This document shows positions 1 through 64,000 of a stretch of 64,000 nt of DNA, one piece after another. Made by a program: the position numbers and the translations under genes. The notes under the pieces are model-generated. The model was not told where the DNA came from, searched no databases, and was given only the letters and a program-made list of their open reading frames with translations. The first letter of the stretch is position 1. The number at the start of each line of letters is the position of its first letter. The stretch comes from Escherichia coli (GTDB lineage: Bacteria > Pseudomonadota > Gammaproteobacteria > Enterobacterales > Enterobacteriaceae). The stretch lies in NCBI RefSeq assembly GCF_009931435.1, contig NZ_CP043414.1; one strand, written 5' to 3'.

Positions 1-455
1 ATAGTAATGATGTTGACAACACCACCAATCGCGCCAGAGCCATAAACTGCCGAGCGCGGACCGCGGATATATTCGATACGCTGGACCAGCGAGACCGGGA
101 TCTGGTCAATCTCTGAGTTATTCGAAATACCAGGGCGTGCTACTGGAATGCCATCGACTAACACCAGAACGTGTTTCGCTTCAGTTCCCCGGATAAAAAG
201 AGAAGAACTCTGCCCCATACCACCATTCTGTGCGACATCAACGCCAGGCAAGCGGCGCATCACATCCAGAACAGTTCTGGATTGCCAGCGTTCGATATCC
301 TCACGCGTGACAATATCCGTCGGAGCCAGAACCGTATTGACCGGTTGCTGAAAACGGTTAGCAGTAACGACGAGAGTATCCGGGCTGGTATCCTGTGCCC
401 AAGCGGAAAATGCCGTGACGGAACACGCCGTCAGCAGCGAAGCTTTTTTAATCAT
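1..455 (-). CDS. btuB: TonB-dependent vitamin B12 outer-membrane receptor BtuB, N-terminal part only (gene runs off the window start)
   Basis: Reverse complement of 420-455 reads ATGATTAAAAAAGCTTCGCTGCTGACGGCGTGT = [12 protein letters not shown], continuing [27 protein letters not shown], the BtuB signal peptide and N-terminus as I recall it. The + strand ORF 171..749 in the track is antisense to this gene and its leader. Confidence 0.9.
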
Positions 456-700
456 TGTAAAGCATCCACAATAGAAGAAGGATGCCGCAGGCTTCATCAA
501 TATTACGCGATGATGAGAACCAGATGCGACGTTAGCCGGCAGGTCTTCGGGCTTGGAGGGGTATATAAAATACTAAGAGATGATGACTTCCCACCGGATG
601 GCAGTGTCCGCATAACGCAATCATCGCACCTTTCCTTACCGCTGCGCGTCAGCTCCAGATTTGCACTGGATTCCCTATTAACTCACAGGACCGGCGAGTG
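456..700 (-). promoter_or_regulatory. btuB 5' leader containing the cobalamin (B12) riboswitch
   Basis: Roughly 240-nt untranslated leader directly upstream of the btuB ATG on the minus strand; the sequence matches the E. coli btuB leader as recalled. Boundaries are approximate. Confidence 0.7.
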
Positions 701-823
701 GATGCTACAGGTTGTAACAAGTTGCTGTCCAGACGTAGCTCACAAATAGGAATACATCAAGATCTGGACATCTGATGAGCAATCCCTACAATCGCCGCGT
801 ACATTTCATTTTCAGGATACATC

Positions 824-1924
824 ATGACCCCCGAACACCTTCCAACAGAACAGTATGAAGCGCAGTTAGCCGAAAAAGTGGTACGTTTGCAAAGTATGAT
901 GGCGCCGTTTTCTGACCTGGTTCCGGAAGTGTTTCGCTCGCCGGTCAGTCATTACCGGATGCGTGCGGAGTTCCGCATCTGGCACGATGGCGATGACCTG
1001 TACCACATCATTTTCGATCAACAAACCAAAAGCCGCATCCGTGTAGATAGCTTCCCCGCTGCCAGTGAACTCATCAACCAGTTGATGACGGCGATGATTA
1101 CGGGTGTGCGTAATAATCCCGTTCTGCGCCACAAGCTATTCCAGATTGATTACCTCACTACGTTGAGTAATCAGGCGGTGGTTTCCCTGCTGTACCATAA
1201 AAAGCTGGATGACGAATGGCGTCAGCAGGCGGAAGCTCTGCGCGATGCGTTGCGCGCACAAAATTTAAATGTGCATCTGATTGGTCGGGCAACGAAAACC
1301 AAAATCGCGCTGGACCAGGATTACATCGACGAACGTCTGCCGGTCGCAGGGAAAGAGATGATCTACCGTCAGGTAGAAAACAGCTTTACCCAGCCGAACG
1401 CGGCGATGAATATTCAGATGCTGGAATGGGCGCTGGACGTCACCAAAGGCTCAAAAGGCGATTTACTGGAGCTGTACTGCGGCAACGGTAACTTCTCATT
1501 AGCCCTGGCGCGCAATTTTGATCGGGTATTAGCCACCGAAATCGCCAAGCCTTCAGTCGCTGCCGCGCAATACAACATTGCCGCTAACCATATTGATAAC
1601 GTACAAATTATTCGTATGGCGGCAGAAGAATTTACTCAGGCGATGAAGGGTGTGCGCGAGTTTAACCGCTTGCAAGGGATCGATTTAAAGAGTTATCAAT
1701 GCGAAACCATTTTTGTCGACCCGCCGCGCAGCGGTCTGGACAGTGAAACCGAGAAAATGGTGCAGGCGTATCCACGTATTCTGTATATCTCCTGCAATCC
1801 GGAAACGTTATGCAAGAATCTGGAAACATTAAGCCAGACGCACAAGGTTGAACGTCTGGCTCTATTTGATCAGTTCCCCTACACGCACCATATGGAGTGC
1901 GGCGTATTACTGACCGCGAAGTAA
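824..1924 (+). CDS. trmA: tRNA (uracil54-C5)-methyltransferase
   Basis: 366-aa ORF beginning [29 protein letters not shown], full-length match to TrmA; divergent from btuB as in K-12. Confidence 0.95.
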
Positions 1925-1927
1925 AAC

Positions 1928-1960
1928 CTATGCCGGATGCGCCAGCATCCGGCATGATAC
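1928..1960. terminator. Hairpin downstream of trmA (gccggatgc...gcatccggc), terminator or REP-like
   Basis: Inverted repeat ctatgccggatgcgccagcatccggcatga read directly between convergent trmA and yijD. Confidence 0.4.
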
Positions 1961-1963
1961 CGA

Positions 1964-2323
1964 TTACTCAGCAACTTCCTGCTTACGGTTACGCATCTTC
2001 GCGCCAATCCAGAACACCATAATGACGGACAGTACTGCCGGGAAGAAGTTAGAACCGATATCCGGATATTCCGCACGAACCACAGTGCTATACAGCAGAA
2101 CGCCGAGAATAAAACAGGCAGCTGCCAGACCCGGCAAGCCTACCGGCATAGTGCGATTAAGATAACGTTGATGCAGGCAGTAAACCGTCAGCACCAGGGA
2201 AATAATCGGGAATACAGAAAATGGCACAATGGAGCTAAACAGCGCTGCGAAAGTACCATTAATCGATAAGCCAGCCACCAGCGCCAGCAGCAGCGTACCT
2301 CTATCTTGATTTGCTTGTTTCAT
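1964..2323 (-). CDS. yijD: Small inner-membrane protein YijD
   Basis: 119-aa hydrophobic ORF immediately downstream of fabR on the same strand, as in the fabR-yijD operon. Confidence 0.85.
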
Positions 2324-2970
2324 TACTCGTCCTTCACATTTCCCGGAATAATTGCGGTTTTCTCTTGTTCACGGCGATACCAGTAATAAGCCCCTTTCGA
2401 AATCATTCGCAGTTGCAGTACCAGTCGCTCTTCTAATTGCCGACGTTGTTCGATGCCGACGTCCAACGCCTCGGCCCCCGCACTGAAGACAATCGTCACC
2501 ATGGCTTCGGCTTGCGCTTCAGTAAACGCACGCGGCATATGGTTTTCGAGTTCCAGATAGTCCGCAAGTTCCGCAATGAAGTGCTGAATTTCACGCGCAA
2601 CGGCGGCACGAAACGCAGCGGAGGTGCCGGAGCGTTCCCGCAATAATAACCGGAAGGCGTTAGGATTATTACCGATGAACTCCATAAATGTGGAGACCGA
2701 GGTGCGGATCACACTCCCGCCTTTGGCGATACGCTGACGCGCCTGGCGCATGAGTTGGCGTAGCATTAAACCGCTCTCATCAACCATGGTCAGACCCAGT
2801 TCGTCTACGTCGCGGAAATGCCGATAAAAAGAGGTGGGAGCAATGCCCGCTTCACGCGCCACTTCACGCAAACTCAGGCTGGCGAAGCTGCGTTCAGCAC
2901 TTAATTGGCTAAATGCGGCTTCCACCAACGAACGGCGGGTTTTTTCTTTTTGTTGCGCTCTTACGCCCAT
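2323..2970 (-). CDS. fabR: TetR-family repressor of unsaturated fatty acid biosynthesis FabR
   Basis: ORF 2323..3066; start placed at the internal Met giving [20 protein letters not shown] (215 aa). Choice of start codon is uncertain; the upstream Mets would give longer forms. Confidence 0.85.
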
Positions 2971-3304
2971 CACGATGTCTGAATCCTTGCCAAAAGTACT
3001 GCTGGCACTATACCAGAGAATGAACATACTGGATTGCTCCAGTGTTGTGAATGAACCGTAACGCAATAAAACATATTTACTGCAATTCTTTGGCTGGTTC
3101 TTTTACGAACATCGGAAACCTGCCGCTTAAACGGTGAGTATTGGCGATAAAAATCCAATAAAACGTTCAAGGCAAAAGTAAGAAACAGACAAAGCAAAGG
3201 CCGCTCACGATATAGCCAGATAAATGACGGGGATCAATTGGCTTACCCGCGATAAAATGTTACCATTCTGTTGCTTTTATGTATAAGAACAGGTAAGCCC
3301 TACC

Positions 3305-4705
3305 ATGCCACATTCCTACGATTACGATGCCATAGTAATAGGTTCCGGCCCCGGCGGCGAAGGCGCTGCAATGGGCCTGGTTAAGCAAGGTGCGCGCGTC
3401 GCAGTTATCGAGCGTTATCAAAATGTTGGCGGCGGTTGCACCCACTGGGGCACCATCCCGTCGAAAGCTCTCCGTCACGCCGTCAGCCGCATTATAGAAT
3501 TTAATCAAAACCCACTTTACAGCGACCATTCCCGACTGCTCCGCTCTTCTTTTGCCGATATCCTTAACCATGCCGATAACGTGATTAATCAACAAACACG
3601 TATGCGTCAGGGATTTTACGAACGTAATCACTGTGAAATATTGCAGGGGAACGCTCGCTTTGTTGACGAGCATACGTTGGCGCTGGATTGCCCGGACGGC
3701 AGCGTCGAAACACTAACCGCTGAAAAATTTGTTATTGCCTGTGGTTCTCGCCCTTATCATCCAACAGATGTTGATTTCACCCATCCACGCATTTACGACA
3801 GCGACTCAATTCTTAGCATGCACCACGAACCGCGCCATGTACTTATCTATGGTGCTGGAGTGATCGGCTGTGAATATGCGTCGATCTTCCGCGGTATGGA
3901 TGTAAAAGTGGATCTGATCAACACCCGCGATCGTCTGCTGGCGTTTCTCGATCAGGAGATGTCAGATTCTCTCTCCTATCACTTCTGGAACAGTGGCGTA
4001 GTGATTCGTCACAACGAAGAGTACGAAAAGATCGAAGGCTGTGACGACGGTGTGATTATGCATCTGAAGTCGGGCAAAAAGCTGAAAGCCGACTGTCTTC
4101 TCTATGCCAACGGTCGTACCGGTAATACCGATTCGCTGGCGTTACAGAACATTGGGCTGGAAACTGACAGTCGTGGACAGCTGAAGGTCAACAGCATGTA
4201 TCAGACCGCACAGCCACACGTTTACGCGGTGGGCGACGTGATTGGTTATCCGAGCCTGGCGTCGGCGGCCTATGACCAGGGGCGCATTGCCGCGCAGGCG
4301 CTGGTGAAAGGCGAAGCCACCGCACATCTGATTGAAGATATCCCTACCGGTATTTACACCATCCCGGAAATCAGCTCTGTGGGCAAAACCGAACAGCAGC
4401 TGACCGCGATGAAAGTGCCATATGAAGTGGGCCGCGCCCAGTTCAAACATCTGGCACGCGCACAAATCGTCGGCATGAACGTGGGCACGCTGAAAATTTT
4501 GTTCCATCGGGAAACAAAAGAGATTCTGGGCATTCACTGCTTTGGCGAGCGCGCTGCCGAAATTATTCATATCGGTCAGGCGATTATGGAACAGAAAGGT
4601 GGCGGCAACACTATTGAGTACTTCGTCAACACCACCTTTAACTACCCGACGATGGCGGAAGCCTATCGGGTAGCCGCGTTAAACGGTTTAAACCGCCTGT
4701 TTTAA
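3305..4705 (+). CDS. sthA: Soluble pyridine nucleotide transhydrogenase
   Basis: 466-aa [28 protein letters not shown] with FAD/NAD-binding GxGxxG motifs; divergent from fabR. Confidence 0.95.
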
Positions 4706-5605
4706 CACTTTATCGAAATGGCCATCCATTCTTGCGCGGATGGCCTCTGCCAGCTGCTCATAGCGGCTGCGCAGCGGTGAGCCCGGACGATAAACCAGGC
4801 CAATAGTGCGGCGTGGTTCCGGCTTAATACACGGCAAATAAACAACCCCATCGCGTTTGCGCTCCGGCGGCACAGCCAGTGCAGGCAGTAAAGTGATCCC
4901 GCTACCTGCCGCCACCATGTTGCGCAGAGTTTCCAGGCTGGTCGCGCGGAAGTGTGTATCTTCATCCGCCCCGGCTTCAAAGCAGAAACCCATTGCCTGA
5001 TCGCGCAAACAGTGACCATCTTCCAGCATCAGCAGTTTTTCCCCTGCCAGATCGGCCATCGGTACGCATTCGCGGTTCGCCCACGGGTGATCTTCATAGA
5101 TAGCCAGCAACATTGGCTCATCAAACAACGGCACTTCAATGAATGCTTCGCTCTCTTTCACCAGCGCGAGGATCACGCAATCGAGTTTGCCGCTGTCCAG
5201 TTGCGCCAGTAACTGGTGGGTCTGTGCTTCATGCAGATACATTTCCAGCTTTGGAAAGGTCTGGTGCAGCATCGGGATAATATGCGGTAACAGGTAAGGC
5301 CCAACCGTTGGAATCAAACCAATATGCAGCGGTCCGGACATCGTCTCACCCTGCTGGCTTGCCATCTCTTTAAGGACTTTCACCTCACGCAGCACGGTAC
5401 GCGCCTGATCCACCAGCAGCATTCCCGCCTGGGTGAACAACACTTTACGGCTGGTCCGCTCCAGCAACATCACGCCCAGCTCATCTTCCAGCTTACGAAT
5501 TTGCCCGCTAAGCGTCGGCTGGCTAACGTGGCAGGAGTCTGCCGCACGCCGAAAATGGCGGTGTTCAGCCAATGCCACCAGGTACTCAAGATCACGAATA
5601 TTCAT
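4688..5605 (-). CDS. oxyR: LysR-family hydrogen peroxide-responsive regulator OxyR
   Basis: ORF 4688..5635; start placed at [44 protein letters not shown] (305 aa). Its 3' end overlaps the 3' end of sthA by about 18 nt, convergently. Confidence 0.95.
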
Positions 5606-5609
5606 TATC

Positions 5610-5700
5610 CATCCTCCATCGCCACGATAGTTCATGGCGATAGGTAGAATAGCAATGAACGATTATCCCTATCAAGCATTCTGACTGATAATTGCTCACA
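5610..5700. promoter_or_regulatory. oxyR-oxyS divergent promoter region with OxyR binding site
   Basis: Sequence gataggtagaatagcaatgaacgattatccctatcaagcattctgactgataattgctcaca lies between the oxyR start and the oxyS 5' end; recalled as the classical OxyR footprint. Confidence 0.6.
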
Positions 5701-5816
5701 GAAACGGAGCGGCACCTCTTTAACCCTTGAAGTCACTGCCCGTTTCGAGAGTTTCTCAACTCGAATAACTAAAGCCAACGTGAACTTTTGCGGATCTCCA
5801 GGATCCGCTTTTTTTT
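5701..5816 (+). ncRNA. oxyS: OxyS small regulatory RNA with its rho-independent terminator
   Basis: gaaacggagcggcacctctttaacccttgaagtcactgcccgtttcgagagtttctcaactcgaataactaaagccaacgtgaacttttgcggatctccaggatccgc followed by a T-run; divergent from oxyR. Confidence 0.85.
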
Positions 5817-5855
5817 ATTCTACAGGCCCACAGCAAGAGAGCCTGATAGTAACAG

Positions 5856-7139
5856 TTACTCAATCCGATCTTTGACAATAAAGAAGTAACACAGCGCCCC
5901 GGTGAATGTCACACAGGCCGCGATAACCAGCGCCAGATTAAACGAGTGCGTGGTATCCACTACCCAACCGGTTACGATCGGAGCAAAGGAAGCAAAAACA
6001 AAACTGCCAAAGTTTTGAATCCCGGCGATGGAAGCCACTTTTGTTTCTGACACCATCACCTGCACCAGTCCCCATGCAGATGTTCCCGCGAAATGCACGC
6101 AGAACAGCGCCATTGAGATAAACGCTACAGCCTGGGCTGGCGAGGAGGATTGCACGACCAGCAACGTGCCTAATGCCGACATCATCAAACCGCAGACAAT
6201 AGCCGTTTTACGCGTCTTCGCCAGGTCGTAGCCTTTTTTCGCCAGCCGATCGACAACAATACCGTTAACCCACATCCCGACCGCCGCCGCGAGGAAAGGA
6301 ATCGCCGCCACCCAACCGGTTTTCGCCAGACTGAAGCCTTGCTCGGCTTGTAAATAACCGGGTAACCACGCGATGTAGAGCCAACCGGTATAATTGACGC
6401 CAGAGAAACCTAAAATCATCCCCCAGGTTGTCCGATGCTTAAACAGCGCCAGCCACTCGCTAAATTGTAATTGTGGACGCGGTTTAACCGGCGCGGAGAG
6501 ATAGGTCCGTTCTTCGTCGGTCAGGACAAACTGCGCCCGGTTGCGATACCACGCGTACCAACAGATCCCAACCAGAATCCCCGCCACGCCGATGATGACG
6601 AACATTGCCCGCCAGCCCCATGCCAGCTGCATCAATACAAGAGCAGGAGGCGCAATAGCCTGACCGATAACGGTAGATGAGTTAAAAATCCCCAGCGCCG
6701 TGCCGCGTTCTTTTTGCGCATACCAGTCGGTGATCGACTTTACTCCCGCAGGCATAAATGGCGCTTCGCCAATACCCAGACCGATACGCATTAAAATAAA
6801 GTGGCTAAAAGAATTAACCATTCCTGTTAATGCCTGCATTAATGACCAGAATATTAAGCCTGCGCCTAAAACTATTCGTGGGCCAAAGCGGTCTAGCAAA
6901 ATACCGGAAGGGAGTTGTGAAAAACCATAAGACAGAGAAAATGCAGAAAGCAAAACGCCAAATTCTGTCGCCGATAATCCTAACTCGCCACGAATCGCTT
7001 CGCCTGCCACGCTCAATGACGAACGGTCGAGGAAATTAACGATCCCCGCCATAAATAATAAAACCAGCGTTACTGTCTGAATACGACGAATCCGTTGCGG
7101 TTTATTACCCGCAACACTGGTTGACACATCAACGTCCAT
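5856..7139 (-). CDS. MFS transporter of the anion:cation symporter type (hexuronate/sugar-acid transporter-like, DgoT/GudP/ExuT-like)
   Basis: 427-aa ORF with about 12 hydrophobic segments; N-terminal region LVLLFMAGIVNFLDRSSLSVAGEAIRGELGLSATEFGVLLSAFSLSYGFSQLPSGILLDRFGPR is typical of this family. Not in the K-12 oxyS-argH interval. Confidence 0.85.
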   Translation of the reverse strand: MDVDVSTSVAGNKPQRIRRIQTVTLVLLFMAGIVNFLDRSSLSVAGEAIRGELGLSATEFGVLLSAFSLSYGFSQLPSGILLDRFGPRIVLGAGLIFWSLMQALTGMVNSFSHFILMRIGLGIGEAPFMPAGVKSITDWYAQKERGTALGIFNSSTVIGQAIAPPALVLMQLAWGWRAMFVIIGVAGILVGICWYAWYRNRAQFVLTDEERTYLSAPVKPRPQLQFSEWLALFKHRTTWGMILGFSGVNYTGWLYIAWLPGYLQAEQGFSLAKTGWVAAIPFLAAAVGMWVNGIVVDRLAKKGYDLAKTRKTAIVCGLMMSALGTLLVVQSSSPAQAVAFISMALFCVHFAGTSAWGLVQVMVSETKVASIAGIQNFGSFVFASFAPIVTGWVVDTTHSFNLALVIAACVTFTGALCYFFIVKDRIE

Positions 7140-7205
7140 TTTTAGCTCCTTGAGCGGAATTAATCGATTTGCTGACTATTCAGAAAATAATTAAGCGAAC
7201 CGTTA

Positions 7206-8420
7206 TTACCAGTTCCACAATGTGCCATCTTCCAGTCGTGCGACGGGGAGATACGCCGGGTCATACGGATATTTCGCCGCCAGTTTCTCATCGAAAGAAA
7301 TACCCAGCCCCGGTTCATCGCCTGGGTGCATATAACCTTCATCGAAGCGCCAGCTGTGCGGGAAGACTTCAAGCATTTGTTCGGAATAGCCCATGTACTC
7401 CTGAACACCAAAGTTTGGCACCCAGAGGTCAAAATGCAGCGCCGCCGCATGACAAACAGGCGATAAATCTGAAGGGCCATGCGAACCGGTACGTACCTGA
7501 TAAAGCGATGCAAAATCGGCAATCCGTCGCATCCCGGTAATGCCGCCTGCATGGGTAATCGTCGTGCGAATATAGTCAATCAGCTGCTCTTCGATTAACT
7601 GCTTGCAGTCCCAGATACTGTTAAACACTTCACCGACCGCAATCGGCGTCACAGTATGCTGGCGAATCAGACGAAAACATTCCTGGTTCTCGGCAGGCGT
7701 CGGATCTTCCATCCACAACAGGCGGTAATCCTCAATGCTCTTCCCAAAGCGCGCCGCTTCGATAGGAGTCAGGCGATGGTGCATGTCATGCAACAGATGT
7801 TCGTTAAAACCGAACTTATTACGCACCGCTTCAAATAACTTCGGTGTAAAATCGAGATACTTTTCTGAAGACCACAACTGCTCTTCCGGCCACAGGCCTT
7901 TGGTTGCCGGTTCATACGCCAGTCCTTTGCCCTTCGCCAGGCCATAAGTGGTTTGCATACCCGGTACACCGCACTGCACACGAATCGCCTTAAAGCCCAT
8001 CTGCTGGTGCTTTGCATAGTCTTCAAGGACTTCATCAATCGTGCGCCCGGTGGTGTGGCAATAAACCATCACGCCTTCACGAGAAGCCCCACCAAGCAGT
8101 TGATACAATGGCATATTTGCCGCTTTGGCTTTGATATCCCACAACGCCATATCAATGGCAGAAATGGCCGACATCGTGACGGGGCCACGTCGCCAGTAAG
8201 CACCTTTATAAAAGAATTGCCAGATATCTTCGATACGGCTGGCATCGCGGCCAATTAATTGTGGACAAAGATGATCTTTCAGATAAGAAGCGACCGACAA
8301 TTCGCGACCATTTAATGTGGCATCTCCCAATCCACAAATTCCGCTTGCAGTGGTTATTTTAAGCGTAACGAAATTACGTCCTGGGCAAGTAACAAAAACA
8401 TCTGCAGCAATAATTTTCAT
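7206..8420 (-). CDS. Enolase-superfamily sugar-acid dehydratase, RspA/ManD (D-mannonate dehydratase)-like
   Basis: ORF 7206..8480; start placed at [47 protein letters not shown] (404 aa), closely resembling RspA/ManD N-termini. Likely co-transcribed with the MFS gene downstream. Confidence 0.85.
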
Positions 8421-8789
8421 TATTGCAATCTCCTGTGTTGTAAATAGACGCTTCAAACTTAATTTTACGCCTACTACCATACAAGAGAGAAAGGGCGATT
8501 ATTCAACCGTGATCACATTAAAAATAAAAATTTCCGCCGAGGAACAAAAATATCCTCAAATCTCACCTACACTATTAACTACCATCGTTAAAACAACGTG
8601 TTAAATAATCACATAACAAATTCCTTTAAGGAAAGGAGTTATAACAACAACAAAAGATAATCATATTTTACTTAATTCAATACGTATCGATAGGTTTATT
8701 TAAAAAGGATTTTTCGGAATGAGAGATGAAAAGAAGATACACAAGCAGGAAGAAATACGATTAATATTAGTTGCGGTAAGGGTAGCCGT

Positions 8790-8910
8790 TCCTCCCTTCC
8801 GCAACCCATTAACCGTTGAAGTCACAGACTATTTCAGGCATTTCTCAACTCAAAATAACGACAGCCAACGTGAACTTTATGGCTCTCCAGGATCTGCTTT
8901 GTTTTCCATC
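8790..8910 (+). repeat. Degenerate second copy of the oxyS 3' half (oxyS-like relic)
   Basis: 8813-8905 ccgttgaagtcacagactatttcaggcatttctcaactcaaaataacgacagccaacgtgaactttatggctctccaggatctgctttgttttcc aligns to oxyS 5725-5816 at roughly 75-80 percent identity by eye; the 5' part of oxyS is not recognisable. Confidence 0.7.
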
Positions 8911-10387
8911 AAACAACGGAGCTCAGCGCACTGGCTACCTGTTTAAAGCGAGCAAACCGTCGCCTGAGCATGTGTGCTTTTTCTACATTCGGTTCAAGAC
9001 GAATCACGTTGAGCTGCGTAGCCTTCATGGCCTGTTTGAATCCAGAATAAGCCCCTCCTCCTACTGCCGCACACATTGCAGCCGCTCTACAACCTGACTG
9101 TTCAATATCGACAATTTCAAGAGGCATTTTGCTGGCATCACAAAACATCTGCATCCAGATTCTGGAATGCGTTGGCCCGCCAGAGAAACGAATCGTTTGC
9201 AATGACTTATCAATCTCAATAAGACGGTCCTGATGCAACAAATGAGAAAAGACAACGCCCTGATAAATAGCGTACACCAAATCTTCTCTTTTATGATGCC
9301 CACACAGCCCCAAAAATCCCCCGCTTAATGCCTCATGGTAATTCGAGCCAAACAACCACGGGAAAAAGAGAATATCATTCTGTTTCTCATACCCTCGTTC
9401 CACCCACTCATTAATCACCCGATAACTGTCAGGAAGACCCGGTAAAAATTGCTGCAAGAACCATGTTAAATTACTGGCTGATGTAGGGCTTCCCTCATGG
9501 GCGAAAAATGTACCTGGAATGCTAAATTTCCCCCATACATAGGGATAATCAGAAGGAATAATGCGATCAAAGATTCGCGTTGCAATTGACCAGGTGCCAG
9601 CAACCGCACTTAACGTTGTACTGTCATAGATGCCAGAAGTGAGCGCCGCACCAACGACATCAAAAACACCACCAAAAACAGGCGTTCCGGCGAGAAGCCC
9701 ACATTGGCTGGCTGCTTCAGATGTCACAAACCCAGCTAAATCAGCGGAGCCAATAATATCGGGAACCTTACCCGCAACTTCCTTAATCTCAAATAGGCGA
9801 AAAAGTTCAGCATCATAAGCACTGGTATATTGATTATAAAAATTACTGCCTGAAATATTGGTTTCTTCACAAGCCAGTTTGCCAGTAAGCCGTGAACGTA
9901 TGTAATCATGAACCATCAAAATGGTTCCGATGCGGCCATAATTGTCAGTCTCATGTTTTTTCAACCAATGCAATAGTGCTACAGGGTGCGATGGCCAGAG
10001 CTGTTGCAGACTACGGTGATAACTTTCGCGGTCAATTCCTTGTTCTTTCCAGCTTGCAACCAGTTGTTGTGCGCGAGAATCAGAGGAAACAATGCCGTGT
10101 CGTAAGGGCTTACCTTGCCGGTCGAGCAGGTACAAACCTTTACCATGAGCAGAAAAACTGATGCCATCAATCTGACTCGCAGTAATATTGTTATCTGACA
10201 TCGACAGTGAAATGACCTGGCACGTTACCTTCCATAACGCCTCCATGTCGCGTTCGCAAAAACCAGGACATGGGCTTAACAGAGGTAACGCCTGCGAAGA
10301 GACACCTATTTCACGTCCTTCTGCCGTATAAATTCCCGCTTTGGTTTCTGTACCACCTAAATCGACACCAATAAAATACCGCTCCAT
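8909..10387 (-). CDS. FGGY-family carbohydrate kinase, L-xylulose/3-keto-L-gulonate kinase (LyxK)-like
   Basis: 492-aa ORF MERYFIGVDLGGTETKAGIYTAEGREIGV...; FGGY motifs and strong resemblance to LyxK throughout (DMAELW, HDYIR, EASPTSSGNL-like blocks). Confidence 0.85.
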   Translation of the reverse strand: MERYFIGVDLGGTETKAGIYTAEGREIGVSSQALPLLSPCPGFCERDMEALWKVTCQVISLSMSDNNITASQIDGISFSAHGKGLYLLDRQGKPLRHGIVSSDSRAQQLVASWKEQGIDRESYHRSLQQLWPSHPVALLHWLKKHETDNYGRIGTILMVHDYIRSRLTGKLACEETNISGSNFYNQYTSAYDAELFRLFEIKEVAGKVPDIIGSADLAGFVTSEAASQCGLLAGTPVFGGVFDVVGAALTSGIYDSTTLSAVAGTWSIATRIFDRIIPSDYPYVWGKFSIPGTFFAHEGSPTSASNLTWFLQQFLPGLPDSYRVINEWVERGYEKQNDILFFPWLFGSNYHEALSGGFLGLCGHHKREDLVYAIYQGVVFSHLLHQDRLIEIDKSLQTIRFSGGPTHSRIWMQMFCDASKMPLEIVDIEQSGCRAAAMCAAVGGGAYSGFKQAMKATQLNVIRLEPNVEKAHMLRRRFARFKQVASALSSVV

Positions 10388-10403
10388 GATCCCTCCTTAG
10401 TTT

Positions 10404-11267
10404 CTAAATATTATCCCAGCCGGCAAGGCGCATTTTCTCTTCAATCCATTGACGTGCATGAATAATTTCTAATAGAGGTTCCGTCGCTTTTTCTGTCCAC
10501 ATTTCTATCAGAAACGTTCCGCGATAATTAAGATTACGCAGGATCTTAAATAATTTAATAAAATCTACACACCCTTCACCAAAAGGAACGTCACGAAATT
10601 GCCCTGGAGAATCAGGCGTTACTGGGTACGTATCTTTAAGATGGATTGCGGCAATTCGATCAATCCCCTTTACCAGCTCACTTTCCAGTTCATTACCCCA
10701 TGCGGTCAGATTGCCAACATCCGGATAAACGGTAAACCAAGGGGAATTAATTTTTGTATCCAGGACTTTCCATTTACTAATAGAATTAATAAATGGCGTA
10801 TCCATGATCTCTACAGCACACATAACTTGTGCCGCTGCGGCCTGTTCAGCTGTCCAGGCCATCGCATCTTCAAACCAGGCGATAGTTTCTTCATTCTGCG
10901 GCTCATAATAAACGTCATAGCCTGCCAGTTGGATTGTTCGAATCCCCAAATCCTGCGCCAGGCGTAACGCCTTCAACATAATCGTACGTGCCTGCTGACG
11001 AGTATCTCTATCATGGCTACCAAATGGAAAACGCCGGTGAGCAGACAGGCACATTGTCGGAATACGGATCCCCGTTTGCTGAATGGCGCTAATAAGCTCC
11101 ATACGCTCGGTGAGCGACCAGTCCAGGCGGGCGAGTCGTTCATCATTCTCATCTACCGACATCTCAACAAAATCAAAACCGCAAGATTTAGCCAGGGCTA
11201 GTTTCTCTACCCAACTGGTATTCCTGGGTAGCGCTTTTTCATAAATACCTAACGGGTGGCGTCGCAT
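10404..11267 (-). CDS. L-ribulose-5-phosphate 3-epimerase (UlaE/SgbU family, xylose-isomerase-like TIM barrel)
   Basis: 287-aa ORF LGIYEKALP...GFDFVEMSVDENDERLARLDWS...MCLSAHRRFPFGS...IQLAGYDVYYE...YPDVGNLTAW...LIEMW, matching UlaE/SgbU nearly block for block. Confidence 0.85.
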   Translation of the reverse strand: MRRHPLGIYEKALPRNTSWVEKLALAKSCGFDFVEMSVDENDERLARLDWSLTERMELISAIQQTGIRIPTMCLSAHRRFPFGSHDRDTRQQARTIMLKALRLAQDLGIRTIQLAGYDVYYEPQNEETIAWFEDAMAWTAEQAAAAQVMCAVEIMDTPFINSISKWKVLDTKINSPWFTVYPDVGNLTAWGNELESELVKGIDRIAAIHLKDTYPVTPDSPGQFRDVPFGEGCVDFIKLFKILRNLNYRGTFLIEMWTEKATEPLLEIIHARQWIEEKMRLAGWDNI

Positions 11268-12343
11268 TATTTTCCCTCACGAGTGATCAATTGTTGTTGA
11301 AAGATTTTCCGGCTCTTATTCATGTCACGCTGCAACTGCCATTTTTGTTTGATGAATTTAAATGCCAGTGCGGCGATCAATGTGATCCCCCATACCGCCA
11401 GATTGAAATGCAAACTAAGTCCCAACAGACTAAGGCCGGTAGCAATAACCTGAAGCACAAGTAAGGCACAAAAAACATGACTGACTTTACCCGCCCCACC
11501 GAATGGATCTGTGCCTCCCAATACAATTGCAAGAACCGTCAAGAGCAGATAGGAATCGCCATAGCCCATACGCGCCGAATTAAATCGCGCGAGCATAATA
11601 AGACCTGCTAATACACACAACATGCTGGATATAGCATATATAGCAATTAATACGCGGTCGGTGCGAATACCGCTAAACCATGTGGCGTTAATATTACTGC
11701 CACACATATAAATCGTTTTTCCCGTACGGGTTTTGCCGAGGAACAGAGCTAAAGCAACGGTGGTGACGATAAAAATTATCATCGGTACTGGGATCCCCAT
11801 GATAACTTCAGACCCAATACTGCGGACTACTGGTGGCATACCACTTAAAGCTGCCCCCTTAGTCAGGTAAATACCGATACCACTAATAATGGTCATGCTA
11901 CCCAATGTGACCAAAATAGGGTGAGCGCCTATATGAGAAATAATTGACCCAGTAATAGCTCCAATGATGATGGCAATAAGCATCGCCCCGACAATAGCCA
12001 GGAAGAGCCAAAACAACTGACTACCTGTAGATGCATCTGCGGGTACATATTGAATCAACAGCCAGGCCATAAACAGGCTGGTCAGATTCGCAGTACCGAT
12101 GATTGCCAGATTGAGCCCCCCGCTCAACATGGGTATAAACATCGCAAACGTGAGCAACCCAAGCTCTGGCAATTGAAATGCAATGCTCAGAAAAGTATTG
12201 CCGGTGAAAAAACGCCCCGGCATTACCAGACTAAATAACACCACCGCAATAAAACATATTGATAATAAGCCTGAACTGGTACCATCTAGTGGAAAAAATA
12301 TCCGCTTGTTCATTTCGATCCTCCCGTTAGACGAAACCAACAT
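11267..12343 (-). CDS. Sugar ABC transporter permease (ribose/xylose-type)
   Basis: 358-aa polytopic membrane ORF in an operon with a second permease and a two-domain ATPase. True start may be the internal MNKRIFF Met, since the first codons overlap the upstream permease. Confidence 0.8.
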   Translation of the reverse strand: MLVSSNGRIEMNKRIFFPLDGTSSGLLSICFIAVVLFSLVMPGRFFTGNTFLSIAFQLPELGLLTFAMFIPMLSGGLNLAIIGTANLTSLFMAWLLIQYVPADASTGSQLFWLFLAIVGAMLIAIIIGAITGSIISHIGAHPILVTLGSMTIISGIGIYLTKGAALSGMPPVVRSIGSEVIMGIPVPMIIFIVTTVALALFLGKTRTGKTIYMCGSNINATWFSGIRTDRVLIAIYAISSMLCVLAGLIMLARFNSARMGYGDSYLLLTVLAIVLGGTDPFGGAGKVSHVFCALLVLQVIATGLSLLGLSLHFNLAVWGITLIAALAFKFIKQKWQLQRDMNKSRKIFQQQLITREGK

Positions 12344-13319
12344 CAGTTTCTTTACGTTTTTTGTAATGGGTCACACAAATCGCCGAGACAATAACCACTC
12401 CAATAACGATATTGACGAAATAACTCGAGATGCCAATCAAATTAAGGCCGTTTTTAAGAATACCGATAAGAAATACGCCCATAAGCGTACCAATGACCGT
12501 ACCACGTCCGCCTGATAAACTGGCACCGCCCAATACCGCTGCAGCCAGCACATCCAACTCTCCGCCAACCAATGCATTCGGCACAACTTCACTCATACGA
12601 TAAGCTTGCAGCATTCCACCAATTGCTGCAGCGGCACCAAGATAACCATAAGCAAACAGATAAATTAGCGACACCCGAATCCCAATACGTCTTGCTGATT
12701 CGGTATTCCCTCCCACGGCATAAAGCTGACGCCCAATATGGGTTTTGTTCATTATCATCCACGTCAGAAATGCCATTCCCAGCATAACCACTAACGGTAA
12801 TCCGATCTGGTAATCTTCTCCGCCAAATTCAAAACTCAGGAAAGAACGCTGCGTAATCCACCAATCCGGTAAATCGTAAATACTGTGGCCATTAGTCAAC
12901 CACATCAACATACCGAACAGTAGCGACTGCATACTAATCGTAATGATGATGGAAACGACATTAAGGTAATAAATAAGAATAGCGTTTATCAAACCAAAAA
13001 TGATGCCAAGAAAAACAGCAAACACCAGACAGAAAAATGGATTTGATAGCGTTTCATTAAGCAGTAACGACGCCACAACATATTGCACAACCGAAGCTAC
13101 TGCTGCAAAAGAGATATCAATTCCGCCAGTAACCAATACGACAAATAATCCGAGGGCGAAAATACCCGTTACGGCATAACTTTCCGAGAGATCGAGCAAG
13201 TTCTGTATTGATAAAAACTCATCGCTCATGATGGAAAAAAATACCAGCATGAGAACAATGACCCATCCTAACCAAGCTTCGACTGAACGAGGAAACCGCA
13301 GCCGCATAAAGCTAACCAT
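12327..13319 (-). CDS. Sugar ABC transporter permease (ribose/xylose-type)
   Basis: 330-aa polytopic membrane ORF; start overlaps the ATPase stop (translational coupling). Confidence 0.8.
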   Translation of the reverse strand: MVSFMRLRFPRSVEAWLGWVIVLMLVFFSIMSDEFLSIQNLLDLSESYAVTGIFALGLFVVLVTGGIDISFAAVASVVQYVVASLLLNETLSNPFFCLVFAVFLGIIFGLINAILIYYLNVVSIIITISMQSLLFGMLMWLTNGHSIYDLPDWWITQRSFLSFEFGGEDYQIGLPLVVMLGMAFLTWMIMNKTHIGRQLYAVGGNTESARRIGIRVSLIYLFAYGYLGAAAAIGGMLQAYRMSEVVPNALVGGELDVLAAAVLGGASLSGGRGTVIGTLMGVFLIGILKNGLNLIGISSYFVNIVIGVVIVSAICVTHYKKRKETDVGFV

Positions 13320-14829
13320 TAATCACCTCCGCCAACTGCTGCTCGGTATAATTCGAAGGCAACAGCTCATTAATAATCTTTCCGCGCTTCATATGAAAAA
13401 TACGATCGCAGTTATAATAAGCTTCTGGTGCTTCATCAGTAATTAATATCACTGAAATACCCACACCTGAAAGCCGATGAATAAGCTGGTAAATACTATC
13501 TTTTGCGCCAATATCTACACCTACCGTTGGCGCATCCAGAATTAAAACCTTAGGTCGTGTTAAAATCCATTTAGCCAGGACAACCTTTTGTTGATTGCCG
13601 CCAGATAGCGTTGAAAGTGGATTATTTGGATCGGTGACTTTAATATCCAAATCCTGGATCCACTCCTTGACTAAGGTTTCTTTTCGATTTTCATCAATAA
13701 ACCCCGATGCCGTCTTTAAACGATCCAGAATCGAGAGCACCATATTATCGCTGATAGATTGGGGTAATACGGCCCCCAGTGTCAGGCGATCTTCTGAAAC
13801 ATATGCTATTCCCAGTTTTACCGCATGCGTGTTGTCTTTAATTGTAACGGGCTTACCTTCCAGATAAATATCACCACTATCTGGTCGAGTAATACCGAAA
13901 AGACTCAATGCTAATTCAGTTCTCCCCGCACCAAGTAAACCACACAATCCCAGAACCTCGCCCTGGTGTAGTTTTAGAGAAACATCTTCAAATTGCCCTT
14001 TTCTGCATAATTTGTTTAGTTCAAGGACTACTTTGCCTTCAACGCTATTTGGTAGCTTCTTCTGGTGGACTATAGTTTTTCCGGTCATTAACTCAGTAAT
14101 ATCGCCCGGAGAAAGTTGATTGGCAGCCCACGTTCCAATTATCTCTCCATCACGGATGACCGTAATCCGATCTGAAATTTCCTTAACTTCATCAAGGCGG
14201 TGGCTAACAAAAACTACGGTAATATTTTTATCGCGTAAGTAATTCACTGTGCGTAGTAATTGATTAACTTCTGTACGCGTCAATGATGCCGTTGGCTCGT
14301 CCATGATGACTAACCGGGCATCGGCAATCAGAGCCCGGCAAATCGCGACCTGTTGGCGTTGTGCAATCGGCAAATGTTGTACTAACGCATCAGGATCGAG
14401 ATTGAATTGCAGCTCCTGAATTATTTTCTGCGATACATCTCGAAGTTGTTTTTTTCTGTGCAGCCCTAAATATCCCTTCAGGTTGTATTCAAAAGCGATA
14501 TTTTCAGCAACAGAAAGATTTGGGAATAAAGAAAGATCCTGATATATCACCTGAATACCCAGTTCCCGAGCTTTATCAGGAGAAAGACGAGTCCAGGACT
14601 TACCATCTATAATAATTTCACTTCCCGAATCAGGGACATAAACACCACACAGCGTTTTGATCAGAGTACTTTTACCACACCCATTCGCACCAGCAAGACA
14701 ATGAACCTCACCTTTATTTAAGGTAAGATTGATATTCTTTAGAGCCCTATGGCCACCGAAACTTTTCGTTAGTGACCTTAGCGTCACTAATGGTTGCTCC
14801 GCATTCTTCTCTATAATATGAGGCATCAT
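13312..14829 (-). CDS. Sugar ABC transporter ATP-binding protein with duplicated ABC domains (RbsA/MglA type)
   Basis: 505-aa ORF with two Walker A sites (GANGCGKST and GLLGAGRTEL) and two signature motifs (LSGGNQQK region). Confidence 0.88.
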   Translation of the reverse strand: MMPHIIEKNAEQPLVTLRSLTKSFGGHRALKNINLTLNKGEVHCLAGANGCGKSTLIKTLCGVYVPDSGSEIIIDGKSWTRLSPDKARELGIQVIYQDLSLFPNLSVAENIAFEYNLKGYLGLHRKKQLRDVSQKIIQELQFNLDPDALVQHLPIAQRQQVAICRALIADARLVIMDEPTASLTRTEVNQLLRTVNYLRDKNITVVFVSHRLDEVKEISDRITVIRDGEIIGTWAANQLSPGDITELMTGKTIVHQKKLPNSVEGKVVLELNKLCRKGQFEDVSLKLHQGEVLGLCGLLGAGRTELALSLFGITRPDSGDIYLEGKPVTIKDNTHAVKLGIAYVSEDRLTLGAVLPQSISDNMVLSILDRLKTASGFIDENRKETLVKEWIQDLDIKVTDPNNPLSTLSGGNQQKVVLAKWILTRPKVLILDAPTVGVDIGAKDSIYQLIHRLSGVGISVILITDEAPEAYYNCDRIFHMKRGKIINELLPSNYTEQQLAEVING

Positions 14830-14892
14830 AATATTCCTGAATACGACTAAAGGAATTCCGGGTCAAATTTGACCCGGTGATTTACGGTAAAA

Positions 14893-15897
14893 TTACAAGC
14901 CTAGCTTCACTAAACGTCGTGTATTTTCAAGATCGAGCTTTTCTGGATTATCACTATAAATAGTGTTGTTATTAACCTTGATCTCGCCCATATCACCGAT
15001 TTTTACACCGTCTTTAATAGGTTCACCGTTCATCATTGCCGTCGCAACCTGGACAAAAACCTTACCCGCAATCATAGGGTTTGAAATATATCCCCCATCA
15101 ATGGCACCTTTTTCGAGTAGCTTAATTCCCTGACCTGGAGTGAAGGTTCCAAAAACGCAAATTGCATCATTTTTCTTCCGCTTATCAATAGCACGCCCCG
15201 CACCAATTGGTCCTTGTGAACCAAATGACATAATGCCTTTAAGATCTTTATATTTAGACATTAAATCGTTCGTCGTGCGCATTGAATCATCCACCGACTC
15301 AGCAACACCAAAACGATCTTCAACCAACGTCATATTTGGATAATGTTCTTTTTGATAGGCAATCGCGGCATTGGCCCAGTCATTTACCAAAGGCACAGTC
15401 AGACTGCCGACAAACATGGCGTATTTACCTTCTTCGCCCATACACTTCGCCATATCTTTCATATGATTGGCACCCATTGTCTGGGTATTTAACAACTCAA
15501 AATCCCAATCTGCATTTTTTTGATCTGGTGATTCGTGGGTAATAACTTTAATACCGGCTTCTTGTGCACGCTTAAGTACAGGTTCAAGAACCTTTGCATC
15601 GTTAGGAACAACACCAATAACATCCACTTTTCGTGCAATTAAATCTTCAATCGCCCGAACCTGTTCAGCTGGATCTGCCGTTGTAGGGCCGACCTGCCAT
15701 GCATCAACCCCCAATAGTTTTCCTTCATTTTTAATGCCTTGTTCCATCACATTAAACCAGGGAATTCCACCGACTTTTACTACTACCCCCATCGTAAAAG
15801 GTTTATTCGCTTTTTGTGATGTTACAGTCTGATCAGCCCATGCAGCAGTGGAAGATAATACGGTAGCAATAAGGCAGGGTAAGATTAATTTTTTCAT
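14893..15897 (-). CDS. Periplasmic sugar-binding protein of the ABC transporter
   Basis: 334-aa ORF with signal peptide MKKLILPCLIATVLSSTAAWA and a periplasmic-binding-protein type I fold pattern; first gene after the regulator. Confidence 0.8.
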   Translation of the reverse strand: MKKLILPCLIATVLSSTAAWADQTVTSQKANKPFTMGVVVKVGGIPWFNVMEQGIKNEGKLLGVDAWQVGPTTADPAEQVRAIEDLIARKVDVIGVVPNDAKVLEPVLKRAQEAGIKVITHESPDQKNADWDFELLNTQTMGANHMKDMAKCMGEEGKYAMFVGSLTVPLVNDWANAAIAYQKEHYPNMTLVEDRFGVAESVDDSMRTTNDLMSKYKDLKGIMSFGSQGPIGAGRAIDKRKKNDAICVFGTFTPGQGIKLLEKGAIDGGYISNPMIAGKVFVQVATAMMNGEPIKDGVKIGDMGEIKVNNNTIYSDNPEKLDLENTRRLVKLGL

Positions 15898-16019
15898 CGT
15901 AATTTCCTTAAGAAATAGTTCAGGTGTCAGGAAAACTCGATATAATATCGACCTGACTATTTATATAATTTATAATCCCTTAGGCATTGATTAATAATTT
16001 AGACAATAAATAACGCCTA

Positions 16020-16829
16020 TTATTTATCAACCTCCACAATGTTTAATTGTGGAAATTGTGTTCGATACCGAGTATCTGTACAAACATTAGTCACCAGAAT
16101 ATCGATTTCATCCAGCGTGCATATTTTACTAAATGCATACTGTTCAAACTTAGTGGAGTCGACCAGCAATATTTTTTGTCCTGACACCTGAAGCATCACC
16201 TGTTTAAGTCTGGCATTAATTTCACTGCCATCGCGGACACCATTCCCCAGATTCAACCCCTGGCATGAAAAGAAAAAACTGTTGATTTGAAAATTTCGGA
16301 TCGCACTCTCTGCAACCGGGCCATGAAAATCATCATGTCGCTCAGAATACTCACCACCGATACCAATAATTCGAACTCGATCACGGCAAGCTAACGCCTG
16401 AATTATCCGTAATGAATTTGTAACTACGGTAACATCTATATCGGGAATTTGACGAGCTAAAAACCAACAAGTACTACTGTTATCCATTAAAATACAATCA
16501 CCAGGGTGAATAAATTGCAATGCGGCCTTCGCAATTCTGGCTTTTATATCAGGATTTTCTTCAGTCCGTTTACGGAATGATTCCGCACGATCGATACTAT
16601 TATCTTGCCACGCATTATCGGCGAGCATAACCGGAGCGCTATCAGATGAATCCAGAGCGACCGCGCCACCAAAGCTACGGATTAACTTTTTGTTGCGCTC
16701 CAGTACCGTTAAATCCCGACGAATTGTCTCAGGAGACGCTTTAAATAATCGTGATAATTCAGTTACCCGCACAGCACCTTGTTTTTGTACATGTGCGCAT
16801 ATCATTTTATGGCGCTCTGCCTGCAACAT
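16020..16829 (-). CDS. DeoR-family transcriptional regulator
   Basis: 269-aa ORF with N-terminal HTH (VRVTELSRLFKASPETIRRDLTVLERNKKLIRSFGGA) and a DeoR C-terminal sugar-phosphate-binding region. Confidence 0.85.
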   Translation of the reverse strand: MLQAERHKMICAHVQKQGAVRVTELSRLFKASPETIRRDLTVLERNKKLIRSFGGAVALDSSDSAPVMLADNAWQDNSIDRAESFRKRTEENPDIKARIAKAALQFIHPGDCILMDNSSTCWFLARQIPDIDVTVVTNSLRIIQALACRDRVRIIGIGGEYSERHDDFHGPVAESAIRNFQINSFFFSCQGLNLGNGVRDGSEINARLKQVMLQVSGQKILLVDSTKFEQYAFSKICTLDEIDILVTNVCTDTRYRTQFPQLNIVEVDK

Positions 16830-17270
16830 AGTATCGGTCCGTTATTATCAAATTAGCATGCTTATATAATTAACTGTTCCCTCATAAAATAAAGTGATAG
16901 GAATCAAGATTCATTTTATAATTATAATCGCAAACAGGAATGGTGATCTTTATCACAAATTAAATTGAGAACACTCTACTATTTGACATTACTTTGAGAT
17001 ATCGGTCACTAAATAAGTCTTATTCTGCCATCTAACGAAAAATTTAAATACAAAAACAAAAATAATCGGGCATAGCAATCGCTTCCATTCATGACCGAAT
17101 ACGCCCGAATAAAACCGTTTATACCCACTTATCCTCTTTCGTTGCCTTCTTACATGCCTTGAATATTTTACATTTCTTATATTCAGCGTAATTTAGGAAA
17201 CATAATTTATGAGCAAAAAAAGCCCAAACTCAAAAGTTAAAGTTTATTTATATAATACATACAGATTATC

Positions 17271-17975
17271 GTGGAGTTAAAAATGGATATGCTAAAGGAA
17301 AAAGTTCTTGCTGCGAATTTATCATTACCCCTTCATCAGTTAGTGACGTTTACCTGGGGAAATGTTAGTGGTGTTGATCGCGAAAAAGGTGTCATGGTTA
17401 TTAAACCTTCTGGGGTCGAATACAGCCAAATGGGCATTGCAGATATGGTGGTAGTGGATTTACAAAGTGGTGAAGTTATTGATGGACACAGGAAACCCTC
17501 TTCAGACACCGATACTCATCTGGCGCTATACCGTGCTTTCCCGGATATTGGTGGTATCGTTCATACCCATTCCCGACACGCCACAATATGGGCTCAGGCC
17601 GGAAAAGATCTCACGGCCTTTGGGACAACCCACGCTGATTATTTCTACGGCACTATCCCCTGTACACGCCCCATGAAGGATGACGAAATTAATGGACAAT
17701 ATGAATATGAAACGGGGCGAGTGATTATTGAAACGTTCAGACAACGAGAAATATCTCCCGCTGACATTCCGGCTGTTTTAGTAAACAGTCATGGCCCCTT
17801 TGCCTGGGGAACTGATCCCGCGAACGCCGTGCATAACGCCGTTGTACTTGAAGAAATTGCCTATATGAATCTCTTTACACAACAACTACAGCCCCATCTT
17901 ACGGCTATTCAACAGCCTCTACTGGATAAGCATTTTTTACGCAAGCATGGTGCCAATGCTTATTACGGGCAGTAA
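17271..17975 (+). CDS. L-ribulose-5-phosphate 4-epimerase (AraD/SgbE/UlaF class II aldolase family)
   Basis: 234-aa ORF; [41 protein letters not shown]...[17 protein letters not shown]...[16 protein letters not shown]...HSHGPFAWG...[17 protein letters not shown] is very close to AraD. Start may be one of the downstream Mets. Confidence 0.88.
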
Positions 17976-18024
17976 CCCTCTTAGCATGGCCTGGCGTTTT
18001 GCCAAGCCATAAATCGCCTAAGAC

Positions 18025-19398
18025 TTACTCCAACCGCGCCTGCGCAAAAGCAATCGCCTGCGCCACCTGCTGCGGTGAGACGCCGCCTTTTGCCGCACGC
18101 TTGTCGAGGCACGATTGCAGCGACAGAATCGGATAGACATCTTCGCCAATCACCTGACTGAATTTCTGCAACTCACTGAGCGGCAGATCTTCCAGCGGTT
18201 TGCCCTGACGAATGGCTTCCACCACCGCTTCACCAACAATATGGTGCGCCTCGCGGAACGGCACACCTTTCGCCACCAGGTAATCCGCCAGTTCAGTGGC
18301 GTTCGCATACCCCTGCTGCGCCGCTTCCTGGCAACGTGGGCGTTTCACCTGAATGCCGTCCAGCACCAGCGCCGCCATATGCAGGCAGTCCAGCCAGGTA
18401 TCGAGCGCGTCGAATAAGCCCTCTTTGTCTTCCTGCATATCTTTGTTGTAAGCCAGCGGCAAACCTTTCAGCGTCATCATCATGCCAGTCAACGCGCCCT
18501 GAACACGACCGCATTTACCCCGAATCAGCTCCAGCGCATCCGGGTTTTTCTTCTGCGGCATTAATGATGAACCGGAAGTCACGCGATCAGAAAGCTCCAC
18601 AAAACCCGCTTCGCCGGTGTTAAAGAAAATCAGATCTTCGGCAAAACGCGACAAATGCACCATACCGATAGCGGCGGCAGAAAGCAGTTCCAGCACGTGG
18701 TCGCGGTCAGAAACGCTGTCGAGACTGTTACGGGTCGCCGAGGCAAAGCCCAGCCAGCCTGCTAACTGTTCACGGTCGATTTCATAAGCCGTTCCCGCCA
18801 GTGCGCCACAGCCTAACGGGCTGACATCCAGACGCTTAAGCGCATCCTGCAAACGACTTTCATCACGCGCCAGCATCTCAACATAGGCCAGGCACCAGTG
18901 CGCGAACGTCACCGGCTGGGCGCGTTGCAGGTGAGTGTAACCAGGCATTACCGCGTCCTGATTATTCTGCGCGGTCTCGACCAGAGCGGATTGTAACTGT
19001 CGGTTAGCCGTCAGTAACTCGCTAACGGTATCTTTGCACCACAGTTTCAGGTCAGTCGCTACCTGATCATTACGGCTACGCCCGGTGTGCAGTTTTTTGC
19101 CTAACTGGCCCACTTTGTCGATCAGTTTGCCTTCTACCCAGCTATGGATATCTTCAGCGTCGCTTTCAAGAATTTGTTGTGGTCTGGCGCGAACATCTTC
19201 CAGCAGCACATTGAGCGCCTCTTCCAGTTGCACCTGTTCTTCTGCGGTTAACACGCCTACCGTTACCAGCGCTTTGGACCAGGCCACAGAGCCAACAATA
19301 TCCTGCTCCGCCAGACGGTAATCAAAGCGCAGTGAGTCGTTGAATTGTTTAAACCGTTGATCTGCTGCCTGGGTAAAACGCCCGCCCCAAAGTGCCAT
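18025..19398 (-). CDS. argH: Argininosuccinate lyase
   Basis: 457-aa [47 protein letters not shown], full-length ArgH. Confidence 0.95.
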
Positions 19399-19458
19399 AA
19401 CTCTGTTTCCTTATTTTGAAATTCAATGCCAGAAAGCTACGTCTCCGGCCAACAAAAC

Positions 19459-20235
19459 TTAAGCTAAAATCCGCGTACCCATCGGCATACCGTTAAACAG
19501 TGCCGGAAGCTGTTCCGCATGACGCCAGGAAGCGATATCTACCGGGCGGCCCAGCGTGCGCGCAGCATCCAGCGCCGCGTTCACTTTCACTATCATGCCG
19601 TCAGTAATAATGCCCTGCTCAATCAGTTGTTCTGCTTTCGCGGCGGTCATTTCGGCAATACGTTGCCCTTTGCCGTCGAGAATACCGCTGACATCAGAGA
19701 GCAAAATCAGATCTGCGCCCAGCGTTGCCGCCAGCGCCGTCGCCGCCTGGTCGGCATTGACGTTCATCAGTTGCCCTTCGTCTGTTACGCCAATGGAGCT
19801 GACCACCGGCAGATAACCGTTCTCCAGCAATGTGTTGATAAGCTTAGGCGAACCTGGCTGCGCCAGTCCAACATGGCCTAACTCTTCATCGAGCTGGGTC
19901 ACTTTTACGCTGTCGCCGTCACCAAGAAACAGGCCTACGCCAGCAATCTGATGTTTCTTCGCCCACGCCAGCAAGGTTTTATTTGCCGTTCCCGCCAGCG
20001 CCCCGGTGATAATGTCTATCTGATCCGCAGGCGTCACCCGCAGGCCATTTTTCTTTTTCACCGGCAGATTCAGCCCTTTCATTAGTTCATCCACCACGCA
20101 GCCGCCGCCGTGAACAATCACCAGCGGACGCTGATGTGACTCACGATAATTCACCAGTGCGCTAAACAGACGTTCCAGCGCCTCTTCGCTATCCAACAGT
20201 ACGCCGCCCAGTTTGATAATTAATGGATTCATCAT
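19459..20235 (-). CDS. argB: Acetylglutamate kinase
   Basis: ORF 19459..20313; start placed at [30 protein letters not shown] (258 aa). Confidence 0.93.
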
Positions 20236-20242
20236 TGCACCC

Positions 20243-21247
20243 TTAAATAAGAGACTGCGTTTCCGCATAGCCGAAACGAATATTGGCGCACTGTACCGCT
20301 TGTGCCGCCGCACCTTTCAGTAAGTTGTCTTCGGTCGCCACAATAATCAGATGCTCGCCCTGAACTGCAAACCCGATATCGCAAAACGGCAGCCCGACGA
20401 CATTTTTCAGCGCCGGAACGCCTTTGTCATACAACCGTACCAACGGTTTATGGGCATACGCCTGCTGCAACGCTTGCGCGACTTGCGCCTGGTTTACACC
20501 ATGCTTCAGGCGGCAGGTAATGGTTTCGAGAATGCCACGAGGGAAATTGCCCAGATGCGGGGTGAAAATCACGTCAGCACCGAGATGCGTGGCGATCTCC
20601 GGTTGATGGCGATGGGTAAAGACACCGTATGGTTGCAGGCTAACTTCGCAAAAGCTGTTTGAAATTGCCGCTTTACGTCCTGCACCGCTCACACCGCTGG
20701 TGGCGTTGATGACCGGCCACTGATTGAGGTCAAGGAGATCGGCGTCAATCAACGGTTTCAGCGCCAACTGCGCTGCCGTCGGATAACAGCCCGGCACCGC
20801 AATCAAGTTCGCTTCTTTTAATTTATTGCCGCACCACTCCGCCAGCCCATAAGCCGCCTGATCAAGCAGTTCCGGGTATTGATGGGTAAAGCCGTAATAT
20901 TTTTCATAGAAGGCGGCGTCATTAACGCGAAACGCGCCGGAAAGGTCGAACACCACACAGCCTGCTTCGAGAAATTGCGGCGCTAAATCGTGGCTAACTT
21001 CATGGGCGGTGGCGAGAAACACCACGTCCACCCCTGGGCTAAACTCGCTGATATCCGACATCGGCTGCAACGGCAGATCAACGACGCCTTTGAGCTGCGG
21101 ATGCAAATCGGAGATTAACTTTCCCGCATCATTGCTTTGCGCTGAGACAGTCAAAGCGGTTATGTTCATATGCGGATGGCGATTTACATAGGTCACTAGC
21201 TCTGCGCCAGCATAACCGCTGGCACCCACAATCAGCGTATTCAACAT
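20243..21247 (-). CDS. argC: N-acetyl-gamma-glutamyl-phosphate reductase
   Basis: 334-aa [38 protein letters not shown]. Confidence 0.95.
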
Positions 21248-21400
21248 CGGGGCTATTCACCTTCTTATGTCTGGTTGCCTGGTTAAACGTAAAACATTCA
21301 CCTTACGGCTGGTGGGTTTTATTACGCTCAACGTTAGTGTATTTTTATTCACAATTAATGCATGAATATTGATACTATCATGACCAGAGGTGTGTCAACA
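21248..21400. promoter_or_regulatory. Divergent argE / argCBH control region with ARG boxes
   Basis: AT-rich intergenic region containing tattcacaattaatgcatgaatattgatac, which resembles tandem ArgR operator half-sites; placement matches the known bipolar argECBH operon. Confidence 0.5.
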
Positions 21401-22552
21401 ATGAAAAACAAATTACCGCCATTTATCGAGATTTACCGCGCTCTGATTGCCACACCTTCAATAAGCGCTACGGAAGAGGCTCTCGATCAAAGCAATGCAG
21501 ATTTAATCACTCTGCTGGCGGGCTGGTTTAAAAATTTGGGCTTCAATGTGGAAGTGCAGCCCGTGCCAGGAACTCGCAACAAATTTAATATGCTGGCAAG
21601 TTGCGGACAGGGTGCTGGCGGCCTGCTGCTGGCCGGTCATACTGATACCGTACCGTTTGATGATGGGCGCTGGACGCGCGATCCGTTTACGCTGACGGAA
21701 CATGACGGCAAGCTTTACGGCTTAGGCACTGCCGACATGAAAGGCTTCTTTGCGTTTATCCTCGATGCGCTGCGCGACGTCGACGTCACGAAACTGAAAA
21801 AGCCGCTCTACATTCTGGCGACTGCCGATGAAGAAACCAGTATGGCCGGAGCGCGTTATTTTGCCGAAACTACCGCCCTGCGCCCGGATTGCGCCATCAT
21901 TGGCGAGCCAACGTCGCTGCAACCGGTACGCGCGCATAAAGGCCACATCTCAAATGCCATTCGAATTATGGGTCAGTCGGGCCACTCCAGCGATCCGTCG
22001 CGCGGGGTTAACGCTATCGAACTGATGCACGACGCCATTGGCCATATTTTGCAATTGCGCGATAACCTGAAAGAACACTATCACTATGAAGCGTTTACCG
22101 TGCCATACCCCACGCTCAACCTCGGGCATATTCACGGCGGCGACGCCTCTAACCGAATTTGCGCTTGTTGTGAGTTGCATATGGATATTCGTCCGCTGCC
22201 TGGCATGACGCTCAATGAACTTAACGGCTTGCTCAACGACGCGCTGGCGCCGGTGAGCGAACGCTGGCCGGGTCGTCTGACGGTCGAAGAGTTGCACCCA
22301 CCGATCCCAGGCTATGAATGCCCGCCAAATCATCAACTGGTTGAAGTGGTTGAGAAATTGCTCGGAGCAAAGACCGAAGTGGTTAACTACTGTACCGAAG
22401 CGCCGTTTATTCAGACATTATGCCCGACACTGGTGCTAGGCCCTGGCTCAATTAATCAGGCCCATCAACCTGATGAATACCTGGAGACGCGTTTTATCAA
22501 GCCCACCCGTGAGCTTATCACCCAGGTAATTCACCATTTCTGCTGGCATTAA
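21401..22552 (+). CDS. argE: Acetylornithine deacetylase
   Basis: ORF 21362..22552; start placed at [43 protein letters not shown] (383 aa). Confidence 0.93.
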
Positions 22553-22680
22553 AACGCAGGCTGGATAAGGCGTTTACGCCGCATCCGGCACCGTTGTCAA
22601 ACGCCAGCGCCGCAATAATGTCGGATGCGATGCTTACGCATCTTATCCGACCTACACTTTTGGTGTTATGTGCGGCGAAT
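22553..22680. repeat. REP (repetitive extragenic palindrome) cluster
   Basis: gcaggctggataaggcgtttacgccgcatccggcac and gtcggatgcgatgcttacgcatcttatccgacctaca are classical REP units. Confidence 0.7.
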
Positions 22681-22903
22681 TTTTAACATTCCCATAAGTT
22701 ACGCTTATTTAAAGCGTCGTGAATTTAATGGCGTAAATTCCTGCTATTTATTCGTTTGCTGAAGCGATTTCGCAGCATTTGACGTCATCGCTTTTACGTG
22801 GCTTTATAAAAGACGACGAAAAGCAAAGCCCGAGCATATTCGCGCCAATGCGACGTGAAGGATACAGGGCTATCAAACGATAAGATGGGGTGTCTGGGGT
22901 AAT

Positions 22904-25555
22904 ATGAACGAACAATATTCCGCATTGCGTAGTAATGTCAGTATGCTCGGCAAAGTGCTGGGGGAAACCATCAAGGATGCGTTGGGAGAACACATTCTTG
23001 AACGCGTTGAAACTATCCGTAAGTTGTCCAAATCTTCACGCGCTGGCAATGATGCTAACCGCCAGGAGTTGCTCACCACTTTACAAAATTTGTCGAACGA
23101 CGAGCTGCTGCCCGTTGCGCGTGCGTTTAGTCAGTTCCTGAATCTGGCTAACACCGCCGAGCAATACCATAGCATTTCGCCGAAAGGCGAAGCAGCCAAC
23201 AATCCGGAAGTGATCGCCCGCACCCTGCGTAAACTGAAAAACCAGCCGGAACTGAGCGAAGACACCATCAAAAAAGCAGTGGAATCGCTGTCGCTGGAAC
23301 TGGTCCTCACGGCTCACCCAACCGAAATTACCCGTCGTACGCTGATCCACAAAATGGTGGAAGTGAACGCCTGCTTAAAACAGCTCGACAACAAAGATAT
23401 CGCCGACTACGAACATAACCAACTGATGCGCCGCCTGCGCCAGTTGATCGCCCAGTCATGGCATACCGATGAAATCCGTAAGCTGCGCCCAAGCCCGGTA
23501 GATGAGGCCAAATGGGGCTTTGCCGTAGTAGAAAACAGCCTGTGGCAAGGCGTACCGAATTACCTGCGCGAACTGAACGAACAACTGGAAGAGAACCTCG
23601 GCTACAAACTACCCGTCGAATTTGTTCCGGTGCGTTTTACCTCGTGGATGGGCGGCGACCGCGACGGAAACCCGAACGTCACTGCCGATATCACCCGCCA
23701 CGTCCTGCTGCTCAGCCGCTGGAAAGCCACCGATCTGTTCCTGAAAGATATTCAAGTTCTGGTTTCTGAACTGTCGATGGTTGAAGCAACTCCGGAACTG
23801 CTGGCGCTGGTCGGCGAAGAAGGTGCCGCAGAACCGTATCGCTATCTGATGAAAAACCTGCGTTCCCGCTTGATGGCGACACAGGCATGGCTGGAAGCGC
23901 GCCTGAAAGGTGAAGAAGTACCAAAACCAGAGGGTCTGCTGACGCAGAACGAAGAACTGTGGGAGCCGCTCTACGCTTGCTACCAGTCCCTTCAGGCGTG
24001 TGGCATGGGTATTATTGCCAACGGCGATCTGCTCGACACCCTGCGCCGCGTGAAATGTTTCGGTGTACCGCTGGTCCGTATTGATATCCGTCAGGAGAGC
24101 ACCCGTCATACCGAAGCGCTGGGCGAACTGACCCGCTACCTCGGCATCGGCGACTACGAAAGCTGGTCAGAGGCCGACAAACAGGCGTTCCTGATCCGCG
24201 AACTGAACTCCAAACGCCCTCTTCTGCCGCGTAACTGGCAACCGAGCGCCGAAACGCGCGAAGTACTTGATACCTGTCAGGTAATTGCTGAAGCACCGCA
24301 AGGTTCCATTGCCGCCTACGTGATCTCGATGGCAAAAACGCCGTCCGACGTACTGGCTGTACACCTGCTGCTGAAAGAAGCGGGTATTGGATTTGCGATG
24401 CCGGTTGCACCGCTGTTTGAAACCCTTGATGACCTGAACAACGCCAACGATGTCATGACCCAGTTGCTCAATATCGACTGGTATCGCGGCCTGATTCAGG
24501 GCAAACAGATGGTGATGATTGGCTATTCCGACTCAGCAAAAGATGCGGGGGTGATGGCGGCTTCCTGGGCGCAATATCAGGCACAGGATGCATTAATCAA
24601 AACCTGCGAAAAAGCGGGTATTGAACTGACGCTGTTCCACGGCCGCGGCGGTTCCATTGGTCGCGGCGGCGCACCTGCCCATGCGGCGCTGCTGTCACAA
24701 CCGCCAGGAAGCCTGAAAGGCGGCCTGCGCGTGACCGAACAGGGCGAGATGATCCGCTTTAAATATGGTCTGCCAGAAATCACCGTTAGCAGCCTGTCGC
24801 TGTACACCGGGGCGATTCTGGAAGCCAACCTGCTGCCACCGCCGGAGCCGAAAGAGAGCTGGCGTCGCATTATGGATGAACTGTCAGTCATCTCCTGCGA
24901 TCTCTACCGTGGCTACGTACGTGAAAACAAAGATTTTGTGCCGTACTTCCGCTCCGCTACGCCGGAACAAGAGCTGGGCAAACTGCCGTTGGGTTCACGT
25001 CCGGCGAAACGTCGCCCGACCGGCGGCGTCGAGTCACTGCGCGCCATTCCGTGGATTTTTGCCTGGACACAAAACCGCCTGATGCTCCCCGCCTGGCTGG
25101 GTGCAGGTACGGCGCTGCAAAAAGTGGTCGAAGATGGCAAGCAGAGCGAACTGGAAGCCATGTGCCGCGACTGGCCATTCTTCTCGACGCGTCTCGGCAT
25201 GCTGGAGATGGTCTTCGCCAAAGCAGACCTGTGGCTGGCGGAATACTATGATCAACGTCTGGTAGACAAAGCATTATGGCCGTTAGGTAAAGAGTTACGT
25301 AATCTGCAAGAAGAAGACATCAAAGTGGTGCTGGCGATTGCCAACGATTCTCACCTGATGGCCGATCTGCCGTGGATTGCGGAGTCTATTCAGCTGCGAA
25401 ATATTTACACCGACCCACTGAACGTATTGCAGGCCGAGTTGCTACACCGCTCCCGCCAGGCAGAAAAAGAAGGCCAGGAACCGGATCCTCGCGTCGAGCA
25501 AGCGTTAATGGTTACTATTGCCGGGATTGCGGCAGGTATGCGTAATACCGGCTAA
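22904..25555 (+). CDS. ppc: Phosphoenolpyruvate carboxylase
   Basis: 883-aa [44 protein letters not shown]; full length. Confidence 0.96.
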
Positions 25556-25573
25556 TCTTCCCCCCTCCTGCAA

Positions 25574-25602
25574 ACCCTCGTGCTTTTGCGCGAGGGTTTT
25601 CT
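25574..25602 (+). terminator. ppc rho-independent terminator
   Basis: ccctcgtgcttttgcgcgagggttttctg: GC stem followed by a T-run immediately after the ppc stop. Confidence 0.55.
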
Positions 25603-25738
25603 GAAATACTTCTGTTCTAACACCCTCGTTTTCAATATATTTCTGTCTGCATTTTATTCAAATTCTGGATATCCCTTCAGATATCCTTAAGGAATTGTCG
25701 TTACATTCGGCGATATTTTTTCAAGACAGGTTCTTACT

Positions 25739-27472
25739 ATGCATTCCACAGAAGTCCAGGCTAAACCTCTTTTTAGCTGGAAAGCCCTGGGTTGGGCACT
25801 GCTCTACTTTTGGTTTTTCTCTACCTTGCTACAGGCCATTATTTATATCAGTGGCTATAGTGGCACCAACGGCATTCGCGACTCGCTGTTATTCAGTTCG
25901 CTGTGGTTGATCCCGGTATTCCTTTTTCCGAAGCGGATTAAAATTATTGCCGCAGTAATCGGCGTAGTGTTATGGGCGGCCTCTCTGGCGGCGCTGTGCT
26001 ACTACGTCATCTACGGTCAGGAGTTCTCGCAGAGCGTTCTGTTTGTGATGTTCGAAACCAACACCAACGAAGCCAGCGAGTATTTAAGCCAGTATTTCAG
26101 CCTGAAAATTGTGCTTATCGCGCTGGCCTATACGGCGGTGGCAGTTCTGCTGTGGACACGCCTGCGCCCGGTCTATATTCCAAAGCCGTGGCGTTATGTT
26201 GTCTCTTTTGCCCTGCTTTATGGCTTGATTCTGCATCCGATCGCCATGAATACGTTTATCAAAAACAAGCCGTTTGAGAAAACGTTGGATAACCTGGCAT
26301 CGCGTATGGAGCCTGCCGCACCGTGGCAATTCCTGACCGGCTATTATCAGTATCGTCAGCAACTAAACTCGCTAACAAAGCTACTGAATGAAAATAATGC
26401 CTTGCCGCCGCTGGCTAATTTCAAAGATGAATCGGGTAACGAACCGCGCACCTTAGTGCTGGTGATTGGCGAGTCGACCCAGCGTGGACGCATGAGTCTG
26501 TACGGTTATCCGCGTGAAACCACGCCGGAGCTGGATGCGCTGCATAAAACCGATCCGAATCTGACCGTGTTTAATAACGTGGTGACGTCTCGTCCGTACA
26601 CCATTGAAATCCTGCAGCAGGCGCTGACTTTTGCCAATGAAAAGAACCCAGATCTGTATCTGACGCAGCCGTCGCTGATGAACATGATGAAACAGGCGGG
26701 TTATAAAACCTTCTGGATCACCAACCAGCAGACGATGACCGCCCGCAATACCATGCTGACGGTATTTTCGCGCCAGACCGACAAGCAGTACTACATGAAC
26801 CAGCAACGTACGCAGAGTGCGCGTGAATACGACACCAACGTGCTGAAGCCGTTCCAGGAAGTGCTGAATGACCCTGCGCCGAAGAAACTGATCATCGTTC
26901 ATCTGCTGGGTACGCATATCAAATACAAATACCGCTACCCGGAAAATCAGGGCAAGTTTGATGGCAATACCGATCATGTTCCGCCGGGACTAAGCGCAGA
27001 AGAGCTGGAGTCATATAACGATTATGATAACGCTAACCTGTATAACGATCATGTGGTTGCCAGCCTGATTAAAGACTTTAAAGCAGCAGACCCGAACGGT
27101 TTCCTGGTTTACTTCTCTGACCACGGTGAAGAGGTTTACGACACGCCACCGCACAAAACTCAGGGGCGTAATGAAGACAATCCGACGCGCCACATGTACA
27201 CCATTCCGTTCTTGCTGTGGACGTCAGAAAAATGGCAGGCAACTCATCCGCGTGATTTCTCGCAGGATGTTGATCGTAAATACAGCCTGGCGGAACTGAT
27301 CCACACCTGGTCAGATTTGGCGGGCTTATCTTACGACGGTTACGATCCAACCCGTTCAGTGGTGAATCCGCAGTTCAAAGAAACTACCCGCTGGATTGGT
27401 AACCCGTACAAGAAAAACGCGCTGATCGATTACGACACTCTGCCGTATGGCGATCAGGTGGGTAATCAGTAA
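25739..27472 (+). CDS. eptC: Phosphoethanolamine transferase (sulfatase-family, inner membrane)
   Basis: 577-aa ORF with N-terminal transmembrane region and C-terminal sulfatase-like domain; position after ppc matches eptC (yijP). Confidence 0.9.
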   Translation: MHSTEVQAKPLFSWKALGWALLYFWFFSTLLQAIIYISGYSGTNGIRDSLLFSSLWLIPVFLFPKRIKIIAAVIGVVLWAASLAALCYYVIYGQEFSQSVLFVMFETNTNEASEYLSQYFSLKIVLIALAYTAVAVLLWTRLRPVYIPKPWRYVVSFALLYGLILHPIAMNTFIKNKPFEKTLDNLASRMEPAAPWQFLTGYYQYRQQLNSLTKLLNENNALPPLANFKDESGNEPRTLVLVIGESTQRGRMSLYGYPRETTPELDALHKTDPNLTVFNNVVTSRPYTIEILQQALTFANEKNPDLYLTQPSLMNMMKQAGYKTFWITNQQTMTARNTMLTVFSRQTDKQYYMNQQRTQSAREYDTNVLKPFQEVLNDPAPKKLIIVHLLGTHIKYKYRYPENQGKFDGNTDHVPPGLSAEELESYNDYDNANLYNDHVVASLIKDFKAADPNGFLVYFSDHGEEVYDTPPHKTQGRNEDNPTRHMYTIPFLLWTSEKWQATHPRDFSQDVDRKYSLAELIHTWSDLAGLSYDGYDPTRSVVNPQFKETTRWIGNPYKKNALIDYDTLPYGDQVGNQ

Positions 27473-27544
27473 ATGACCTTTGTATCGCGTCTGGCGCTAT
27501 TTGCCGGATGCGATACTGGCACAATGTTTACATCGCACTCCCAT

Positions 27545-27576
27545 CAGGCCACACTTTTCAGGTGGCCTTTTTTCAT
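27545..27576 (+). terminator. Rho-independent terminator after eptC
   Basis: caggccacacttttcaggtggccttttttca hairpin plus T-run. Confidence 0.5.
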
Positions 27577-27620
27577 AATGCCAGTTACTGTTTTCCCGTC
27601 TACATACCTAAGGGAATAAC

Positions 27621-28472
27621 ATGTATCACGACGTCAGCTATCTGCTCTCCCGCCTGATAAACGGCCCGCTGTCGCTGCGCCAGATTTACTTTGCCAGCAG
27701 CAACGGTCCGGCGCCCGATCTTGCGTATCAGGTCGATTTTCCACGGCTGGAAATAGTGCTGGAAGGTGAATTTGTTGATACCGGCGCTGGCGCAACGTTA
27801 GTTCCCGGCGATGTGCTGTACGTTCCCGCTGGTGGCTGGAATTTTCCACAATGGCAAGCCCCCGCCACTACCTTTAGCGTGCTGTTTGGCAAACAGCAAC
27901 TCGGCTTCAGCGTCGTGCAATGGGATGGCAAACAATATCAAAATCTGGCGAAGCAACACGTCGCCCGACGCGGCCCGCGCATTGGTTCTTTTCTGCTACA
28001 AACGCTCAATGAAATGCAAATGCAGTCGCAGGAGCAGCAAACGGCCAGACTTATCGTCGCTAGCCTGCTTAGCCACTGCCGCGATTTGCTTGGCAGCCAA
28101 ATCCAGACCGCCTCACGCAGCCAGGCACTATTCGAAGCTATTCGCGATTATATCGACGAACGCTATGCCTCCGCGCTTACCCGCGAATCTGTCGCACAGG
28201 CGTTCTATATTTCGCCAAATTACCTCTCGCACCTGTTTCAAAAAACGGGGGCTATTGGATTTAACGAATACCTGAATCACACGCGACTGGAACACGCTAA
28301 GACGTTATTGAAAGGCTATGACCTGAAGGTAAAAGAAGTGGCGCACGCCTGCGGCTTTGTTGACAGCAACTACTTCTGCCGTCTGTTTCGTAAAAACACC
28401 GAACGCTCGCCGTCGGAATATCGTCGGCAATACCATAGCCAACTGACAGAAAAATCGACTACTCCAGAATAA
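27621..28472 (+). CDS. yijO: AraC-family transcriptional regulator
   Basis: 283-aa ORF with C-terminal AraC HTH (YLSHLFQKTGAIGFNEYLNHTRLEHAKTLLKGYDLKVKEVAHACGFVDSNYFCRLFRK). Confidence 0.88.
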   Translation: MYHDVSYLLSRLINGPLSLRQIYFASSNGPAPDLAYQVDFPRLEIVLEGEFVDTGAGATLVPGDVLYVPAGGWNFPQWQAPATTFSVLFGKQQLGFSVVQWDGKQYQNLAKQHVARRGPRIGSFLLQTLNEMQMQSQEQQTARLIVASLLSHCRDLLGSQIQTASRSQALFEAIRDYIDERYASALTRESVAQAFYISPNYLSHLFQKTGAIGFNEYLNHTRLEHAKTLLKGYDLKVKEVAHACGFVDSNYFCRLFRKNTERSPSEYRRQYHSQLTEKSTTPE

Positions 28473-28800
28473 GATGGGTTTGCTGCGGCGCAGAAAGCAC
28501 TTTACGCACCGCGCTCATCACCCGCTGCGGCTCACGCAGGAACGCGTAGATGCTGCATTGCACGTAGCGGCAATGTTCAAATCGCTCAGCACCGGCAAGT
28601 TCAATATCCGTAATCAACAGCGCAACATCCGCCCGGCGGATATCCTCGTCCGCTAAACGATTCTCCGTTCCCAAAGCACCCTGAGTTTCAATGCTGACGC
28701 CCCACTTCTCTAACTGGCACAACTTTTCCAGCCGTTCCGCCGCCATATAAGTATGCGCCACGCCACTGACGCAGGCGGTTACTGCCACCAGGTATGCCAT
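28459..28800 (-). CDS. frwD: PTS fructose-like EIIB component
   Basis: 113-aa ORF MAYLVAVTACVSGVAHTYMAAERLEK with the PTS IIB cysteine motif. Confidence 0.88.
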   Translation of the reverse strand: MAYLVAVTACVSGVAHTYMAAERLEKLCQLEKWGVSIETQGALGTENRLADEDIRRADVALLITDIELAGAERFEHCRYVQCSIYAFLREPQRVMSAVRKVLSAPQQTHLILE

Positions 28801-28801
28801 T

Positions 28802-29680
28802 TTAACCTCCCACGGTAACCTGAAATCCGGCCCGTTCTGCCATTTCGCGCATCGTTGTCACATCGGCTGACGACGGCGCAGGCACCTCTTTCATCGACCA
28901 TGTTTTCCCCAGCAGGCGGTATTTCGGTTCGCCGTACTGGTGAAACGGTAACAGATGGATCTGCCTGATATTCAGCGGGATCAGTACGTCCAGCGCCTGC
29001 TGCATATTCTCCCGACTGAGCGTGAAACCTGGGATCAGTGGCAAGCGCGGTATCACATTAACACCTTCGCTCACCAGCAAACGTAGGTTCTCCAACACGC
29101 GCGGCAGGTTCATCTTCACCACATCCCGCGCCTGAGTTGCATCCATTATTTTTAAATCGAACAACACTTCATCGCACAATTTCGCCAGCGGTAACAGCTT
29201 GCTGGCTGGAGCGTCTCCGGCAGTTTCGATGGCGCATGACACGCCCCACAGACGAAGTCGCTGTAAAAAACGGGTAGCAAACTCCGCCTGCATTAACACT
29301 TCGCCGCCAGAAAGCGTGACGCCACCGCCGGACGCGCGAAAGAAAATGTCATCTTTCATCACTTCCCGCTCCAGCGCGTCAAGGCTGATATCGCGACCAA
29401 TCCGTTCAAATGCGCCGGAGGGGCATTCATCCGCATCACGCAAACATTTTGCGCAGTGCAGGCATTTCGCCTCTCTGCGCACCGTCTGGATTTTGCCGGA
29501 GATCGACTCCGGATTAGCACACCACGGGCAAAGATGCGGGCAGCCTTTAAAAAAGACCACCGTACGAATGCCCTCGCCGTCATTCAGTGAATAACGCTGA
29601 ATGTTGAAAATGCGCGCCACATCATCGCGGCGCGTTTCCACAACGTTACAGCTGATGCGCTGTCCGGCGGATGATGTCAT
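28802..29680 (-). CDS. pflC: Glycyl-radical enzyme activase (pyruvate formate-lyase 2 activating enzyme)
   Basis: ORF 28802..29749; start placed at MTSSAGQRISCNVVETRRDD (292 aa); radical-SAM CxxxCxxC (CPHLCPWC) present. Confidence 0.9.
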   Translation of the reverse strand: MTSSAGQRISCNVVETRRDDVARIFNIQRYSLNDGEGIRTVVFFKGCPHLCPWCANPESISGKIQTVRREAKCLHCAKCLRDADECPSGAFERIGRDISLDALEREVMKDDIFFRASGGGVTLSGGEVLMQAEFATRFLQRLRLWGVSCAIETAGDAPASKLLPLAKLCDEVLFDLKIMDATQARDVVKMNLPRVLENLRLLVSEGVNVIPRLPLIPGFTLSRENMQQALDVLIPLNIRQIHLLPFHQYGEPKYRLLGKTWSMKEVPAPSSADVTTMREMAERAGFQVTVGG

Positions 29681-31943
29681 CCTGGATCTCCTTCGACAGT
29701 TCGACAAAGAAGGCGCTGTATCCGGCAACGCGCACCACCAGCCCGGCATAATCTTGTGGGCGCTGTTGAGCTTCCCGCAACGTGTCAGCGTTCACCACGT
29801 TAAACTGAATATGCTGCAACTTAAGCTGGGTAAATGCCCGTAAGAAGTCGGCCAGTTTGCGTAATCCCGCTTCACCTTCCAGGGTCGCCGGAGTGAATTT
29901 CACGTTCAGCAATGTACCGTTAGAAAGCAGCGTGTTATCGAGCTTGCTGACTGATTTCAGTACCGCCGTTGGTCCTTGTGCATCCTGGCCCAGCATGGGA
30001 GACAAACCACCGTCTGCCAGTTGTTCCCCGGCAAAACGGCCGTCTGGCGTCGCACCAACCACCGATCCCAACGGGACGTGAGCAGAAACGGTATACGATC
30101 CCGGCGTGAAGTAGCCACCGCGCGGGTTCTGGTATTTTTCCACTTCTTTGCAGTAATGACGCAGGAGTTCGGCGCTAATGTTATCCACCTCGTCGATATC
30201 GTTACCGTATTTCTCAAAGCGGTTAATTAAGCGAGCGCGGACTTTTTCGCCTTCTGGCGTTGCGAAGTTGGCTTTTAATACCGACAGCAATTCGTCAAAA
30301 CTTAAACGCTGTTGCTCAAAAACCATCCCTTTCAACGCATGGAGAGAATCGCTCAGGTTGGCGATACCGATCCCCTGTACGCCGGAGAAGTTATAACGCG
30401 CGCCGCCATCGGTAATATCGCGGCCTTTTTCCAGACAATCGCTGATAAACGACGAGAGCAGCGGTACAGGAGCCCAGTCACGGTGACCGATATCACAAAT
30501 ATTGCTGCCTTCAACCATCAGGGTGATGTAGTGGCTGATCTTGGCGCGGATCTGTTCCAGCAAACCTTCATAACTCAGCGTGGCATTACCTTCATTTTCA
30601 TGCAGGCAGATTTCCATCACTTTCAGCAGGTTAAACATCGCGATGTCATGCAGACCATAGGTTCTGCCAGGAATAGATAACTCCACGCAACCCACTACGG
30701 AATAATCGCGCGCATCTTCCAGCGAAACTCCACGATTGAGGAACGCTGGCACCACCACTTCATCGTTGAAGATTTGCGGAATACCCGTGCCGAGGCGAAT
30801 GGTTTCTGCGGTTTTCATCAGGAACGGCGTGTCGATCAAGGCGTTAGTGCGCACACCCAGGTTCGGTTGTGGTAATTGCACGCTTTGATAGGCATCGAGG
30901 CAAAGGAACGAAAGCACGTTCACCGCGCTACGTCCGTTTTCGGTTAACCCACCGAGCAGGGCGGTATAGCCGGTCGGGAAACCTGCAAAATAGCGCGCGC
31001 TGCTGGTGGAGCGTAACAGCACGATGTCGTTGCATTTCACCCATAAAGATTCGAGCAGTTCTTTCAGGAACGCCGGATCTTCGCCCTGGGTTAATGATGC
31101 CTGATAGAACGGCAACATATACTGGTCGAAGCGCCCTAAAGACAGCGAGCTGGCGTTGGATTCGTATTGCAGAATGATGTTCATGTACCAGAACAACTGG
31201 CACGCTTGCCAGAACGTCTGCGGCTTATGTTCGGCGTTATGGCGGGAGATCTCCGCGATAGTCAGCAGTTCTTCGCGACGCTGGGCATCAGTGCAGTTTG
31301 CCGCCATCGTTTCCGCCAGTTCGGCGTAACGCAAAATGTGTTTCTGCGAGGCTTCGAGCAATAACAGCGCAGCCTGATAAAAGTGATTCTCCGGCTGTTG
31401 CTGGCAATGTTGCTGCATCTGCGCCACCAGCTCACCCAGCCCGTGATTCAGCAGGCGCGGGTAATCAATAATGATGTGCCCCTGGCCTTTATCTGTCTGG
31501 TTGATACTGAAAATCTGCGTGCTGGTCGCGACTTTTACTTCATCCGTCATCTGCCCGTTGATGAAATCTTTCATCGAACGTTTTTCCCAGTATGGGAACA
31601 GTTCTTCGCGGTAGATACGTTTATCTTCTTCACTAATGGCGAAGCGGTCCTGCGGTCGCGTCGGAAATTGATCCAGCTCTTTCAGCAGCCAGTAAGGGGC
31701 CATTTCCGGCGACATAATCCCGGCGCGCGGTTTTACGGTACGGTTACCAGCAATCAGTTCTTCATCACGAATCGAAATTTCAACATGTTCAAGGATATAC
31801 GCTGTTGCTTTCGCCCGGCGCAATATCACTGGTTCGCCTTCGGTTTGCCGATGGCTGGCGGTATAAAGCAGCGCCCGCTCCAGCGAGATTTCACGGGTAT
31901 TAGCAAACAGTGCAGTTTTAAGGCGAGAGATACGATTCGTCAT
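29646..31943 (-). CDS. pflD: Glycyl-radical enzyme, pyruvate formate-lyase 2 homologue
   Basis: 765-aa ORF ending with the glycyl-radical motif region (VRVAGYSAFFVEL); its 3' end overlaps the pflC start. Confidence 0.93.
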   Translation of the reverse strand: MTNRISRLKTALFANTREISLERALLYTASHRQTEGEPVILRRAKATAYILEHVEISIRDEELIAGNRTVKPRAGIMSPEMAPYWLLKELDQFPTRPQDRFAISEEDKRIYREELFPYWEKRSMKDFINGQMTDEVKVATSTQIFSINQTDKGQGHIIIDYPRLLNHGLGELVAQMQQHCQQQPENHFYQAALLLLEASQKHILRYAELAETMAANCTDAQRREELLTIAEISRHNAEHKPQTFWQACQLFWYMNIILQYESNASSLSLGRFDQYMLPFYQASLTQGEDPAFLKELLESLWVKCNDIVLLRSTSSARYFAGFPTGYTALLGGLTENGRSAVNVLSFLCLDAYQSVQLPQPNLGVRTNALIDTPFLMKTAETIRLGTGIPQIFNDEVVVPAFLNRGVSLEDARDYSVVGCVELSIPGRTYGLHDIAMFNLLKVMEICLHENEGNATLSYEGLLEQIRAKISHYITLMVEGSNICDIGHRDWAPVPLLSSFISDCLEKGRDITDGGARYNFSGVQGIGIANLSDSLHALKGMVFEQQRLSFDELLSVLKANFATPEGEKVRARLINRFEKYGNDIDEVDNISAELLRHYCKEVEKYQNPRGGYFTPGSYTVSAHVPLGSVVGATPDGRFAGEQLADGGLSPMLGQDAQGPTAVLKSVSKLDNTLLSNGTLLNVKFTPATLEGEAGLRKLADFLRAFTQLKLQHIQFNVVNADTLREAQQRPQDYAGLVVRVAGYSAFFVELSKEIQDDIIRRTAHQL

Positions 31944-31993
31944 GAGGAACTCCTGTGGGGAAGCGAACCCGCCCTTGCGAGCGGGATAAGGAC

Positions 31994-32314
31994 TTAAGCG
32001 GTTTGTGCCAGGTGAGCTTCAATTTTGCTCATAATGGCGTCAGCGCGTTTTACCGCGTCGCTGATGTTGACGCGCACAATGGTCTTGCCAGCAAAACGCT
32101 CTTCAAACTTGATGCCGATATCTTTGGTCAGAATCACCATATCGGCGCTCGCCACGTCTTCCGCAGTCAGTTCATTTTCCAGACCAATCGAGCCCTGAGT
32201 TTCTACTTTCACTTCCCAACCTTTCGCTTTCGCAGCGCTTTCAAGCGCCTCTGCCGCCATATAAGTATGGGCAACACCAGATGGACATGCGGTTACTGCA
32301 ATAATTTTCGTCAT
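31994..32314 (-). CDS. frwB: PTS fructose-like EIIB component
   Basis: 106-aa ORF MTKIIAVTACPSGVAHTYMAAEALESAAKAKGWEVKVETQG. Confidence 0.9.
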   Translation of the reverse strand: MTKIIAVTACPSGVAHTYMAAEALESAAKAKGWEVKVETQGSIGLENELTAEDVASADMVILTKDIGIKFEERFAGKTIVRVNISDAVKRADAIMSKIEAHLAQTA

Positions 32315-32328
32315 GGCTCGTTCCTCAA

Positions 32329-33408
32329 TTAATTAATTTCAAAATCCAGATCCAGGTCGTCTTCCTTCTCATCAGTCGAAGGCCCATTTTTACGCGCCAG
32401 ACTTTTCAGCACGTTCACACAAACTGCTGTCACTACTGCCCCGACAGCCACTGCTGCGATATAACCCAGCTTGCCTTCAACCACAGGCAGCACAATCAGA
32501 CCACCCCAGCCTGCATAGCATTGCGCACCGACCAGCGCCGCAGTCACTGCACCACAAACTGAACCGACCATGATGGAAGGAATGACACGCAGCGGATCGG
32601 CAGCGGCGAAAGGAATCGCCCCTTCAGTAACCCCAACACACCCCATCACCAACGCCGCTTTGCCGGTTTCGCGCTCTTCTGCGGAGAAATTTTTACGACC
32701 AATCAGCGTCGCCAGCCCCATCCCCAGCGGCGGGATACAAATACCCACGGCAGCAATGGCCACCACGGTATATACACCCTGAGCAACGCAAATCAGCATG
32801 AAGGCATAGGCCACTTTGTTAACCGGACCACCCATATCGAACGCCAGCATCAGACCCATGATCACCGCCAGCATGACAATGCTGCCCTGCTGCATCCCCT
32901 GTAGCCACTGAGTCAGGCTGTTGGTCAACGCACCCACCGGCTCGCCCAGTCCCCACATCATGACACCAGCGGTAATCAGTGTGCCGACGATCGGAATGAT
33001 GAAGATTGGCATCACCGAGCGCAGAACTTTATGCACCGGAATTTTCTTCAGATAATGCACCACGATGCCGCCGATAATCCCTGCGATCAGCGCACCAAAG
33101 AAGCCCGCGCCAAAGCTGTTACCAACCCAGGCACCGATGGCGCACGGAGCCAGCGCAGAACGTTCTGCAATGGAATAACCGATGTACGCTGCGAGGAAAG
33201 GCACCATCAGCGTCAACCCCGCAACGCCGATATCAAACAGTTTTTTCAGATTCGGATCGGCTACGGCATCCGGCACTGCACCTTTGCCATACAACATGAC
33301 GGAAACCGCCAGCAAAATACCGCCCGATACCACGAAGGGAATCATGTGTGAAACGCCCGTCATTAAATGCTGACGGGTATTTTTCAGGATCTGCACCAAC
33401 TCATTCAT
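32329..33408 (-). CDS. frwC: PTS fructose-like EIIC component
   Basis: 359-aa polytopic membrane ORF immediately upstream of frwB. Confidence 0.9.
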   Translation of the reverse strand: MNELVQILKNTRQHLMTGVSHMIPFVVSGGILLAVSVMLYGKGAVPDAVADPNLKKLFDIGVAGLTLMVPFLAAYIGYSIAERSALAPCAIGAWVGNSFGAGFFGALIAGIIGGIVVHYLKKIPVHKVLRSVMPIFIIPIVGTLITAGVMMWGLGEPVGALTNSLTQWLQGMQQGSIVMLAVIMGLMLAFDMGGPVNKVAYAFMLICVAQGVYTVVAIAAVGICIPPLGMGLATLIGRKNFSAEERETGKAALVMGCVGVTEGAIPFAAADPLRVIPSIMVGSVCGAVTAALVGAQCYAGWGGLIVLPVVEGKLGYIAAVAVGAVVTAVCVNVLKSLARKNGPSTDEKEDDLDLDFEIN

Positions 33409-33716
33409 AAGCTGCTCCCGGGCTTGTGAAAGCCCATGTCCATATTTTTGATGAAGGAAACAATAGGCAATCGCAGGCAGAGCAAACAGTGGATAAAAAG
33501 GCCATTTACTGGACTTTTGTAATATCAGTACAAAAATGCGATCCGCCTCATAACTTGCGATAACCCGGAAGCCTGCCGCAAAACGGCGTCTTGTGAGACG
33601 TGTCGCAAATTGACGGTTACATTACATTTGTCCAGCTTTTGGCAGTTTTGTCACATGGCAGGCCGTTGCCGTGCGCTCTTATCCTGTAAACAGAAAACCG
33701 TACCGGGAGAGAGGCA

Positions 33717-36218
33717 ATGGCCCTGATTGTGGAATTTATTTGTGAGCTACCTAACGGCGTACATGCCCGTCCGGCAAGCCACGTTGAAACGCTGTGTAAT
33801 ACTTTTTCATCACAAATTGAGTGGCATAACCTGCGCACTGACCGCAAGGGCAACGCCAAAAGCGCCCTTGCGCTGATTGGCACCGATACGCTGGTGGGCG
33901 ATAGCTGCCAGTTACTGATTTCCGGGGCCGATGAACAGGAAGCGCATCAGCGTTTAAGCCAATGGCTGCGCGATGAATTTCCCCACTGCGACGCGCCGCT
34001 GGCGGAAATAAAATCTGACGAACTGGAGCCGCTGCCGGTATCATTAACCAACCTGAATCCGCGTATTATCCGCGCCCGCACCGTATGCAGTGGTAGCGCA
34101 GGCGGCATTCTGACGCCAATCTCTTCTTTAGATCTCAACGCGCTGGGTAACCTCCCCGCAACCAACGGCGTTGACGCCGAGCAATCCGCGCTGGAAAACG
34201 GCCTGACGCTGGTACTGAAAAATATTGAGTTTCGTCTGCTGGATAGCGACGGTGCTACCAGCGCGATTCTGGAAGCTCACCGCTCCCTGGCTGGCGATAC
34301 TTCCCTGCGCGAACATTTACTGGCAGGCGTCAGCGCCGGATTAAGCTGCGCCGAAGCAATTGTCGCCAGTGCGAATCACTTTTGCGAAGAGTTCGCCCGT
34401 TCCAGCAGCAGCTACCTGCAAGAACGCGCGCTGGATGTGCGCGATGTCTGCTTCCAGTTACTCCAGCAAATCTACGGCGAGAAACGCTTTCCGGCACCGG
34501 GCAAGCTGACGCAGCCCGCCATTTGTATGGCGGATGAACTGACCCCTAGCCAGTTCCTCGAACTGGATAAAAATCACCTCAAAGGATTGTTGCTCAAAAG
34601 TGGCGGCACTACCTCACACACGGTGATCCTTGCCCGTTCGTTCAACATTCCGACGCTGGTTGGTGTGGATATTGATGCCCTTACTCCGTGGCAGCATCAA
34701 ACGATTTATATCGACGGCAACGCTGGGGCGATTGTGGTTGATCCTGGAGAAGCCGTAGCCCGTTATTATCAGCAAGAAGCCCGCGTACAGAACGCCCTTC
34801 GTGAGCAACAGCGTGTCTGGCTGACCCAACAAGCCCGTACCGCTGACGGTATCCGCATTGAAATTGCCGCTAACATCGCTCACTCCGTCGAAGCGCAGGC
34901 CGCATTCGGCAATGGTGCGGAAGGCGTTGGTTTGTTCCGCACTGAAATGCTCTATATGGATCGCACCAGTGCACCGGGCGAAAGCGAGCTGTACAACATT
35001 TTTTGTCAGGCGCTGGAGTCCGCCAACGGACGCAGCATTATTGTGCGCACTATGGATATTGGCGGTGACAAACCCGTTGATTATCTGAATATTCCCGCAG
35101 AGGCAAACCCGTTCCTCGGTTATCGCGCCGTACGTATTTATGAAGAGTACGCCTCGTTGTTTACCACGCAGCTACGATCGATCCTGCGCGCCTCCGCTCA
35201 TGGCAGCCTGAAAATCATGATCCCGATGATCTCTTCAATGGAAGAGATCTTATGGGTGAAAGAAAAACTGGCGGAAGCTAAACAGCAGCTGCGTAACGAA
35301 CACATTCCGTTTGATGAGAAGATCCAGCTCGGTATCATGCTTGAGGTGCCGTCAGTAATGTTCATCATCGATCAATGCTGTGAAGAGATTGATTTCTTTA
35401 GTATTGGTAGTAATGATCTGACGCAATATCTGCTGGCAGTGGATCGCGATAACGCTAAGGTAACTCGTCACTACAACAGCCTGAATCCGGCATTCTTACG
35501 AGCGCTTGATTACGCCGTGCAGGCAGTGCATCGCCAGGGCAAATGGATTGGTCTGTGCGGTGAACTGGGGGCGAAAGGTTCCGTGCTGCCGTTGCTGGTC
35601 GGTTTAGGGCTGGATGAGTTGAGCATGAGTGCACCGTCAATTCCGGCGGCGAAAGCGCGGATGGCGCAACTTGATAGCCGCGAATGCCGCCAGTTACTCA
35701 ACCAGGCAATGGCCTGCCGTACTTCGCTGGAAGTGGAACACCTGCTGGCACAATTCCGCATGACGCAACAGGACGCACCGTTGGTCACCGCCGAGTGCAT
35801 CACGCTGGAAAGCGACTGGCGCAGCAAAGAAGAAGTGCTCAAAGGCATGACCGATAACCTGCTGCTGGCGGGCCGCTGCCGCTATCCGCGTAAACTGGAA
35901 GCCGACTTGTGGGCGCGCGAGGCCGTTTTCTCTACCGGTCTGGGCTTTAGTTTTGCCATTCCACACAGCAAATCAGAACACATTGAGCAGTCCACCATCA
36001 GCGTGGCGCGTCTGCAAGCGCCAGTGCGCTGGGGCGATGATGAAGCACAATTCATCATTATGTTAACCCTTAACAAACACGCTGCCGGCGATCAGCATAT
36101 GCGCATTTTCTCGCGCCTCGCTCGCCGCATCATGCACGAAGAATTCCGTAACGCGCTGGTTAACGCCGCCTCTGCCGACGCTATCGCCAGCCTGCTGCAA
36201 CATGAACTGGAACTGTAA
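33717..36218 (+). CDS. ptsA: Multiphosphoryl transfer protein (HPr-EI-EIIA fusion) of the fructose-like PTS
   Basis: 833-aa ORF with HPr-like N-terminus ([14 protein letters not shown]), enzyme I PEP-utilising domain and C-terminal EIIA domain. Confidence 0.92.
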
Positions 36219-36229
36219 AAGGAAACATC

Positions 36230-36892
36230 ATGGAACTGTATCTGGACACCGCTAACGTCGCAGAAGTCGAACGTCTGGCACGCATATTCCCGATTGCCGG
36301 GGTAACAACTAACCCGAGCATTATCGCGGCCAGCAAGGAGTCCATCTGGGAAGTACTGCCGCGTTTGCAAAAAGCGATTGGTGATGAGGGTATTTTGTTT
36401 GCTCAGACCATGAGTCGTGACGCGCAGGGGATGGTGGAAGAAGCGAAGCGCCTGCGCGACGCCATTCCGGGCATCGTGGTGAAAATCCCGGTGACTTCCG
36501 AAGGTCTGGCCGCCATTAAGATGCTGAAAAAAGAGGGTATTACTACACTTGGCACCGCTGTATATAGCGCCGCACAAGGGTTATTAGCCGCGCTGGCAGG
36601 GGCAAAATATGTTGCTCCGTATGTTAACCGCGTCGACGCCCAGGGCGGTGACGGCATTCGTACGGTTCAGGAGCTGCAAGCGCTGTTGGAAATGCACGCG
36701 CCAGAAAGCATGGTGCTGGCTGCCAGCTTTAAAACACCGCGTCAGGCGCTGGATTGTTTGCTGGCAGGATGTGAGTCCATCACCCTACCCTTAGATGTAG
36801 CGCAACAAATGCTCAACACTCCTGCGGTAGAGTCGGCTATAGAGAAGTTTGAGCACGACTGGAATGCCGCATTTGGCACTACTCATCTCTAA
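36230..36892 (+). CDS. fsaB: Fructose-6-phosphate aldolase 2 (transaldolase-like)
   Basis: 220-aa [40 protein letters not shown]. Confidence 0.93.
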
Positions 36893-36902
36893 AGGAGCAA
36901 TT

Positions 36903-38006
36903 ATGGACCGCATTATTCAATCACCGGGTAAATACATCCAGGGCGCAGATGTCATTAATCGTCTGGGCGAGTACCTGAAGCCGCTGGCAGAACGCTGGTT
37001 AGTGGTGGGTGACAAATTTGTTTTAGGTTTTGCTCAATCCACTGTCGAGAAAAGCTTTAAAGATGCTGGACTGGTAGTAGAAATTGCGCCGTTTGGCGGT
37101 GAATGTTCGCAAAATGAGATCGACCGTCTGCGTGGCATCGCGGAGACTGCGCAGTGTGGCGCAATTCTCGGTATCGGTGGCGGAAAAACCCTCGATACTG
37201 CCAAAGCACTGGCACATTTCATGGGTGTTCCGGTAGCGATCGCACCGACTATTGCCTCTACCGACGCGCCGTGCAGCGCGCTGTCTGTTATCTACACCGA
37301 TGATGGTGAGTTTGACCGCTATTTGCTGTTGCCAAATAACCCGAATATGGTCATTGTCGACACCAAAATCGTCGCGGGCGCACCTGCACGTCTGTTAGCG
37401 GCGGGTATCGGCGATGCGCTGGCGACCTGGTTTGAAGCGCGTGCTTGCTCTCGTAGCGGTGCGACCACAATGGCGGGCGGTGAGTGTACTCAGGCAGCGC
37501 TGGCGCTGGCTGAACTGTGCTACAACACGCTGCTGGAAGAAGGCGAAAAAGCGATGCTTGCCGCCGAACAGCATGTAGTAACTCCAGCACTGGAACGCGT
37601 GATTGAAGCGAACACCTATTTGAGCGGCGTTGGCTTTGAAAGCGGTGGGCTGGCGGCGGCGCACGCGGTGCATAACGGCCTGACTGCAATCCCTGATGCC
37701 CATCACTATTATCACGGTGAAAAAGTGGCATTCGGTACGCTGACCCAGCTGGTTCTGGAAAATGCGCCGGTGGAAGAAATCGAAACCGTAGCTGCACTTA
37801 GCCATGCGGTAGGTTTGCCAATAACGCTCGCTCAACTGGATATTAAAGAAGATGTCCCGGCGAAAATGCGAATTGTGGCAGAAGCGGCATGTGCAGAAGG
37901 TGAAACCATCCACAACATGCCTGGCGGCGCGACGCCAGATCAGGTTTACGCCGCACTGCTGGTAGCTGACCAATACGGGCAGCGTTTCCTGCAAGAGTGG
38001 GAATAA
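36903..38006 (+). CDS. gldA: Glycerol dehydrogenase
   Basis: ORF 36849..38006; start placed at [25 protein letters not shown] (367 aa) just after the fsaB stop. Confidence 0.93.
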
Positions 38007-38009
38007 CCT

Positions 38010-38170
38010 ATGCCAAACTCCCGGCTTGTCCGGGAGTTTGAACGCAAAACTGCCTGATGCGCTACGCTTATCAGGCCTACGCAATCTCTGCAATATATTG
38101 AATTTTCGTGCTTTTGTAGGCCAGATAAGGCGTTCACGCCGCATCCGGCACTCTGTGCCAGTAATCTGAA
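38010..38170. repeat. REP element cluster
   Basis: gcctgatgcgctacgcttatcaggcctacg and gtaggccagataaggcgttcacgccgcatccggcac are classical REP units. Confidence 0.7.
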
Positions 38171-38279
38171 ACTCCCACGTTGTTCGGGAGTTTTTTATCC
38201 GCTTCTGGACATTTTCTCCACAGAACAATCGTTAGCCCTGAAGGTCGAATCTGTGAATATTTTTTCACGGACGAAACAG

Positions 38280-38897
38280 ATGAAAGCTTCACTGGCGTTG
38301 TTCAGTCTTCTGACGGTATTTACCAGTTACTCCTTAAAATCTCCCGCTGTTCCACCAACCGTGGTACAAATCCAGGCCAACACCAATCTTGCCATCGCAG
38401 ACGGTGCCAGACAGCAAATTGGCAGCACGCTATTTTACGATCCGGCGTATGTGCAGCTTACTTATCCTGGCGGTGATGTCCCACAAGAACGCGGTGTATG
38501 TTCCGATGTGGTGATCCGTGCTCTGCGCAGCCAGAAGGTCGATTTGCAGAAACTGGTTCACGAAGATATGGCGAAGAATTTTGCCGATTATCCGCAAAAG
38601 TGGCAGTTAAAGCGCCCGGACAGCAACATCGATCACCGTCGGGTGCCTAATCTGGAAACCTGGTTTACCCGCCACGATAAAACGCGCCCCACCAGCAAAA
38701 ACGCCAGTGACTACCAAGCGGGCGATATTGTCTCCTGGCGATTAGATAATGGGCTGGCACATATTGGGGTGGTTTCAGATGGCTTCGCCCGCGACGGTAC
38801 GCCGCTGGTGATACATAACATTGGCGCAGGCGCGCAGGAAGAAGACGTGCTGTTTAGTTGGCAGATGGTGGGGCACTATCGGTATTTTGCTAAATGA
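38280..38897 (+). CDS. yijF: DUF1287-family protein YijF (signal-peptide-bearing)
   Basis: ORF 38253..38897; start placed at MKASLALFSLLTVFTSYSL (205 aa). Confidence 0.85.
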   Translation: MKASLALFSLLTVFTSYSLKSPAVPPTVVQIQANTNLAIADGARQQIGSTLFYDPAYVQLTYPGGDVPQERGVCSDVVIRALRSQKVDLQKLVHEDMAKNFADYPQKWQLKRPDSNIDHRRVPNLETWFTRHDKTRPTSKNASDYQAGDIVSWRLDNGLAHIGVVSDGFARDGTPLVIHNIGAGAQEEDVLFSWQMVGHYRYFAK

Positions 38898-38921
38898 GCG
38901 CTCGCCCCACCTGTAAAAAAT

Positions 38922-39827
38922 TCAGATCCTTTTTACGCTGACGGCTTCTTTTTTCTTACGGCTCACCAGCGCCAGTGCCAGCACAATCAGCACAATACCG
39001 CTGCCTTCAACCGCGCCGGGATTTTCACCGAGCAGCCACCAGGAAAAGAGTACGCCGCAAACAGGAACTGCTAACGTGCTTAGGCTGGCGATACTGGCGG
39101 GTAAGTTTTTCAATACAAACAGCCATAAACTCCAGGCCAGCGCTGTCGCCAGAATCGCACTGTAGGCCAGCGCCCAGAACACGGTGGGCTGCCAGTCAAT
39201 TTCACGTTGCGGCACCAGCCAAGCGACTACGCTCATCACCAGCGCCGCATACAGCATCTGCCAGGATGTTAGCGACAATAAATCCACGCGCGGATGGCGG
39301 GCATACAGACGTTTAGCAACAATCGCGCTCGCCCCCCAACTCACACCGGAGAGGATTGCCAGCATGGCACTTTTCATCGAAGATAAATCGAGTTGCCACG
39401 GCTGCAACACCAAAAATAAGCCGAAAGCGGCAATGAGAATCGCGAAATATTGCCCGCGTCGCAGGCGTTCACCGAGAAACAACGCGGCGAAAATCACCAC
39501 CCAGAATGGCATGGTATAGCTCAGGATTGCCACCTTCCCTGCTCCGCCGCTCACCAGCGCCCACTGCGCCAGGCCAACCATCCCGCAGGTTTGTAACAGG
39601 GCAATGGCTAAGGTGTATTTAAAGGGCGTCGGGCGCATGCCGCGACCGCGTAATAAAAGGACGATGAATAAAACGAGAGCGCCGAAAATGCAGCGTAAAG
39701 CGGTAAAGTCGAAGGCACCGATGTAGCTGGTGACTTGCTTCATGAAAATCCAGCTATAACTCCAGATAAGTGTGAGCACAACCAGGCCACTGATTGCCAG
39801 TGGGTTGCTCTTTCCTGCGGCAGACAT
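38922..39827 (-). CDS. yijE: EamA/DMT-family inner-membrane transporter
   Basis: ORF 38922..39860; start placed at [26 protein letters not shown] (301 aa); ten hydrophobic segments. Confidence 0.88.
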
Positions 39828-39879
39828 GAGAGATCCAGTGTGTAGTTTTCCTGTGGACACTATACGCCGGTAAAGAAAC

Positions 39880-39912
39880 TTCAGCGACTGCCTGAAAGAC
39901 AGTCGCTGAAGA
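39880..39912. terminator. Bidirectional hairpin between the convergent yijE and katG genes
   Basis: cttcagcgactgcctgaaagacagtcgctgaag is a long perfect inverted repeat. Confidence 0.5.
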
Positions 39913-39920
39913 AGGTCAGA

Positions 39921-42155
<2,235 letters not shown>

Positions 42156-42428
42156 TTATAATTGAATTAATCCACGGATGCGATAGTTGAGATCTTACAT
42201 ATTGTTGGTTAAAGAGATGTAGATCAAATTGATCGTAATTAAGACTTTTTGATTATGTCCGATTTCGGACAAATGCTTTATAAAAAAGGTTTTAGCTTCG
42301 TATTCTTCAAGAAATGAGGGAGAAAACAAGGCTGACTACCTTATTTTCTCACTCGCATTTCGAGGCAGCATTTTGTGCTCTGTTTAAAATTTGTGATCAC
42401 AGTGTGATTTTCACAAAAGGCACACTAT

Positions 42429-43322
<894 letters not shown>

Positions 43323-43364
43323 TTACCTCATCAATCGCTTGTAGTTATATGTTGTGTTGTGCAC

Positions 43365-43400
43365 ATCTATCCGTTTAGACGTCCAGATGTAAAGATGAAG
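43365..43400. promoter_or_regulatory. metF promoter MetJ operator (met boxes)
   Basis: gtttagacgtccagatgt contains AGACGTCT-like met-box repeats upstream of the metF start. Confidence 0.5.
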
Positions 43401-43559
43401 GAAAAGCTGAAGGGCGTCAACCGAAAAATGACCAATGATGGTGAGGAAAAATCAGGGAAGATGAAAAAAACTCATCTTAATTAGAGGTAATAAAGAGATT
43501 TCTTTATAGCGCAATCAACCTCACTCGTTTTGACTGATATACAGGCAACACAACGGCAC

Positions 43560-43660
43560 CTGTTCTCATTCGAAAAACAACGCCCTGCCACCGGATGGTG
43601 ATGCTAAAGCATCTGATTCGGCCTGCGCTCTCGTGTAGGCCGAATACAGAATCTGCGAAA
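43560..43660. repeat. REP-like palindromic element at the island boundary
   Basis: gattcggcctgcgctctcgtgtaggccgaatac carries a cggcct / aggccg inverted repeat resembling REP units. Confidence 0.4.
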
Positions 43661-43701
43661 TCAACGGGTAACAAACAGTAGAGTCAACTCAGTGCGTACT
43701 T

Positions 43702-45261
43702 TTACTTAATATCTTTCACGCGCATACCGTTGATCTGTTCATCCGTGATGGTATTACCCGCTTTAAAGTAATCAACCACCGCGTGATAAACGTAATAACC
43801 GCCCGTCGTATTGCGCGCTTTACCCTCGGTAAACGCGGTAAAACCATCTCCACCATCAGCAAGGAAACTCTGAGTGGCAATGTGGTAAACCGTCGCATCT
43901 TCAATCGGTTTGCCATTCAGAGTCAGCGAGATAACCCGCTGACCAACCGGCTTGCTGCTGTCGTACTTCATTTCCAGGCCTTTCGATACCTGTAAAACGC
44001 CATTACTCAAACTTGCGCCGTGTTCCATCAAACCGCGTAATTGTTTACCCGTGAGTTCCATCGTCACCAGTTCGTTGGGGAACGGGAAGGTACTGATGAC
44101 GCCACCCATCGTAATTGCACCCGCCGGGATCTCATTGCGAATCCCACCAGAGTTGGTTAACGCCAACTGGGTATTTTTACCCGCCGCTACCAGTAAAGCG
44201 TCCGCCGCCAGGTTCCCCAGGGATGCCGATTCACCATAGGCACGTTTTAATTCAACTGGCGATTGCGCCACCGTTTGCTGCACGACTTCATCCAGCTTTT
44301 TATTCCAACTATCAATCACCTGTTTTGTTTGCGCATCGGGCTTCCACTCGTCGGCGTAAAGGGTTTTAAGCTCGAAGTTTTTCACCGTAAAAGTGTGCGG
44401 TTTCTCTTTGAAGTCGAGAACCAGTTTACCCACATCAATCCCTCCGCTGTCAGTGGAAAGGATGAGCGTATTGCCGACTTTAATCGGTTCCGGCGTACCC
44501 ACATGTGCATGTCCGGTGATCAAAATATCCAGCCCTTTCACCTGACTTGCCGTCTGTATATCTTTATCCAGCGCGCGACGCACATCTGTGCCTCCCATAC
44601 TGGACTGGCGGGCCGGAACACCTTCGTGAATCAGGGCGACGGTCAAATCAACCTTGCCTTTGAGTTCATCGATATAACGTTGTAACCACTTAATTTCATC
44701 ACGCGCTTCAATACCCACTCGCGTGGCAGCGGATACCGTGTCATTAAAGGCAAATACTCCGTGCAAACCAATCACACCAATTTTCACGCCGTCTTTTTCA
44801 ATAATGGTATATGGCTTATCCCAGAATGATTTACTGCTGTTCTGATAAAAAATATTACCCTGCACAATCGGGAATTTTGCCTGACTCAACTGTAATAGGG
44901 TGTTGTCCCAGCCGTGATCAAATTCATGATTCCCTATAGTGACCGCATCGAACGGCATGGTATTCATAATATCGATAATCGCCTTGCCTTTAGTCAGGCT
45001 GCTGATATACGGCCCGGTAAAATAGTCACCCGCATCAAAAAACCAGGTCGCTTTGTTTTTAGCTTTTTCTTGTTTAACAAGCGTAGTGATATTTGCCCAG
45101 CCGCCAATATCCCGTTTACCGTCAGCAATCCACGGCACTTTATAAGGCTCTACATGTGCATGGAGGTCGTTGGTATAAATAATGGTGACATCTTTGGCGC
45201 AGGCCCAAAACGGCAGTGTTAATGCGATACCCGCAGCAAGCATTTTAATTTTCATAAACAA
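43702..45261 (-). CDS. Periplasmic bifunctional metallophosphatase / 5'-nucleotidase, UshA-like (paralog 1)
   Basis: 519-aa ORF with signal peptide ([17 protein letters not shown]), calcineurin-like motifs ([20 protein letters not shown]) and a C-terminal 5'-nucleotidase domain. Not in the K-12 metF-metL interval. Confidence 0.85.
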
Positions 45262-45387
45262 TCCCTTCCAGTGAGATAAAGGATTGCTACATTACGTTCT
45301 GAAAGGCTTTTTTATGTGAGAATACTCACATCCAGAGGCGATAACTGTAGGACAAAATCAACGACCTTATGAAATCGTTGGTGATAT

Positions 45388-46515
45388 ATGTCAAATCTGT
45401 TTGCGATTAATGTCTGTAAAACGTTCGGTTGTCGAAATTTGGGATTGGCCTCATCGGAAGATTACAGTTGGCCAGACTATAAACTGGGTTTTCCGGCACT
45501 GCACTGCCAGGCATGCGGAAGTTACCCCCCTTTGTTTGATGAACAACAATTTCGTGACTGGTTGTCAGTTCACATGACTGCGTGTGCCATAGAAACAGGG
45601 CATTTTTGTCCATCATGCTATTGTAAAGAAAAGATTTTTTATGGCCACAACCCGCAGGGAACACAACGCGTTCAATGCCGTTCATGCAAAAAAGTCTGGA
45701 CTCCGAAACAGCAGCCAGCAAGAGAAATTACGTATCCCCAGTCCATTGAAACCGTTCAACTGTTCATGCCCTTTCAAGGAGCCAGCGCAGTACAAAAGCT
45801 CTATGTTTTAGTCAGTCTTGACGCCACTCGTGGCAACATCCTTCATCTCTCCACGAATTATACGCAACATCAGACAGGAGACAGTCTGCGGTACAGTTAC
45901 AGAGGCAATACAGAACCAACTGAGCACCATAGCGATATTGTGCAGAGGGTAGATATGCGTGAAGCGCAATTCTTGCGCCGGAGCCAGTTCGATGAAATTC
46001 AGTATGGCAGTGCTGTGCTCAAGCGCAACGGCAAGGGAGCCATACTACGCCCGGTTATCACGGCACACGGGCATTTCAGAATACTGAAAATCCGCTTTCC
46101 ACATGTCAAAACGCATATCATTTCACACGAATGTTTTCTGAGAGGCGCAATTATTACAGCCTGGGCAGATCAGTTCCGCCAACAACAAGGCGAACTTTGG
46201 TTCGTAGAAGAAGAAATCAGCGACCGTAACGCTGATATTCCCTGGCATTTTCAGGGAACGACATACCATGGTTGGTGGCAAAATCAGTGGCAACGCTGGG
46301 GGCAGGGGAATAACAGCAAGATGGTCTGCCTGCTCACAGGAGTCTCCTTAGAAAGGGGCGCAAATGTTTCTCTGGCAACCAGTCGTTGCTTTATCACATG
46401 GCTGACAGACCAACACGACTTTACCCAAAGCGCGTTATTATCCGCAGGTCGCGTAACGAAAATGCTGACCTCACTGGCGTTAAAATACAATGAATCGCTC
46501 ACTCCATCTTGTTAG
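45388..46515 (+). CDS. Hypothetical protein with N-terminal cysteine cluster (putative zinc-ribbon), function unknown
   Basis: 375-aa ORF divergent from paralog 1; N-terminus has CKTFGC, CQACG, CPSCYC and CRSCKK motifs within about 100 aa. I do not recognise the family. Confidence 0.6.
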   Translation: MSNLFAINVCKTFGCRNLGLASSEDYSWPDYKLGFPALHCQACGSYPPLFDEQQFRDWLSVHMTACAIETGHFCPSCYCKEKIFYGHNPQGTQRVQCRSCKKVWTPKQQPAREITYPQSIETVQLFMPFQGASAVQKLYVLVSLDATRGNILHLSTNYTQHQTGDSLRYSYRGNTEPTEHHSDIVQRVDMREAQFLRRSQFDEIQYGSAVLKRNGKGAILRPVITAHGHFRILKIRFPHVKTHIISHECFLRGAIITAWADQFRQQQGELWFVEEEISDRNADIPWHFQGTTYHGWWQNQWQRWGQGNNSKMVCLLTGVSLERGANVSLATSRCFITWLTDQHDFTQSALLSAGRVTKMLTSLALKYNESLTPSC

Positions 46516-46744
46516 TCAATACACTCGACAAACGACCATAAATTAATGGGATCACTATTTCTCATTTAATTAAATATATGAATGTATGACTGAAAAATAT
46601 AATCACAGTCAATGTTTAATTAATAACATTATTTGTTACTAAGATCACATAATACTTTCCTGACCTATGCTCTTATAAAAATAAGACACGGTGTTCCTTT
46701 TATTTAAATAATTCAACCAATGTAACAACCCCTATCAAGGAGGG

Positions 46745-48298
46745 ATGATGAGAACTGTATTTACGACTTTATCAGTCATATTCAGCGTGATGTTTTCTCA
46801 CAGTATACTAGCTCAGGACGTTACTATTTATTATACGAATGATATTCACGCACATGTCAATCCGGCAAAAATTCCCGCTGTTGATAAGAACAGACTTGTA
46901 GGTGGTATGGCTAATATTGCAGGCATCGTTAATGAAGCGAAGAAAAAAAACAAAGATGTCTTTTTCTTTGATGCAGGCGACTATTTTACCGGTCCGTATA
47001 TCAGTACCCTGACCAAAGGTGAAGCTATTATTGATATCATGAACACCATGCCCTTTGATGCGGTGTCCGTTGGTAATCACGAGTTCGATCACGGCGTGCC
47101 CAATATGGTATCTCAGTTATCAAAAGCAAAATTCCCCATTCTGCTGGGAAATATTTACTACACCGATACAAATAGACCAGTTTGGGATCATCCGTGGACC
47201 ATTATCGAAAAAGATGGTTTAAAGATTGGTGTGATTGGATTGCATGGTGCATTCGCTTTCTATGATACAGTCGCGGCAAAAGCACGTGAAGGCGTAGAAG
47301 CCAGAGACGAAATTAAATATTTAAATAAAGCACTTGCAGAATTAAAAGGTAAAGTCGACATTACCGTTTTGCTAATTCACGAAGGTGTTCCGGCGCGTCA
47401 ATCAAGCTTTGGTAGTAAAGATGTGGAGCGGCTACTACAGGCAGATATTGAGACAGCTAAAAAAGTGAATGGTGTTGATGTCTTAATTACCGGTCACGCA
47501 CATGTCGGAACACCGCAACCAATAAAAGTTAATAACACATTAATTGTATCTACCGATGCATACGGCACCGACATCGGAAAACTTGTGCTTGATTACAATC
47601 CGAAAACAAAGAAAATTGATAGTTATAATGGTGAGTTAATCACCATCTTTGCAGATCAATTTAAACCTGACACCATCGTTCAAAATACTATCGATAAATG
47701 GAGCGTAAAGCTTAACAAAATCACACAGGAAGTTGTCGGCCATTCTCCCGTAGTTTTAACACGTGAGTATGGCAGTTCTTCTTCTACCGGTAACCTTATT
47801 CTGGATGCAATGATGGAAAAAGCACCTGATGCCATTGCCGGATTTCAAAATAGCGGTGGGATGCGAGCTGATTTTCCTAAAGGTGATATCACACTGGGAG
47901 ATGTTATTAGCACATTCCCCTTTAATAATGACCTCATCGAGATGGATTTGACGGGCCGCGATCTCAAATCATTGATGACGCATGCAACCAATCTAACTAA
48001 CGGTGTGTTACAGGTTTCAAAAAGCGTTGCGGTTGTCTATGACAGCAAAAAACCACTCAACCAGCGGTTAATCTCTTTCACCATTAACGGCAAACCCGTG
48101 GAAGATAATCAAACATATCGTATTGCCACGCACTCCTTTTGTGCCAGTGGTGGTGACGGTTTTGAAGCATTTTTGAATGGAAAAAATGTGAAGACGATAC
48201 CGGGAACAACCTCGGCGGAATCTATCATCGATTATTTCAAAAATCATAAACCTGTCACCCCAGACTTAACTAAACGAGTCATGGACGTCGCCAAATAA
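46745..48298 (+). CDS. Periplasmic bifunctional metallophosphatase / 5'-nucleotidase, UshA-like (paralog 2, most divergent)
   Basis: 517-aa ORF with signal peptide ending ILA-QD and the same NDIHAH / GNHEFDHG / GHAHVG motifs. Confidence 0.85.
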   Translation: MMRTVFTTLSVIFSVMFSHSILAQDVTIYYTNDIHAHVNPAKIPAVDKNRLVGGMANIAGIVNEAKKKNKDVFFFDAGDYFTGPYISTLTKGEAIIDIMNTMPFDAVSVGNHEFDHGVPNMVSQLSKAKFPILLGNIYYTDTNRPVWDHPWTIIEKDGLKIGVIGLHGAFAFYDTVAAKAREGVEARDEIKYLNKALAELKGKVDITVLLIHEGVPARQSSFGSKDVERLLQADIETAKKVNGVDVLITGHAHVGTPQPIKVNNTLIVSTDAYGTDIGKLVLDYNPKTKKIDSYNGELITIFADQFKPDTIVQNTIDKWSVKLNKITQEVVGHSPVVLTREYGSSSSTGNLILDAMMEKAPDAIAGFQNSGGMRADFPKGDITLGDVISTFPFNNDLIEMDLTGRDLKSLMTHATNLTNGVLQVSKSVAVVYDSKKPLNQRLISFTINGKPVEDNQTYRIATHSFCASGGDGFEAFLNGKNVKTIPGTTSAESIIDYFKNHKPVTPDLTKRVMDVAK

Positions 48299-48332
48299 AA
48301 TATCATTTATCAGTCTATTTATTTAACAAGGA

Positions 48333-49958
48333 ATGCGAATGAAAACAGTGCAGCGTACTTTACTTGCCGCAACATTGCTGACTATTTTTTCGGTTTCAGT
48401 CATGGCGCAGGATGTCACGATTATTTATACAAATGATCTTCACGCTCATGTGGATTCTTATAAAGTGCCGTATATCGCAGACGGAAAACGCGACATTGGC
48501 GGCTTTGCCAATATATCTACTTTAGTAAAACAAGAGAAAGCGAAAAATAAAGCCACCTTTTATTTTGATGCTGGAGACTATTTCACCGGCCCTTATATCA
48601 GCAGTCTGACAAAGGGCGAAGCAATAATTGACATTATGAATACCATGCCTTTTGACGCAGTATCAATCGGTAATCATGAGTTTGACCATGGCTGGGATAA
48701 TGCCCTGCGACAATTAAGCAAAGCGAATTTTCCTGTTTTATTGGGCAATGTTTATCATAAAGAGAGTGAGAAACCCTTCTGGAACAAGCCCTACACCATC
48801 CTGGAAAAAGATGGCATCAAGATTGGTATTATTGGGCTACACGGCGTATTTGCATTTAATGATACGGTCTCGGAGCTCTCTCTCCAGGGACTCGATAATG
48901 ACAATAATAACCGCTTTGATAAATCTTCCGAGACCCTTAAGAATCAGGGGATTGAAGCACGTGATGAAGTGAAGTATTTGCAACATTATATCGACGAGTT
49001 ACGTGATAAGGTTGACCTCACTGTGGCGCTGGTTCATGAAGGCGTTCCGGCGCGTCAGTCCAGCATTGGCAATACAGATGTTAGACGCGCTCTTGATAAA
49101 GATATTCAAACCGCTAGCAAGGTGAAAGGATTGGATATTCTGATTACCGGGCATGCCCACGTCGGAACGCCAGAACCAATCAAAGTCGGCAACACCTTAA
49201 TCCTTTCAACTGATAGTGGCGGTATCGATATTGGTAAATTAGTCCTTGATGTCAACCCTACAGCTCGTACCCATAAAATGAAGAGCTTTGAGCTGAAAAC
49301 AGTTTATGCCGATGAATGGATACCCGATCCAACGACACAAAAAGTTATCAATGGCTGGAATAAAAAACTGGCGGATATTGTACGCCAACCAGTGGGTGAA
49401 TCATCGATTGCATTAACTCGCGCCTATGGTGAGTCATCGCAACTAGGCAACCTGTTTACCGATGCAATGCTTGTCGCTGCTCCGACTGCACAGATTGCAT
49501 TGATAAACTCCGGCAGCTTACGTGCGGATATAAATGCAGGCACGATTACCTTTGGCGACATTACCAGTACATTCCCCTTCAAGAATGAACTTACTGAAAT
49601 GGATCTCAGCGGTAAGGATCTGCGTAACCTACTGGAACACGGGGCATCGCTTACCAATGGCATCCTGCAAATGTCAAAAGGCGCAGAAATGCGCTATACC
49701 CCGCAGAAACCAGTAGGTCAGCGCATAGTATCTTTTAAAATTAATAGTGAAGAGATCGTTGATACGAATATTTACCATGTTGCAACAACGACTTTCCTTG
49801 CACTGGGGGGCGATGGTTTTCTGGCATTCAAAGAAGGGAAAAATGTTCAGGTCCGCGCCGGAAATAACATGTCCGATGTCGTGATCGATTATTTGAAGAA
49901 AGGCCACAAGATTACGCCTGCACAGGTAAATGAAATGCGGGTGGACGTTAGCAAATAA
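48333..49958 (+). CDS. Periplasmic bifunctional metallophosphatase / 5'-nucleotidase, UshA-like (paralog 3)
   Basis: 541-aa ORF, about 70 percent identical by eye to paralog 1, with an extra roughly 25-aa insert (ELSLQGLDNDNNNRFDKSSETLKNQ). Confidence 0.85.
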   Translation: MRMKTVQRTLLAATLLTIFSVSVMAQDVTIIYTNDLHAHVDSYKVPYIADGKRDIGGFANISTLVKQEKAKNKATFYFDAGDYFTGPYISSLTKGEAIIDIMNTMPFDAVSIGNHEFDHGWDNALRQLSKANFPVLLGNVYHKESEKPFWNKPYTILEKDGIKIGIIGLHGVFAFNDTVSELSLQGLDNDNNNRFDKSSETLKNQGIEARDEVKYLQHYIDELRDKVDLTVALVHEGVPARQSSIGNTDVRRALDKDIQTASKVKGLDILITGHAHVGTPEPIKVGNTLILSTDSGGIDIGKLVLDVNPTARTHKMKSFELKTVYADEWIPDPTTQKVINGWNKKLADIVRQPVGESSIALTRAYGESSQLGNLFTDAMLVAAPTAQIALINSGSLRADINAGTITFGDITSTFPFKNELTEMDLSGKDLRNLLEHGASLTNGILQMSKGAEMRYTPQKPVGQRIVSFKINSEEIVDTNIYHVATTTFLALGGDGFLAFKEGKNVQVRAGNNMSDVVIDYLKKGHKITPAQVNEMRVDVSK

Positions 49959-50036
49959 TAAAAAAATTATAATGCCATTCATTCACTGAATGGCATTATT
50001 TTTCTCTAAATCAACAATAGATAATGAGATATATTT

Positions 50037-50897
50037 ATGTGTATAAAAAAGCACGGGATAGCTTTATCGATTCTATTAATACCTTGCATTGGAAACGCTC
50101 AGGAAATTAAAAGTGAGGAAGGCTGGTTACATCAAAGCTTGAATGTCATTGGTCGCACAGACTCTCGCTTTGGCCCAAGGCTGACTAACGACCTCTACCC
50201 TGAATATACTGTAGCAGGAAGAAAAGACTGGTTTGATTTTTATGGTTATGTTGATCTACCAAAATTCTTTGGCGTCGGCAGTCACTATGATGTTGGGATC
50301 TGGGATGAGGGCTCACCACTATTTACGGAAATAGAACCTCGGTTTTCCATTGACAAATTGACCGGATTAAATCTTGCGTTCGGCCCTTTTAAAGAATGGT
50401 TCATTGCAAACAACTATGTCTATGATATGGGTGACAACCAGTCATCCCGGCAAAGTACATGGTATATGGGGCTTGGTACAGATATCGACACGGGTCTACC
50501 AATTAAGCTTTCTGCCAATATATACGCCAAGTATCAGTGGCAAAACTATGGTGCCGCTAATGAAAATGAATGGGACGGATATCGATTCAAAATAAAATAT
50601 AGCATTCCTCTTACCCATTTATTCGGAGGGCGATTGGTATACAATAGTTTTACTAACTTTGATTTTGGCTCCGATCTTGCGGACAAATCACACAATAATA
50701 AACGAACCAGTAATGCTATTGCTTCAAGCCATATCCTTTCCCTGCTATATGAACACTGGAAATTTGCATTTACACTACGTTATTTTCACAACGGTGGACA
50801 ATGGAATGCTGGGGAGAAAGTTAACTTCGGAGATGGTCCATTTGAATTAAAAAACACAGGATGGGGAACCTATACTACTATTGGTTATCAATTTTAA
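50037..50897 (+). CDS. Tsx-family nucleoside-specific outer-membrane channel
   Basis: 286-aa ORF with signal peptide; [110 protein letters not shown]...GYQF follows Tsx nearly block for block. Confidence 0.88.
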
Positions 50898-51042
50898 ATC
50901 AGGTGATGTTTTAGATATTTTTACTTAATGCCATTTTGTAATTGTCATAAATAACTTCACCATTCACACTGTGAATTCATCGCTCAACACAAAAGCCCCC
51001 TTATTACCGGGGCACTGACCAAAGGCAAAATGACAATCAATC

Positions 51043-51104
51043 ACCACCTCCGCAGGAGGTGGTTTAGAGGTGACAACAAAAGCTGGCAACTGCCAGCTTT
51101 TGTT
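51043..51104. terminator. Two hairpins between the convergent tsx-like gene and metL
   Basis: caccacctccgcaggaggtgg and aaaagctggcaactgccagcttttgtt inverted repeats. Confidence 0.5.
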
Positions 51105-51113
51105 CAATAATCA

Positions 51114-53546
51114 CTACAACAACTGCGCCAGACGGTTAATATCCGACTGAATCGCCCCGGCGGTGACGTCGCGCCCTGCGCCTGGCCCACGGATCACCAG
51201 CGGGTTGTCGCGATACCAGCGGCTTTCGATGGCAAAGACGTTATCGCACGGTAGTAGTGATGCCAGCGGATGGTCTTCTCGCACCGCTTCCACGCCTACT
51301 CGCGCTTTGCCGTTAGCATCGAAACGCGCCACGTAGCGCAACACCAGCCCCATTTCACGGGCCGCTTCCAACCGTTGTACCATCTGCTCATTAAGTTCAT
51401 CGCCATTTTCAAAGAAATGGTCGATGCTGCCACCTTCGCAATGGGTTGGCACCAGTGATTCAACACGCACCTGGTCCGGTTCAATGTTGTAACCCGCTTC
51501 ACGCGCCAGAATCACCAGCTTGCGCATCACGTCTTTGCCGGAGAGGTCATCACGCGGGTCAGGTTCAGTTAAGCCCTGCTGCCACGCCTGATCCACCAGC
51601 TCGGTAAACGGCACGCTACCGTCGAATTGCAGGAACAGCCAGGAGAGCGTGCCGGAGAAGATCCCGCTGATCGACAAAATAGTGTCGCCGCTGTCGATCA
51701 GATCGCGCACGGTATGGTTGATCGGCAAACCTGCGCCGACGGTGGCGTTGTATAGCCAGTGACGCCCGGTTTTTTCGAACGCGTCGTGGATCTGTCGATA
51801 TTTATTGCTGTCGCTGGCTCCCGCCAGTTTGTTGGCACTGATGACGTGGAAACCGTGGCTGGCGAAATCGAGATACTGATCAGCAAGCTGCTGGCTGGCA
51901 GTAACGTCCAGCACAACTAAATCATCATACGGATGGGCACGCATCCACAGGAACAGCGACTCTTCATCCTGTTCGACGGCTTCATCATTAAAGAAGGCTA
52001 GCGCACGGCTGGCGTCCAGCCCGTCATAGCTCAACAGGCTGCGACGGCTGTCCACCACGCCTGCCAGCACAAATTCAAAGCCGGTGCGCGCCGAGAGTGT
52101 ACTCTGCTCACGGGCGAACAGTTCCAGCCAGCGGGAACCGATATTGCCCTTACCGAACAATACCAGGCCGATGCGTTTTTCTGCGCGGAAGACGGACTGA
52201 TGCAGCCCCTGAATCAGGCTTTCGGTCGGGCCGGTGCGCAGTACTGCCACCAGGCTGATGCCGTCATCGGACTGCCAGGTAAACTCGACCGGCTGGCCTT
52301 TCAGTTGCTGCCAGAAGCGGTGGCAATGCAGCGGGTTACGGGTGACGCCCGCCCCAACCATCGCCACCAGCGCCAGCCCCTGACGCAGACGCAGTTCGCC
52401 GGGTAATCCTGCTTCGTCGAGGATTTTCAGCGCACTGTCGGCCACTTCCGAGGTGTAGCAAAATTGCAGCAACTGGCGATCGTTATGCACGCCAACTGCC
52501 AGTGGGCGCACCTGAGCACGTTTCAGGATTTGGTCGATCTCTTTATGCGCCAGTTTAAAATCCTGACTGGCGGGCACCTGAAACTCAATCAAACAGACAT
52601 CATCGTGGCTGGTGACAATACGCGCGCCAGTACCTGAGGCCAGCACGCGTTCAATGCGCGTGGAACCTTGATCCGGCGTGTAGCTACAGCGCAGCTGCAG
52701 GTCGATTTCGCTGCCAGAAACTGGCTGTAAAGTACGGGCGTGAAGAACGGGGGCCGCCAGACGCGCCAGTTCGCTGGCTTCATCCAGACGCAGCAACGGC
52801 AGCAGGCAGGCGTCTTTCACTTTACGCGGGTCGGCGCTATATACCCCGGCGACATCGCTCCAGATGGTTACGCGGGAAACTCCCGCCAGCGCACCGATTT
52901 GTGTCGCGGAATAGTCGGAACCGTTACGCCCCAGCAGCACCGTTTCACCGGCGTTGTTACGGCTGATAAACCCGGTCACCACCAGACGTTTGCCCGGATG
53001 TTGTACCAGTAGCTGTTGCAGCAACGGGTAAGAAAGCCCTTCATCAACCTGCGGCTGCGCGGCGCGTTCAGCGCGTAAAAACTCGCGGGCATCAAGCCAG
53101 GCCGCTGGCAGCCCTTGTTGATTAAGTACCGCAGACATCAGGCGCGCCGACCACACTTCACCGTGGCCCACCACTTCCGCATACACCGCATCGTTAATAC
53201 CGCTGTCGAGCAGCGCCGCCAGGCGTTCCAGATCGCTGACAAAAGCGCTAATGAGGCTATCGGCTTCTTCAGCGGGTAGCAGGCCGCTAATCAGATCGCA
53301 CTGATAGCGACGCAGCGTTTGTTGAACCTGATGCGCAGAGAGACGATCGGTCTGGCTTAGTTTCAACCAGTTAATCAACTGGTTAGTGGTGCTACCGGCG
53401 GCGGAAACCACCATCATATCGTCAGGCTGAGAGTACTCCGCCATAATGCCCGCGACACGCAAATAACACTTCACATCAGCCAGACTACTGCCACCAAATT
53501 TATGCAGTTGACGACCTTTCGCCCCTGCCTGCGCAATCACACTCAT
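51114..53546 (-). CDS. metL: Bifunctional aspartokinase II / homoserine dehydrogenase II
   Basis: 810-aa ORF MSVIAQAGAKGRQLHKFGGSSLADVKCYLRVAGIMAEY. Confidence 0.95.
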   Translation of the reverse strand: MSVIAQAGAKGRQLHKFGGSSLADVKCYLRVAGIMAEYSQPDDMMVVSAAGSTTNQLINWLKLSQTDRLSAHQVQQTLRRYQCDLISGLLPAEEADSLISAFVSDLERLAALLDSGINDAVYAEVVGHGEVWSARLMSAVLNQQGLPAAWLDAREFLRAERAAQPQVDEGLSYPLLQQLLVQHPGKRLVVTGFISRNNAGETVLLGRNGSDYSATQIGALAGVSRVTIWSDVAGVYSADPRKVKDACLLPLLRLDEASELARLAAPVLHARTLQPVSGSEIDLQLRCSYTPDQGSTRIERVLASGTGARIVTSHDDVCLIEFQVPASQDFKLAHKEIDQILKRAQVRPLAVGVHNDRQLLQFCYTSEVADSALKILDEAGLPGELRLRQGLALVAMVGAGVTRNPLHCHRFWQQLKGQPVEFTWQSDDGISLVAVLRTGPTESLIQGLHQSVFRAEKRIGLVLFGKGNIGSRWLELFAREQSTLSARTGFEFVLAGVVDSRRSLLSYDGLDASRALAFFNDEAVEQDEESLFLWMRAHPYDDLVVLDVTASQQLADQYLDFASHGFHVISANKLAGASDSNKYRQIHDAFEKTGRHWLYNATVGAGLPINHTVRDLIDSGDTILSISGIFSGTLSWLFLQFDGSVPFTELVDQAWQQGLTEPDPRDDLSGKDVMRKLVILAREAGYNIEPDQVRVESLVPTHCEGGSIDHFFENGDELNEQMVQRLEAAREMGLVLRYVARFDANGKARVGVEAVREDHPLASLLPCDNVFAIESRWYRDNPLVIRGPGAGRDVTAGAIQSDINRLAQLL

Positions 53547-53548
53547 TT

Positions 53549-54709
53549 TTACCCCTTGTTTGCAGCCCGGAAGCCATTTTCCAGGTCGGCAATTAAATCT
53601 TCGCCATCTTCAATACCGGTGGAGATACGCAGCAGCGTCTCGGAGATCCCGGCGGCAGCACGCGCTTCTGGTGCCATGCCTGCATGTGTCATGGTTGCGG
53701 CGTGAGAGATTAAACTTTCCACTCCCCCTAATGATTCCGCCAGCGTAAACAACGACACCCCGCCCAGGAAACGACGCAGCGTCTGCTCATCGCCATCCAG
53801 TTCAAAACTCAACATTGCGCCAAAGCCTTTTTGCTGGCGCGCGGCAATTTCATGCCCCTGATTTTCCGGCAGCGACGGGTGATACAGTTTTTTCACTAAC
53901 GGCTGGGTTTGCAGATATTTCACTATCGCCTGCGCGTTGCGCTGCGCCAGCTCCATACGCGGCACCAGCGTTCGCAAACCGCGCAGCAACAAATAACTGT
54001 CAAACGCGCCGCCCGTCACGCCAATATTGTTTGCCCACCAGGCCAGTTCGGTGACAACGTCCGGGTCTTTAGCAATCACCACGCCAGCCACTACATCTGA
54101 GTGACCGTTCAGATATTTCGTACATGAATGCAACACCAGATCGGCACCTAATGCCAGTGGATTTTGTAATGCCGGGCTTAAGAAGGTGTTATCCACCACG
54201 CTCACCGCCCCAACTTCCCTTGCCAGATGGCAGATTTTCGCAATATCCACGACGCGTAACAATGGATTACTGGGGCTTTCTACCAGTACCAGTTTGGGTT
54301 TTTCTGCCAGCGCCGCCCGTAATGCCTGTTCATCGCCCTGATCAACAAACAACACGCGATAGCAACCACGTTTCGCCAGGCTGTCGAACAGGCGATAGCT
54401 GCCGCCATAGCAGTCGTGCGGCGCAACCAGCAGATCGCCAGGTTTCAAAAAGACGGTCGTTACCAGGTGGATCGCGGACATGCCGGTATTAGTAAGTACT
54501 GCACCAGCACCGCCTTCCAGTTCAGCCAGCGCACGCTGAACCACATCGCGCGTTGGGTTGCCGCGACGCGAGTAATCATGCGCGCGCGGTTCATTAAATC
54601 CGGTAAAGTTATAGGTGCTGGAAAGATGGATTGGAGGGACAACGCAACCATACTGTTCGTCGTCATTTAACCCGCTACGCACTGCGATGGTGGCCTGTTT
54701 ACGCGTCAT
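53549..54709 (-). CDS. metB: Cystathionine gamma-synthase
   Basis: ORF 53549..54886; start placed at MTRKQATIAVRSGLNDDEQYGCVVPPIHLSSTYNF (386 aa). Confidence 0.95.
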   Translation of the reverse strand: MTRKQATIAVRSGLNDDEQYGCVVPPIHLSSTYNFTGFNEPRAHDYSRRGNPTRDVVQRALAELEGGAGAVLTNTGMSAIHLVTTVFLKPGDLLVAPHDCYGGSYRLFDSLAKRGCYRVLFVDQGDEQALRAALAEKPKLVLVESPSNPLLRVVDIAKICHLAREVGAVSVVDNTFLSPALQNPLALGADLVLHSCTKYLNGHSDVVAGVVIAKDPDVVTELAWWANNIGVTGGAFDSYLLLRGLRTLVPRMELAQRNAQAIVKYLQTQPLVKKLYHPSLPENQGHEIAARQQKGFGAMLSFELDGDEQTLRRFLGGVSLFTLAESLGGVESLISHAATMTHAGMAPEARAAAGISETLLRISTGIEDGEDLIADLENGFRAANKG

Positions 54710-54759
54710 GTGATGAAGTTCCCTGGGCTTGGTCGGTGAAATGTCAGGCACCAGAGTAA

Positions 54760-54800
54760 ACATTGTGTTAATGGACGTCAATACATCTGGACATCTAAAC
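54760..54800. promoter_or_regulatory. metB / metJ divergent control region with met boxes
   Basis: ggacgtcaatacatctggacatctaaac carries tandem AGACGTCT-like repeats. Confidence 0.55.
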
Positions 54801-54985
54801 TTCTTTGCGTATAGATTGAGCAAATCCCAAATAGCCGTTAAAATTATATGCATTATCACGCCGACAGGTGCATTACACGATGTCACGGTAACGCCTGTAC
54901 GGTAAACTATGCGGGTTTACGGTCAGTACCCACATAAATTGTGTGGTCTGGTCTCAATTTATTGACGAAGAGGATTAAGTATCTC

Positions 54986-55303
54986 ATGGCTGAATGGAGC
55001 GGCGAATATATCAGCCCATACGCTGAGCACGGCAAGAAGAGTGAACAAGTCAAAAAGATTACGGTTTCCATTCCTCTTAAGGTGTTAAAAATCCTCACCG
55101 ATGAACGCACGCGTCGTCAGGTGAACAACCTGCGTCACGCTACCAACAGCGAGCTGCTGTGCGAAGCGTTTCTGCATGCCTTTACCGGGCAACCTCTGCC
55201 GGATGATGCCGACCTGCGTAAAGAGCGCAGTGACGAAATCCCGGAAGCGGCAAAAGAGATCATGCGTGAGATGGGGATTAACCCGGAAACGTGGGAATAC
55301 TAA
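54986..55303 (+). CDS. metJ: Methionine repressor MetJ
   Basis: ORF 54941..55303; start placed at [37 protein letters not shown] (105 aa). Confidence 0.95.
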
Positions 55304-55362
55304 AGCGGAAAAGAGCGGCGCGGAGTTAACCAGCCGCTTTTTTCATACATGGACGTTTAACT

Positions 55363-55971
55363 ATGAAATACAGGCTACTGATCCTCAGCCTGCTGGTTTC
55401 TGTGCCTGCCCTTGCCTGGCAGCCGGAAACTGGCGACATCATCTTTCAGATCTCTCGCTCATCGCAAAGTAAAGCAATCCAACTGGCGACCCATTCCGAT
55501 TACAGCCACACCGGTATGCTGGTGATGCGTAACAAAAAGCCCTACGTTTTTGAAGCGGTCGGCCCGGTGAAATACACCCCGCTCAAGCAGTGGATCGCCC
55601 ATGGTGAAAAGGGCAAATACGTTGTTCGCCGCGTTGAAGGCGGACTGAGTGTTGAACAACAGCAAAAACTGGCGCAAACGGCAAAACGTTATCTCGGAAA
55701 ACCGTACGATTTCAGCTTCTCATGGAGCGACGATCGCCAGTACTGTTCGGAAGTGGTGTGGAAGGTTTACCAGAATGCGCTGGGGATGCGCGTGGGTGAA
55801 CAGCAAAAACTGAAAGAGTTCGATCTCAGCAACCCGCTGGTTCAGGCGAAGCTCAAAGAACGTTACGGGAAAAATATTCCGCTTGAGGAAACGGTGGTCT
55901 CGCCACAAGCCGTTTTCGATGCGCCACAACTCACCACAGTCGCCAAAGAATGGCCGCTGTTTTCGTGGTAA
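55363..55971 (+). CDS. yiiX: YiiX-family (permuted papain-like / DUF830) secreted protein
   Basis: 202-aa ORF MKYRLLILSLLVSVPALAWQPETGDIIFQ; position next to metJ matches yiiX. Confidence 0.88.
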   Translation: MKYRLLILSLLVSVPALAWQPETGDIIFQISRSSQSKAIQLATHSDYSHTGMLVMRNKKPYVFEAVGPVKYTPLKQWIAHGEKGKYVVRRVEGGLSVEQQQKLAQTAKRYLGKPYDFSFSWSDDRQYCSEVVWKVYQNALGMRVGEQQKLKEFDLSNPLVQAKLKERYGKNIPLEETVVSPQAVFDAPQLTTVAKEWPLFSW

Positions 55972-56063
55972 TGGATGATGAAAAAAATAATTCCCGCCGT
56001 AGTCTGTTTGTTGCTTTGTAGTTGCACGACCTTTCCGCAAGCTGTCGCTCCGGCAGGGAAAGA

Positions 56064-57202
56064 TTACGAAAGCCCGCTCCCCGCAAGGACTGACGCCAGA
56101 TACTTTCTGTCCATGGCTGCTTTTCGCATCTTACGTCTTAACCCTGCCTTGAATACCTTATCATTCGTTAAAATATTAATAGCGATGTGCCGTATCCCTG
56201 AAAATAATTCTGCGGCGTTTCCTCTTCGTATTTTGCAGTCGTCTTCATTCATTACCACGTCCAGACGCCAGTGCAGCTTATTCTCCACGTGCCAGTGATT
56301 TCGGATCGCTGTGGCGAACTTTTCTGCGGTTAAATCAGCAGAACTGATATAATATCTGACCGTCATTTCTGGCTCTTTCTTTTGTTCTGCTATTATTGAC
56401 CGAAAGGAGAATGCCACGCATAATTTCTTCAGTCCTTTCCATTCAAACGTGAAATCAATAAGTTCATCACGGACATCGCAAACAATATGAAGACGGATTT
56501 CTTCTCTGCCGTGACTCTTTTCACTCATTGCGTAACTGTCATGCTCTGGATTATTTAATTCTTTCAGCGGAAATTTTTCCTCGAAGGCTTTATTTAGCCG
56601 CCCCTGATTTCCTTTTACAGAGAATAAATAATCACCTCCCTGTTTTTGTATCTTCTCTGCAATATCTTTCTGGCAACCCATCGCATCAGTTGTGATAATT
56701 TTTCCTTTATATCCAGCATGTTAAGAAGTTCAGGGATAGCAGTAATCTCATTGGATTTCTCATCCGTCTTGATCTGTCCGATGACCAGACTGTGCATTGT
56801 TGAGAACGCACTAATGACATGAATCGCTCCCCTGCGGCGACTCTTGTCATAAGAATGCCGGAGTGTTTTTCCATCAATTGCGATGACGTCTTTATCATCT
56901 GAAGTATGGCAATCTCGCATCCAGTTAATAAAGCACTCGTGAAATTTTGAAGGACTGATACAGGATACAACTCTGGCGATGGTATCGTGAACAGGAATAC
57001 CATTTTCAAAATCACCATATTGTTTTAAAAAATCGCGATGTGCTTCCCCAAAATCCTCTATATGTTCCCAGCCTTCTGCACCAGAAATAACGGCACAAAT
57101 AGTCAACAGTAGAATATCCGACAATTTATGTTTCACTTTTGCAGGATTGTCTGCAATCGGGAATAACAGAAATATGTTCCATCAATTTTTTAAGTTCCAT
57201 TC
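56064..57202 (-). pseudogene. H-repeat-associated (ISAs1-family) transposase, disrupted by at least two frameshifts
   Basis: ORFs 56615..57136 and 56064..56681 together span an H-rpt transposase ([22 protein letters not shown]...DIKEK / [20 protein letters not shown]...[18 protein letters not shown]). The first codons ([11 protein letters not shown]) sit further upstream in another frame, reverse complement of 57170-57202. Confidence 0.8.
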
Positions 57203-57339
57203 TTTTCTCCTTAATTATGTAAGGAGTATTTGATCATGTATAAGCAATAAAAAAACAGCTTCAGGCAATGAGGAATATCTCAATTTTTAAACATAAAATG
57301 CGAATTGTTTAGTACAAAAAAGCAGCGTTAAGTGATCTT

Positions 57340-57585
57340 TCCCTGTCGGCATGTTGACCACTGACGAATGGGGTAGTTACGCTAGAGAGTTACCAAAGGA
57401 GAAGCATCTGACTGGTAAGATTTTTACTCAGCATATTGAGCGTAACAATCTGACCCTGAGAACCCGAATCAAACGTCTGGCCCGCAGAACCATCTGTTTC
57501 TCGCGTTCTGTAGAACTTCATGAAAAAGTCATCGGTGCTTTTATCGAAAATATATGTTCTACTAATTGGAGTCATCACCCTTCTG
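57340..57585 (+). mobile_element. IS1-family 3' remnant (InsB C-terminal fragment plus terminal inverted repeat)
   Basis: ORF 57351..57665 begins MLTTDEWGSYARELPKEKHLTGKIFTQHIERNNLTLRTRIKRLARRTICFSRSVELHEKVIG, matching the InsB C-terminus; aattggagtcatcaccc at about 57565-57580 resembles the IS1 terminal repeat. Confidence 0.7.
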
Positions 57586-57634
57586 ATGAGCTTTCCTTGG
57601 ATGATTACCAGACTGAATACATAGCCAAAGATTT

Positions 57635-57958
57635 TTACCTCATTCTGCTTTTTTTTCTCAAATGACATATATTATATTTTATATCATATTCATAGGCATA
57701 TGACATTCCCCCGCCCCCCATTATGTCATTGTGGGTTGATGTTGGGCTTTCATAAAAAAATACATCTTTTTTTGAACTAGCATTAATTATATTTACTTTA
57801 TATATTAAAATATTTTCTCCATCTGGAAATATTTTAGCCACACAATATAAAGCAGCTAAATCCGAATTACTTAAAAATATATTGTCATCACTCATAACTC
57901 CAGCCATTAAATGACTGGAGACTAAAGCAAGGAAATAACAACATTGTATTACCTTCAT
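57635..57958 (-). CDS. Candidate Rhs immunity protein (small AT-rich ORF overlapping the rhs stop)
   Basis: ORF 57635..57994; the MKVIQCCYFLALVSSHLMAG Met gives a 107-aa product starting 2 nt inside the rhs stop codon region. Assigned as immunity by position only. Confidence 0.6.
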   Translation of the reverse strand: MKVIQCCYFLALVSSHLMAGVMSDDNIFLSNSDLAALYCVAKIFPDGENILIYKVNIINASSKKDVFFYESPTSTHNDIMGGGGMSYAYEYDIKYNICHLRKKSRMR

Positions 57959-57959
57959 T

Positions 57960-60900
57960 TTAATTACTCCCTTGCCTGATAATTGTAACTCCATTCCCTT
58001 TAGCTTTGGGATTATATTTTAGATAGGTGTTATTTGGTGTTCCCAAGTAACTACTGTATTCTTTTTTTCCCATTCCATTCATATAAGAATTCGTTAAATC
58101 TTTGCTTGAAAAATTTAGACTATCATAAACATCATTTTCTTTTGTTACTTTATTTCCTTTATCGTCAGAGTAAAAACCGTGAGTGTGATAATCGCCTACT
58201 CTCTCTGAACCTTCAGGGCATTTTATATTTCGCAAGTCTACACTATCATTATCATTTGAACTTATCGGATTCATGGGGAAATATTCACCTTGCTTCTTAC
58301 ATATTAGTCCACCATATTCTTTATTCTCGTTAATTGATTCTCCATTACACATTGCCAATGCAAATATTCCAATATCATCTATATTTTTTGATTTAAATTC
58401 ATATAATCCTAATGGATCCATGCCATTCACCGGGCTCAGCGGATATGTATACAGGTTCCATCCCCCCTTCAGCCCAATCGGATCCTGAGTGATATACCGC
58501 CCCTGCAGCGGGTCATAATAGCGGTGGCGGTTGTAATACAGGCCGGACTCCTCATCATACTGCTGACCCGGCAGGCGGATGAGCTGCTGCAGCTGGTGCG
58601 GGTTCTCTTCATTCAGCAGGTTGCCCCATTCATCGTATTCTGCGCACCATTCTGTTGCCCCTTCCGTGCTGATAAGCACCAGCGGCAGGCCGCGATGGTC
58701 GCAGTGGTACAGGTGGATTTTTCGCGCCGGCGTGTACACCGGTTCCATCTGGTTTTGCATCTGCGCCACCGTCAGGCCGCACGATGCCAGCCAGCGGCGG
58801 CTTTCCTCACTCACCCGGTCAGCCAGGATTTCACTTTCCAGCCGGTCGAGCATCTGCACCAGCACCGGCGGGAACACCACACTGCCACCGTCTTCGCCGC
58901 CGGACTGCTGAAGCGCATCCGCCAGGCTGCGGCGCTGCGTTTTCGCCAGCTCACCGGTGGCGGTTTCGACCCTGATGAGTGGCGTGAAGCTCCCCGGCTG
59001 ATAAACCGTCTGGATGCGGGTTCTGTCGTTCTGTATCGTGGTCAGCCGGTCGCCGTCCCAGCCGTACCAGGTCACTTCCGGTTTCCGTGACAGCGACATC
59101 CAGCCCGTCAGGTCCCGTTCACGCCGCCACACCCGTTTTGCCACCCTGCGGCCCAGCGGGTCGTAAAGATAGCGACTTTCGACCAGCGGCTCTGCATATT
59201 GTGTCCGCGTGTAGTGCACCAGCCGGTGCCGGCTGTCGTAATGGTACCGGTGAGTCCGCTCATCATCCGTGCGGATAACCCCTTCCGGGATGAGGTCGGT
59301 TTTCTCTGTCAGCCTGCCGTGACGGTCATACCGGTAAAGATAGTGCGCGTCACGGGCGATACGGTTATCCGGCCACATGCTGAGGGTGCTGTCCGGGTGC
59401 AGCTCCGGGTCGGGCAGGCGGTTACCTGCCGGGTCCGTGGCATACGGGATGCGGATATCCAGATTCGCTGCGGTGGTGTGAACGCCGGTCAGCCTGCCGG
59501 TGGTGCTGTAGCTGTAACTCCGGGTCTGGCGCGGGCTGCTGATGCGAATGAGTTCGCCGTTGTCGTTCCAGGTGTAATCGCGGTCATACTGCAGGCTGTT
59601 CAGGTGCTGGCTCTGTAACTGCCCGGCAGGGGTGTAAGCGGTGGTGAGTTCATAACGGCCGAAGCTGCGCAGCGTTTCCCGGTGCAGGCGGTCGCGGGTG
59701 AAATCCACCAGCGGTGTGTCGCCGAGTTTCATCCCTGCCAGGTAACCACTGCCATAAGTCAGCCATTCCACGGCGGGCAGGCTGTCCGGTATACAGCGGT
59801 TCGCCAGCCCCTGCGCGTTGTACGCATGTCTGGTTTCATGCTGCCAGAGCAGTGCTTCCGTCTGCGGGTGATGCACCGTCTGGCGCTCACCGGTCAGGCG
59901 GCCTTTCTCATCATACCCGTAATGCACCGTCACCCGGTGCCCTTCGCTGAGATGGCTGATGCCTGTCAGCCAGCCGCGTTCGTCGTACCGCCACTGTTCT
60001 GCGGTTTCACCATTCACCGTTCGCTGCGTGATGCGGTCTGCTTCGTCATAGTGCCAGTGGGTGACCAGTCCCTCATCCTCGCTGCGGATAAGTTTGCCGG
60101 TCAGGTCGTGGTGATAACGCTGTGTGCGGCCGTCAAAGCCGGTTTCCTGTATCAGCCGGTCGAGTACATCGTAACGGAAGGTGGTGTGGCTGCCGTTTTC
60201 GTTTGTCAGGCGGATGACCCGTCCTGCAGCATCGTATTCCATACTGCGGGTCAGCCCGCCCTGCGTGGTACGGACGGCCTTTCCCCACGCATCGTACTGT
60301 GCCCCGTATCTGCTGCCGTCCGGGGCAATGACGGTGGTCAGGTCACCGGCGGCGTTGTATTCATACCGCGTTTCATGGCCCTGCGTGTCTTTCACCGCAA
60401 TTAACTGTCCATGGCTGTCGTATGCGCGGCACTGGCTCAGGCCTTCCTCGCGGTGCACCGCCGTCATCTGCCCGAAGCGGTCATGGTCATAACGGGTCTG
60501 GTAGCCGGAACAGTCGGTGAAGGTCAGCAACTGACCGTAACGGCTCCACGTCATGGTTTTCCGGCTGCCGGTGGCATCTTCCGTTGCGCAGGGGAAGTCA
60601 CTGTGTGGATTATCATAACGGTAGCGGATGATATCGCCGTCAGGGGCAGTTTCCTGAATCAGACGGCCGGATTCATCATATTCCCGGCGTATTTCCAGCC
60701 CGTCAGGCCCGGTGGCTGACGTTAACTGGTTGTGGTGGTTATAGTAAAACGCCGATGCCCTGCCATCCGGCGTGGTGATGCGCGTGATGAGTCCCGTCAC
60801 CACATCCGGGCTGTATTCTGTTGTCCGGCCTGCGGCATCCGTCTGTGTCCTGAGCCTGCCCACCGCGTCAAACTGACTCTGCGTGACGCTGCCGTCCGCG

Positions 60901-62144
60901 TGTTCCTTTTTCACCACCCGCTTCAGCCCGCCTTCGCCTGCGGTATGCAGGACTTCATGGCGGTCCAGGCTGTCGGTGATGGTGATGCGGTCTTTCTCAT
61001 ACTGATACGTGTAGCTTAAGCCTGCCGGGTTTAGCTGTTCTGTCACCCGCCCGTCGCTGTCGTAACGGTAACGGATTTCCGGCCGGCCCGTGTGACGGTG
61101 CGCCACCATCCGGCCCCGGTATTTATCATCGTAAGTAAAGCTGCGCACCTGTGTATTGCTGCGGTCATACACCGCCGCCAGTTCGCCGCGCGGCGTCCAG
61201 CCATAGCGCACCAGCGGCGTGGCTGGCAGGTTGTCCGGGTATTCCGGGTCGTGCGTCAGCCACACGGCAGACAGACGGATACCGTTGTCCCGGCCATATT
61301 CCGTGTAGTCCGGCAGGGTATCAGGAAAAGCGGACTGTTCCGCCCCGCCGGAAGAGGCCTGCTGCCGGGCCTCTTCTGCCCGCTGCGCCTGCGTGGTCAG
61401 TGCCAGCCGGAAGTGACGCCCGGCACCATCCGTCACGCCGGTGATTTCGCCGCTGAATTCACCGGCGGCTTCGCGGTGAAACGTCTGTGTGCGCCCGAAG
61501 CGGTCCACCAGCCCGGTCAGTACCCGGTACGGCGGCAGCGGCGCGGGCAGCACCTCATCCGCCTCCGGCACCCGCTCACACCAGCCGAGTACCCACCACG
61601 GCCCCTGCGGACTGTTCGTCGCCAGATAACGATGCGGACTCAGGCGAAGCTCTTCCGGCAGCGCCTGCCAGAGTGCGGCCAGCCGGTGACCTTCATCCAG
61701 TCTCAGGACGCCGCCGCGCACCAGCCAGAGTGACTCGCTGCGGCTGTAACCGTCCTCACCGGGAAACAGGTGCTCAAAATACAGGCTTCTGCCGCCGTTA
61801 TCACTGAGTATCAGTGTGTTATCGCGCAGCTGTAAGCGGATATCCGCAGGCATTTTCCAGCCGGGGCCGAGAATACCCACCGGCGCGGGCGTTTTTGTCC
61901 GGTAACTGCTGTACGTGCGGGAGAGGATGAACGGCAGCGGTCCGGGCAGGGCAATGTCTGTCTCGCCGGGAAGGACCTTTGCACCGAGCAGGGGATTGAC
62001 CGGATGGCCGGACGTCACCCCGCCGGGGCACACCGAACAGGCCACGCCGGTGGGGGCACCAATACGTACCCCGGCTGAACCCTGAACAATGCTACCGCCA
62101 TACTGCGTCATGTCGCCCTGACGCGCCGCCGGTTTTCCGCTCAT
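57960..62144 (-). CDS. Rhs-family polymorphic toxin: PAAR-like N-terminus, YD-repeat core, variable C-terminal toxin tip
   Basis: 1394-aa ORF starting [42 protein letters not shown] (as in E. coli RhsA-type proteins), long YD-repeat region, core ending ...[10 protein letters not shown], then about 147 aa of unrelated AT-rich-encoded sequence. Confidence 0.93.
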
Positions 62145-62261
62145 CGTAAAATCCTTTTAAAATAAATAAGAACCAGAAGCCTAGCGCCAGTCAACAACAG
62201 GAAATGATAATGAGTTAACACCCCGGAATTTTTCAGAATTTATAAAAGGCAAATTACAGGC

Positions 62262-62292
62262 ACAAAAAAAGCGCCGTGCGGCGCTTTTTTCG
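62262..62292 (-). terminator. rpmE rho-independent terminator
   Basis: Minus-strand reading gives gcgccgcacggcgc hairpin followed by a T-run, just after the rpmE stop. Confidence 0.6.
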
Positions 62293-62303
62293 GAAATCCG
62301 GTC

Positions 62304-62555
<252 letters not shown>

Positions 62556-62559
62556 CTAA

Positions 62560-64000
<1,441 letters not shown>

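Follow-up and report, generated by a model that had tools for sequence, protein, structure and literature searches.

Two probably independent accessory modules occupy the oxyS-argH interval of an Escherichia coli genome

The distance between oxyS and argH is 54 nt in Escherichia coli K-12 MG1655, whereas it is 12.2 kb in the 64,000-nucleotide stretch of contig NZ_CP043414.1 analysed here (the window). The preliminary description of this DNA had rightly placed the two genes side by side in K-12. What does the extra DNA consist of, and how did it come to lie there? It spans positions 5817-18024, starts right past the T-run of the oxyS terminator and keeps no part of the K-12 spacer. Its ten ORFs (Table 1), and not eleven as first counted, form two modules, called A (two genes) and B (eight genes). 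Our preferred reading, to which we give a probability of about 0.7, is that two independent accessory modules, each an alternative occupant of the oxyS-argH site, were joined to give this interval.

Table 1. Features of the oxyS-argH interval and its boundaries (window coordinates)
Feature	Position	Strand	Evidence or remark
oxyS sRNA gene, functional, with terminator T-run	5701..5816	+	Left boundary of the extra DNA; oxyS proper 5701-5809; Rfam OxyS 133 bits, full length
MFS transporter, anion:cation symporter/D-galactonate-transporter type, 427 aa (A)	5856..7139	-	TIGR00893 2A0114, 275 bits, under cut-off
ManD, D-mannonate dehydratase, RspA paralogue, 404 aa (A)	7206..8420	-	RefSeq manD; NCBIfam equivalog NF043051, 731 bits (cut-off 550)
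Proximal manD promoter/leader	8421..8542	-	94-100% across all A alleles (seven-genome alignment)
Distal manD-upstream segment, specific to the A+B haplotype	8543..8783		Homologous to the A-only haplotype, 62-67% identical
Decayed oxyS copy	~8784..8908	+	oxyS from ~nt 13 to the T-run plus 3 nt
FGGY sugar kinase, LyxK-like, 492 aa (B)	8909..10387	-	43% to K-12 LyxK, full length; last gene of the operon
L-xylulose-5-P/L-ribulose-5-P 3-epimerase, SgbU/UlaE type (B)	10404..11267	-	NF009689, 476 bits (cut-off 200); 71% to SgbU
ABC permease 1, 348 aa by RefSeq start (B)	11267..12313	-	ORF extends to 12343
ABC permease 2 (B)	12327..13319	-	Profile search
Sugar ABC ATPase, two-domain (B)	13312..14829	-	Profile search
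Periplasmic substrate-binding protein, Aau/Rbl (ketopentose-binding) family (B)	14893..15897	-	Structure matches
DeoR/GlpR-family regulator (B)	16020..16829	-	Profile search
Divergent control region, regulator gene/4-epimerase gene	16830..17282		GC ~0.33
L-ribulose-5-P 4-epimerase, SgbE/AraD type (B)	17283..17975	+	NF009002, 434 bits (cut-off 386); 72% to SgbE; divergent, convergent with argH
State-specific spacer, 49 nt, with hairpin	17976..18024		Right boundary, between the 4-epimerase gene and argH
argH, right homology arm	18025..19398	-	Stop at 18025

Profile and homology matches agree with the gene identities proposed earlier (MFS, ManD, ABC transporter, LyxK-like kinase, epimerases, DeoR). 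The ManD protein of module A is ~89% identical to the RspA structure 4il2; its gene is annotated as starting at 8420, and the longer ORF to 8480 is not the annotated start. In Raoultella, Kluyvera, Cedecea and Atlantibacter, the rsp locus contains orthologues of the MFS protein (84-89%) adjoining rspA-like ManD genes, and in Kluyvera it has the same manD-then-MFS gene pair as module A. Module A is thus most likely a two-gene copy, rspA-type mannonate dehydratase gene plus neighbouring MFS gene, moved from the rsp locus. It is predicted to import an aldonate or uronate-derived acid sugar, with D-mannonate converted to 2-keto-3-deoxygluconate. Unlike the rspAB operon and its repressor RspR/YdfH (Shimada et al. 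2021, PMC8249747), module A lies at another locus and lacks rspB. Its promoter nevertheless retains an rspA-type block, CTTGTATGGTAGTAG (12-mer, 8473-8484) together with TGTGATCAC, which is invariant in five genera and precedes the ATG by ~64 nt, both in K-12 rspA and in the four other genera. The left half of the published RspR box, ATACnnGTAT (PMC8249747), is mutated to TCTC upstream of manD, and with this degenerate half-site a repression of module A by RspR is uncertain.

Like the K-12 yiaK-S/lyxK-sgbH-sgbU-sgbE pathway, which serves L-xylulose, L-lyxose and 2,3-diketo-L-gulonate, and the ula operon, module B combines an FGGY kinase with a 3-epimerase and a 4-epimerase leading to D-xylulose-5-P. 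Unlike them, it has neither an SgbH decarboxylase nor a YiaK reductase, so that the pathway would start from a pentulose only and not from keto-gulonate. An ABC importer would take the place of the TRAP (YiaMNO) or PTS uptake system, and the regulator is of the DeoR type rather than the IclR-type PlaR (formerly YiaJ) of yiaK-S. Aau and Rbl are ABC uptake systems for D-ribulose in EHEC and Citrobacter rodentium, respectively (Cottam et al. 2025, PMC12307932). The module B binding protein belongs to the same family, with AauA (9i1m) as its closest solved relative, alongside 3d02 (E ~1e-84; just more than half of the aligned residues identical, by eye). Module B also resembles Rbl in its layout, the ABC importer being accompanied by an FGGY kinase of its own. 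However, it differs from Aau and Rbl in genomic site and regulator, and in place of the Rbl isomerase it has L-series 3- and 4-epimerases, suggesting an L-ketopentose as substrate and not D-ribulose. Module B is a different locus from rbl, which was reported to be absent from 949 E. coli genomes (PMC12307932). Based on gene content, module B would import an L-xylulose-type ketopentose, most likely L-xylulose, phosphorylate it, and convert L-xylulose-5-P to L-ribulose-5-P and then to D-xylulose-5-P. The kinase is named L-xylulokinase or 3-keto-L-gulonate kinase depending on the source. As a counterweight to L-xylulose, the kinase is just 43% identical to LyxK, and the nearest characterised binding protein, AauA, binds D-ribulose with high affinity (PMC12307932). 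With dN/dS values of 0.01-0.15 against E. albertii, the module B genes are demonstrably under purifying selection and, by this measure, functional. The kinase gene is the fastest-evolving of the module in all taxa.

The interval is not uniform in composition, in agreement with the earlier description of a core-like module A and an AT-rich module B. Module A has a GC content of 0.502 and GC3 values of 0.50-0.55 (mean ~0.52), slightly under the typical core (z = -1.3 and -2.6) and inside its range. The values for module B are 0.430 for GC and 0.34-0.47 for GC3 (mean 0.395), as compared with a mean GC3 of 0.565 for the 32 other ORFs of the window (Mann-Whitney p = 4.5e-6). The GC3 of module B is ameliorated in Atlantibacter, Yersinia and Erwinia but low in E. 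coli. If module B has long resided in Escherichia, this low GC3 is unexplained.

We then looked at which modules occur alone. Among 5,426 complete E. coli genomes, 5,421 fall into three discrete states: empty (3,553), module A alone (~1,722, ~32%) and A+B (146, 2.7%), module A being present in 1,868 genomes altogether. No genome of this sample has module B alone, and no B-only Escherichia was found. States differ inside phylogroups, the O25b:H4-ST131 genome MB1341 being empty and Nissle 1917 having A alone. Outside Escherichia, Citrobacter spp. and Atlantibacter have module B alone, flanked by argH and an intact oxyS. Intermediates thus exist for both modules. The spacer between oxyS and the kinase gene in Citrobacter and Atlantibacter has a homologue in the hairpin of the ‘empty’ E. 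coli spacer, and the protein tree of module B roughly tracks the species tree. Module B is most likely an old Enterobacterales eight-gene operon, and its tie to the oxyS-argH site is older than E. coli. Therefore, ‘insertion relative to K-12’ describes the layout only and does not say which state is ancestral. Among 5.8 billion proteins, none from outside Escherichia exceeds 70% identity to the kinase, which excludes every sampled foreign genus as a recent donor of module B.

A trace of the joining of the two modules is found between them. The oxyS-like relic noticed earlier at this junction is real, as established by repeat search, alignment and shuffling: it is 79-81% identical to oxyS across ~105 nt (8801-8905), with a local score of 99 against a shuffle maximum of 27. 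Its Rfam OxyS score of 30 bits (E = 4e-4) is under the gathering score, with many base pairs broken. The relic has no promoter, its terminator stem is broken and its T-run is interrupted (TTTGTTTT). The direct-repeat families D1, D3 and D5 place it 3,089-3,090 nt downstream of oxyS; oxyS and relic, which bracket module A, are the sole long direct repeat of the interval. The relic is present in 145/145 intact A+B E. coli genomes. The remaining A+B genome is an IS1 deletion derivative, so that all 146 have, or descend from, one junction. Of the module B carriers, 136 form a clone-like group and 9 a second group; the junction is common to two E. coli lineages, and E. albertii has a deletion derivative in which the 3' tail of the relic is retained beside the kinase gene. 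The window genome thus received a pre-formed A/B junction and did not make one.

An sRNA gene at the boundary with a partial duplicate at the inner junction is reminiscent of integrase att duplications, which might suggest two classical islands inserted successively by site-specific recombination or transposition, with oxyS as attachment site in the manner of tRNA or tmRNA genes. This is very improbable. The interval encodes no integrase, excisionase or transposase and has no IS, all ten ORFs being metabolic, transport or regulatory. The duplicate, at ~105 nt and 80% identity, is not a short exact att core. Repeat searches of the interval revealed no att-like repeats and nothing matching oxyS or the relic at the argH end, and no plasmid matches to the modules were seen. 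Moreover, the sequence common to the window and to the empty and A-only states runs through the last T of the oxyS T-run, and beyond this the whole spacer up to the argH stop is replaced, with a sequence specific to each of the three states. Given the lack of integrase, IS and att-like repeats, the hotspot probably works by homologous exchange of alternative alleles and not by site-specific insertion.

The modules also differ in their rates of divergence. At four-fold sites, the window and the ST38-type A+B genome KTa008 differ by 0.031 in module B and 0.081 in module A, with 0.093 in the left and 0.155 in the right flanking core (B against A, p = 5e-5; A against left core, p = 0.5). Against E. 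albertii, the values are 0.366 for the left core, 0.216 for the MFS remnant, 0.142 for module B and 0.271 for the right core. The coding divergence of module A (0.081-0.095 versus 0.087-0.093) equals that of the left-flank core and that of the A-only genomes. Module B thus diverges less than the flanks whereas module A keeps pace with the left one, from which we conclude that their histories are separate. Divergence is uneven inside module B (0.07 for the ATPase gene, 0.008 for the 3-epimerase gene). Non-coding segments at or inside it show 5-9 differences per 100 nt between two E. coli lineages as against 3% at its four-fold sites, and the divergent control region (5-8 per 100 nt) evolves faster than its coding parts. 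The uneven divergence and fast non-coding sequence indicate a transfer history more mosaic than a single tract. argH is unusually diverse, at ~4-5% across nearly all haplotype pairs.

Alternatively, the 12 kb block might have been assembled in a foreign donor and have entered Escherichia once, its composition reflecting the donor's mosaic. The single junction common to all carriers and the lack of B-only Escherichia fit such an origin, which the behaviour of module A makes quite unlikely: its divergence identifies it as the resident E. coli module A, and its homologues outside Escherichia are at the rsp locus and not beside module B. A and B were not found together in any of the non-Escherichia genomes sampled. 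Finally, R32_14_1F, which carries module A alone, shows no difference from the window between 19.5 and 25.5 kb, its module A is 99.8% identical to that of the window, and upstream of manD it has the A-only haplotype.

That haplotype bears on the opposite possibility, namely that A, relic and B are ancestral in Escherichia, the A-only and empty states arising by successive deletions and nothing having been acquired within the genus. The identity between A+B and A-only genomes switches at ~8542, from 94-100% on the manD side to 62-67% beyond (81-82% by megablast of 8481-8714), and two haplotypes ~35% diverged imply an old structural polymorphism. The presence of module B at the same site in Citrobacter and Atlantibacter, with its roughly species-like protein tree, also favours an ancestral block, as do the composite or its deletion derivative in E. 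albertii and two E. coli lineages, and the ~20% decay of the relic, a level similar to neutral divergence along one branch at genus depth. Block deletions do happen, both by IS1 and in E. albertii. Nevertheless, the distal upstream and tail sequence of A-only genomes is not a truncated composite. It belongs to a separate haplotype that has a REP element and an argH terminator of its own and lacks a significant oxyS remnant (none in Rfam at E<=10; shuffle test p ~0.05). The synonymous divergence of module B between lineages, ~2-5 times under that of the flanking core in both comparisons, requires horizontal movement. Module B is confined to the two groups of carriers, its GC3 is unameliorated, and a scan of species-representative genomes gave no Escherichia locus with it. 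We thus regard an ancestral block as unlikely, albeit the least so of the alternatives.

Two independent acquisitions at one hotspot, as first proposed, are therefore supported by composition, intermediates and unequal evolutionary rates. The composite would have formed once, from A-bearing and B-bearing alleles, by one illegitimate join of the region far upstream of manD in the A allele to the 5' part of oxyS in the B allele, together with a single homologous exchange on the side of oxyR/oxyS. The B-bearing parental allele is unobserved in Escherichia. Homology-facilitated illegitimate recombination and Campbell-type single crossover both combine a homologous arm with a non-homologous join, and either the former or a Campbell-type integration of a circle is a candidate route. 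Like such events, the proposed one leaves a direct duplication, here of oxyS, flanking inserted DNA; unlike observed ones, the A/B join is ancient, as judged from its decayed scar, and no microhomology could be established at it. The product would have been full oxyS, A, a promoterless oxyS copy that has since decayed, and B, reached either by entry of A into a B allele or by the reverse. Module B, the relic and the distal manD-upstream segment would then have moved among Escherichia lineages, E. albertii included, by homologous recombination, with module A or oxyR as the left arm and argH as the right arm. Spread through these arms would account for module B being found in A-bearing genomes only.

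Integration hotspots of E. coli hold alternative accessory cassettes between conserved core genes, which are exchanged by flanking homologous recombination. The oxyS-argH site, of which our literature search found no published description, resembles them in that one pair of core features encloses discrete alternatives (empty, A, A+B), in its lack of mobility genes and in the raised diversity of neighbouring argH. Unlike other hotspots, it has a pseudogenised duplicate of its boundary sRNA gene at the inner junction; this duplicate records the fusion of two occupants. The oxyS-argH site is an ordinary kind of accessory-gene hotspot, the history of which is unusually easy to read.

The window is in the reverse orientation to the K-12 map. 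In K-12 MG1655, argH and oxyS are only 54 nt apart, in agreement with the adjacency given in the preliminary description. Here extra DNA extends from 5817, directly after the T-run of the oxyS terminator, to 18024, the base preceding the argH stop, and no part of the K-12 spacer is kept. The interval contains ten ORFs, not the eleven genes initially counted, distributed between a two-gene module A and an eight-gene module B.

Genes of the oxyS-argH interval and of its flanks, in window coordinates
Feature	Coordinates	Strand	Location	Remarks
sthA	3305-4705	+	left flank	
oxyR	4688-5635	-	left flank	
oxyS	5701-5809	+		Rfam 133 bits
MFS transporter, D-galactonate/ACS type	5856-7139		module A	
ManD	7206-8420		module A	NF043051 match
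FGGY kinase	8909-10387	-	module B	43% identity to K-12 LyxK
3-epimerase	10404-11267	-	module B	71% identity to SgbU
Two permeases and two-domain ATPase		-	module B	
Substrate-binding protein	14893-15897	-	module B	nearest solved structures 3D02 (Klebsiella) and 9I1M (EHEC AauA)
DeoR regulator		-	module B	
4-epimerase, divergent	17283-17975	opposite to rest of B	module B	72% identity to SgbE
argH	18025-19398	-	right flank	followed by argB, argC, argE and ppc

Windowed composition agrees with the first impression of a core-like A and an AT-rich B. The GC content of A is 0.502 (GC3 0.50-0.55), slightly below typical core composition yet inside the core range, and that of B is 0.430 (GC3 0.34-0.47, mean 0.395), with 0.35 in the spacer between them. 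The 32 other ORFs of the window have a mean GC3 of 0.565, from which B differs with p = 4.5e-6. E. coli and two Citrobacter species have a B whose GC content is 6-9 points under that of its flanks; in Atlantibacter, Yersinia, Erwinia and Providencia, it is host-like.

The sole long direct repeat in 5600-18200 links oxyS to a copy 3,089-3,090 nt downstream and in the same orientation, which leaves A flanked by two oxyS copies. Over 8801-8905, which can be extended to about 8784-8908, this relic has 79-81% identity with oxyS, starting around nt 13 and including the T-run; it is somewhat more distant from Citrobacter oxyS (73-77%). Its alignment score with oxyS of 99, compared with a shuffle maximum of 27, bears out the earlier mention of an oxyS-like relic at the module junction. 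It obtains 30.1 bits with the Rfam OxyS model (RF00035; E = 4e-4, gathering score 75), and its structure has many non-canonical pairs and a broken terminator stem. The DNA that precedes the relic shares homology with the manD-upstream region in genomes that carry A only, and none with the oxyR-oxyS intergenic region or the oxyS promoter; no OxyR-dependent promoter was found upstream of the relic. Judged by its sequence, the relic is a promoterless, decaying, pseudogene-like duplicate and not a second oxyS. In the window, CCAACGTGAACTTT of the conserved OxyS linker is preserved intact. On a speculative and unlikely view, read-through of the B operon over the relic could yield an RNA antisense to the OxyS linker that titrates OxyS. 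A 12-nt inverted repeat (GTTGCGGTAAGG / CCCTTCCGCAAC, 8770-8805) spans the join between the manD-upstream region and the relic at 8783/8784, and may be due to chance or tied to the formation of the join.

We determined the content of the site in 5,426 complete E. coli genomes. A contiguous K-12-type junction, i.e. an empty site, is present in 3,553 of them (65.5%). A was found at ≥95% identity in 1,868 genomes, about 1,722 of which (~31.7% of the sample) harbour A only, and B in 146 (2.7%), as the composite A+B; B alone was found in none of the 5,426. The single candidate for B alone, a genome with B and no A/B junction, derives from the composite by an IS1 deletion: IS1 has taken the place of everything from the 5' part of the MFS gene, across manD and the junction, as far as the kinase gene's 3' end. 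A probe for the A/B junction (8560-9060) matched the 145 other B genomes, always over its full length, at ≥99% identity in 9 and at a uniform 93.6% in 136. Every E. coli copy of B thus descends from one junction. The uniform identity of the 136 suggests a single clonal group, of which one typed member, NMBU_W05E18, is an ST38/phylogroup D isolate (PMC7311804).

The window is from a divergent E. coli-like group, with 95-96% identity to three ordinary E. coli genomes in the right flank and ~97.3% in the left. The goat strain R32_14_1F harbours A only, 99.8% identical to that of the window, with a manD-upstream haplotype of the A-only type, and shows 0 mismatches with the window over 19.5-25.5 kb; identical flanking DNA is thus associated with A in one genome and with A+B in the other. 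24A16CRGN010 and eight other genomes carry A+B at 99.8-99.9% identity, and their argB-argE regions differ by 4-13%. The oxyS-argH site is a core-flanked recombination hotspot, with discrete contents that vary even between close backgrounds and with cassette divergence decoupled from that of the core. The argB-argC-argE genes of the window (19459-25555) are very divergent, with dS values of 0.17-0.40 relative to ordinary E. coli and argE near the E. albertii level. The 19.5-25.5 kb segment identical to that of R32_14_1F, on both sides of which the two genomes differ by 1-5%, looks like a recently shared imported tract.

Sequences common to the A+B and A-only haplotypes give way to state-specific ones at ~8542. 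Beyond this point, the two remain alignable over ~240 nt at 62-67% identity and are then unrelated, with the relic and B in the former and a REP element and an argH terminator in the latter. The REP/naRNA4-like element and the own argH terminator of the A-only haplotype are both absent from the A+B and empty haplotypes. In one A-only strain (locus L026, 23176-23256, in the manD-argH spacer), the REP/naRNA4-like element scores 28 bits, below the gathering score. The manD-argH spacer of the A-only haplotype was also searched for remains of oxyS, and Rfam reported none at E<=10; a 29-nt likeness to the relic terminator (shuffle p ~0.05) was treated as not significant. As for argH, almost any two haplotypes differ by about 4-5%. 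One A-only strain and one empty strain have argH genes whose differences are grouped within the final ~250 nt, beside the site, and which are identical elsewhere.

Divergence at four-fold sites was calculated with the window as reference. For KTa008, an A+B genome with the ST38-type allele, it is 0.093 in the left core, 0.081 in A, 0.031 in B and 0.155 in the right core. B differs from A (p = 5e-5) and from the left core (p = 3e-8), and A is not distinguished from the left core (p = 0.5). A has thus co-diverged with the adjacent core, and B was exchanged between the lineages long after their split. For the A-only genome D7, the values are 0.091 in the left core and 0.095 in A. Divergence between the window and KTa008 is uneven among the B genes (0.008-0.070), and the non-coding parts of B diverge faster, which indicates a mosaic history rather than a single tract.

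Escherichia albertii was found in the clusters of the regulator and the binding protein by cluster look-up only, having been missed by the species-representative and protein searches. Three of its contigs (L041-L043) have the order argE-argC-argB-argH-B, a 187-residue MFS fragment, and oxyS-oxyR-sthA. Alignment showed that 2.4 kb corresponding to window 6468-8889 are deleted; the join retains the diagnostic relic tail ...GCTTTGTTTTCCA next to the kinase stop, and the E. albertii locus is therefore a deletion derivative of the same composite. Four-fold-site divergence is 0.142 in B and 0.216 in the MFS remnant, under the core values of 0.366 on the left and 0.271 on the right. The dN/dS ratios of the B genes relative to E. 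albertii are 0.01-0.15, and B has therefore been kept by purifying selection. No gene is called at the position of permease 2 in L041, though the DNA aligns.

Operons with these eight genes in unchanged order are found in Serratia, Erwinia, Pantoea, Yersinia (including Y. pestis) and Providencia, as well as on a contig that bears the label Salmonella Newport. B is located exactly between argH and oxyR, with no homologue of the A genes between the kinase gene and oxyR, in Citrobacter sp. MGH106 and Cu233, C. amalonaticus and Atlantibacter. Of three such loci tested with Rfam, the two from Citrobacter gave a full-scoring oxyS (91-95 bits) and that of Atlantibacter did not. These genera have a hairpin after oxyS that shares homology with the argH-ending hairpin of the empty E. 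coli state. The nearest relatives of the E. coli B proteins are those of Citrobacter and Atlantibacter, with identities of 93-95% for the binding protein, 90% for the 3-epimerase, 87-90% for the permeases, 88% for the ATPase, 81-86% for the regulator, 80-82% for the 4-epimerase and 68-70% for the kinase. A replacement of the kinase gene might explain the low value of the latter compared with the 80-95% of the other B proteins; it was rejected, as the kinase is the fastest-evolving protein in every taxon pair, with proportional ratios. A closer donor of B was also sought, and the species-representative scan and the search of a 5.8-billion-protein collection yielded nothing at 70-98% outside Escherichia. 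For the kinase, nothing exceeds 70% identity outside Escherichia in that collection, and therefore no sampled foreign genus is a recent donor.

The preliminary description had proposed that two independent modules were acquired at one hotspot, and had called for a comparison of genomes to see which of them occur alone. The decoupled divergence and the modular states, with A alone in E. coli and B without A in Citrobacter and Atlantibacter, uphold this proposal; its finding was accurate and its interpretation essentially right. The 'acquisition' is best read as allele exchange rather than as insertion of an element. None of the ten ORFs codes for an integrase, a recombinase, a transposase or another IS protein, and the repeat search over 5600-18200 revealed no short exact att repeats at both ends and no repeat at the argH end; an integrase-mediated genomic island is therefore very unlikely. 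A PHROGs search with four of the proteins returned generic families only, with no phage link.

In the exchange that we propose, an A-bearing allele (oxyR-oxyS-MFS-manD-upstream) would have undergone an illegitimate join with the 5' part of oxyS in a B-bearing allele, and a homologous join with it on the oxyR/oxyS side. The composite would have formed once, leaving a second oxyS copy without a promoter that then decayed. Its later spread would have used homologous arms, with A or oxyR serving as the left arm and argH as the right one, which would explain why B is nested among carriers of A, the sharp switch at ~8542 and the diversity of argH. No B-only Escherichia was found, and either A or B may have been the first resident. 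With the distal upstream haplotypes ~35% diverged and the relic ~20% decayed, the structural polymorphism probably has roughly the age of the genus. Horizontal exchange accounts for the present distribution of B, as its low dS shows.

Module A resembles the rspAB locus. ManD matches the NF043051 equivalog over residues 1-404 with 730.6 bits (cut-off 550) and the solved ManD/RspA structures at E about 1e-269, with ~89% identity to the RspA structure 4il2. It would thus dehydrate D-mannonate to 2-keto-3-deoxygluconate, feeding the KdgK/Eda route of the host, and the transporter probably takes up an acid sugar. Orthologues of the latter (84-89%) are found at the rsp locus in Raoultella, Kluyvera, Cedecea and Atlantibacter, next to genes for a rspA-like ManD, a Zn-dehydrogenase, a mannitol-dehydrogenase-family protein and a GntR regulator; in Kluyvera, manD precedes the MFS gene on one strand, like in A. 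The first 122 nt 5' of manD are 94-100% identical across all A alleles and include CTTGTATGGTAGTAG, ~64 nt from the ATG, and TGTGATCAC. This block is also present upstream of rspA in K-12 and four other genera, with sharing limited to 13-15 invariant nt, and BLAST gave no match between the manD-upstream region and the rspA-upstream regions of other genera. Based on the rsp-locus orthologues and the shared rspA-type block, A appears to be a translocated rspA-type pair that has kept its promoter. ManD, the promoter block and the manD-MFS order are thus alike in A and in the rspAB/RspR system; in contrast, the left half of the RspR box, ATACnnGTAT (PMC8249747), is mutated to TCTC in A (8473-8487). 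This half-box raises the question of an escape of manD from predicted RspR repression.

Module B combines LyxK-, SgbU- and SgbE-type enzymes in one transcription unit or divergon with the complete make-up of an Aau/Rbl importer, in which two permeases and an ATPase with two domains accompany a homologue of the binding proteins AauA/RblA. Both epimerases pass their NCBIfam cut-offs; the kinase reaches that of none of the curated kinase models (XylB, 200 vs 380), and the names given to it in the sources are predictions. The binding protein matches 9I1M (AauA) over residues 38-309 at E = 5e-84, and 3D02/9I1M at E about 1e-84. AauA binds D-ribulose with high affinity, and recent work has shown that this binding-protein family enables gut pathogens to obtain that sugar (PMC12307932). 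The accompanying L-series epimerases argue for a ligand of B other than D-ribulose. In the predicted route, a ketopentose is captured in the periplasm, imported by the ABC transporter and phosphorylated; the 3-epimerase then converts L-xylulose-5-P to L-ribulose-5-P and the 4-epimerase converts the latter to D-xylulose-5-P, with the DeoR regulator probably controlling the divergent promoters. The SgbH/UlaD decarboxylase of 3-keto-L-gulonate-6-P is absent from the ten genes, which leaves the pentulose branch only, and the interval codes for no reductase, isomerase or dehydrogenase. L-xylulose would be the simplest candidate substrate, since L-ribulose needs no 3-epimerase and keto-gulonates need the missing decarboxylase.

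We also searched for regulatory signals. Promoter and terminator consensus scans found fewer promoter-like sites than in shuffled sequences, and the control regions were searched for repeats that could serve as DeoR operators, with no convincing result. A strong GC-rich hairpin (CCGGGTCAAATTTGACCCGG, 14858-14877) separates the genes of the binding protein and the ATPase; such intra-operon hairpins often set the excess of binding protein over transporter.

Other features of the neighbourhood were recorded. The 5' part of btuB (1-1000), a locally hyper-divergent receptor allele, is ~87% identical to its counterpart in every comparison genome, the nearest relatives included, and the next kilobases are at 95-98%. 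A second AT-rich cluster (43702-50897, GC 0.40-0.48) harbours three paralogous UshA/5'-nucleotidase-like genes, a 375-residue ORF (45388-46515) and a Tsx-like nucleoside channel gene, and a truncated ISAs1-family transposase ORF (56064-56681) matches only the C-terminal half of its model. In E. coli Nissle 1917 (locus L036, 11969-14494), genes for a citrate-proton symporter and an M20 aminoacylase are inserted between fabR and sthA; this insert, absent from the window and the other comparison genomes, marks another small variable site, which is 3 kb away from that between oxyS and argH.

We know of no characterised bacterial ABC importer for L-xylulose or another L-ketopentose. It is tempting, though in our estimate unlikely, to view B as a dedicated high-affinity system for L-xylulose import and catabolism, part of a genus-old polymorphism held by sugar-niche selection, and crossing between E. 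coli, the divergent E. coli-like lineage and E. albertii by way of its A and argH arms.

The literature search on the argH/oxyR hotspot found no relevant paper. The site is a well-resolved case of a known type, a core-flanked hotspot with alternative sugar-utilisation cassettes, and our general understanding of hotspots or sugar operons is unchanged by these results. It provides a natural example of two unrelated accessory modules fused at a core hotspot without mobile-element machinery, with a scar, the pseudogenised copy of the boundary sRNA, that records the join. The rarer module spreads only into holders of the commoner one, because A supplies the homology arm. B is a marker of three groups: a clone group that is successful and multidrug-resistant, the divergent E. 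coli-like lineage, and some E. albertii strains. Should B enable its carriers to use L-xylulose or another rare pentulose related to it, the module would be a candidate niche determinant.

Follow-up and report, generated by a model that had tools for sequence, protein, structure and literature searches.

Two neighbouring genes of Escherichia coli, lodged between oxyS and argH, encode an RspA-type dehydratase and an acid-sugar-type transporter, and both have been maintained under strong purifying selection. We give an even chance to the reading that they form a self-contained two-gene operon for the catabolic uptake of D-mannonate. According to this model, the transporter would import D-mannonate together with a proton, and the dehydratase (ManD) would convert it to 2-keto-3-deoxy-D-gluconate (KDG) with Mg2+, a Tyr159-Arg147 base and His214 as the acid, after which KDG would enter the core KdgK/Eda route. 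A promoter at about 8449-8520, apparently descended from the rspA promoter, would transcribe both genes, and because of that descent it would probably be repressed by RspR (YdfH), the product of the distant rsp/ydf locus. An activator that reads TGTGA, most likely CRP, would probably be needed there as well. As for origin, the pair may represent the promoter and the first two genes of an operon of the rspA-MFS-rspB-ydfJ-ydfI type, an old excerpt that came to lodge at oxyS/argH. Overall, it looks like a fairly ordinary accessory sugar-acid module with one useful testable twist.

The dehydratase and its partner transporter

The window analysed is a 64,000-nucleotide stretch of E. coli chromosome, in which the first-pass annotation had recognized an RspA/ManD-type dehydratase paired solely with an MFS sugar-acid transporter; two same-strand open reading frames lie at exactly the positions it gave. 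The first gene of the operon, manD (7206..8420, minus strand), is predicted to encode a 404-aa D-mannonate dehydratase of the RspA type in the enolase superfamily. Its mechanically called frame covers 7206-8480, but the true start is the ATG at 8420, which has AGGAG in front of it, and the resulting protein can be aligned over its whole length with RspA and further ManD proteins. The product scores 730.4 bits against the NCBIfam ManD equivalog NF043051 (cutoff 550), whereas the model for galactonate dehydratase gives it only 251 bits, and it matches PDB entry 4il2, the RspA of strain CFT073, at E 1.8e-269. Both expected Pfam domains are present, namely the MR_MLE N-terminal capping domain (PF02746, E 3.6e-34) and the C-terminal barrel (PF13378, E 1.1e-45). 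The protein is identical to E. coli RspA at 369 of 404 positions and shares 91% identity with the CFT073 RspA of known crystal structure, which we take to be its nearest assayed relative.

By these alignments, ManD belongs to the ManD subgroup of the enolase superfamily, and the dehydratase type given in the first-pass annotation was borne out. The subgroup includes NaManD (2qjj), CsManD (3ow1), RspA (4il2) and a Pectobacterium enzyme (4e4f), with which ManD aligns over its full length and has in common the Mg2+ ligands, the Tyr-Arg dyad and the His acid. Residues R147, Y159, D212, H214, E238, E264, R285, H314, P316, E341 and W404 are all kept; among them, the Mg2+ ligands D212, E238 and E264, the Y159/R147 dyad and H214 are identical to those of 4il2 and 3ow1, and Pro316 is the equivalent of Pro317 in CsManD. 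The roles of these residues in ManD enzymes (Mg2+ ligands, Tyr159-Arg147 base dyad, His acid) are said to have been described by Rakus et al. in 2007. All catalytic and known ligand-contacting residues are the same in ManD as in RspA. What distinguishes the pair's enzyme within the subgroup is a set of ten fixed, clade-specific substitutions, two of which, Q156 and L161, lie on either side of the catalytic Tyr159 within the active-site loop.

The second gene (5856..7139, minus strand) is predicted to encode a 427-aa ACS-family MFS organic-anion/H+ symporter, a candidate D-mannonate importer, and its ATG lies 7 nt past a ribosome-binding site (AAGGAG). The protein has the MFS_1 fold (PF07690, E 2.8e-56) with 12 transmembrane helices and is homologous to DgoT, its best PDB match (6e9n, phmmer E 4e-57, residues 13-424). 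Its best NCBIfam match, TIGR00893 for the D-galactonate transporter subfamily, reaches 275.3 bits and stays under the 395-bit cutoff, so the protein is not an orthologue of the galactonate transporter and belongs only to the wider family. Equivalents of DgoT D46/R47 and E133 are kept (LDR aligned with VDR, and GEAP with FEAP); in the DgoT structure paper, these are reportedly the proton-coupling and carboxylate-binding residues. Judged by such comparisons, the protein is an ACS-family, DgoT-related transporter of the acid-sugar type, which agrees with the partner first proposed for manD. A paralogous relationship with YdfJ, also 427 aa long, was rejected at 21% identity (E 0.005), and no DNA-level paralogue of the gene was found in E. 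coli.

The dgo operon is comparable in that DgoT and DgoD also combine an ACS acid-sugar/H+ symporter with an enolase-superfamily acid-sugar dehydratase. Unlike the pair, however, it includes genes for a kinase, an aldolase and a regulator of its own, and the alignment between DgoT and the pair's transporter is only a distant one.

Selection on the two genes is strongly purifying. Estimates of dN/dS are 0.009-0.027 within Escherichia for the MFS gene and 0.017-0.059 for manD, and both genes remain at 0.01-0.06 when alleles as divergent as dS 0.38 are compared, and likewise between genera. The divergence of manD from rspA is saturated (dS about 1.9), and the two are ancient paralogues.

A standalone insert between oxyS and argH

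In CFT073 numbering the pair corresponds to c4920-c4921 and argH to c4919, an argH tag confirmed by the literature. The pair is missing from ~66% of E. coli genomes and present in about a third (~1860 of the 5426 complete genomes); carriers include the B2 strains CFT073 and O127:H6. It is a standalone unit, as first proposed, since in ~1714 of the ~1860 carriers it is the sole insert at oxyS/argH, with the order oxyR-oxyS-MFS-manD-argH. E. whittamii and the cryptic Escherichia clades carry it at the identical site. Full-length MFS genes make up 1800 of 1872 copies, and occasional IS insertions occur. A search for c4920/c4921 in the searchable library found no mention of the pair and no experiment on it.

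The left boundary of the insertion site, outside the module, is the oxyS sRNA gene (5701..5809, plus strand; Rfam RF00035, 133 bits). Between it and the promoter region, no regulator, KDG kinase or aldolase gene was found, in keeping with the composition originally described. The manD and MFS genes are separated by 66 bp, where no convincing terminator was detected. In Citrobacter sp. R56, manD carries an internal deletion while the promoter and MFS gene are intact, as would be expected if one promoter drove both genes, and the two are probably co-transcribed as an operon. The 3′ end region of this operon (5790..5845, minus strand) comprises a hairpin at 5845-5823 and, after it, the antisense reading of the oxyS terminator hairpin at 5808-5790. 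The RNA fold of the region is -27.3 kcal/mol (z -2.5), but no U-tract is found on the minus strand, so termination here is no more than predicted.

Upstream of the pair, the next genes on the same strand (8909-16829) include those for an ABC transporter, a kinase and a DeoR regulator. Their direct juxtaposition in the window on one strand would allow the pair to be the distal end of an ABC-transporter/FGGY-kinase/epimerase operon governed by that DeoR. This reading is effectively refuted. The island occurs in only 146 of the ~1860 carriers and is missing in ~92% of them. Moreover, it differs in GC content (~44% as opposed to ~50% for the pair), its biochemistry of pentulose phosphate epimerisation is unrelated to that of the pair, and between the two lies a 488-bp AT-rich gap with a relic of oxyS and the conserved promoter that belongs to manD itself. 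The ABC/kinase/DeoR genes are thus a separate secondary island. Its junction is marked, outside the module, by the relic, a degenerate oxyS copy (8776..8898, plus strand) that is ~78% identical to oxyS in the transcript only and is missing from genomes carrying manD-MFS alone. A role for this copy as a functional sRNA paralogue was rejected in view of its Rfam OxyS score (30 bits, with a gathering score of 75), its broken terminator stem and its lack of promoter homology.

A predicted rspA-type promoter upstream of manD

The first-pass annotation had expected a promoter inside 8421-8790 under the control of a regulator encoded elsewhere. A segment at about 8449-8520 aligns as a homologue of the K-12 rspA promoter, which places the predicted promoter inside that interval. 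At its core is the invariant rsp-type box CTTGTATGGTAGTAG (8471..8485, minus strand), in which lie the predicted -35 element TTGTAT (8484-8479) and, from the RspR operator ATACnnGTAT, the right half. This box occurs a single time in the window, where 0.02 chance matches are expected, and recurs unchanged in the rspA promoter of K-12 and in ~25 promoters of rsp loci from 12 genera. Alignment with K-12 rspA puts the predicted -10 hexamer, TAAGTT (8456..8461, minus strand), 17 nt past TTGTAT. Transcription would start near 8450, which leaves 30 nt to the ATG, the distance that was mapped in K-12 rspA. Farther upstream, a conserved TGTGA motif resembling a CRP half-site (8513..8517, minus strand) is centred ~60 bp from the predicted start. 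It precedes the TTGTAT box at a constant spacing of 33 nt and forms an invariant block in all aligned rsp-type promoters; TGTGA-N28-TTGTATGGTAGTAG matches K-12 rspA exactly in both sequence and spacing.

A 6-bp deletion destroying the rspA-type promoter was considered and rejected, as realignment shows that the TTGTAT-17-TAAGTT architecture is kept. The region upstream of manD is only 37-45% GC, and a generic sigma-70 scan called no consensus promoter at manD. Neither a second CRP half-site nor a full CRP palindrome (<=2 mismatches) was found at the promoter.

In K-12, RspR (YdfH) represses rspA, and its footprint, operator box and transcription start have been mapped (PMC8249747). In the pair's promoter, the half-box GTAT and the next 8 bases (GGTAGTAG) match K-12 rspA, whereas the left half reads TCTC instead of ATAC; with that half of the palindrome lost, RspR binding may be weak or absent. 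The same half-box is found in MFS-type promoters within the rsp loci of other genera. The rspR gene was detected in 5417 of 5426 genomes and lies ~1.5 Mb from the pair in essentially all E. coli; together with the promoter homology, this distance supports the earlier suggestion that control would come from a regulator outside the module.

Gene neighbourhoods and the candidate substrate

Orthologues of the transporter (82-92% identity) share a locus with rspA or manD in 15 of 17 enterobacterial loci, mostly as immediate neighbours and in either order. In Enterobacter, Klebsiella, Raoultella, Citrobacter, Siccibacter, Lelliottia and Atlantibacter, the orthologue is part of rspA-rspB-ydfJ-ydfI operons located by ydfH. 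These genera show the full co-location characteristic of the L-gulonate-type rsp/ydf cluster, in which rspA and rspB (a Zn-dependent dehydrogenase) are joined by a ydfJ-type transporter, ydfI (a fructuronate reductase) and ydfH. The Escherichia pair does not: it resembles the rspAB(-ydfJ-ydfI) operon in its dehydratase, its promoter elements and its start-to-ATG distance, but it lies at oxyS|argH without rspB, ydfJ or ydfI, and it lacks the left operator half. Conversely, the E. coli rsp locus has no ACS-type MFS such as that of the pair.

A different arrangement characterizes the sister clade of the transporter (about 70% identity), the members of which were obtained in a second homologue search seeded with the Rouxiella protein, the first having been saturated by close relatives. 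Here, a gene for UxuA follows directly and a divergent GntR gene precedes, with flanks that are otherwise unrelated. Such three-gene GntR|MFS-UxuA modules occur in five genera, represented by Rouxiella, Klebsiella michiganensis, Pectobacterium zantedeschiae, Leminorella and Providencia. Like the Escherichia pair, they consist of an importer of one transporter family and a single mannonate dehydratase with nothing downstream. They differ in that UxuA has an unrelated fold and in having their own regulator, a GntR protein only 29% identical to YdfH, whereas the Escherichia pair has none. The swap of UxuA and ManD beside one transporter family is a classic pattern of non-orthologous displacement. 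Since the two enzymes are unrelated but isofunctional, the cargo of the transporter is by analogy most likely D-mannonate, converted to KDG. Gene contexts of more distant representatives (51-56% identity) were uninformative.

Some observations count against D-mannonate. E. coli already possesses UxuA, itself a D-mannonate dehydratase, and CFT073 RspA was reportedly described by Wichelecki et al. in 2014 as a low-efficiency D-mannonate dehydratase for which no physiological role was found. In addition, most other genera carry the transporter with rspB and ydfI too, which would allow its cargo there to be a precursor from farther up the pathway, such as L-gulonate. In an unlikely alternative, the pair would serve the L-gulonate (rsp/ydf) pathway as an auxiliary arm. 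L-gulonate or some other hexonate would enter through the transporter, RspB and YdfI, encoded at the native locus, would turn it into D-mannonate, and ManD would be a second copy of the last enzyme, so that the pair would function only alongside the distant rsp genes, all within one RspR regulon. Such a role would suit the seven genera with the transporter inside rsp operons, the promoter box common to rspA and the pair, and the E. coli rsp locus that lacks this MFS. However, rsp operons already hold one or two YdfJ-type transporters, often with a GPH transporter as well, and Pectobacterium has a full rsp operon without this MFS. The sister clade is paired with UxuA alone and no dehydrogenases, and it is the dehydratase, not the dehydrogenase, that the Escherichia module retained.

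The reported low efficiency of RspA-type enzymes also raises the somewhat less probable alternative that ManD acts on a different acid sugar imported by the transporter, its weak D-mannonate/D-gluconate activity being promiscuity. The ten fixed substitutions, in particular those beside Tyr159, could reflect such a specialization, and strong purifying selection implies a real function despite UxuA; yet the unchanged catalytic and ligand-contacting residues and the UxuA-bearing sister modules favour mannonate. Improbable, finally, is a cryptic relic that is silent, with an AT-rich, possibly H-NS-bound promoter and an incomplete operator, and in the course of being lost. The absence of the pair from two-thirds of genomes, the sporadic IS insertions, the manD deletion of Citrobacter sp. 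R56, and the low-GC upstream region with no consensus promoter found would all be expected of a relic, and related pathways are said to be called cryptic in the 2014 abstract of Wichelecki et al. On the other hand, the low dN/dS within and between genera, the predominance of full-length MFS copies, and the perfectly conserved promoter motifs point to a functional unit.

Returning to the D-mannonate reading, a broader and more tentative proposal, to which we assign somewhat less than even confidence, is that this transporter lineage is an unrecognised family of D-mannonate importers whose partner alternates between UxuA and RspA-type ManD. On this view, the Escherichia pair would offer the first setting with a supposedly ‘low-efficiency’ ManD as the sole pathway-specific enzyme. 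If so, RspA-type enzymes would gain a physiological role, a question that the 2014 enzymology reportedly left open. A minimal module of importer and RspA-type dehydratase reduces this question to a single testable substrate, given the strong purifying selection on the module and its importer-plus-UxuA counterparts in other bacteria. RspR, in turn, would have two targets in the one-third of E. coli strains carrying the pair, as compared with the single target described for K-12; the promoter homology predicts this second target, which would be invisible to K-12-based studies. As an accessory trait, the pair could also contribute to differences among strains in the use of sugar acids in the gut or urinary tract.

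The manD-MFS pair and its chromosomal setting

The window is E. coli chromosomal DNA, in an orientation opposite to that of K-12. The pair follows sthA (3305-4705, +), oxyR (4688-5605, -) and oxyS (5701-5809, +; Rfam 133 bits), and consists of a 427-aa major facilitator superfamily (MFS) gene (5856-7139, -) and the dehydratase gene manD (7206-8420, -), at exactly the coordinates assigned to it in the first-pass annotation. An AT-rich gap (8421-8908) and an accessory island of 8.5 kb (8909-17975) separate manD from argH (18025-19398, -). While the mechanical reading frame of the dehydratase extends to 8480, its true start is the ATG at 8420, which is preceded by AGGAG and yields a 404-aa protein that aligns with ManD proteins over its full length.

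The manD product scores 730 bits against the NCBI ManD equivalog model (cutoff 550), matches 4il2, the crystal structure of CFT073 RspA, with an E value of 1.8e-269, and is identical to E. coli RspA at 369 of 404 positions. Residues R147, Y159, D212, H214, E238, E264, R285, H314, P316, E341 and W404 are all kept. The Escherichia manD clade has ten fixed substitutions that no RspA orthologue shares, including Q156 and L161 on either side of the catalytic Tyr159. The transporter is an MFS_1 protein of the anion:cation symporter (ACS) type. Among solved structures, the closest is that of the galactonate/H+ symporter DgoT (E 4e-57), whose D46, R47 and E133 have retained equivalents, although the transporter's score on the galactonate-transporter subfamily model (275 bits) is under the 395-bit cutoff. 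Kinship to YdfJ beyond superfamily level was ruled out at 21% identity, and no DNA-level paralogue of the gene was found in E. coli. RefSeq annotates the pair as ManD and an MFS transporter, otherwise uncharacterised, and a literature search on the pair found nothing. Its components fall into established categories, namely the ManD subgroup, ACS transporters and, probably, rsp-type regulation.

The manD-MFS operon is convergent with oxyS, and argH has the same geometry relative to oxyS in K-12. The only hairpins 3′ of the MFS stop (5790-5870), a weak one and the antisense form of the oxyS terminator, lack a U-tract, so read-through could proceed antisense to oxyS and enter the oxyR/oxyS control region.

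An rsp-type promoter and its likely origin

Upstream of manD, the 15-mer CTTGTATGGTAGTAG (8485-8471) occurs once in the window, with 0.02 chance matches expected. This box recurs unchanged in the K-12 rspA promoter and ~25 rsp-locus promoters from 12 genera, and TGTGA stands a constant 33 nt upstream of TTGTAT in promoters of this type. In K-12, RspR (YdfH) represses rspAB, its footprint on the rspA promoter covers 31 bp centered on ATACnnGTAT, and the transcription start lies 30 nt upstream of the ATG (Shimada et al. 2021, PMC8249747). The published start position places the rspA -35 at TTGTAT and the -10 at TAGATT. The corresponding elements in the window are TTGTAT, a 17-nt spacer and TAAGTT, and manD transcription is predicted to start near 8450, likewise at a distance of 30 nt from the ATG. 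K-12 and the window agree in the right half of the RspR box and in the eight bases that come after it, whereas the left half is ATAC in K-12 and TCTC in the window. Since the window-type half-box also precedes MFS genes inside rsp loci adjoining ydfH, the invariant block may matter more than the short palindrome. TGTGA is one half of a CRP palindrome, and a generic sigma-70 scan upstream of manD returned no consensus promoter; both are compatible with a weak, activator-dependent promoter, without proving CRP control. The earlier proposal that the regulator is encoded elsewhere is supported by an rspA-type promoter and by the presence of rspR in 5417 of 5426 genomes, and RspR is named here as the candidate remote regulator.

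The rsp-type box TTGTATGGTAGTTG was also seen at a third position within the rsp/ydf loci of Lelliottia and Raoultella (L015:12820, L016:14193), in the gap that separates the gene for a YdfJ-type transporter from the next one, a 491-aa gene whose position suggests ydfI. A possible inverted partner, TCATACCAA, comes after this box, which hints at several putative RspR-type operators per locus.

Close relatives of the transporter turned up in 21 species-level genomes. An orthologue (82-89% identity) resides within the rsp/ydf locus of Enterobacter, Pluralibacter, Klebsiella, Raoultella, Citrobacter, Lelliottia, Siccibacter and Atlantibacter, in the order ynfA - [MFS] - rspA - rspB - YdfJ-type transporter(s) - (GPH transporter) - ydfI - ydfH - ydfG, where ydfI encodes a fructuronate reductase and ydfH a 228-aa GntR protein. 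In Siccibacter, Lelliottia and one Enterobacter MAG, the MFS gene stands between rspA and rspB, and Enterobacter sp. kpr-6 has an additional rspA-MFS pair adjoining ydfH. In contrast, the rsp loci of E. coli itself and of Pectobacterium lack a window-type MFS gene. Given these orthologues and the rspA-MFS order, the Escherichia pair looks like the promoter and two leading genes of an rspA-MFS-... operon, moved long ago, which is a new reading of this locus. Phylogenetically, manD forms a separate clade that falls outside the RspA orthologues from every sampled member of the Enterobacteriaceae, and the saturated dS (~1.9) between manD and rspA in E. coli argues that they are old paralogues or xenologues rather than recent duplicates.

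Predicted substrate

A sister clade of the transporter, ~70% identical, is followed within ~50 bp by UxuA in Rouxiella badensis, Klebsiella michiganensis, Pectobacterium zantedeschiae, Leminorella grimontii and Providencia stuartii (TIGR00695, 644 bits, in Rouxiella; PF03786 in the other four). A divergent GntR/FCD regulator precedes the sister transporter, the flanks are otherwise unrelated, and the K. michiganensis MFS-UxuA module lies between IS elements. A Celerinatantimonas genome has the regulator and transporter only. These GntR | MFS - UxuA modules (L020:7992-11502; ~4000-7550 in L037-L040) appear to be an undescribed, self-contained mobile unit, predicted to serve mannonate use.

UxuA and ManD are structurally unrelated and catalyze the same reaction, the product of which, KDG, is processed by core KdgK and Eda. 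Their alternation beside one transporter lineage, a pattern newly noted here, points to non-orthologous displacement, and because either enzyme flanks that lineage with nothing downstream, D-mannonate is the probable shared substrate. The MFS cargo in most genera, where the transporter accompanies rspB and ydfI, could instead be L-gulonate or another precursor. The true substrate could also be some other acid sugar, since RspA-type enzymes are reportedly low-efficiency mannonate dehydratases with no demonstrated role.

Distribution, selection and the neighboring island

The oxyS|argH interval was surveyed in 5426 complete E. coli genomes. Roughly 3560 have no insert (K-12 type), ~1714 have manD-MFS alone (e.g., ETEC-2264 and CFT073, where the pair is c4920-c4921), and 146 have manD-MFS plus the island, as in the window. 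With nothing else present at this site in those ~1714 genomes, the pair is indeed standalone. The first-pass finding proves real and its reading is supported.

Genes on the island specify a sugar ABC transporter (two permeases, an ATPase and a binding protein), an FGGY kinase, an L-ribulose-5-P 3-epimerase-like protein, a DeoR regulator and an araD-like L-ribulose-5-P 4-epimerase that is encoded divergently, a set that looks like a predicted L-xylulose or pentulose route to D-xylulose-5-P. At its left edge, immediately past the end of the FGGY kinase gene, is a decayed oxyS copy (8776-8898, +; Rfam 30 bits, gathering score 75), whose ~78% identity to oxyS is confined to the transcribed part and whose terminator stem is broken. 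This copy is seen only with the island and is missing from manD-MFS-only genomes, which suggests import from a donor where the island adjoined oxyS. Together with a GC content of ~44% versus 50%, it marks the island as a later acquisition, independent of the pair. Control of the pair by the neighboring DeoR island is thus effectively excluded; the island's DeoR protein is not the pair's regulator.

The pair could also be viewed as a cryptic relic, given how patchily it is distributed, its AT-rich upstream DNA and the state of Citrobacter sp. R56. This genome shares the Escherichia arrangement, argH | promoter - manD - MFS | oxyR, and an internal deletion has left only codons 1-32 and 371-403 of manD (L021:8629-8880), although the rsp-type promoter and MFS gene are intact. 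However, purifying selection on the pair argues against a relic: in pairwise comparisons of window alleles with other E. coli, cryptic Escherichia clades and E. whittamii (dS up to 0.38), dN/dS is 0.017-0.059 for manD and 0.009-0.027 for the MFS gene. Full-length MFS genes make up 1800 of 1872 copies, and IS insertions occur in a few genomes.

Between sthA and fabR, CFT073 (L026:30568-33525) and cryptic Escherichia clades (L005-L007) have two extra genes, for an M20 aminoacylase and a citrate-proton symporter-like MFS protein. Both are absent from the window at 3067-3304, making sthA-fabR another variable spot beside the pair.

Follow-up and report, generated by a model that had tools for sequence, protein, structure and literature searches.

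The window, that is, the whole 64,000-nt stretch of the Escherichia coli chromosome that we analysed, has the gene order btuB-trmA-yijD-fabR-sthA-oxyR-oxyS, followed by a 12-kb insert and then by argH-argB-argC-argE-ppc. The insert carries two gene modules for sugar utilisation, referred to here as A and B, and between them lies a second, degenerate copy of most of oxyS, which we call the relic (Table 1). The only genes of module A are those for an MFS transporter and for a D-mannonate dehydratase (ManD), the latter having a close paralogue in RspA of the rspAB locus (about 91% protein identity). The nearest ManD homologue outside E. coli, at 93%, is found in Enterobacter, in an rspA-rspB-MFS locus that is not linked to oxyS. 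An attempt to trace the origin of module A through ManD homologues led no further than that Enterobacter paralogue locus.

Module B is a larger set of genes. The last gene of its operon encodes a kinase that RefSeq names 'FGGY-family carbohydrate kinase' and whose matches to xylulokinase-like NCBIfam models fall below the cutoff. The other minus-strand genes encode an L-ribulose-5-P 3-epimerase, two ABC permeases, an ABC ATPase, a substrate-binding protein and a DeoR regulator, and a single plus-strand gene (17271-17975) encodes an L-ribulose-5-P 4-epimerase. Judged by gene content and family names, module B looks like an uptake system together with a pentose pathway of the L-xylulose/L-ribulose-5-P type.

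Table 1. Features of the oxyR-argH region, in window coordinates
Feature	Position	Strand	Basis and remarks
oxyR	4688-5605	-	ORF list and RefSeq annotation of syntenic strains; divergent from intact oxyS
Intact oxyS with terminator T-run	5701-5816	+	Rfam OxyS; left copy of the direct repeat
Module A, MFS transporter	5856-7139	-	NCBIfam TIGR00893 family transporter; RefSeq annotation
Module A, D-mannonate dehydratase ManD	7206-8420	-	NCBIfam NF043051, 730 bits; RefSeq annotation
Leader/promoter segment upstream of manD	8421-8544	-	Near-invariant in strains with A only and with A and B
AT-rich spacer, right flank of module A	8545-8769	none	Allele deeply diverged from A-only strains
Strong hairpin (36 nt), right end of module A, abutting the relic	8770-8805	-	Folding
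oxyS relic (homologous to oxyS nt 12-116; right-hand copy of the direct repeat)	8801-8905	+	blastn, Rfam, folding
FGGY-family sugar kinase, at the end of the module B operon and convergent on the relic	8909-10387	-	ORF list
Rest of module B	10404-17975	mixed	NCBIfam; syntenic in Citrobacter/Atlantibacter between argH and oxyS
argH	18025-19398	-	ORF list, annotation; neighbour of oxyS in K-12, right border of the variable region

The copy of oxyS beside oxyR is a complete gene. There is one Rfam match to bona fide OxyS, which is full length (5701-5809, 133.4 bits), and the gene was taken as this match plus the terminator T-run. It folds into the canonical three hairpins (-33.5 kcal/mol, z -2.7), its OxyR-box promoter is conserved with Citrobacter, and the OxyR protein of the window is 100% identical to that of K-12. 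In stem-loop a of this gene (5719-5722), the window has three T residues (CCTCTTTAACCC) as against four in K-12 and in all other E. coli loci compared, which reflects either a true polymorphism or a homopolymer sequencing error.

When the intact gene (5701-5816) was compared with the 64-kb window by blastn, the relic was the sole secondary match, the next best having an E-value of at least 0.8. Nucleotides 12-116 of oxyS align with 8801-8905 on the plus strand at 79.2% identity over 106 columns (20 mismatches, 2 gaps, E 8e-20), and the Smith-Waterman score of the pair is 99, compared with 14.8 +/- 2.2 for 5000 shuffles. The two copies form a direct repeat (5712-5816 and 8801-8905, both on the plus strand), the relic lying 3.1 kb downstream of intact oxyS. 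The original prediction, which described a stretch of about 95 nt at 8813-8905 matching the 3' two-thirds of oxyS, is borne out as far as homology is concerned: the similarity is above chance, and the copy is diverged rather than identical. The extent has to be revised, since the relic starts at about 8801 rather than 8813 and covers about 90% of oxyS, from nt 12 through the terminator T-run. Its convergent position relative to the 3' end of the kinase gene was described correctly. The T-run ends at 8905 and the kinase stop codon occupies 8909-8911, with 3 nt between them, an arrangement like that of oxyS relative to argH in K-12 or to the kinase in Citrobacter and Atlantibacter.

The Rfam OxyS model (RF00035), run on 8600-9100 (501 nt), gives the relic 30.1 bits (E 2.5e-4), and the relic of the other main E. 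coli haplotype (represented by strain L001) reaches 35.5 bits; both lie below the gathering score of 75, so the covariance threshold does not place the relic among functional OxyS RNAs. The similarity is nevertheless significant, and it is collinear with most of oxyS and in the same orientation, as expected of an OxyS homologue that is a pseudogene. The Rfam global alignment would make the relic full length by placing 8776-8798 on OxyS nt 1-23. We rejected this extension, as the 5' similarity is at chance level (p 0.48) and the stretch is the 5' arm and loop of the module A hairpin, a structure conserved in strains that have module A alone.

This hairpin marks the right end of module A, with the relic starting at its foot, because it is also present in A-only strains, where it occupies the same place (6335-6370 in strains L002 and L003). 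On the minus strand it is predicted to fold at -22.7 kcal/mol (z -5.6). Between the two groups of strains, 7 of the 12 base pairs are changed on both sides with pairing kept; as this amounts to a single comparison of two groups, the covariation is suggestive and carries no statistical weight. In the L001 variant, a G-U pair preserves pairing on the minus strand alone (-20.5 versus -14.8 kcal/mol). On this structural prediction, kinase-operon transcripts are likely to have their 3' end or insulator in the hairpin, which may also shield manD from transcription reading through from argH or the kinase operon.

The genes of module A are 99-100% identical to those of the A-only strain L003, and this level is maintained up to about position 8545. 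Between 8545 and 8805, identity to A-only strains falls abruptly to about 77-84%, yet the sequences are still homologous. The segment immediately before the break, 8421-8544, shows 0 differences in 124 nt from L001 and a single variable column among four strains that represent both locus states, and divergence leaps to 9-22% directly beyond 8544. The invariance of this segment indicates either a strongly constrained leader/promoter or a common recombination boundary.

To the right of this flank, the relic has none of the features of a working 5' end. Six functional oxyS copies were aligned (E. coli, four Citrobacter and Atlantibacter), and they have in common a near-invariant OxyR-box/promoter block, whose motif TAGGTAGnATAGCAAnnAACGATTATCCCTATCAAGC is kept in all six (one residue off in Atlantibacter) and is missing upstream of the relic. 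The start GAAACGGAGCGG, common to the aligned functional copies except that of Atlantibacter, has no counterpart before the relic, and the relic likewise lacks the -10 element that the six copies conserve. Local alignment of the native oxyS upstream region with 8421-8808 remained at chance level (p 0.94 and 0.15), with nothing significantly similar upstream of about 8800. A consensus scan of 8300-9100 on both strands gave no promoter-like site, although the scan is strict and misses the manD promoter that must lie there. Unlike OxyS, which is expressed from an OxyR-activated promoter divergent from oxyR, the relic has no OxyR site and no adjacent oxyR, the nearest being 3.2 kb away. The predicted lack of a recognisable 5' end or promoter is therefore confirmed, and the absence of a recognisable promoter suggests that the plus strand of the relic is silent.

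The structure of the RNA has been lost as well. The relic folds at -11.5 kcal/mol with a z-score of +1.3, which is worse than its own shuffles, and 9 of the 26 base pairs of the OxyS model are non-canonical in the Rfam alignment. Unlike in OxyS, stems a, b and c are all damaged, and the three stem-loops that define the RNA, of which c serves as a Rho-independent terminator, are not retained. The terminator hairpin, predicted at -12.4 kcal/mol in intact oxyS and -12.8 kcal/mol in Citrobacter, is reduced to -0.9, -3.2 and -5.8 kcal/mol in three relic haplotypes, the value of the window being -0.9. A scan and folding found no terminator-like site in the relic on either strand, that is, no GC-rich hairpin followed by a U-run. 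Folding of both copies thus agrees with the proposal that the mismatches weaken the hairpin, and it speaks against the accompanying suggestion that the relic could act as a terminator.

The pattern of substitution is equally informative. Among 77 columns that are invariant in functional oxyS (five copies, at least three lineages), 17 are mutated in the relic. A comparison of the two main haplotypes in E. coli gives 8 differences in 100 positions for the relic and 20 in 225 for the adjacent spacer; at third codon positions, the same haplotypes differ by 2.6% in the kinase gene, 5.2% in manD and 6.5% in the MFS transporter gene. By this comparison, the relic appears to diverge at a neutral or faster rate, at least that of nearby third codon positions. 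There are four relic haplotypes, one of them with a 1-nt deletion, and each departs from the functional consensus in changes of its own. Because it has no 5' end, promoter or OxyR box, scores only 30 bits in Rfam, is mutated at 17 of 77 invariant positions, has damaged stems and diverges at a neutral or faster rate, we regard the relic, on these sequence characters, as a pseudogene in unconstrained decay. The original view that it is a non-functional remnant at the junction of modules A and B holds, with the qualification that it is a decayed homologue of most of the gene.

The relic and the kinase gene are found together in 145 of 5426 complete E. coli genomes (2.7%). All 145 carriers of module B also have the A flank and the relic, always in the order module A, relic, module B. 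Each carrier has one copy of the relic, on the chromosome and adjoining the module A flank. Nine carriers have the haplotype of the window and 136 that of L001. Module A without B is present in about 1640 further genomes, about 30% of complete genomes, in which no repeat follows oxyS, and K-12-like genomes have neither module. In E. coli, the gap between oxyS and argH is a recombination hot spot with multiple alleles, seen in three states: neither module, A only, and A with the relic and B. We found no mention of the relic in annotated carrier records, and nothing relevant in the literature on an oxyS duplicate, pseudogene or island at argH.

In A-only strains, the gap between manD and argH holds a REP/naRNA4-like element (27.9 bits in Rfam) and a different argH terminator, and Rfam gives no OxyS signal there. 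A more decayed relic in these strains was considered on the basis of a match at 23 of 29 positions to the 3' end of the relic, and was rejected (p about 0.1, no OxyS in Rfam).

Other genera show the native setting of module B. In a kinase scan of one genome per species (100,044 genomes), module B was found at other loci in Serratia, Erwinia, Pantoea, Yersinia and Providencia. Between argH and oxyS, with the same order and orientation as in the window, it was found in Citrobacter sp. MGH106, Citrobacter sp. Cu233, two C. amalonaticus genomes and Atlantibacter sp. RC6. These five genomes have the order argH-araD-deoR-SBP-ATPase-permease-permease-epimerase-kinase, then a full-length oxyS with an OxyR-box promoter, then oxyR-sthA, and they have no module A. 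Since the kinase gene in the four Citrobacter genomes and the one Atlantibacter genome is convergent on an intact, full-length oxyS, the relic stands at the native oxyS position of module B.

Between the kinase gene and oxyS, the Citrobacter and Atlantibacter genomes have a kinase terminator hairpin (GCCTGGC...GCCGGGCTTTTTT) that is missing in the window. The argH terminator hairpin of K-12 (GCCTGGCTTATCGCCGGGCTTTTTT, in the oxyS-argH spacer of locus L004) is homologous to this kinase terminator (11480-11540 in loci L007, L009 and L021). The argH/kinase terminator hairpin stays beside oxyS whichever gene precedes it.

The seven module B proteins other than the kinase share 81-95% identity with their Citrobacter and Atlantibacter counterparts. 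In the tree of module B proteins, E. coli falls outside the pair of Citrobacter and Atlantibacter, whereas for OxyR, SthA and ArgH it is Atlantibacter that falls outside. E. coli may have acquired module B long ago from an unsampled relative, or module B may be an old resident of the Escherichia lineage. The kinase forms a long branch, with 67-70% identity to the enterobacterial orthologues compared and 61% to that of Providencia, while the kinases of Citrobacter and Atlantibacter share 82-85% identity. The point at which nucleotide identity drops is exactly the kinase start codon.

The original prediction held that module B arrived together with a foreign oxyS homologue. As regards topology this is supported, the adjacency of kinase and oxyS being native in Citrobacter and Atlantibacter. 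The nearest relative of the E. coli kinase outside E. coli in the scan of 100,044 species genomes is at most 70% identical, and the cluster of kinases at 90% identity or more contained only E. coli in a search of 5.8 billion proteins. Searches of species genomes, proteins and metagenomes found no genome in which a kinase of the E. coli type adjoins an intact oxyS, and no donor of module B or of the relic was found in the 100,044 species genomes, 241 million metagenome records and 5.8 billion proteins. A scan of metagenomes for relic-type patterns returned only E. coli-like contigs with the A-relic-B arrangement and an unrelated genus (contig L030) that has a functional oxyS beside argH. A kinase with 88.8% identity in metagenome contig L035 proved to be an artefact of indels in a low-coverage assembly, the nucleotide identity being 98-99%.

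The functional oxyS nearest to the relic is in fact that of E. coli itself: the relic is about 80% identical to oxyS in every E. coli genome (73-74% in a gap-counting alignment). The oxyS of the metagenomic genus on L030 is about 79% identical over 72 aligned nt and 71-72% identical over the full relic span with gaps counted, and Citrobacter oxyS is 75-77% identical. The loop of the relic terminator, TCTCCAGGATC, is of the E. coli-specific type, and a character analysis gave seven E. coli-unique states against seven non-E. coli states, so alignment with the oxyS of other species does not allow a donor lineage to be named, as had been hoped. Because much of the divergence of the relic falls at positions that are invariant in all functional copies, it reflects decay rather than foreign ancestry.

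We think it likely that the relic is a dead partial oxyS (nt 12 to the 3' end) and the scar of the recombination that joined modules A and B. The ancestral locus would have been oxyR-oxyS-kinase...araD-argH in an Escherichia-like lineage bearing module B. Incoming DNA with the order oxyR-oxyS-module A would have undergone one crossover on the homologous oxyR/oxyS side, and the other joint would have been illegitimate, connecting the terminal hairpin of module A to about nt 12 of the resident oxyS, perhaps through microhomology between GCAAC and GCACC. Such an event would have placed a complete oxyS beside oxyR and left the 3' portion of the resident gene promoterless next to the kinase gene, where it would have decayed. 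The block comprising the A flank, the relic, module B and diverged arg genes would later have spread to about 2.7% of E. coli by homologous recombination. A single one-sided recombination is the simplest way to account for the duplicate.

The structure agrees in several respects with scars of homology-facilitated illegitimate recombination, in that a homologous anchor may be present in oxyR/oxyS or in argH, the junction is abrupt and may involve some 5 nt of microhomology, and sequence beside the anchor is duplicated. It differs from them in that the mechanism is deduced here from the end product alone, in which the junction at the hairpin foot (GCAAC versus GCACC) is seen, and in that the event is old. 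A recipient that already carried module B is favoured on comparative grounds, because of the synteny in Citrobacter and Atlantibacter and because module A at this locus is restricted to E. coli. A mirror-image event, in which module B with the 3' part of a foreign oxyS entered an A-bearing genome with its anchor in argH, would give the same end structure. Several observations count against the origin that we propose: the tree of module B proteins disagrees with those of OxyR, SthA and ArgH, the searches gave no genome with an E. coli-type kinase beside an intact oxyS, and the 60-nt kinase terminator seen in Citrobacter is gone from the window, which requires an extra deletion.

The principal alternative takes up the order of events implied by the original prediction: an E. 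coli already bearing module A (oxyS-module A-argH) would have gained module B one-sidedly, anchored in argH or the other arg genes, with a fragment that began at about nt 12 of the donor oxyS. In favour of this reading, the arg genes to the right of module B are 91-96% identical to K-12 as against 97-99.7% on the oxyR side, the tree of module B proteins is incongruent with that of the housekeeping genes, the kinase has that distant nearest relative outside E. coli, and the adjacency of kinase and oxyS is known from other genera; the relic also has some non-E. coli states, such as the extra A in GAAATAAC. Against it stands the position of the identity break. The diverged block does not begin at the relic but about 260 nt inside the A flank (8545-8805), and because identity breaks at about 8545, the block that came with module B already had the A flank fused to the relic. 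The affinity of the relic to E. coli oxyS, including the terminator loop, and the failure of the genome, metagenome and protein searches to yield a donor point the same way, and we consider this alternative unlikely. In view of the same break, the more specific claim that module A landed later between two copies of oxyS is not supported; it would moreover require two prior tandem oxyS copies.

Very little probability attaches to the idea that module A is what remains of an element which underwent site-specific integration in the 3' part of oxyS and brought a new 3' part with it, the relic being the displaced original one. The layout does recall the attR repeats of tRNA and tmRNA islands, with an intact RNA gene, inserted DNA and a direct repeat of the 3' portion that reaches the exact 3' end; unlike in such islands, module A (5817-8805) has no integrase or mobility gene, the repeat, at 105 nt and 79% identity, is not a short, near-identical att core, and the roughly 1640 genomes with module A after oxyS have no repeat.

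That the relic was retained for a function, whether as a terminator (for the kinase operon or in the oxyS direction) or as an antisense decoy that pairs with OxyS, is extremely unlikely. The relic would appear, on its sequence, to do nothing on its own strand. Antisense transcription of the relic is probable, because the interval from the kinase stop codon to the hairpin at 8770-8805 contains no other terminator; the antisense relic is probably carried in the untranslated tail of the kinase-operon mRNA, with the 3' end predicted at that hairpin. The predicted duplex between OxyS and the antisense relic reaches -117 kcal/mol, against -49 kcal/mol for shuffles, and includes a 16-nt perfect run in the single-stranded linker of OxyS. 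Set against this are the loss of the terminator hairpin on both strands, the neutral or faster evolution of the relic, and the 16-nt run, which is broken in the commoner haplotype (136 genomes). It is hardly credible that the tail of the kinase mRNA, which is about 80% complementary to OxyS with perfect runs of 16-17 nt, titrates or destabilises OxyS when the operon is expressed; if it did, the 2.7% of E. coli genomes that carry the relic would have catabolism of the pentose/L-xylulose type tied to the peroxide response.

As a partial pseudogene of oxyS, the relic is a recombination scar of an ordinary kind, and it leaves what is known about the function of OxyS as it was. Its value is that of a historical marker of the recombination hot spot between oxyS and argH, where it records oxyS as the native neighbour of module B. 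It also provides a clean example of a small-RNA gene that was partly duplicated through one-sided recombination and left to decay. For annotation, it carries the caveat that a second OxyS-like match in carrier strains is not a gene.

Several observations concern the surroundings of the hot spot. The flank comprising argH-argB-argC-argE (18000-22500), whose 91-96% nucleotide identity to K-12 is given above, is unusually polymorphic. The argH gene of the window is 95.5% identical to that of K-12 at the nucleotide level and 99.5% at the amino acid level, and this allele differs by 2-6% from all 5425 complete E. coli genomes with a match; among three reference strains without module B, argH differs by 1.5-3.6%. 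The further Rfam features of the window are all expected ones: a naRNA4/REP-type element between argE and ppc (22559-22652), the btuB cobalamin riboswitch (521-710) and an L31 leader (62523-62575). At the other end of the window, the first 500 nt or so, made up of the 5' coding part of btuB (minus strand), share only about 76.5% identity with K-12, and the value is the same against the two strains that otherwise match the window best, which indicates a highly divergent btuB allele.

Follow-up and report, generated by a model that had tools for sequence, protein, structure and literature searches.

A putative L-xylulose catabolic cassette with its own ABC importer in an accessory island of Escherichia coli

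Some Escherichia coli chromosomes carry, in the interval from the region upstream of manD to the stop codon of argH, a block of eight genes for sugar uptake, phosphorylation and epimerisation, which raises the question of what compound is imported and degraded. In the stretch of DNA analysed here (64 kb, termed the window), this block is a real accessory island of 9283 bp (8742..18024): homology with the island-less strain RSHH22 (L087) stops at 8741 and restarts at 18025 in the alignment, ~172 bp of manD-argH spacer with a REP-like palindrome are replaced by the island when compared with island-less strains, and the GC content is low (39-46%, vs 50-57% in the flanks). Of 5426 complete E. coli genomes, 146 (~3%) carry the whole island, each as a single chromosomal copy. 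Eight intact open reading frames lie at 8909-17975, at the coordinates previously noted for them, and form a minus-strand operon of seven genes (DeoR regulator, binding protein, fused ABC ATPase, two permeases, 3-epimerase and FGGY kinase) from which the L-ribulose-5-phosphate 4-epimerase gene diverges. Gene starts were corrected according to RefSeq and orthologue lengths. Family assignment with NCBIfam models and their equivalog cut-offs, and direct comparison with the K-12 yiaK-S proteins, bore out the gene identifications of an earlier sequence-only reading, which had proposed a LyxK-like kinase, an SgbU/UlaE-like 3-epimerase and an AraD/SgbE-like divergent gene.

Both epimerases pass family cut-offs. 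The L-xylulose-5-phosphate / L-ribulose-5-phosphate 3-epimerase of the SgbU/UlaE family (10404..11267, minus strand) is 71% identical to K-12 SgbU, scores 476 bits to NF009689 and exceeds the TIGR00542 cut-off of 272 bits with a score of 458. The L-ribulose-5-phosphate 4-epimerase of the AraD/SgbE/UlaF family (17283..17975, plus strand), which most likely starts at the ATG at 17283 rather than the GTG at 17271, is 72% identical to K-12 SgbE and clears two cut-offs, with 434 bits against 386 for NF009002 and 414 against 389 for TIGR00760 araD. The FGGY kinase (8909..10387, minus strand) belongs to the LyxK (L-xylulose / 3-keto-L-gulonate kinase) clade and is predicted to be an L-xylulose 5-kinase. 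K-12 LyxK is by far its closest characterised relative (43% identity, 412 bits, full length), any other solved FGGY kinase giving at most 130 bits, and 85 of the 86 positions invariant among 22 relatives are retained. However, the kinase falls below all NCBIfam equivalog cut-offs, and its specificity cannot be read from 43% identity to LyxK, such that L-xylulose is a predicted substrate. One source (JGI) calls two kinase relatives of the cassette group L-xylulokinase, and some databases label relatives '3-keto-L-gulonate kinase'. In some E. coli strains the kinase gene is disrupted by IS elements, which suggests that selection may be weak, at least in part of the lineages.

LyxK also phosphorylates 3-keto-L-gulonate, its better substrate, which, along with the database label, would be consistent with import of a six-carbon acid of the ascorbate or 2,3-diketo-L-gulonate route, decarboxylated by the SgbH or UlaD encoded elsewhere on the chromosome. 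The yiaK-S operon (lyxK-sgbH-sgbU-sgbE; 2,3-diketo-L-gulonate / L-lyxose) shares with the island the LyxK-type kinase, the SgbU and SgbE epimerases, the last three chemical steps and the end product D-xylulose-5-phosphate, but the island is without the YiaK reductase, YiaL, the SgbH decarboxylase and the YiaMNO TRAP transporter, and its regulator is DeoR-type instead of the IclR-type PlaR. The ula regulon (L-ascorbate PTS, UlaD/E/F, UlaR) likewise encodes homologues of both epimerases, and its regulator too is of the DeoR family (the island regulator scores 112 bits to the UlaR model, cut-off 244), whereas the island is without the decarboxylase UlaD, the PTS UlaABC and the lactonase UlaG, the absence of UlaG and the PTS following from the assignment of all eight reading frames to other functions and not from a sequence search. 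No SgbH/UlaD-family match was found by tblastn in the 64-kb window. Searches with SgbH, YiaK, YiaO and the Klebsiella Zn-dehydrogenase gave zero tblastn matches in the whole window (E <= 1e-3) and none in 20 orthologous loci (cassettes with 10-kb flanks, E <= 1e-10). The absence of decarboxylase and reductase claimed in the earlier reading is confirmed in the window and in the 20 orthologous cassettes, from diverse genera, and no dehydrogenase or isomerase was found in the window or beside these cassettes either. In the known acid routes, uptake is by a TRAP transporter or a PTS, the relatives of the binding protein take neutral furanoses, and two glutamates kept in the binding pocket (E122 and E200) would be unfavourable to an anionic ligand, making a six-carbon acid a highly improbable substrate.

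The same eight genes move as a unit in Atlantibacter, Citrobacter, Yersinia, Pantoea, Erwinia, Brenneria, Affinibrenneria, Serratia and Providencia, in which the orthologous cassettes occupy unrelated neighbourhoods. Since these eight genes alone travel, the imported compound has to be the kinase substrate itself. The 3-epimerase is present in 19 of the 20 orthologous loci (in L027 the contig ends before that gene) and would be needed only if the kinase product were L-xylulose-5-phosphate.

Uptake is predicted to proceed through an ABC importer of CUT2 architecture, with a fused two-domain ATPase and two permeases. The ATPase (13312..14829, minus strand) gives 400-450 bits to the XylG, AraG, RbsA and LsrA models of NCBIfam, each under the equivalog cut-off. 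Permease 1 (12327..13319, minus strand) matches the RbsC and AraH models and is 45% identical to an EHEC Aau permease; permease 2 (11267..12313, minus strand) matches AlsC, RbsC and LsrD, all below cut-off, and most likely starts at 12313, in agreement with RefSeq and with 348-residue orthologues. The expectation of an ABC importer with a periplasmic binding protein was therefore correct, and neither a TRAP transporter nor a PTS is present in the window or the 20 cassettes. The binding protein (14893..15897, minus strand), of the AauA/LsrB/RhaS branch, has an N-terminal sequence like that of a Sec signal peptide, with the end at AWA|DQ, and is a predicted L-xylulose binder.

D-ribulose (3R,4R) and L-xylulose (3R,4S) are C4 epimers, differing at C4 only. 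The best-matching PDB entries for the binding protein are 3D02 and 9I1M, the latter being AauA with D-ribulose. AauA is the D-ribulose-binding protein of EHEC, crystallised with its ligand, and binds alpha-D-ribulofuranose with a KD of ~2 uM (Cottam et al., Nat Commun 2025, PMC12307932). The island protein aligns with AauA across both lobes (271 residues, 49% identity, E = 2e-96) and keeps five of the six ligand contacts (K37/W43/E118/E196/S223 of AauA correspond to K41/W47/E122/E200/S227); the sixth, H167, is V171. This pocket signature, KWEVES, is found in all 20 cassette orthologues, compared with KWEHES in all 57 non-cassette relatives. The two clades are separated by only eight positions, and these do not cluster around the ligand contacts (1 observed vs 0.85 expected). 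His167 of AauA has been reported to contact the C2 and C4 hydroxyls of the sugar, and the residues matching K41 and E122 to hold the C3 hydroxyl, although the hydroxyls touched by His167 and Glu118 are not fully certain because the atom numbering is ambiguous (a 'C5 hydroxyl' is named, which is absent from a ketopentofuranose) (PMC12307932). Given the change from H167 to V171, the island protein is an AauA relative that is not predicted to bind D-ribulose.

An alternative ligand is L-ribulose, alone or on a par with L-xylulose, with the kinase making L-ribulose-5-phosphate and the 4-epimerase finishing the route. L-ribulose was among the candidates named in the sequence-only reading, ketopentoses are bound by AauA-type proteins, the AraD-family enzyme matches strongly and this 4-epimerase alone would suffice. 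However, the 3-epimerase conserved across the cassettes would then be superfluous, the kinase is LyxK-like and not AraB-like (ribulokinase models give 42-68 bits), and K41 and E122 are unchanged although L-ribulose is inverted relative to D-ribulose at C3 as well as at C4, which makes L-ribulose quite unlikely.

It is also conceivable that an aldopentose or pentitol (L-lyxose, L-xylose, xylitol or L-arabinitol) is imported, with an isomerase or dehydrogenase from another locus turning it into L-xylulose. The Yersinia cassette adjoins the fuc operon, AauA binds L-arabinose weakly, and in Klebsiella and Serratia the same enzyme trio, likewise with ABC uptake and no decarboxylase, is paired with a Zn-dependent dehydrogenase. 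These kinase-epimerase trios also speak for the L-xylulose route itself, as they fit a variant of it in which L-xylulose is made from a polyol. The island kinase is 51-54% identical to the kinases of these dehydrogenase-linked clusters, of which no characterisation was found in the literature. The decarboxylase-free route of a kinase and two epimerases is therefore not unique to the island, as Klebsiella and Serratia combine it with a dehydrogenase and with another kind of ABC importer, which has an RbsB-like binding protein and a single permease, in another gene order. Against an aldopentose or pentitol stand this different binding protein, the many genera and neighbourhoods in which the cassette lacks a linked converting enzyme, and the preference of AauA, the closest characterised binding protein, for ketopentose over aldopentose by >200-fold (PMC12307932), such that import of these compounds is very unlikely.

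The closest known transport systems are Aau of EHEC and Rbl of Citrobacter rodentium, both D-ribulose ABC systems (PMC12307932), with which the island shares an LsrB/RhaS-like binding protein, fused ATPase and two permeases and, with Rbl, the presence of transporter and FGGY kinase in one operon. Unlike these systems, the island has a LyxK-like kinase instead of a D-ribulokinase, two L-pentulose-phosphate epimerases where Rbl has a KpsF-like isomerase, valine in place of His167, a DeoR-type regulator and, as predicted ligand, the C4 epimer L-xylulose. The rbl genes were reported absent from 949 E. coli genomes, and xylulose goes unmentioned in that paper (PMC12307932). More remotely, the island resembles the Lsr system for AI-2 uptake (LsrACDB, LsrK) in its LsrB-family binding protein, CUT2 importer and furanose-trapping FGGY kinase (binding protein, 82-84 bits to the best three solved LsrB structures; kinase, 106 bits to LsrK). 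However, all island proteins fall far under the Lsr equivalog cut-offs (LsrB 103 bits, cut-off 384; LsrK 138, cut-off 528; LsrA 401, cut-off 586), LsrF, LsrG and LsrR are missing, and the downstream enzymes are pentulose-phosphate epimerases. The cassette recombines two known modules. An 'L-xylulose' regulon was predicted earlier in Bifidobacterium, but no description of the eight-gene cassette or experiment on it was found in the full-text literature, including that on L-xylulose pathways and transporters, in line with the remark in the sequence-only reading that the arrangement had not been seen described.

A DeoR/GlpR-family regulator (16020..16829, minus strand), below cut-off for the FucR, SrlR, AgaR and UlaR models, heads the operon in every orthologous cassette. 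It is separated from the 4-epimerase gene by an AT-rich divergent control region (16830..17282), in which a promoter scan gave fewer matches than shuffled sequence and no promoter was assigned. An imperfect palindrome upstream of the binding-protein gene (15926..15956; TCAGG TCGATA TTA TATCGA GTTTT CCTGA) is a candidate operator, kept in the Atlantibacter and Citrobacter cassettes, whereas more distant cassettes could not be aligned here. A pattern match identified a GC-rich hairpin with an eight-pair stem (14858..14877, minus strand; CCGGGTCAAATTTGACCCGG) in the gap that separates the binding-protein gene from the ATPase gene, which could cut read-through and leave the binding protein in excess over the membrane components.

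Taken together, the island probably encodes all that is needed to take up and break down a free L-2-ketopentose, with L-xylulose as the most likely one. The proposal of a free L-pentulose in the earlier reading is supported more strongly since the binding protein falls in the AauA clade, which has a ketopentose ligand, since the sole differing contact is reported to touch the C2 and C4 hydroxyls and L-xylulose and D-ribulose differ at C4, and since only these eight genes move together between genera. L-xylulose in its furanose form would be bound by the periplasmic protein, brought in unphosphorylated by the fused ATPase and two permeases, and phosphorylated by the LyxK-like kinase to L-xylulose-5-phosphate, which the SgbU-like 3-epimerase would convert into L-ribulose-5-phosphate and the SgbE-like 4-epimerase into D-xylulose-5-phosphate for entry into the pentose phosphate pathway. 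Both divergent units are probably repressed by the DeoR-family protein until a phosphorylated intermediate builds up.

The island is of greater interest given the secretion of L-xylulose by human epithelial cells. The mammalian 'AI-2 mimic' of stressed gut epithelial cells was identified in 2026 as the ketopentoses L-xylulose and L-xylosone, and L-xylulose is released by Caco-2 cells (JACS 2026, PMC12921845). The free sugar thus occurs in the host, which speaks for it as the substrate of the cassette. A cassette dedicated to capturing host-derived L-xylulose, and possibly also its oxidised relative L-xylosone, is a tentative and rather unlikely reading. If it were correct, the switch from histidine to valine in the pocket would have adapted a binding protein of the D-ribulose type to the 4S configuration, common to L-xylulose and to DPD, the precursor of AI-2. 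Carriers of the cassette, found among E. coli, Yersinia, Citrobacter and Providencia, would then gain a private carbon source close to the epithelium and would also strip an inter-kingdom quorum-sensing cue, as Lsr strips AI-2.

On the E. coli chromosome around oxyR-argH, a block of low GC content (39-46%; flanks, 50-57%) separates the argH stop codon (18025) from the sequence upstream of a manD-MFS gene pair. Eight intact genes lie in this block, and the coordinates, gene calls and family assignments of the sequence-only reading proved correct. Seven of the genes are encoded on the minus strand as a closely packed unit, with some overlaps: a DeoR-family regulator (16020-16829), a periplasmic binding protein (14893-15897), a two-domain ABC ATPase (13312-14829), two permeases (12327-13319 and 11267-12313), an L-ribulose-5-P 3-epimerase (10404-11267) and an FGGY kinase with similarity to LyxK (8909-10387). 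The eighth, an L-ribulose-5-P 4-epimerase (17283-17975), is divergent and lies on the plus strand. RefSeq gives the island genes generic names only. Alignment with island-less strains sets the island limits at 8742-18024, where the island stands in place of a manD-argH spacer of ~172 bp bearing a REP-like palindrome (empty site at L087:3747-3918, strain RSHH22), and shows no evident target duplication or flanking direct repeat at the island ends. Since ~172 bp of the empty site are missing where the island sits, sequence has been replaced and this is not a simple insertion. Of 5426 complete E. coli genomes, 146 carry the complete island, in one copy per genome and never on a plasmid; the remaining 1426 matches cover just query bases 1 to 61-215, which correspond to the manD upstream spacer. 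The MFS transporter and D-mannonate dehydratase (ManD) genes (5856-8480) lie between oxyR and the island and have normal GC; ManD reaches 730 bits (cut-off 550). The spacer upstream of this pair occurs in 1572 of the 5426 genomes, making it a separate and far commoner accessory pair.

Orthologues of the binding protein form a sharp group among the 5.8 billion proteins searched, with full-length members at 79-99% identity and 332-334 aa, followed by a gap to 68% or less. A scan of one genome per species identified 20 orthologous loci in Atlantibacter, Citrobacter, Erwinia, Pantoea, Yersinia (including Y. pestis), Serratia, Affinibrenneria and Providencia, and a Brenneria cassette was added by a separate contig look-up. 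At every orthologous locus with a long enough contig, the same eight genes occur in the same order, next to unrelated neighbours, for example the fuc operon in Yersinia and hyp genes in Brenneria; in Pantoea the neighbours are rtc genes, and in Providencia a PTS. The cassette is a mobile unit, complete in itself, and because it works in such different hosts, the importer must take in the kinase's own substrate.

Both epimerases are above the cut-offs of their NCBIfam equivalog models, the 3-epimerase with 458 (cut-off 272) and the 4-epimerase with 414 (cut-off 389), and share 71% and 72% identity with SgbU and SgbE of K-12, respectively. The kinase is above the cut-off of no NCBIfam equivalog model; it aligns with K-12 LyxK over its full length (43% identity, 412 bits), compared with at most 130 bits for the top-scoring FGGY kinases of solved structure, among them XylB and LsrK of E. 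coli. It evolves much faster than the other cassette genes, with 59-70% identity against 82-95% for the binding protein (8909-10387 compared with the retrieved loci L010-L029). Decay of the E. coli gene, as an explanation of its low identity to orthologues, is rejected since the kinase retains 85 of the 86 residues invariant across 22 relatives, its divergence is evenly spread and it evolves fastest in all lineage pairs. Retention of the 3-epimerase is explicable only with L-xylulose-5-P as the product of the kinase. We consider it reasonably probable that the island serves L-xylulose, which would be bound in the periplasm, enter through the ABC system and be phosphorylated at C5, after which epimerisation at C3 would yield L-ribulose-5-P and epimerisation at C4 would yield D-xylulose-5-P. 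Three alternatives share the smaller remainder of the probability, one being a six-carbon acid handled with the help of chromosomal decarboxylases. A tblastn search of the whole 64-kb window with SgbH, YiaK, YiaO and a Klebsiella Zn-dependent dehydrogenase gave no match, and no decarboxylase, reductase, TRAP protein or dehydrogenase was found within 10 kb of the 20 orthologous loci, bearing out the earlier claim that the operon lacks the decarboxylase and the reductase.

The choice of L-xylulose among the ketopentoses draws on the binding protein. Its best solved relatives are 3D02 from Klebsiella and 9I1M, the latter being the crystal structure of AauA, from the D-ribulose ABC system of EHEC, with alpha-D-ribulose (PMC12307932). 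The KD of AauA is ~2 uM for D-ribulose and ~600 uM for L-arabinose (PMC12307932), and the protein from the Sakai genome is 49% identical to that of the island by BLASTP. The six contact residues of AauA are K37, W43, E118, H167, E196 and S223 (PMC12307932), and their equivalents in the island protein are K41, W47, E122, V171, E200 and S227, with the sole change at His167. In AauA, this histidine stacks on the sugar and bonds the C2 and C4 hydroxyls, in a description whose atom numbering is not fully consistent, as it names a "C5 hydroxyl" that is absent from a ketopentofuranose (PMC12307932). Across 77 loci, Val171 and Ser272 are found in all 20 cassette proteins, and His and Trp in all 57 non-cassette relatives. 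A clean separation of the two clades is seen at no more than eight positions, among which 171 and 272 are the sole radical changes. These positions show no enrichment near ligand contacts (1 of 8 observed, 0.85 expected), so the His/Val argument depends on a single contact residue. The four ketopentoses are configured as follows: D-ribulose (3R,4R), L-xylulose (3R,4S), L-ribulose (3S,4S) and D-xylulose (3S,4R). With the C3-hydroxyl contacts kept and the C4-hydroxyl contact lost, L-xylulose would fit the predicted pocket best of the four; L-ribulose as the substrate is the second alternative within the smaller remainder.

In its sister clade (His171/Trp272, 327 aa), the binding protein is encoded in operons with a D-allulose-6-P 3-epimerase (AlsE), an AlsK-like ROK kinase and an RbsK-like kinase. 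Such operons are seen at L044:14537-17084 and L054:14555-17090, and occur in Enterobacter, Pectobacterium, Pantoea, Serratia, Rahnella and others. This gene content suggests a D-psicose-type ketose as the ligand, and possibly a D-psicose/allose-type uptake locus. As D-psicose has the C3/C4 configuration of D-ribulose, we infer that such a ligand would agree with the histidine kept in this clade. The sister-clade operons would thus support a ketofuranose-binding family.

Among known systems, Rbl of Citrobacter rodentium is alike in its working, as a ketopentose ABC importer with a dedicated FGGY kinase. However, the island is not a member of that system, from which it differs in kinase type, in its extra epimerases and in one pocket residue. 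The rbl genes are reported to be absent from E. coli, and the Rbl paper never mentions xylulose (PMC12307932). The last three steps of yiaK-S are common to the island, but its defining decarboxylase, reductase, TRAP transporter and IclR-type regulator are missing. The defining features of ula and Lsr are likewise lacking. The binding protein and the kinase of the island share remote homology with their Lsr counterparts. In Klebsiella and Serratia, kinases with 51-54% identity are followed by the same two epimerases, with a Zn-dependent dehydrogenase and an RbsB-like ABC importer ahead (L007:4250-13060 and L009:5340-13030); kinase clusters of this type are very common there (829 and 1289 member sequences). 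The route in these organisms probably starts with a pentitol that is oxidised to L-xylulose. L-xylulose routes without a decarboxylase are therefore common among genomes of Enterobacterales, and what sets the island apart is that its route is coupled to a ketopentose importer of the AauA type, without an upstream converting enzyme. The third alternative sharing the remainder supposes that an aldopentose or a pentitol is taken in and converted by an unlinked enzyme. In Yersinia enterocolitica (L002:1-7771), the cassette directly adjoins a complete L-fucose operon (fucO, fucA, fucP, fucI, fucK, fucU, fucR), which may be an insertion site only, or may matter, should an aldose isomerase supply the pathway with L-xylulose.

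DeoR-family regulators typically respond to a phosphorylated intermediate, and by analogy that of the island probably does so too. Upstream of the binding-protein gene, phylogenetic footprinting of 14 orthologous loci gave an alignment reaching no further than Atlantibacter and Citrobacter, owing to strong divergence of the region elsewhere, with one shared palindrome only (15926-15956), which is a candidate operator. No island promoters were assigned, as a promoter and terminator scan returned 13 promoter-like sites against 24.4 in shuffled sequence, and an Rfam scan found no RNA families in 8400-18100. A hairpin at 14858-14877, 3' of the binding-protein gene, may increase the amount of binding protein relative to transporter. 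Just 3' of the kinase stop codon, the inverted repeat GTTGCGG...CCGCAAC (8771-8806) is a possible operon terminator, though one without a clear minus-strand T-run.

Some copies of the cassette are interrupted. In several E. coli genomes with a 98.3%-identical island variant the match is broken by an insertion; in E. coli 23AR0303 (L089:1910-4164), IS1 splits the kinase gene, and one other match overlies an IS5-family transposase. Given these split matches, the pathway is inactivated in at least some E. coli lineages. In Yersinia pestis NCTC5923, an IS200/IS605-type (Y1) transposase-like ORF, identified by sequence alone, lies between the binding-protein and ATPase genes (L019:11205-11714), and a Y. 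pestis kinase database entry aligns over 71% of the query only, its recorded domain being the N-terminal FGGY only. Together these features suggest decay of the cassette in this species.

Full-text searches on L-xylulose, paired with ABC transporters, binding proteins, lyxK/sgbU, pentitols or Enterobacteriaceae, turned up no published description of the cassette, in keeping with the initial impression that the arrangement had not been described. The nearest precedents are a predicted "SgaR - L-xylulose" regulon listed for Bifidobacterium bifidum, a yiaK-S-like cluster of Histophilus somni in which an ABC importer is present and the decarboxylase is still there, and automated "L-xylulokinase" labels. 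The novelty lies in the conserved combination of two known modules and in the new ligand that is predicted for it.

The release of L-xylulose by human Caco-2 epithelial cells (JACS 2026, PMC12921845) provides a host source of the free sugar, at an estimated 0.4-1 mM in Caco-2 preparations, an overestimate in the authors' view (PMC12921845). The AI-2 receptor LuxP is activated by L-xylulose (EC50 ~6 uM) and by L-xylosone, but not by D-xylulose (PMC12921845). An improbable extension, open to direct test, is that the island would clear a quorum-sensing mimic of the host as well as feed on it, in parallel to Lsr. To our knowledge, LyxK, SgbU and SgbE have so far been linked to acids derived from ascorbate or to growth on L-lyxose selected in the laboratory. 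If confirmed, the island would represent a dedicated bacterial uptake route for L-xylulose, would widen the competition of enteric pathogens for ketopentoses (D-ribulose via Aau and Rbl) to a second stereoisomer, and would offer a natural one-residue specificity switch open to test. It would also tie a strain-variable E. coli island, found in Yersinia, Citrobacter and Providencia as well, to a quorum-sensing-mimic sugar secreted by human epithelial cells, making it a testable question who consumes this host signal and with what effect on colonisation.

Follow-up and report, generated by a model that had tools for sequence, protein, structure and literature searches.

A conserved divergent control region with predicted CRP sites and FucR-type half-sites in an accessory sugar module of Escherichia coli

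The sugar module and its divergent spacer

The locus lies in a 64,000-nucleotide stretch of E. coli DNA, referred to here as the window, and all positions are counted from its first letter unless stated otherwise. Two oppositely oriented genes of a sugar module flank an intergenic spacer, as follows.

16020 to 16829, minus strand: gene for a DeoR/GlpR-family regulator, the first gene of a leftward transport and catabolism operon (Pfam, NCBIfam and RefSeq annotation).
16830 to 17282, no strand: the whole divergent control region, 453 bp, GC 0.30.
17283 to 17975, plus strand: gene for an L-ribulose-5-phosphate 4-epimerase of the AraD/SgbE/UlaF type, called araD here (NCBIfam NF009002 and annotation).

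The araD-like protein scores 433.7 bits against NF009002, exceeding the cut-off. The regulator contains the PF08220 HTH_DeoR domain (55.6 bits) and the PF00455 DeoRC domain (169.5 bits), both over their cut-offs, which places it in the DeoR/GlpR family. Its top NCBIfam match is FucR, the "L-fucose operon activator" (NF007720), at 161.1 bits; this does not reach the 259-bit cut-off for a FucR orthologue, and the SrlR and AgaR scores of the protein are nearly equal to its FucR score. Because the identity to K-12 FucR is 33%, the regulator is, as judged from its sequence, a paralogue of FucR at best and not FucR itself.

The module encodes an ABC transporter, an FGGY kinase and L-ribulose-5-phosphate 3- and 4-epimerases. 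Taken by family name only, these proteins suggest a route from L-xylulose-type substrates through L-xylulose-5-phosphate and L-ribulose-5-phosphate to D-xylulose-5-phosphate. The module is located between oxyR and argH and is carried by 146 of the 5,426 complete E. coli genomes, as a single chromosomal copy in each and in two alleles. This accessory distribution supports the view, put forward in a preliminary description of the window, that the operon was acquired horizontally. The adjoining manD-MFS module, beside oxyR, is present in 1,860 of the 5,426 genomes; therefore, the island is composite, and the regulator/araD module studied here is the rarer, nested acquisition. The two parts have GC contents of 0.50 (manD-MFS, 5856-8420) and 0.435 (ABC transporter, kinase, epimerases and regulator, 8909-17975). 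A 488-bp gap (8421-8908, GC 0.35), longer than the studied spacer, separates the end of the FGGY kinase gene from the manD start; it is probably the junction of the two modules together with the manD promoter, and no regulator half-sites of the kind described below were found in it. Across the island the window matches NZ_CM148325.1 at 100%, and outside it (1-6000 and 18000-42000) the two differ by several percent and by small indels, for example by ~9% over the first 2 kb, which is the btuB region; different chromosomal backgrounds therefore appear to share the island allele. A literature search found no paper on the regulator/araD gene cluster.

The spacer had been delimited in the preliminary description as 16830-17270 (440 bp). 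The intergenic region is real, but its right-hand end has to be moved to 17282. Position 17271 begins the GTG start of the longest araD open reading frame, which was the source of the former end point, and the ATG at 17283 is the araD start in the RefSeq annotation of an identical sequence and in 19 of 19 orthologues. The strong AT-richness reported for the spacer was confirmed, with a GC content of 0.30 against 0.435 in the island coding DNA and 0.516 in the remaining window, and equally AT-rich 453-bp windows make up 0.24% of all those across the 64 kb. It is also fair to call the spacer much longer than two promoters need, yet it is no extreme outlier: when the nine spacers between divergent genes in the corresponding part of the closest annotated genome are ranked by length, it comes first, followed by spacers of 368, 331 and 308 bp, and this yardstick is a rough one in that the comparison genome is collinear with the window solely across the island (6-18 kb).

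GTDB species genomes were scanned with the regulator protein, and 19 loci were recovered from Atlantibacter, Citrobacter, Yersinia, Erwinia, Pantoea, Affinibrenneria and Providencia, that is, from seven genera besides that of E. coli. All 19 loci share the same order of araD, a spacer of 423-631 bp (GC 0.30-0.42), the regulator gene and a binding-protein gene. The length and the AT-richness of the spacer are thus conserved features of the module and not peculiarities of the E. coli copy. Nine of the 19 loci come from Providencia, and because many of the loci are interrelated, the sequence counts given below overstate independence.

A spacer of this composition could be explained by H-NS silencing as the main reason for its length and AT-richness, with the specific regulators serving mainly as anti-silencers. 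The AT content of the spacer relative to the island and the background is that expected of an H-NS target, and the restriction of the module to a small set of genomes would fit as well. However, the 10-bp high-affinity H-NS motif of the literature has one match in the spacer (with two mismatches) where ~0.6 are expected from the 83 matches in the 64 kb, so that there is no enrichment. Moreover, the AT-richness and the length are retained in the orthologous spacers of the seven other genera, several of which, such as Providencia, are low in G+C, and spacer DNA would not look foreign there. Conservation is found in discrete CRP- and FucR-type motifs with exact spacing rather than in the general AT content. 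Nothing in these comparisons speaks specifically for H-NS. We consider it unlikely that H-NS is the main reason for the spacer, and silencing of this kind may be compatible with the explanation that we favour below.

Conserved elements of the spacer

Conserved blocks were identified in a MAFFT alignment and in an ungapped alignment anchored on CRP site 1 alone, the latter to avoid alignment bias. In the anchored alignment, information peaks at the leftward -10 element, at the cores of three CRP sites and at the first regulator half-site, and the mean pairwise identity is 0.67 in motif columns versus 0.41 in the other columns. The elements are listed below from left to right; the transcription starts, and the distances counted from them, are predicted.

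16859, minus strand: predicted transcription start of the regulator operon, with a 30-nt leader, placed 7 nt downstream of the conserved -10.
16866 to 16871, minus strand: -10 hexamer AATTAT of the leftward promoter, at -12 to -7, a class II placement with CRP site 1 at -41.5.
16890 to 16911, no strand: CRP-family site 1, core AGTGA-N6-TCAAG, centre 16900.5, predicted -41.5.
16939 to 16960, no strand: CRP site 2, GGTGA-N6-TCACA, centre 16949.5, predicted -90.5, one core mismatch.
16992 to 17013, no strand: CRP site 3, TGAGA-N6-TCACT, centre 17002.5, predicted -143.5, two core mismatches.
17064 to 17073, minus strand: regulator half-site O(-), ATGCCCGATT, the top-scoring position of the window at 17.2 bits.
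17091 to 17120, plus strand: three direct half-sites in 10-bp phase, ATGACCGAAT, ACGCCCGAAT and AAAACCGTTT (the last weak), from conservation and the matrix.
17152 to 17162 (approximate), no strand: E. coli-specific insertion of ~11 bp between the array and the araD promoter, a gap in the other genera in the MAFFT alignment.
17167 to 17172, plus strand: predicted -35 TTTACA of the araD promoter, in a conserved block, with a 16-17 bp spacer to the -10.
17189 to 17194, plus strand: predicted -10 TAATTT of the araD promoter, TAnnnT in 21 of 21 sequences, with a predicted start near 17201.
17201 to 17282, plus strand: araD 5' leader of ~82 nt from the predicted start, with the Shine-Dalgarno sequence GGAG at 17273-17276.

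The -10 of the leftward promoter reads nAnnnT (A at the second and T at the sixth position) in 21 of 21 orthologous sequences and nAnnAT in 19 of them, and it is situated exactly 29.5-34.5 bp from the centre of CRP site 1 in every one. At the predicted start, the -1/+1 step is pyrimidine-purine in all 21 sequences (C followed by A or G in 19, T followed by A in two). CRP site 1 itself, GTGA...TCAAG, is nearly invariant over eight genera. One caveat weakens its assignment to CRP: it has three mismatches to the CRP core and combines a CRP-like half with an FNR-like one (TTGAT-N4-ATCAC on the minus strand), so FNR may bind there. Sites 2 and 3 are good predicted CRP sites. Of the 20 sequences with a scoring site 1, 15 have a CRP-like match (at most 3 mismatches in 10) at a distance of exactly 49 bp from it, and GTGAT...TCaC is kept at the position of site 2 in the anchored alignment; site 3 is mostly TGTGA-N6-TCAC(G/A/T) in the orthologues. 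The distance between sites 1 and 2 is 49 bp wherever both score, and that between sites 2 and 3 is usually 53 bp, but 54 bp in four Providencia strains; in two sequences site 3 has no match. The additional sites, 49 and 102 bp upstream of site 1, lie on the same helix face, and their spacing is conserved. Synergy with upstream CRP sites is known. Activation of the class II type from -41.5 is standard (PMC12632272). A rightward class II promoter that would use CRP site 3 was ruled out, as no conserved -10 occurs at the required position.

Beyond the CRP block lies a row of half-sites with the consensus ATGMCCGAWT, which keep a strict 10-bp phase in 21 of 21 sequences, one or two being inverted and three or four direct; in the window the direct copies occupy 17091-17100, 17101-17110 and 17111-17120. 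The distance from CRP site 3 to O(-) is 66-67 bp in all sequences, and the gap between the inverted and the direct copies is 7, 17 or 37 bp, always 7 modulo 10. In a count matrix of 71 half-sites, G, C, C and G are nearly invariant, and A or C stands opposite the T/G position of FucR. When the matrix was built without the E. coli sequences, its top three positions among the 128,000 of the 64 kb (both strands) were 17064, 17091 and 17101. Strong matches cluster in the spacer within each 8.8-kb locus, and in an unbiased census the GC-rich hexamers GCCCGA, TGCCCG and TGACCG were present in 10-12 of 12 lineages despite a spacer GC of 30-40%. Operator-like repeats for a DeoR-family protein, as anticipated in the preliminary description, are therefore present: four 10-bp half-sites between 17064 and 17120 that are conserved in all 21 sequences, with the top three matrix positions inside the array. 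The direct-repeat search of 16830-17270 proposed there was less rewarding. Finders working on the lone sequence gave nothing usable, and it was the comparison of 21 sequences that revealed the array: a repeat search of the window sequence (seed 6) returned three short direct families and 23 inverted pairs, with the array appearing as one weak pair, and Tandem Repeats Finder returned nothing for the same sequence. Over the 64 kb, neither ATGMCCGAWT nor TGTGA-N6-TCACA is more frequent than in shuffled sequences; the signal consists of clustering and conservation and not of the count. A simple scan for sigma-70 promoters and terminators likewise gave two promoter-like matches against 2.8 expected, none at the conserved positions of either promoter.

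The array lies upstream of both core promoters, at about -85 to -140 of araD and about -205 to -260 of the regulator operon. A matrix scan down to 5 bits found no conserved half-site at either core promoter or start in the 21 sequences, and there is none in the spacer between the regulator and binding-protein genes. A half-site-like sequence in the araD promoter spacer, ATTCGGCG, was rejected as a candidate, being confined to the Citrobacter/Atlantibacter clade and without the invariant CAT; a similar sequence in E. coli is one base off. We assign the array to the adjacent DeoR-family regulator as its presumed binding site on the grounds that both are found together in eight genera and that the motif is of the FucR type.

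At the rightward promoter, both the -35 and the -10 of araD are weak matches to the consensus, and the weak -10 hexamer is compatible with activator dependence. The distance from the array to the araD promoter is ~40 bp in the orthologues and 46 bp in E. coli, owing to the ~11 extra bases at 17152-17162. This insertion amounts to one helical turn, and the phase is therefore kept. The centre of the nearest strong half-site lies at -74.5 to -76.5 relative to the predicted araD start, or one or two turns farther away, and the predicted start-to-start distances fall into just three classes (321-322, 331 and 342-344 bp), so that they differ by whole helical turns.

The araD leader varies in sequence among the orthologues and ranges from 69 to 256 nt in length. 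It bears on the idea that the spacer hides another gene or an RNA element, such as a 23-codon open reading frame at 17209-17280, a riboswitch or other leader element, a small RNA or the remnant of a mobile element. The open reading frame has a plausible ribosome-binding site and ends 2 nt before the araD start; it was rejected as a gene, however, because the allele carried by 137 of the 146 genomes has ACG in place of its ATG and AGGCA in place of its AGGAA. No Rfam family matches the spacer at E < 1 (at E ≤ 10 only chance-level eukaryotic, viral and Bacillus families appear), no stable fold was found in the leader (z = -0.38 versus shuffles), and these results, together with the variability of the leader, argue against a riboswitch or structured leader. 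The spacer is single-copy in every genome, which also counts against the idea. We regard a hidden gene or RNA of any of these kinds as highly improbable.

Variation within E. coli gives a further view of the same elements. The two alleles, of which the commoner is that of the 137 genomes, differ at 25 of 453 spacer positions, a divergence of 5.5% that compares with 0.9% and 2.0% for the genes on either side. The 94 predicted functional positions contain not one of these substitutions, where 5.2 would be expected (P = 0.0025).

The spacer owes its length to two promoters, three CRP sites (~120 bp), an array of 60-70 bp, fixed linkers and two leaders. The preliminary description had left CRP out, and it is mainly the three phased CRP sites that explain the length. 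On the evidence of these motifs, the region appears to be a normal kind of bacterial control region, holding two predicted promoters, three CRP-family sites and a row of regulator repeats. Its layout is strongly conserved and unusually rigid, and it belongs to a known type, the FucR-like/CRP divergent control region of sugar genes.

Known systems and the mode of control

The closest parallel is provided by the fuc locus of K-12. According to a published study, CCGAAAACGGTCATT and TTAAGAGCGGTCATT are FucR sites by mutation and activate PfucAO with CRP from upstream of the CRP site, and CGG and CA are the most conserved bases of the FucR consensus (PMC11011485). The core of the island half-site, CGG(T/G)CAT, is that of this consensus and of the validated sites OFucR2 and OFucR3 (PMC11011485); read as its reverse complement, AWTCGGKCAT, the island half-site matches the FucR core including the T/G degeneracy. 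The fucA-fucP spacer of K-12 (546 bp, GC 0.36) contains ATGACCG or ATGCCCG five times, along with CRP-like sites. Like the island, fucPIKUR-fucAO thus combines a long AT-rich divergent spacer with multiple CRP sites and repeated copies of one and the same half-site core, and both loci have the regulator gene within a regulated operon. Differences also exist. In fuc there are two convergent half-site pairs (~29 bp centre to centre), an arrangement that was not found in the island, where direct 10-bp-phased repeats and an inverted copy surround one dyad; the island has three evenly phased CRP sites, all of them to one side; and the island enzymes are of an L-xylulose/L-ribulose-5-phosphate type route and not of fucose catabolism. 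In the K-12 spacer itself (1190-1735 of the extracted locus), we observed three more copies of the core at 216-225, 275-284 and 316-325 (1405-1414, 1464-1473 and 1505-1514 in extracted-locus coordinates). Two of them pair with the validated sites as ATGACCG-N22-CGGTCAT, and the available text of PMC11011485 names only OFucR2 and OFucR3.

Because the half-site is the same, cross-recognition by FucR is possible, and the host FucR could read the array, alone or with the island regulator, which would couple the module to the L-fucose regulon. The identity of the core with the FucR consensus, T/G degeneracy included, speaks for such an input. However, in the seven other genera 19 of 19 loci have both the array and the regulator gene next to it, and the arrangement of its half-sites is unlike that of fuc. 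We consider a role of the host FucR in reading the array to be quite improbable.

The GlpR operators of glpD and glpTQ-glpACB resemble the island array in having multiple 10-bp-phased half-sites and in being co-regulated by CRP. The glpD half-site, ATGTTCG, shares just ATGnnCG with that of the island. Whereas the island has direct repeats, successive glpD half-sites face in opposite directions and form 20-bp palindromes just ahead of the start of the gene, where they cover the core promoter. No such 20-bp palindromes overlapping the core promoter were found in the island spacer, in which the direct repeats lie ~46-136 bp upstream of the predicted -35, and the island matrix gave no score on the glpD operators.

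These operators bear on the question of repression. Most DeoR/GlpR-family proteins are repressors that are released by phosphorylated intermediates (PMC12632272), and classical repression of this kind, in which an inducer-free oligomer on the array shuts both promoters until a sugar phosphate releases it, would be the usual behaviour of the family and is the main rival of the reading favoured below. The shut-off would come about by looping or through a repressive nucleoprotein complex with bent CRP-site DNA. GlpR operons, with 4-8 operator sites each (PMC7567609), offer a precedent for an array, the glpD half-sites being likewise 10-bp-phased and of the form ATGnnCG, and the rigid helical phasing of the island would suit a loop. 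However, no half-site lies over either predicted core promoter or start in the 21 sequences. In addition, the core of the motif is that of the activator FucR, and each promoter has a weak predicted -10, as is usual where an activator is needed. Repression is possible but, in our judgement, unlikely, and the repressor logic implied by the word operator in the preliminary description is doubtful, given an array upstream of both core promoters with the core of the FucR (activator) motif.

Two other divergent sugar systems are instructive. At ulaG-ulaABCDEF, the DeoR-family regulator UlaR and CRP act on divergent promoters of a pathway that ends with L-ribulose-5-phosphate 3- and 4-epimerases, and in these features the island, with its predicted CRP sites, is alike. 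UlaR is a repressor with operators at the promoters and IHF between them, and the NCBIfam similarity of the island regulator to it is lower, at 112 bits. At malEp-malKp, divergent promoters share a central, phased CRP block and asymmetric activator repeats within one nucleoprotein complex. The mal activator, MalT, belongs to another family, and its repeats stand to either side of the CRP block; the island array is found on one side only.

We think it likely that the spacer is a composite, stereospecific control region in which two divergent promoters of an accessory pentulose-type module are governed by a FucR-like, CRP-assisted activator. At the leftward promoter, CRP would act from -41.5 in the class II manner, and CRP sites 2 and 3 lie farther upstream, at -90.5 and -143.5. 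The regulator, carrying an intermediate of the pathway in phosphorylated form, would act as FucR does: it would activate araD directly from about -75 to -125, and it would help the CRP-dependent leftward promoter from upstream. We favour FucR-like activation because the array lies upstream of both core promoters and has the FucR core, the -10 elements are weak and the indels keep the helical phase; a phosphorylated intermediate is proposed as the inducer because of the family precedent. In this model the sequence elements, their spacing and their conservation are observed, whereas the start sites, the protein at each site, the activator mode and the inducer are inferred from motifs and conservation. 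A more speculative extension is that the 320-345 bp from start to start form one rigid nucleoprotein assembly, in which the bends at the three CRP sites let one array control both promoters through a FucR-paralogue activator; to this version we give little credence.

If the regulator is indeed a FucR-paralogue activator, this would be a rare mode of action in the DeoR family. The predicted map, with two promoters, three CRP sites and a regulator motif, offers a concrete account of the regulation of an uncharacterized accessory sugar module that is distributed over E. coli, Citrobacter, Atlantibacter, Yersinia, Erwinia/Pantoea, Affinibrenneria and Providencia. The occurrence of the half-site CGG[T/G]CAT of FucR, in a different arrangement, with a 33%-identical paralogue should help to predict DeoR-family regulons. 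As the half-site is identical to that of FucR, the island may cross-talk with the fucose regulon, and only the arrangement of the sites would insulate the two, which raises the question of how paralogues with the same half-site avoid cross-talk. The restriction of spacing changes to whole helical turns across eight genera is a natural example of stereospecific constraint. None of these findings on the control region overturns the current understanding.

Other features of the operon and the window

Within the leftward operon, the gap between the regulator and binding-protein genes (15898-16019, minus strand) contains a nested hairpin, GTCAGG-TCGATAT...ATATCGA-...CCTGAC (z = -2.0 versus shuffles). 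Its inner stem shows a compensatory change in Citrobacter, from CCGAT/ATCGG to CCAAT/ATTGG, and the hairpin is absent from Yersinia, Erwinia and Pantoea. The same gap contains CAATRCCAGWGAAAG, which is common to Yersinia, Erwinia, Pantoea, Citrobacter and Atlantibacter and degenerate in the present E. coli sequence. The element could be an intercistronic RNA element for processing, stabilization or attenuation, or an internal promoter region.

Far from the island, positions 57960-62144 (minus strand) hold a gene for a 1,394-aa Rhs protein with RHS_repeat, RHS core and DUF6531 domains and a DUF4329 C-terminal tip, which is missing at the same position in the closest island-matching genome. The core of the gene has a GC content of ~0.6, and its 3' tip and the downstream DNA (57000-58200) have a GC content of 0.30-0.36, the minimum of the window.
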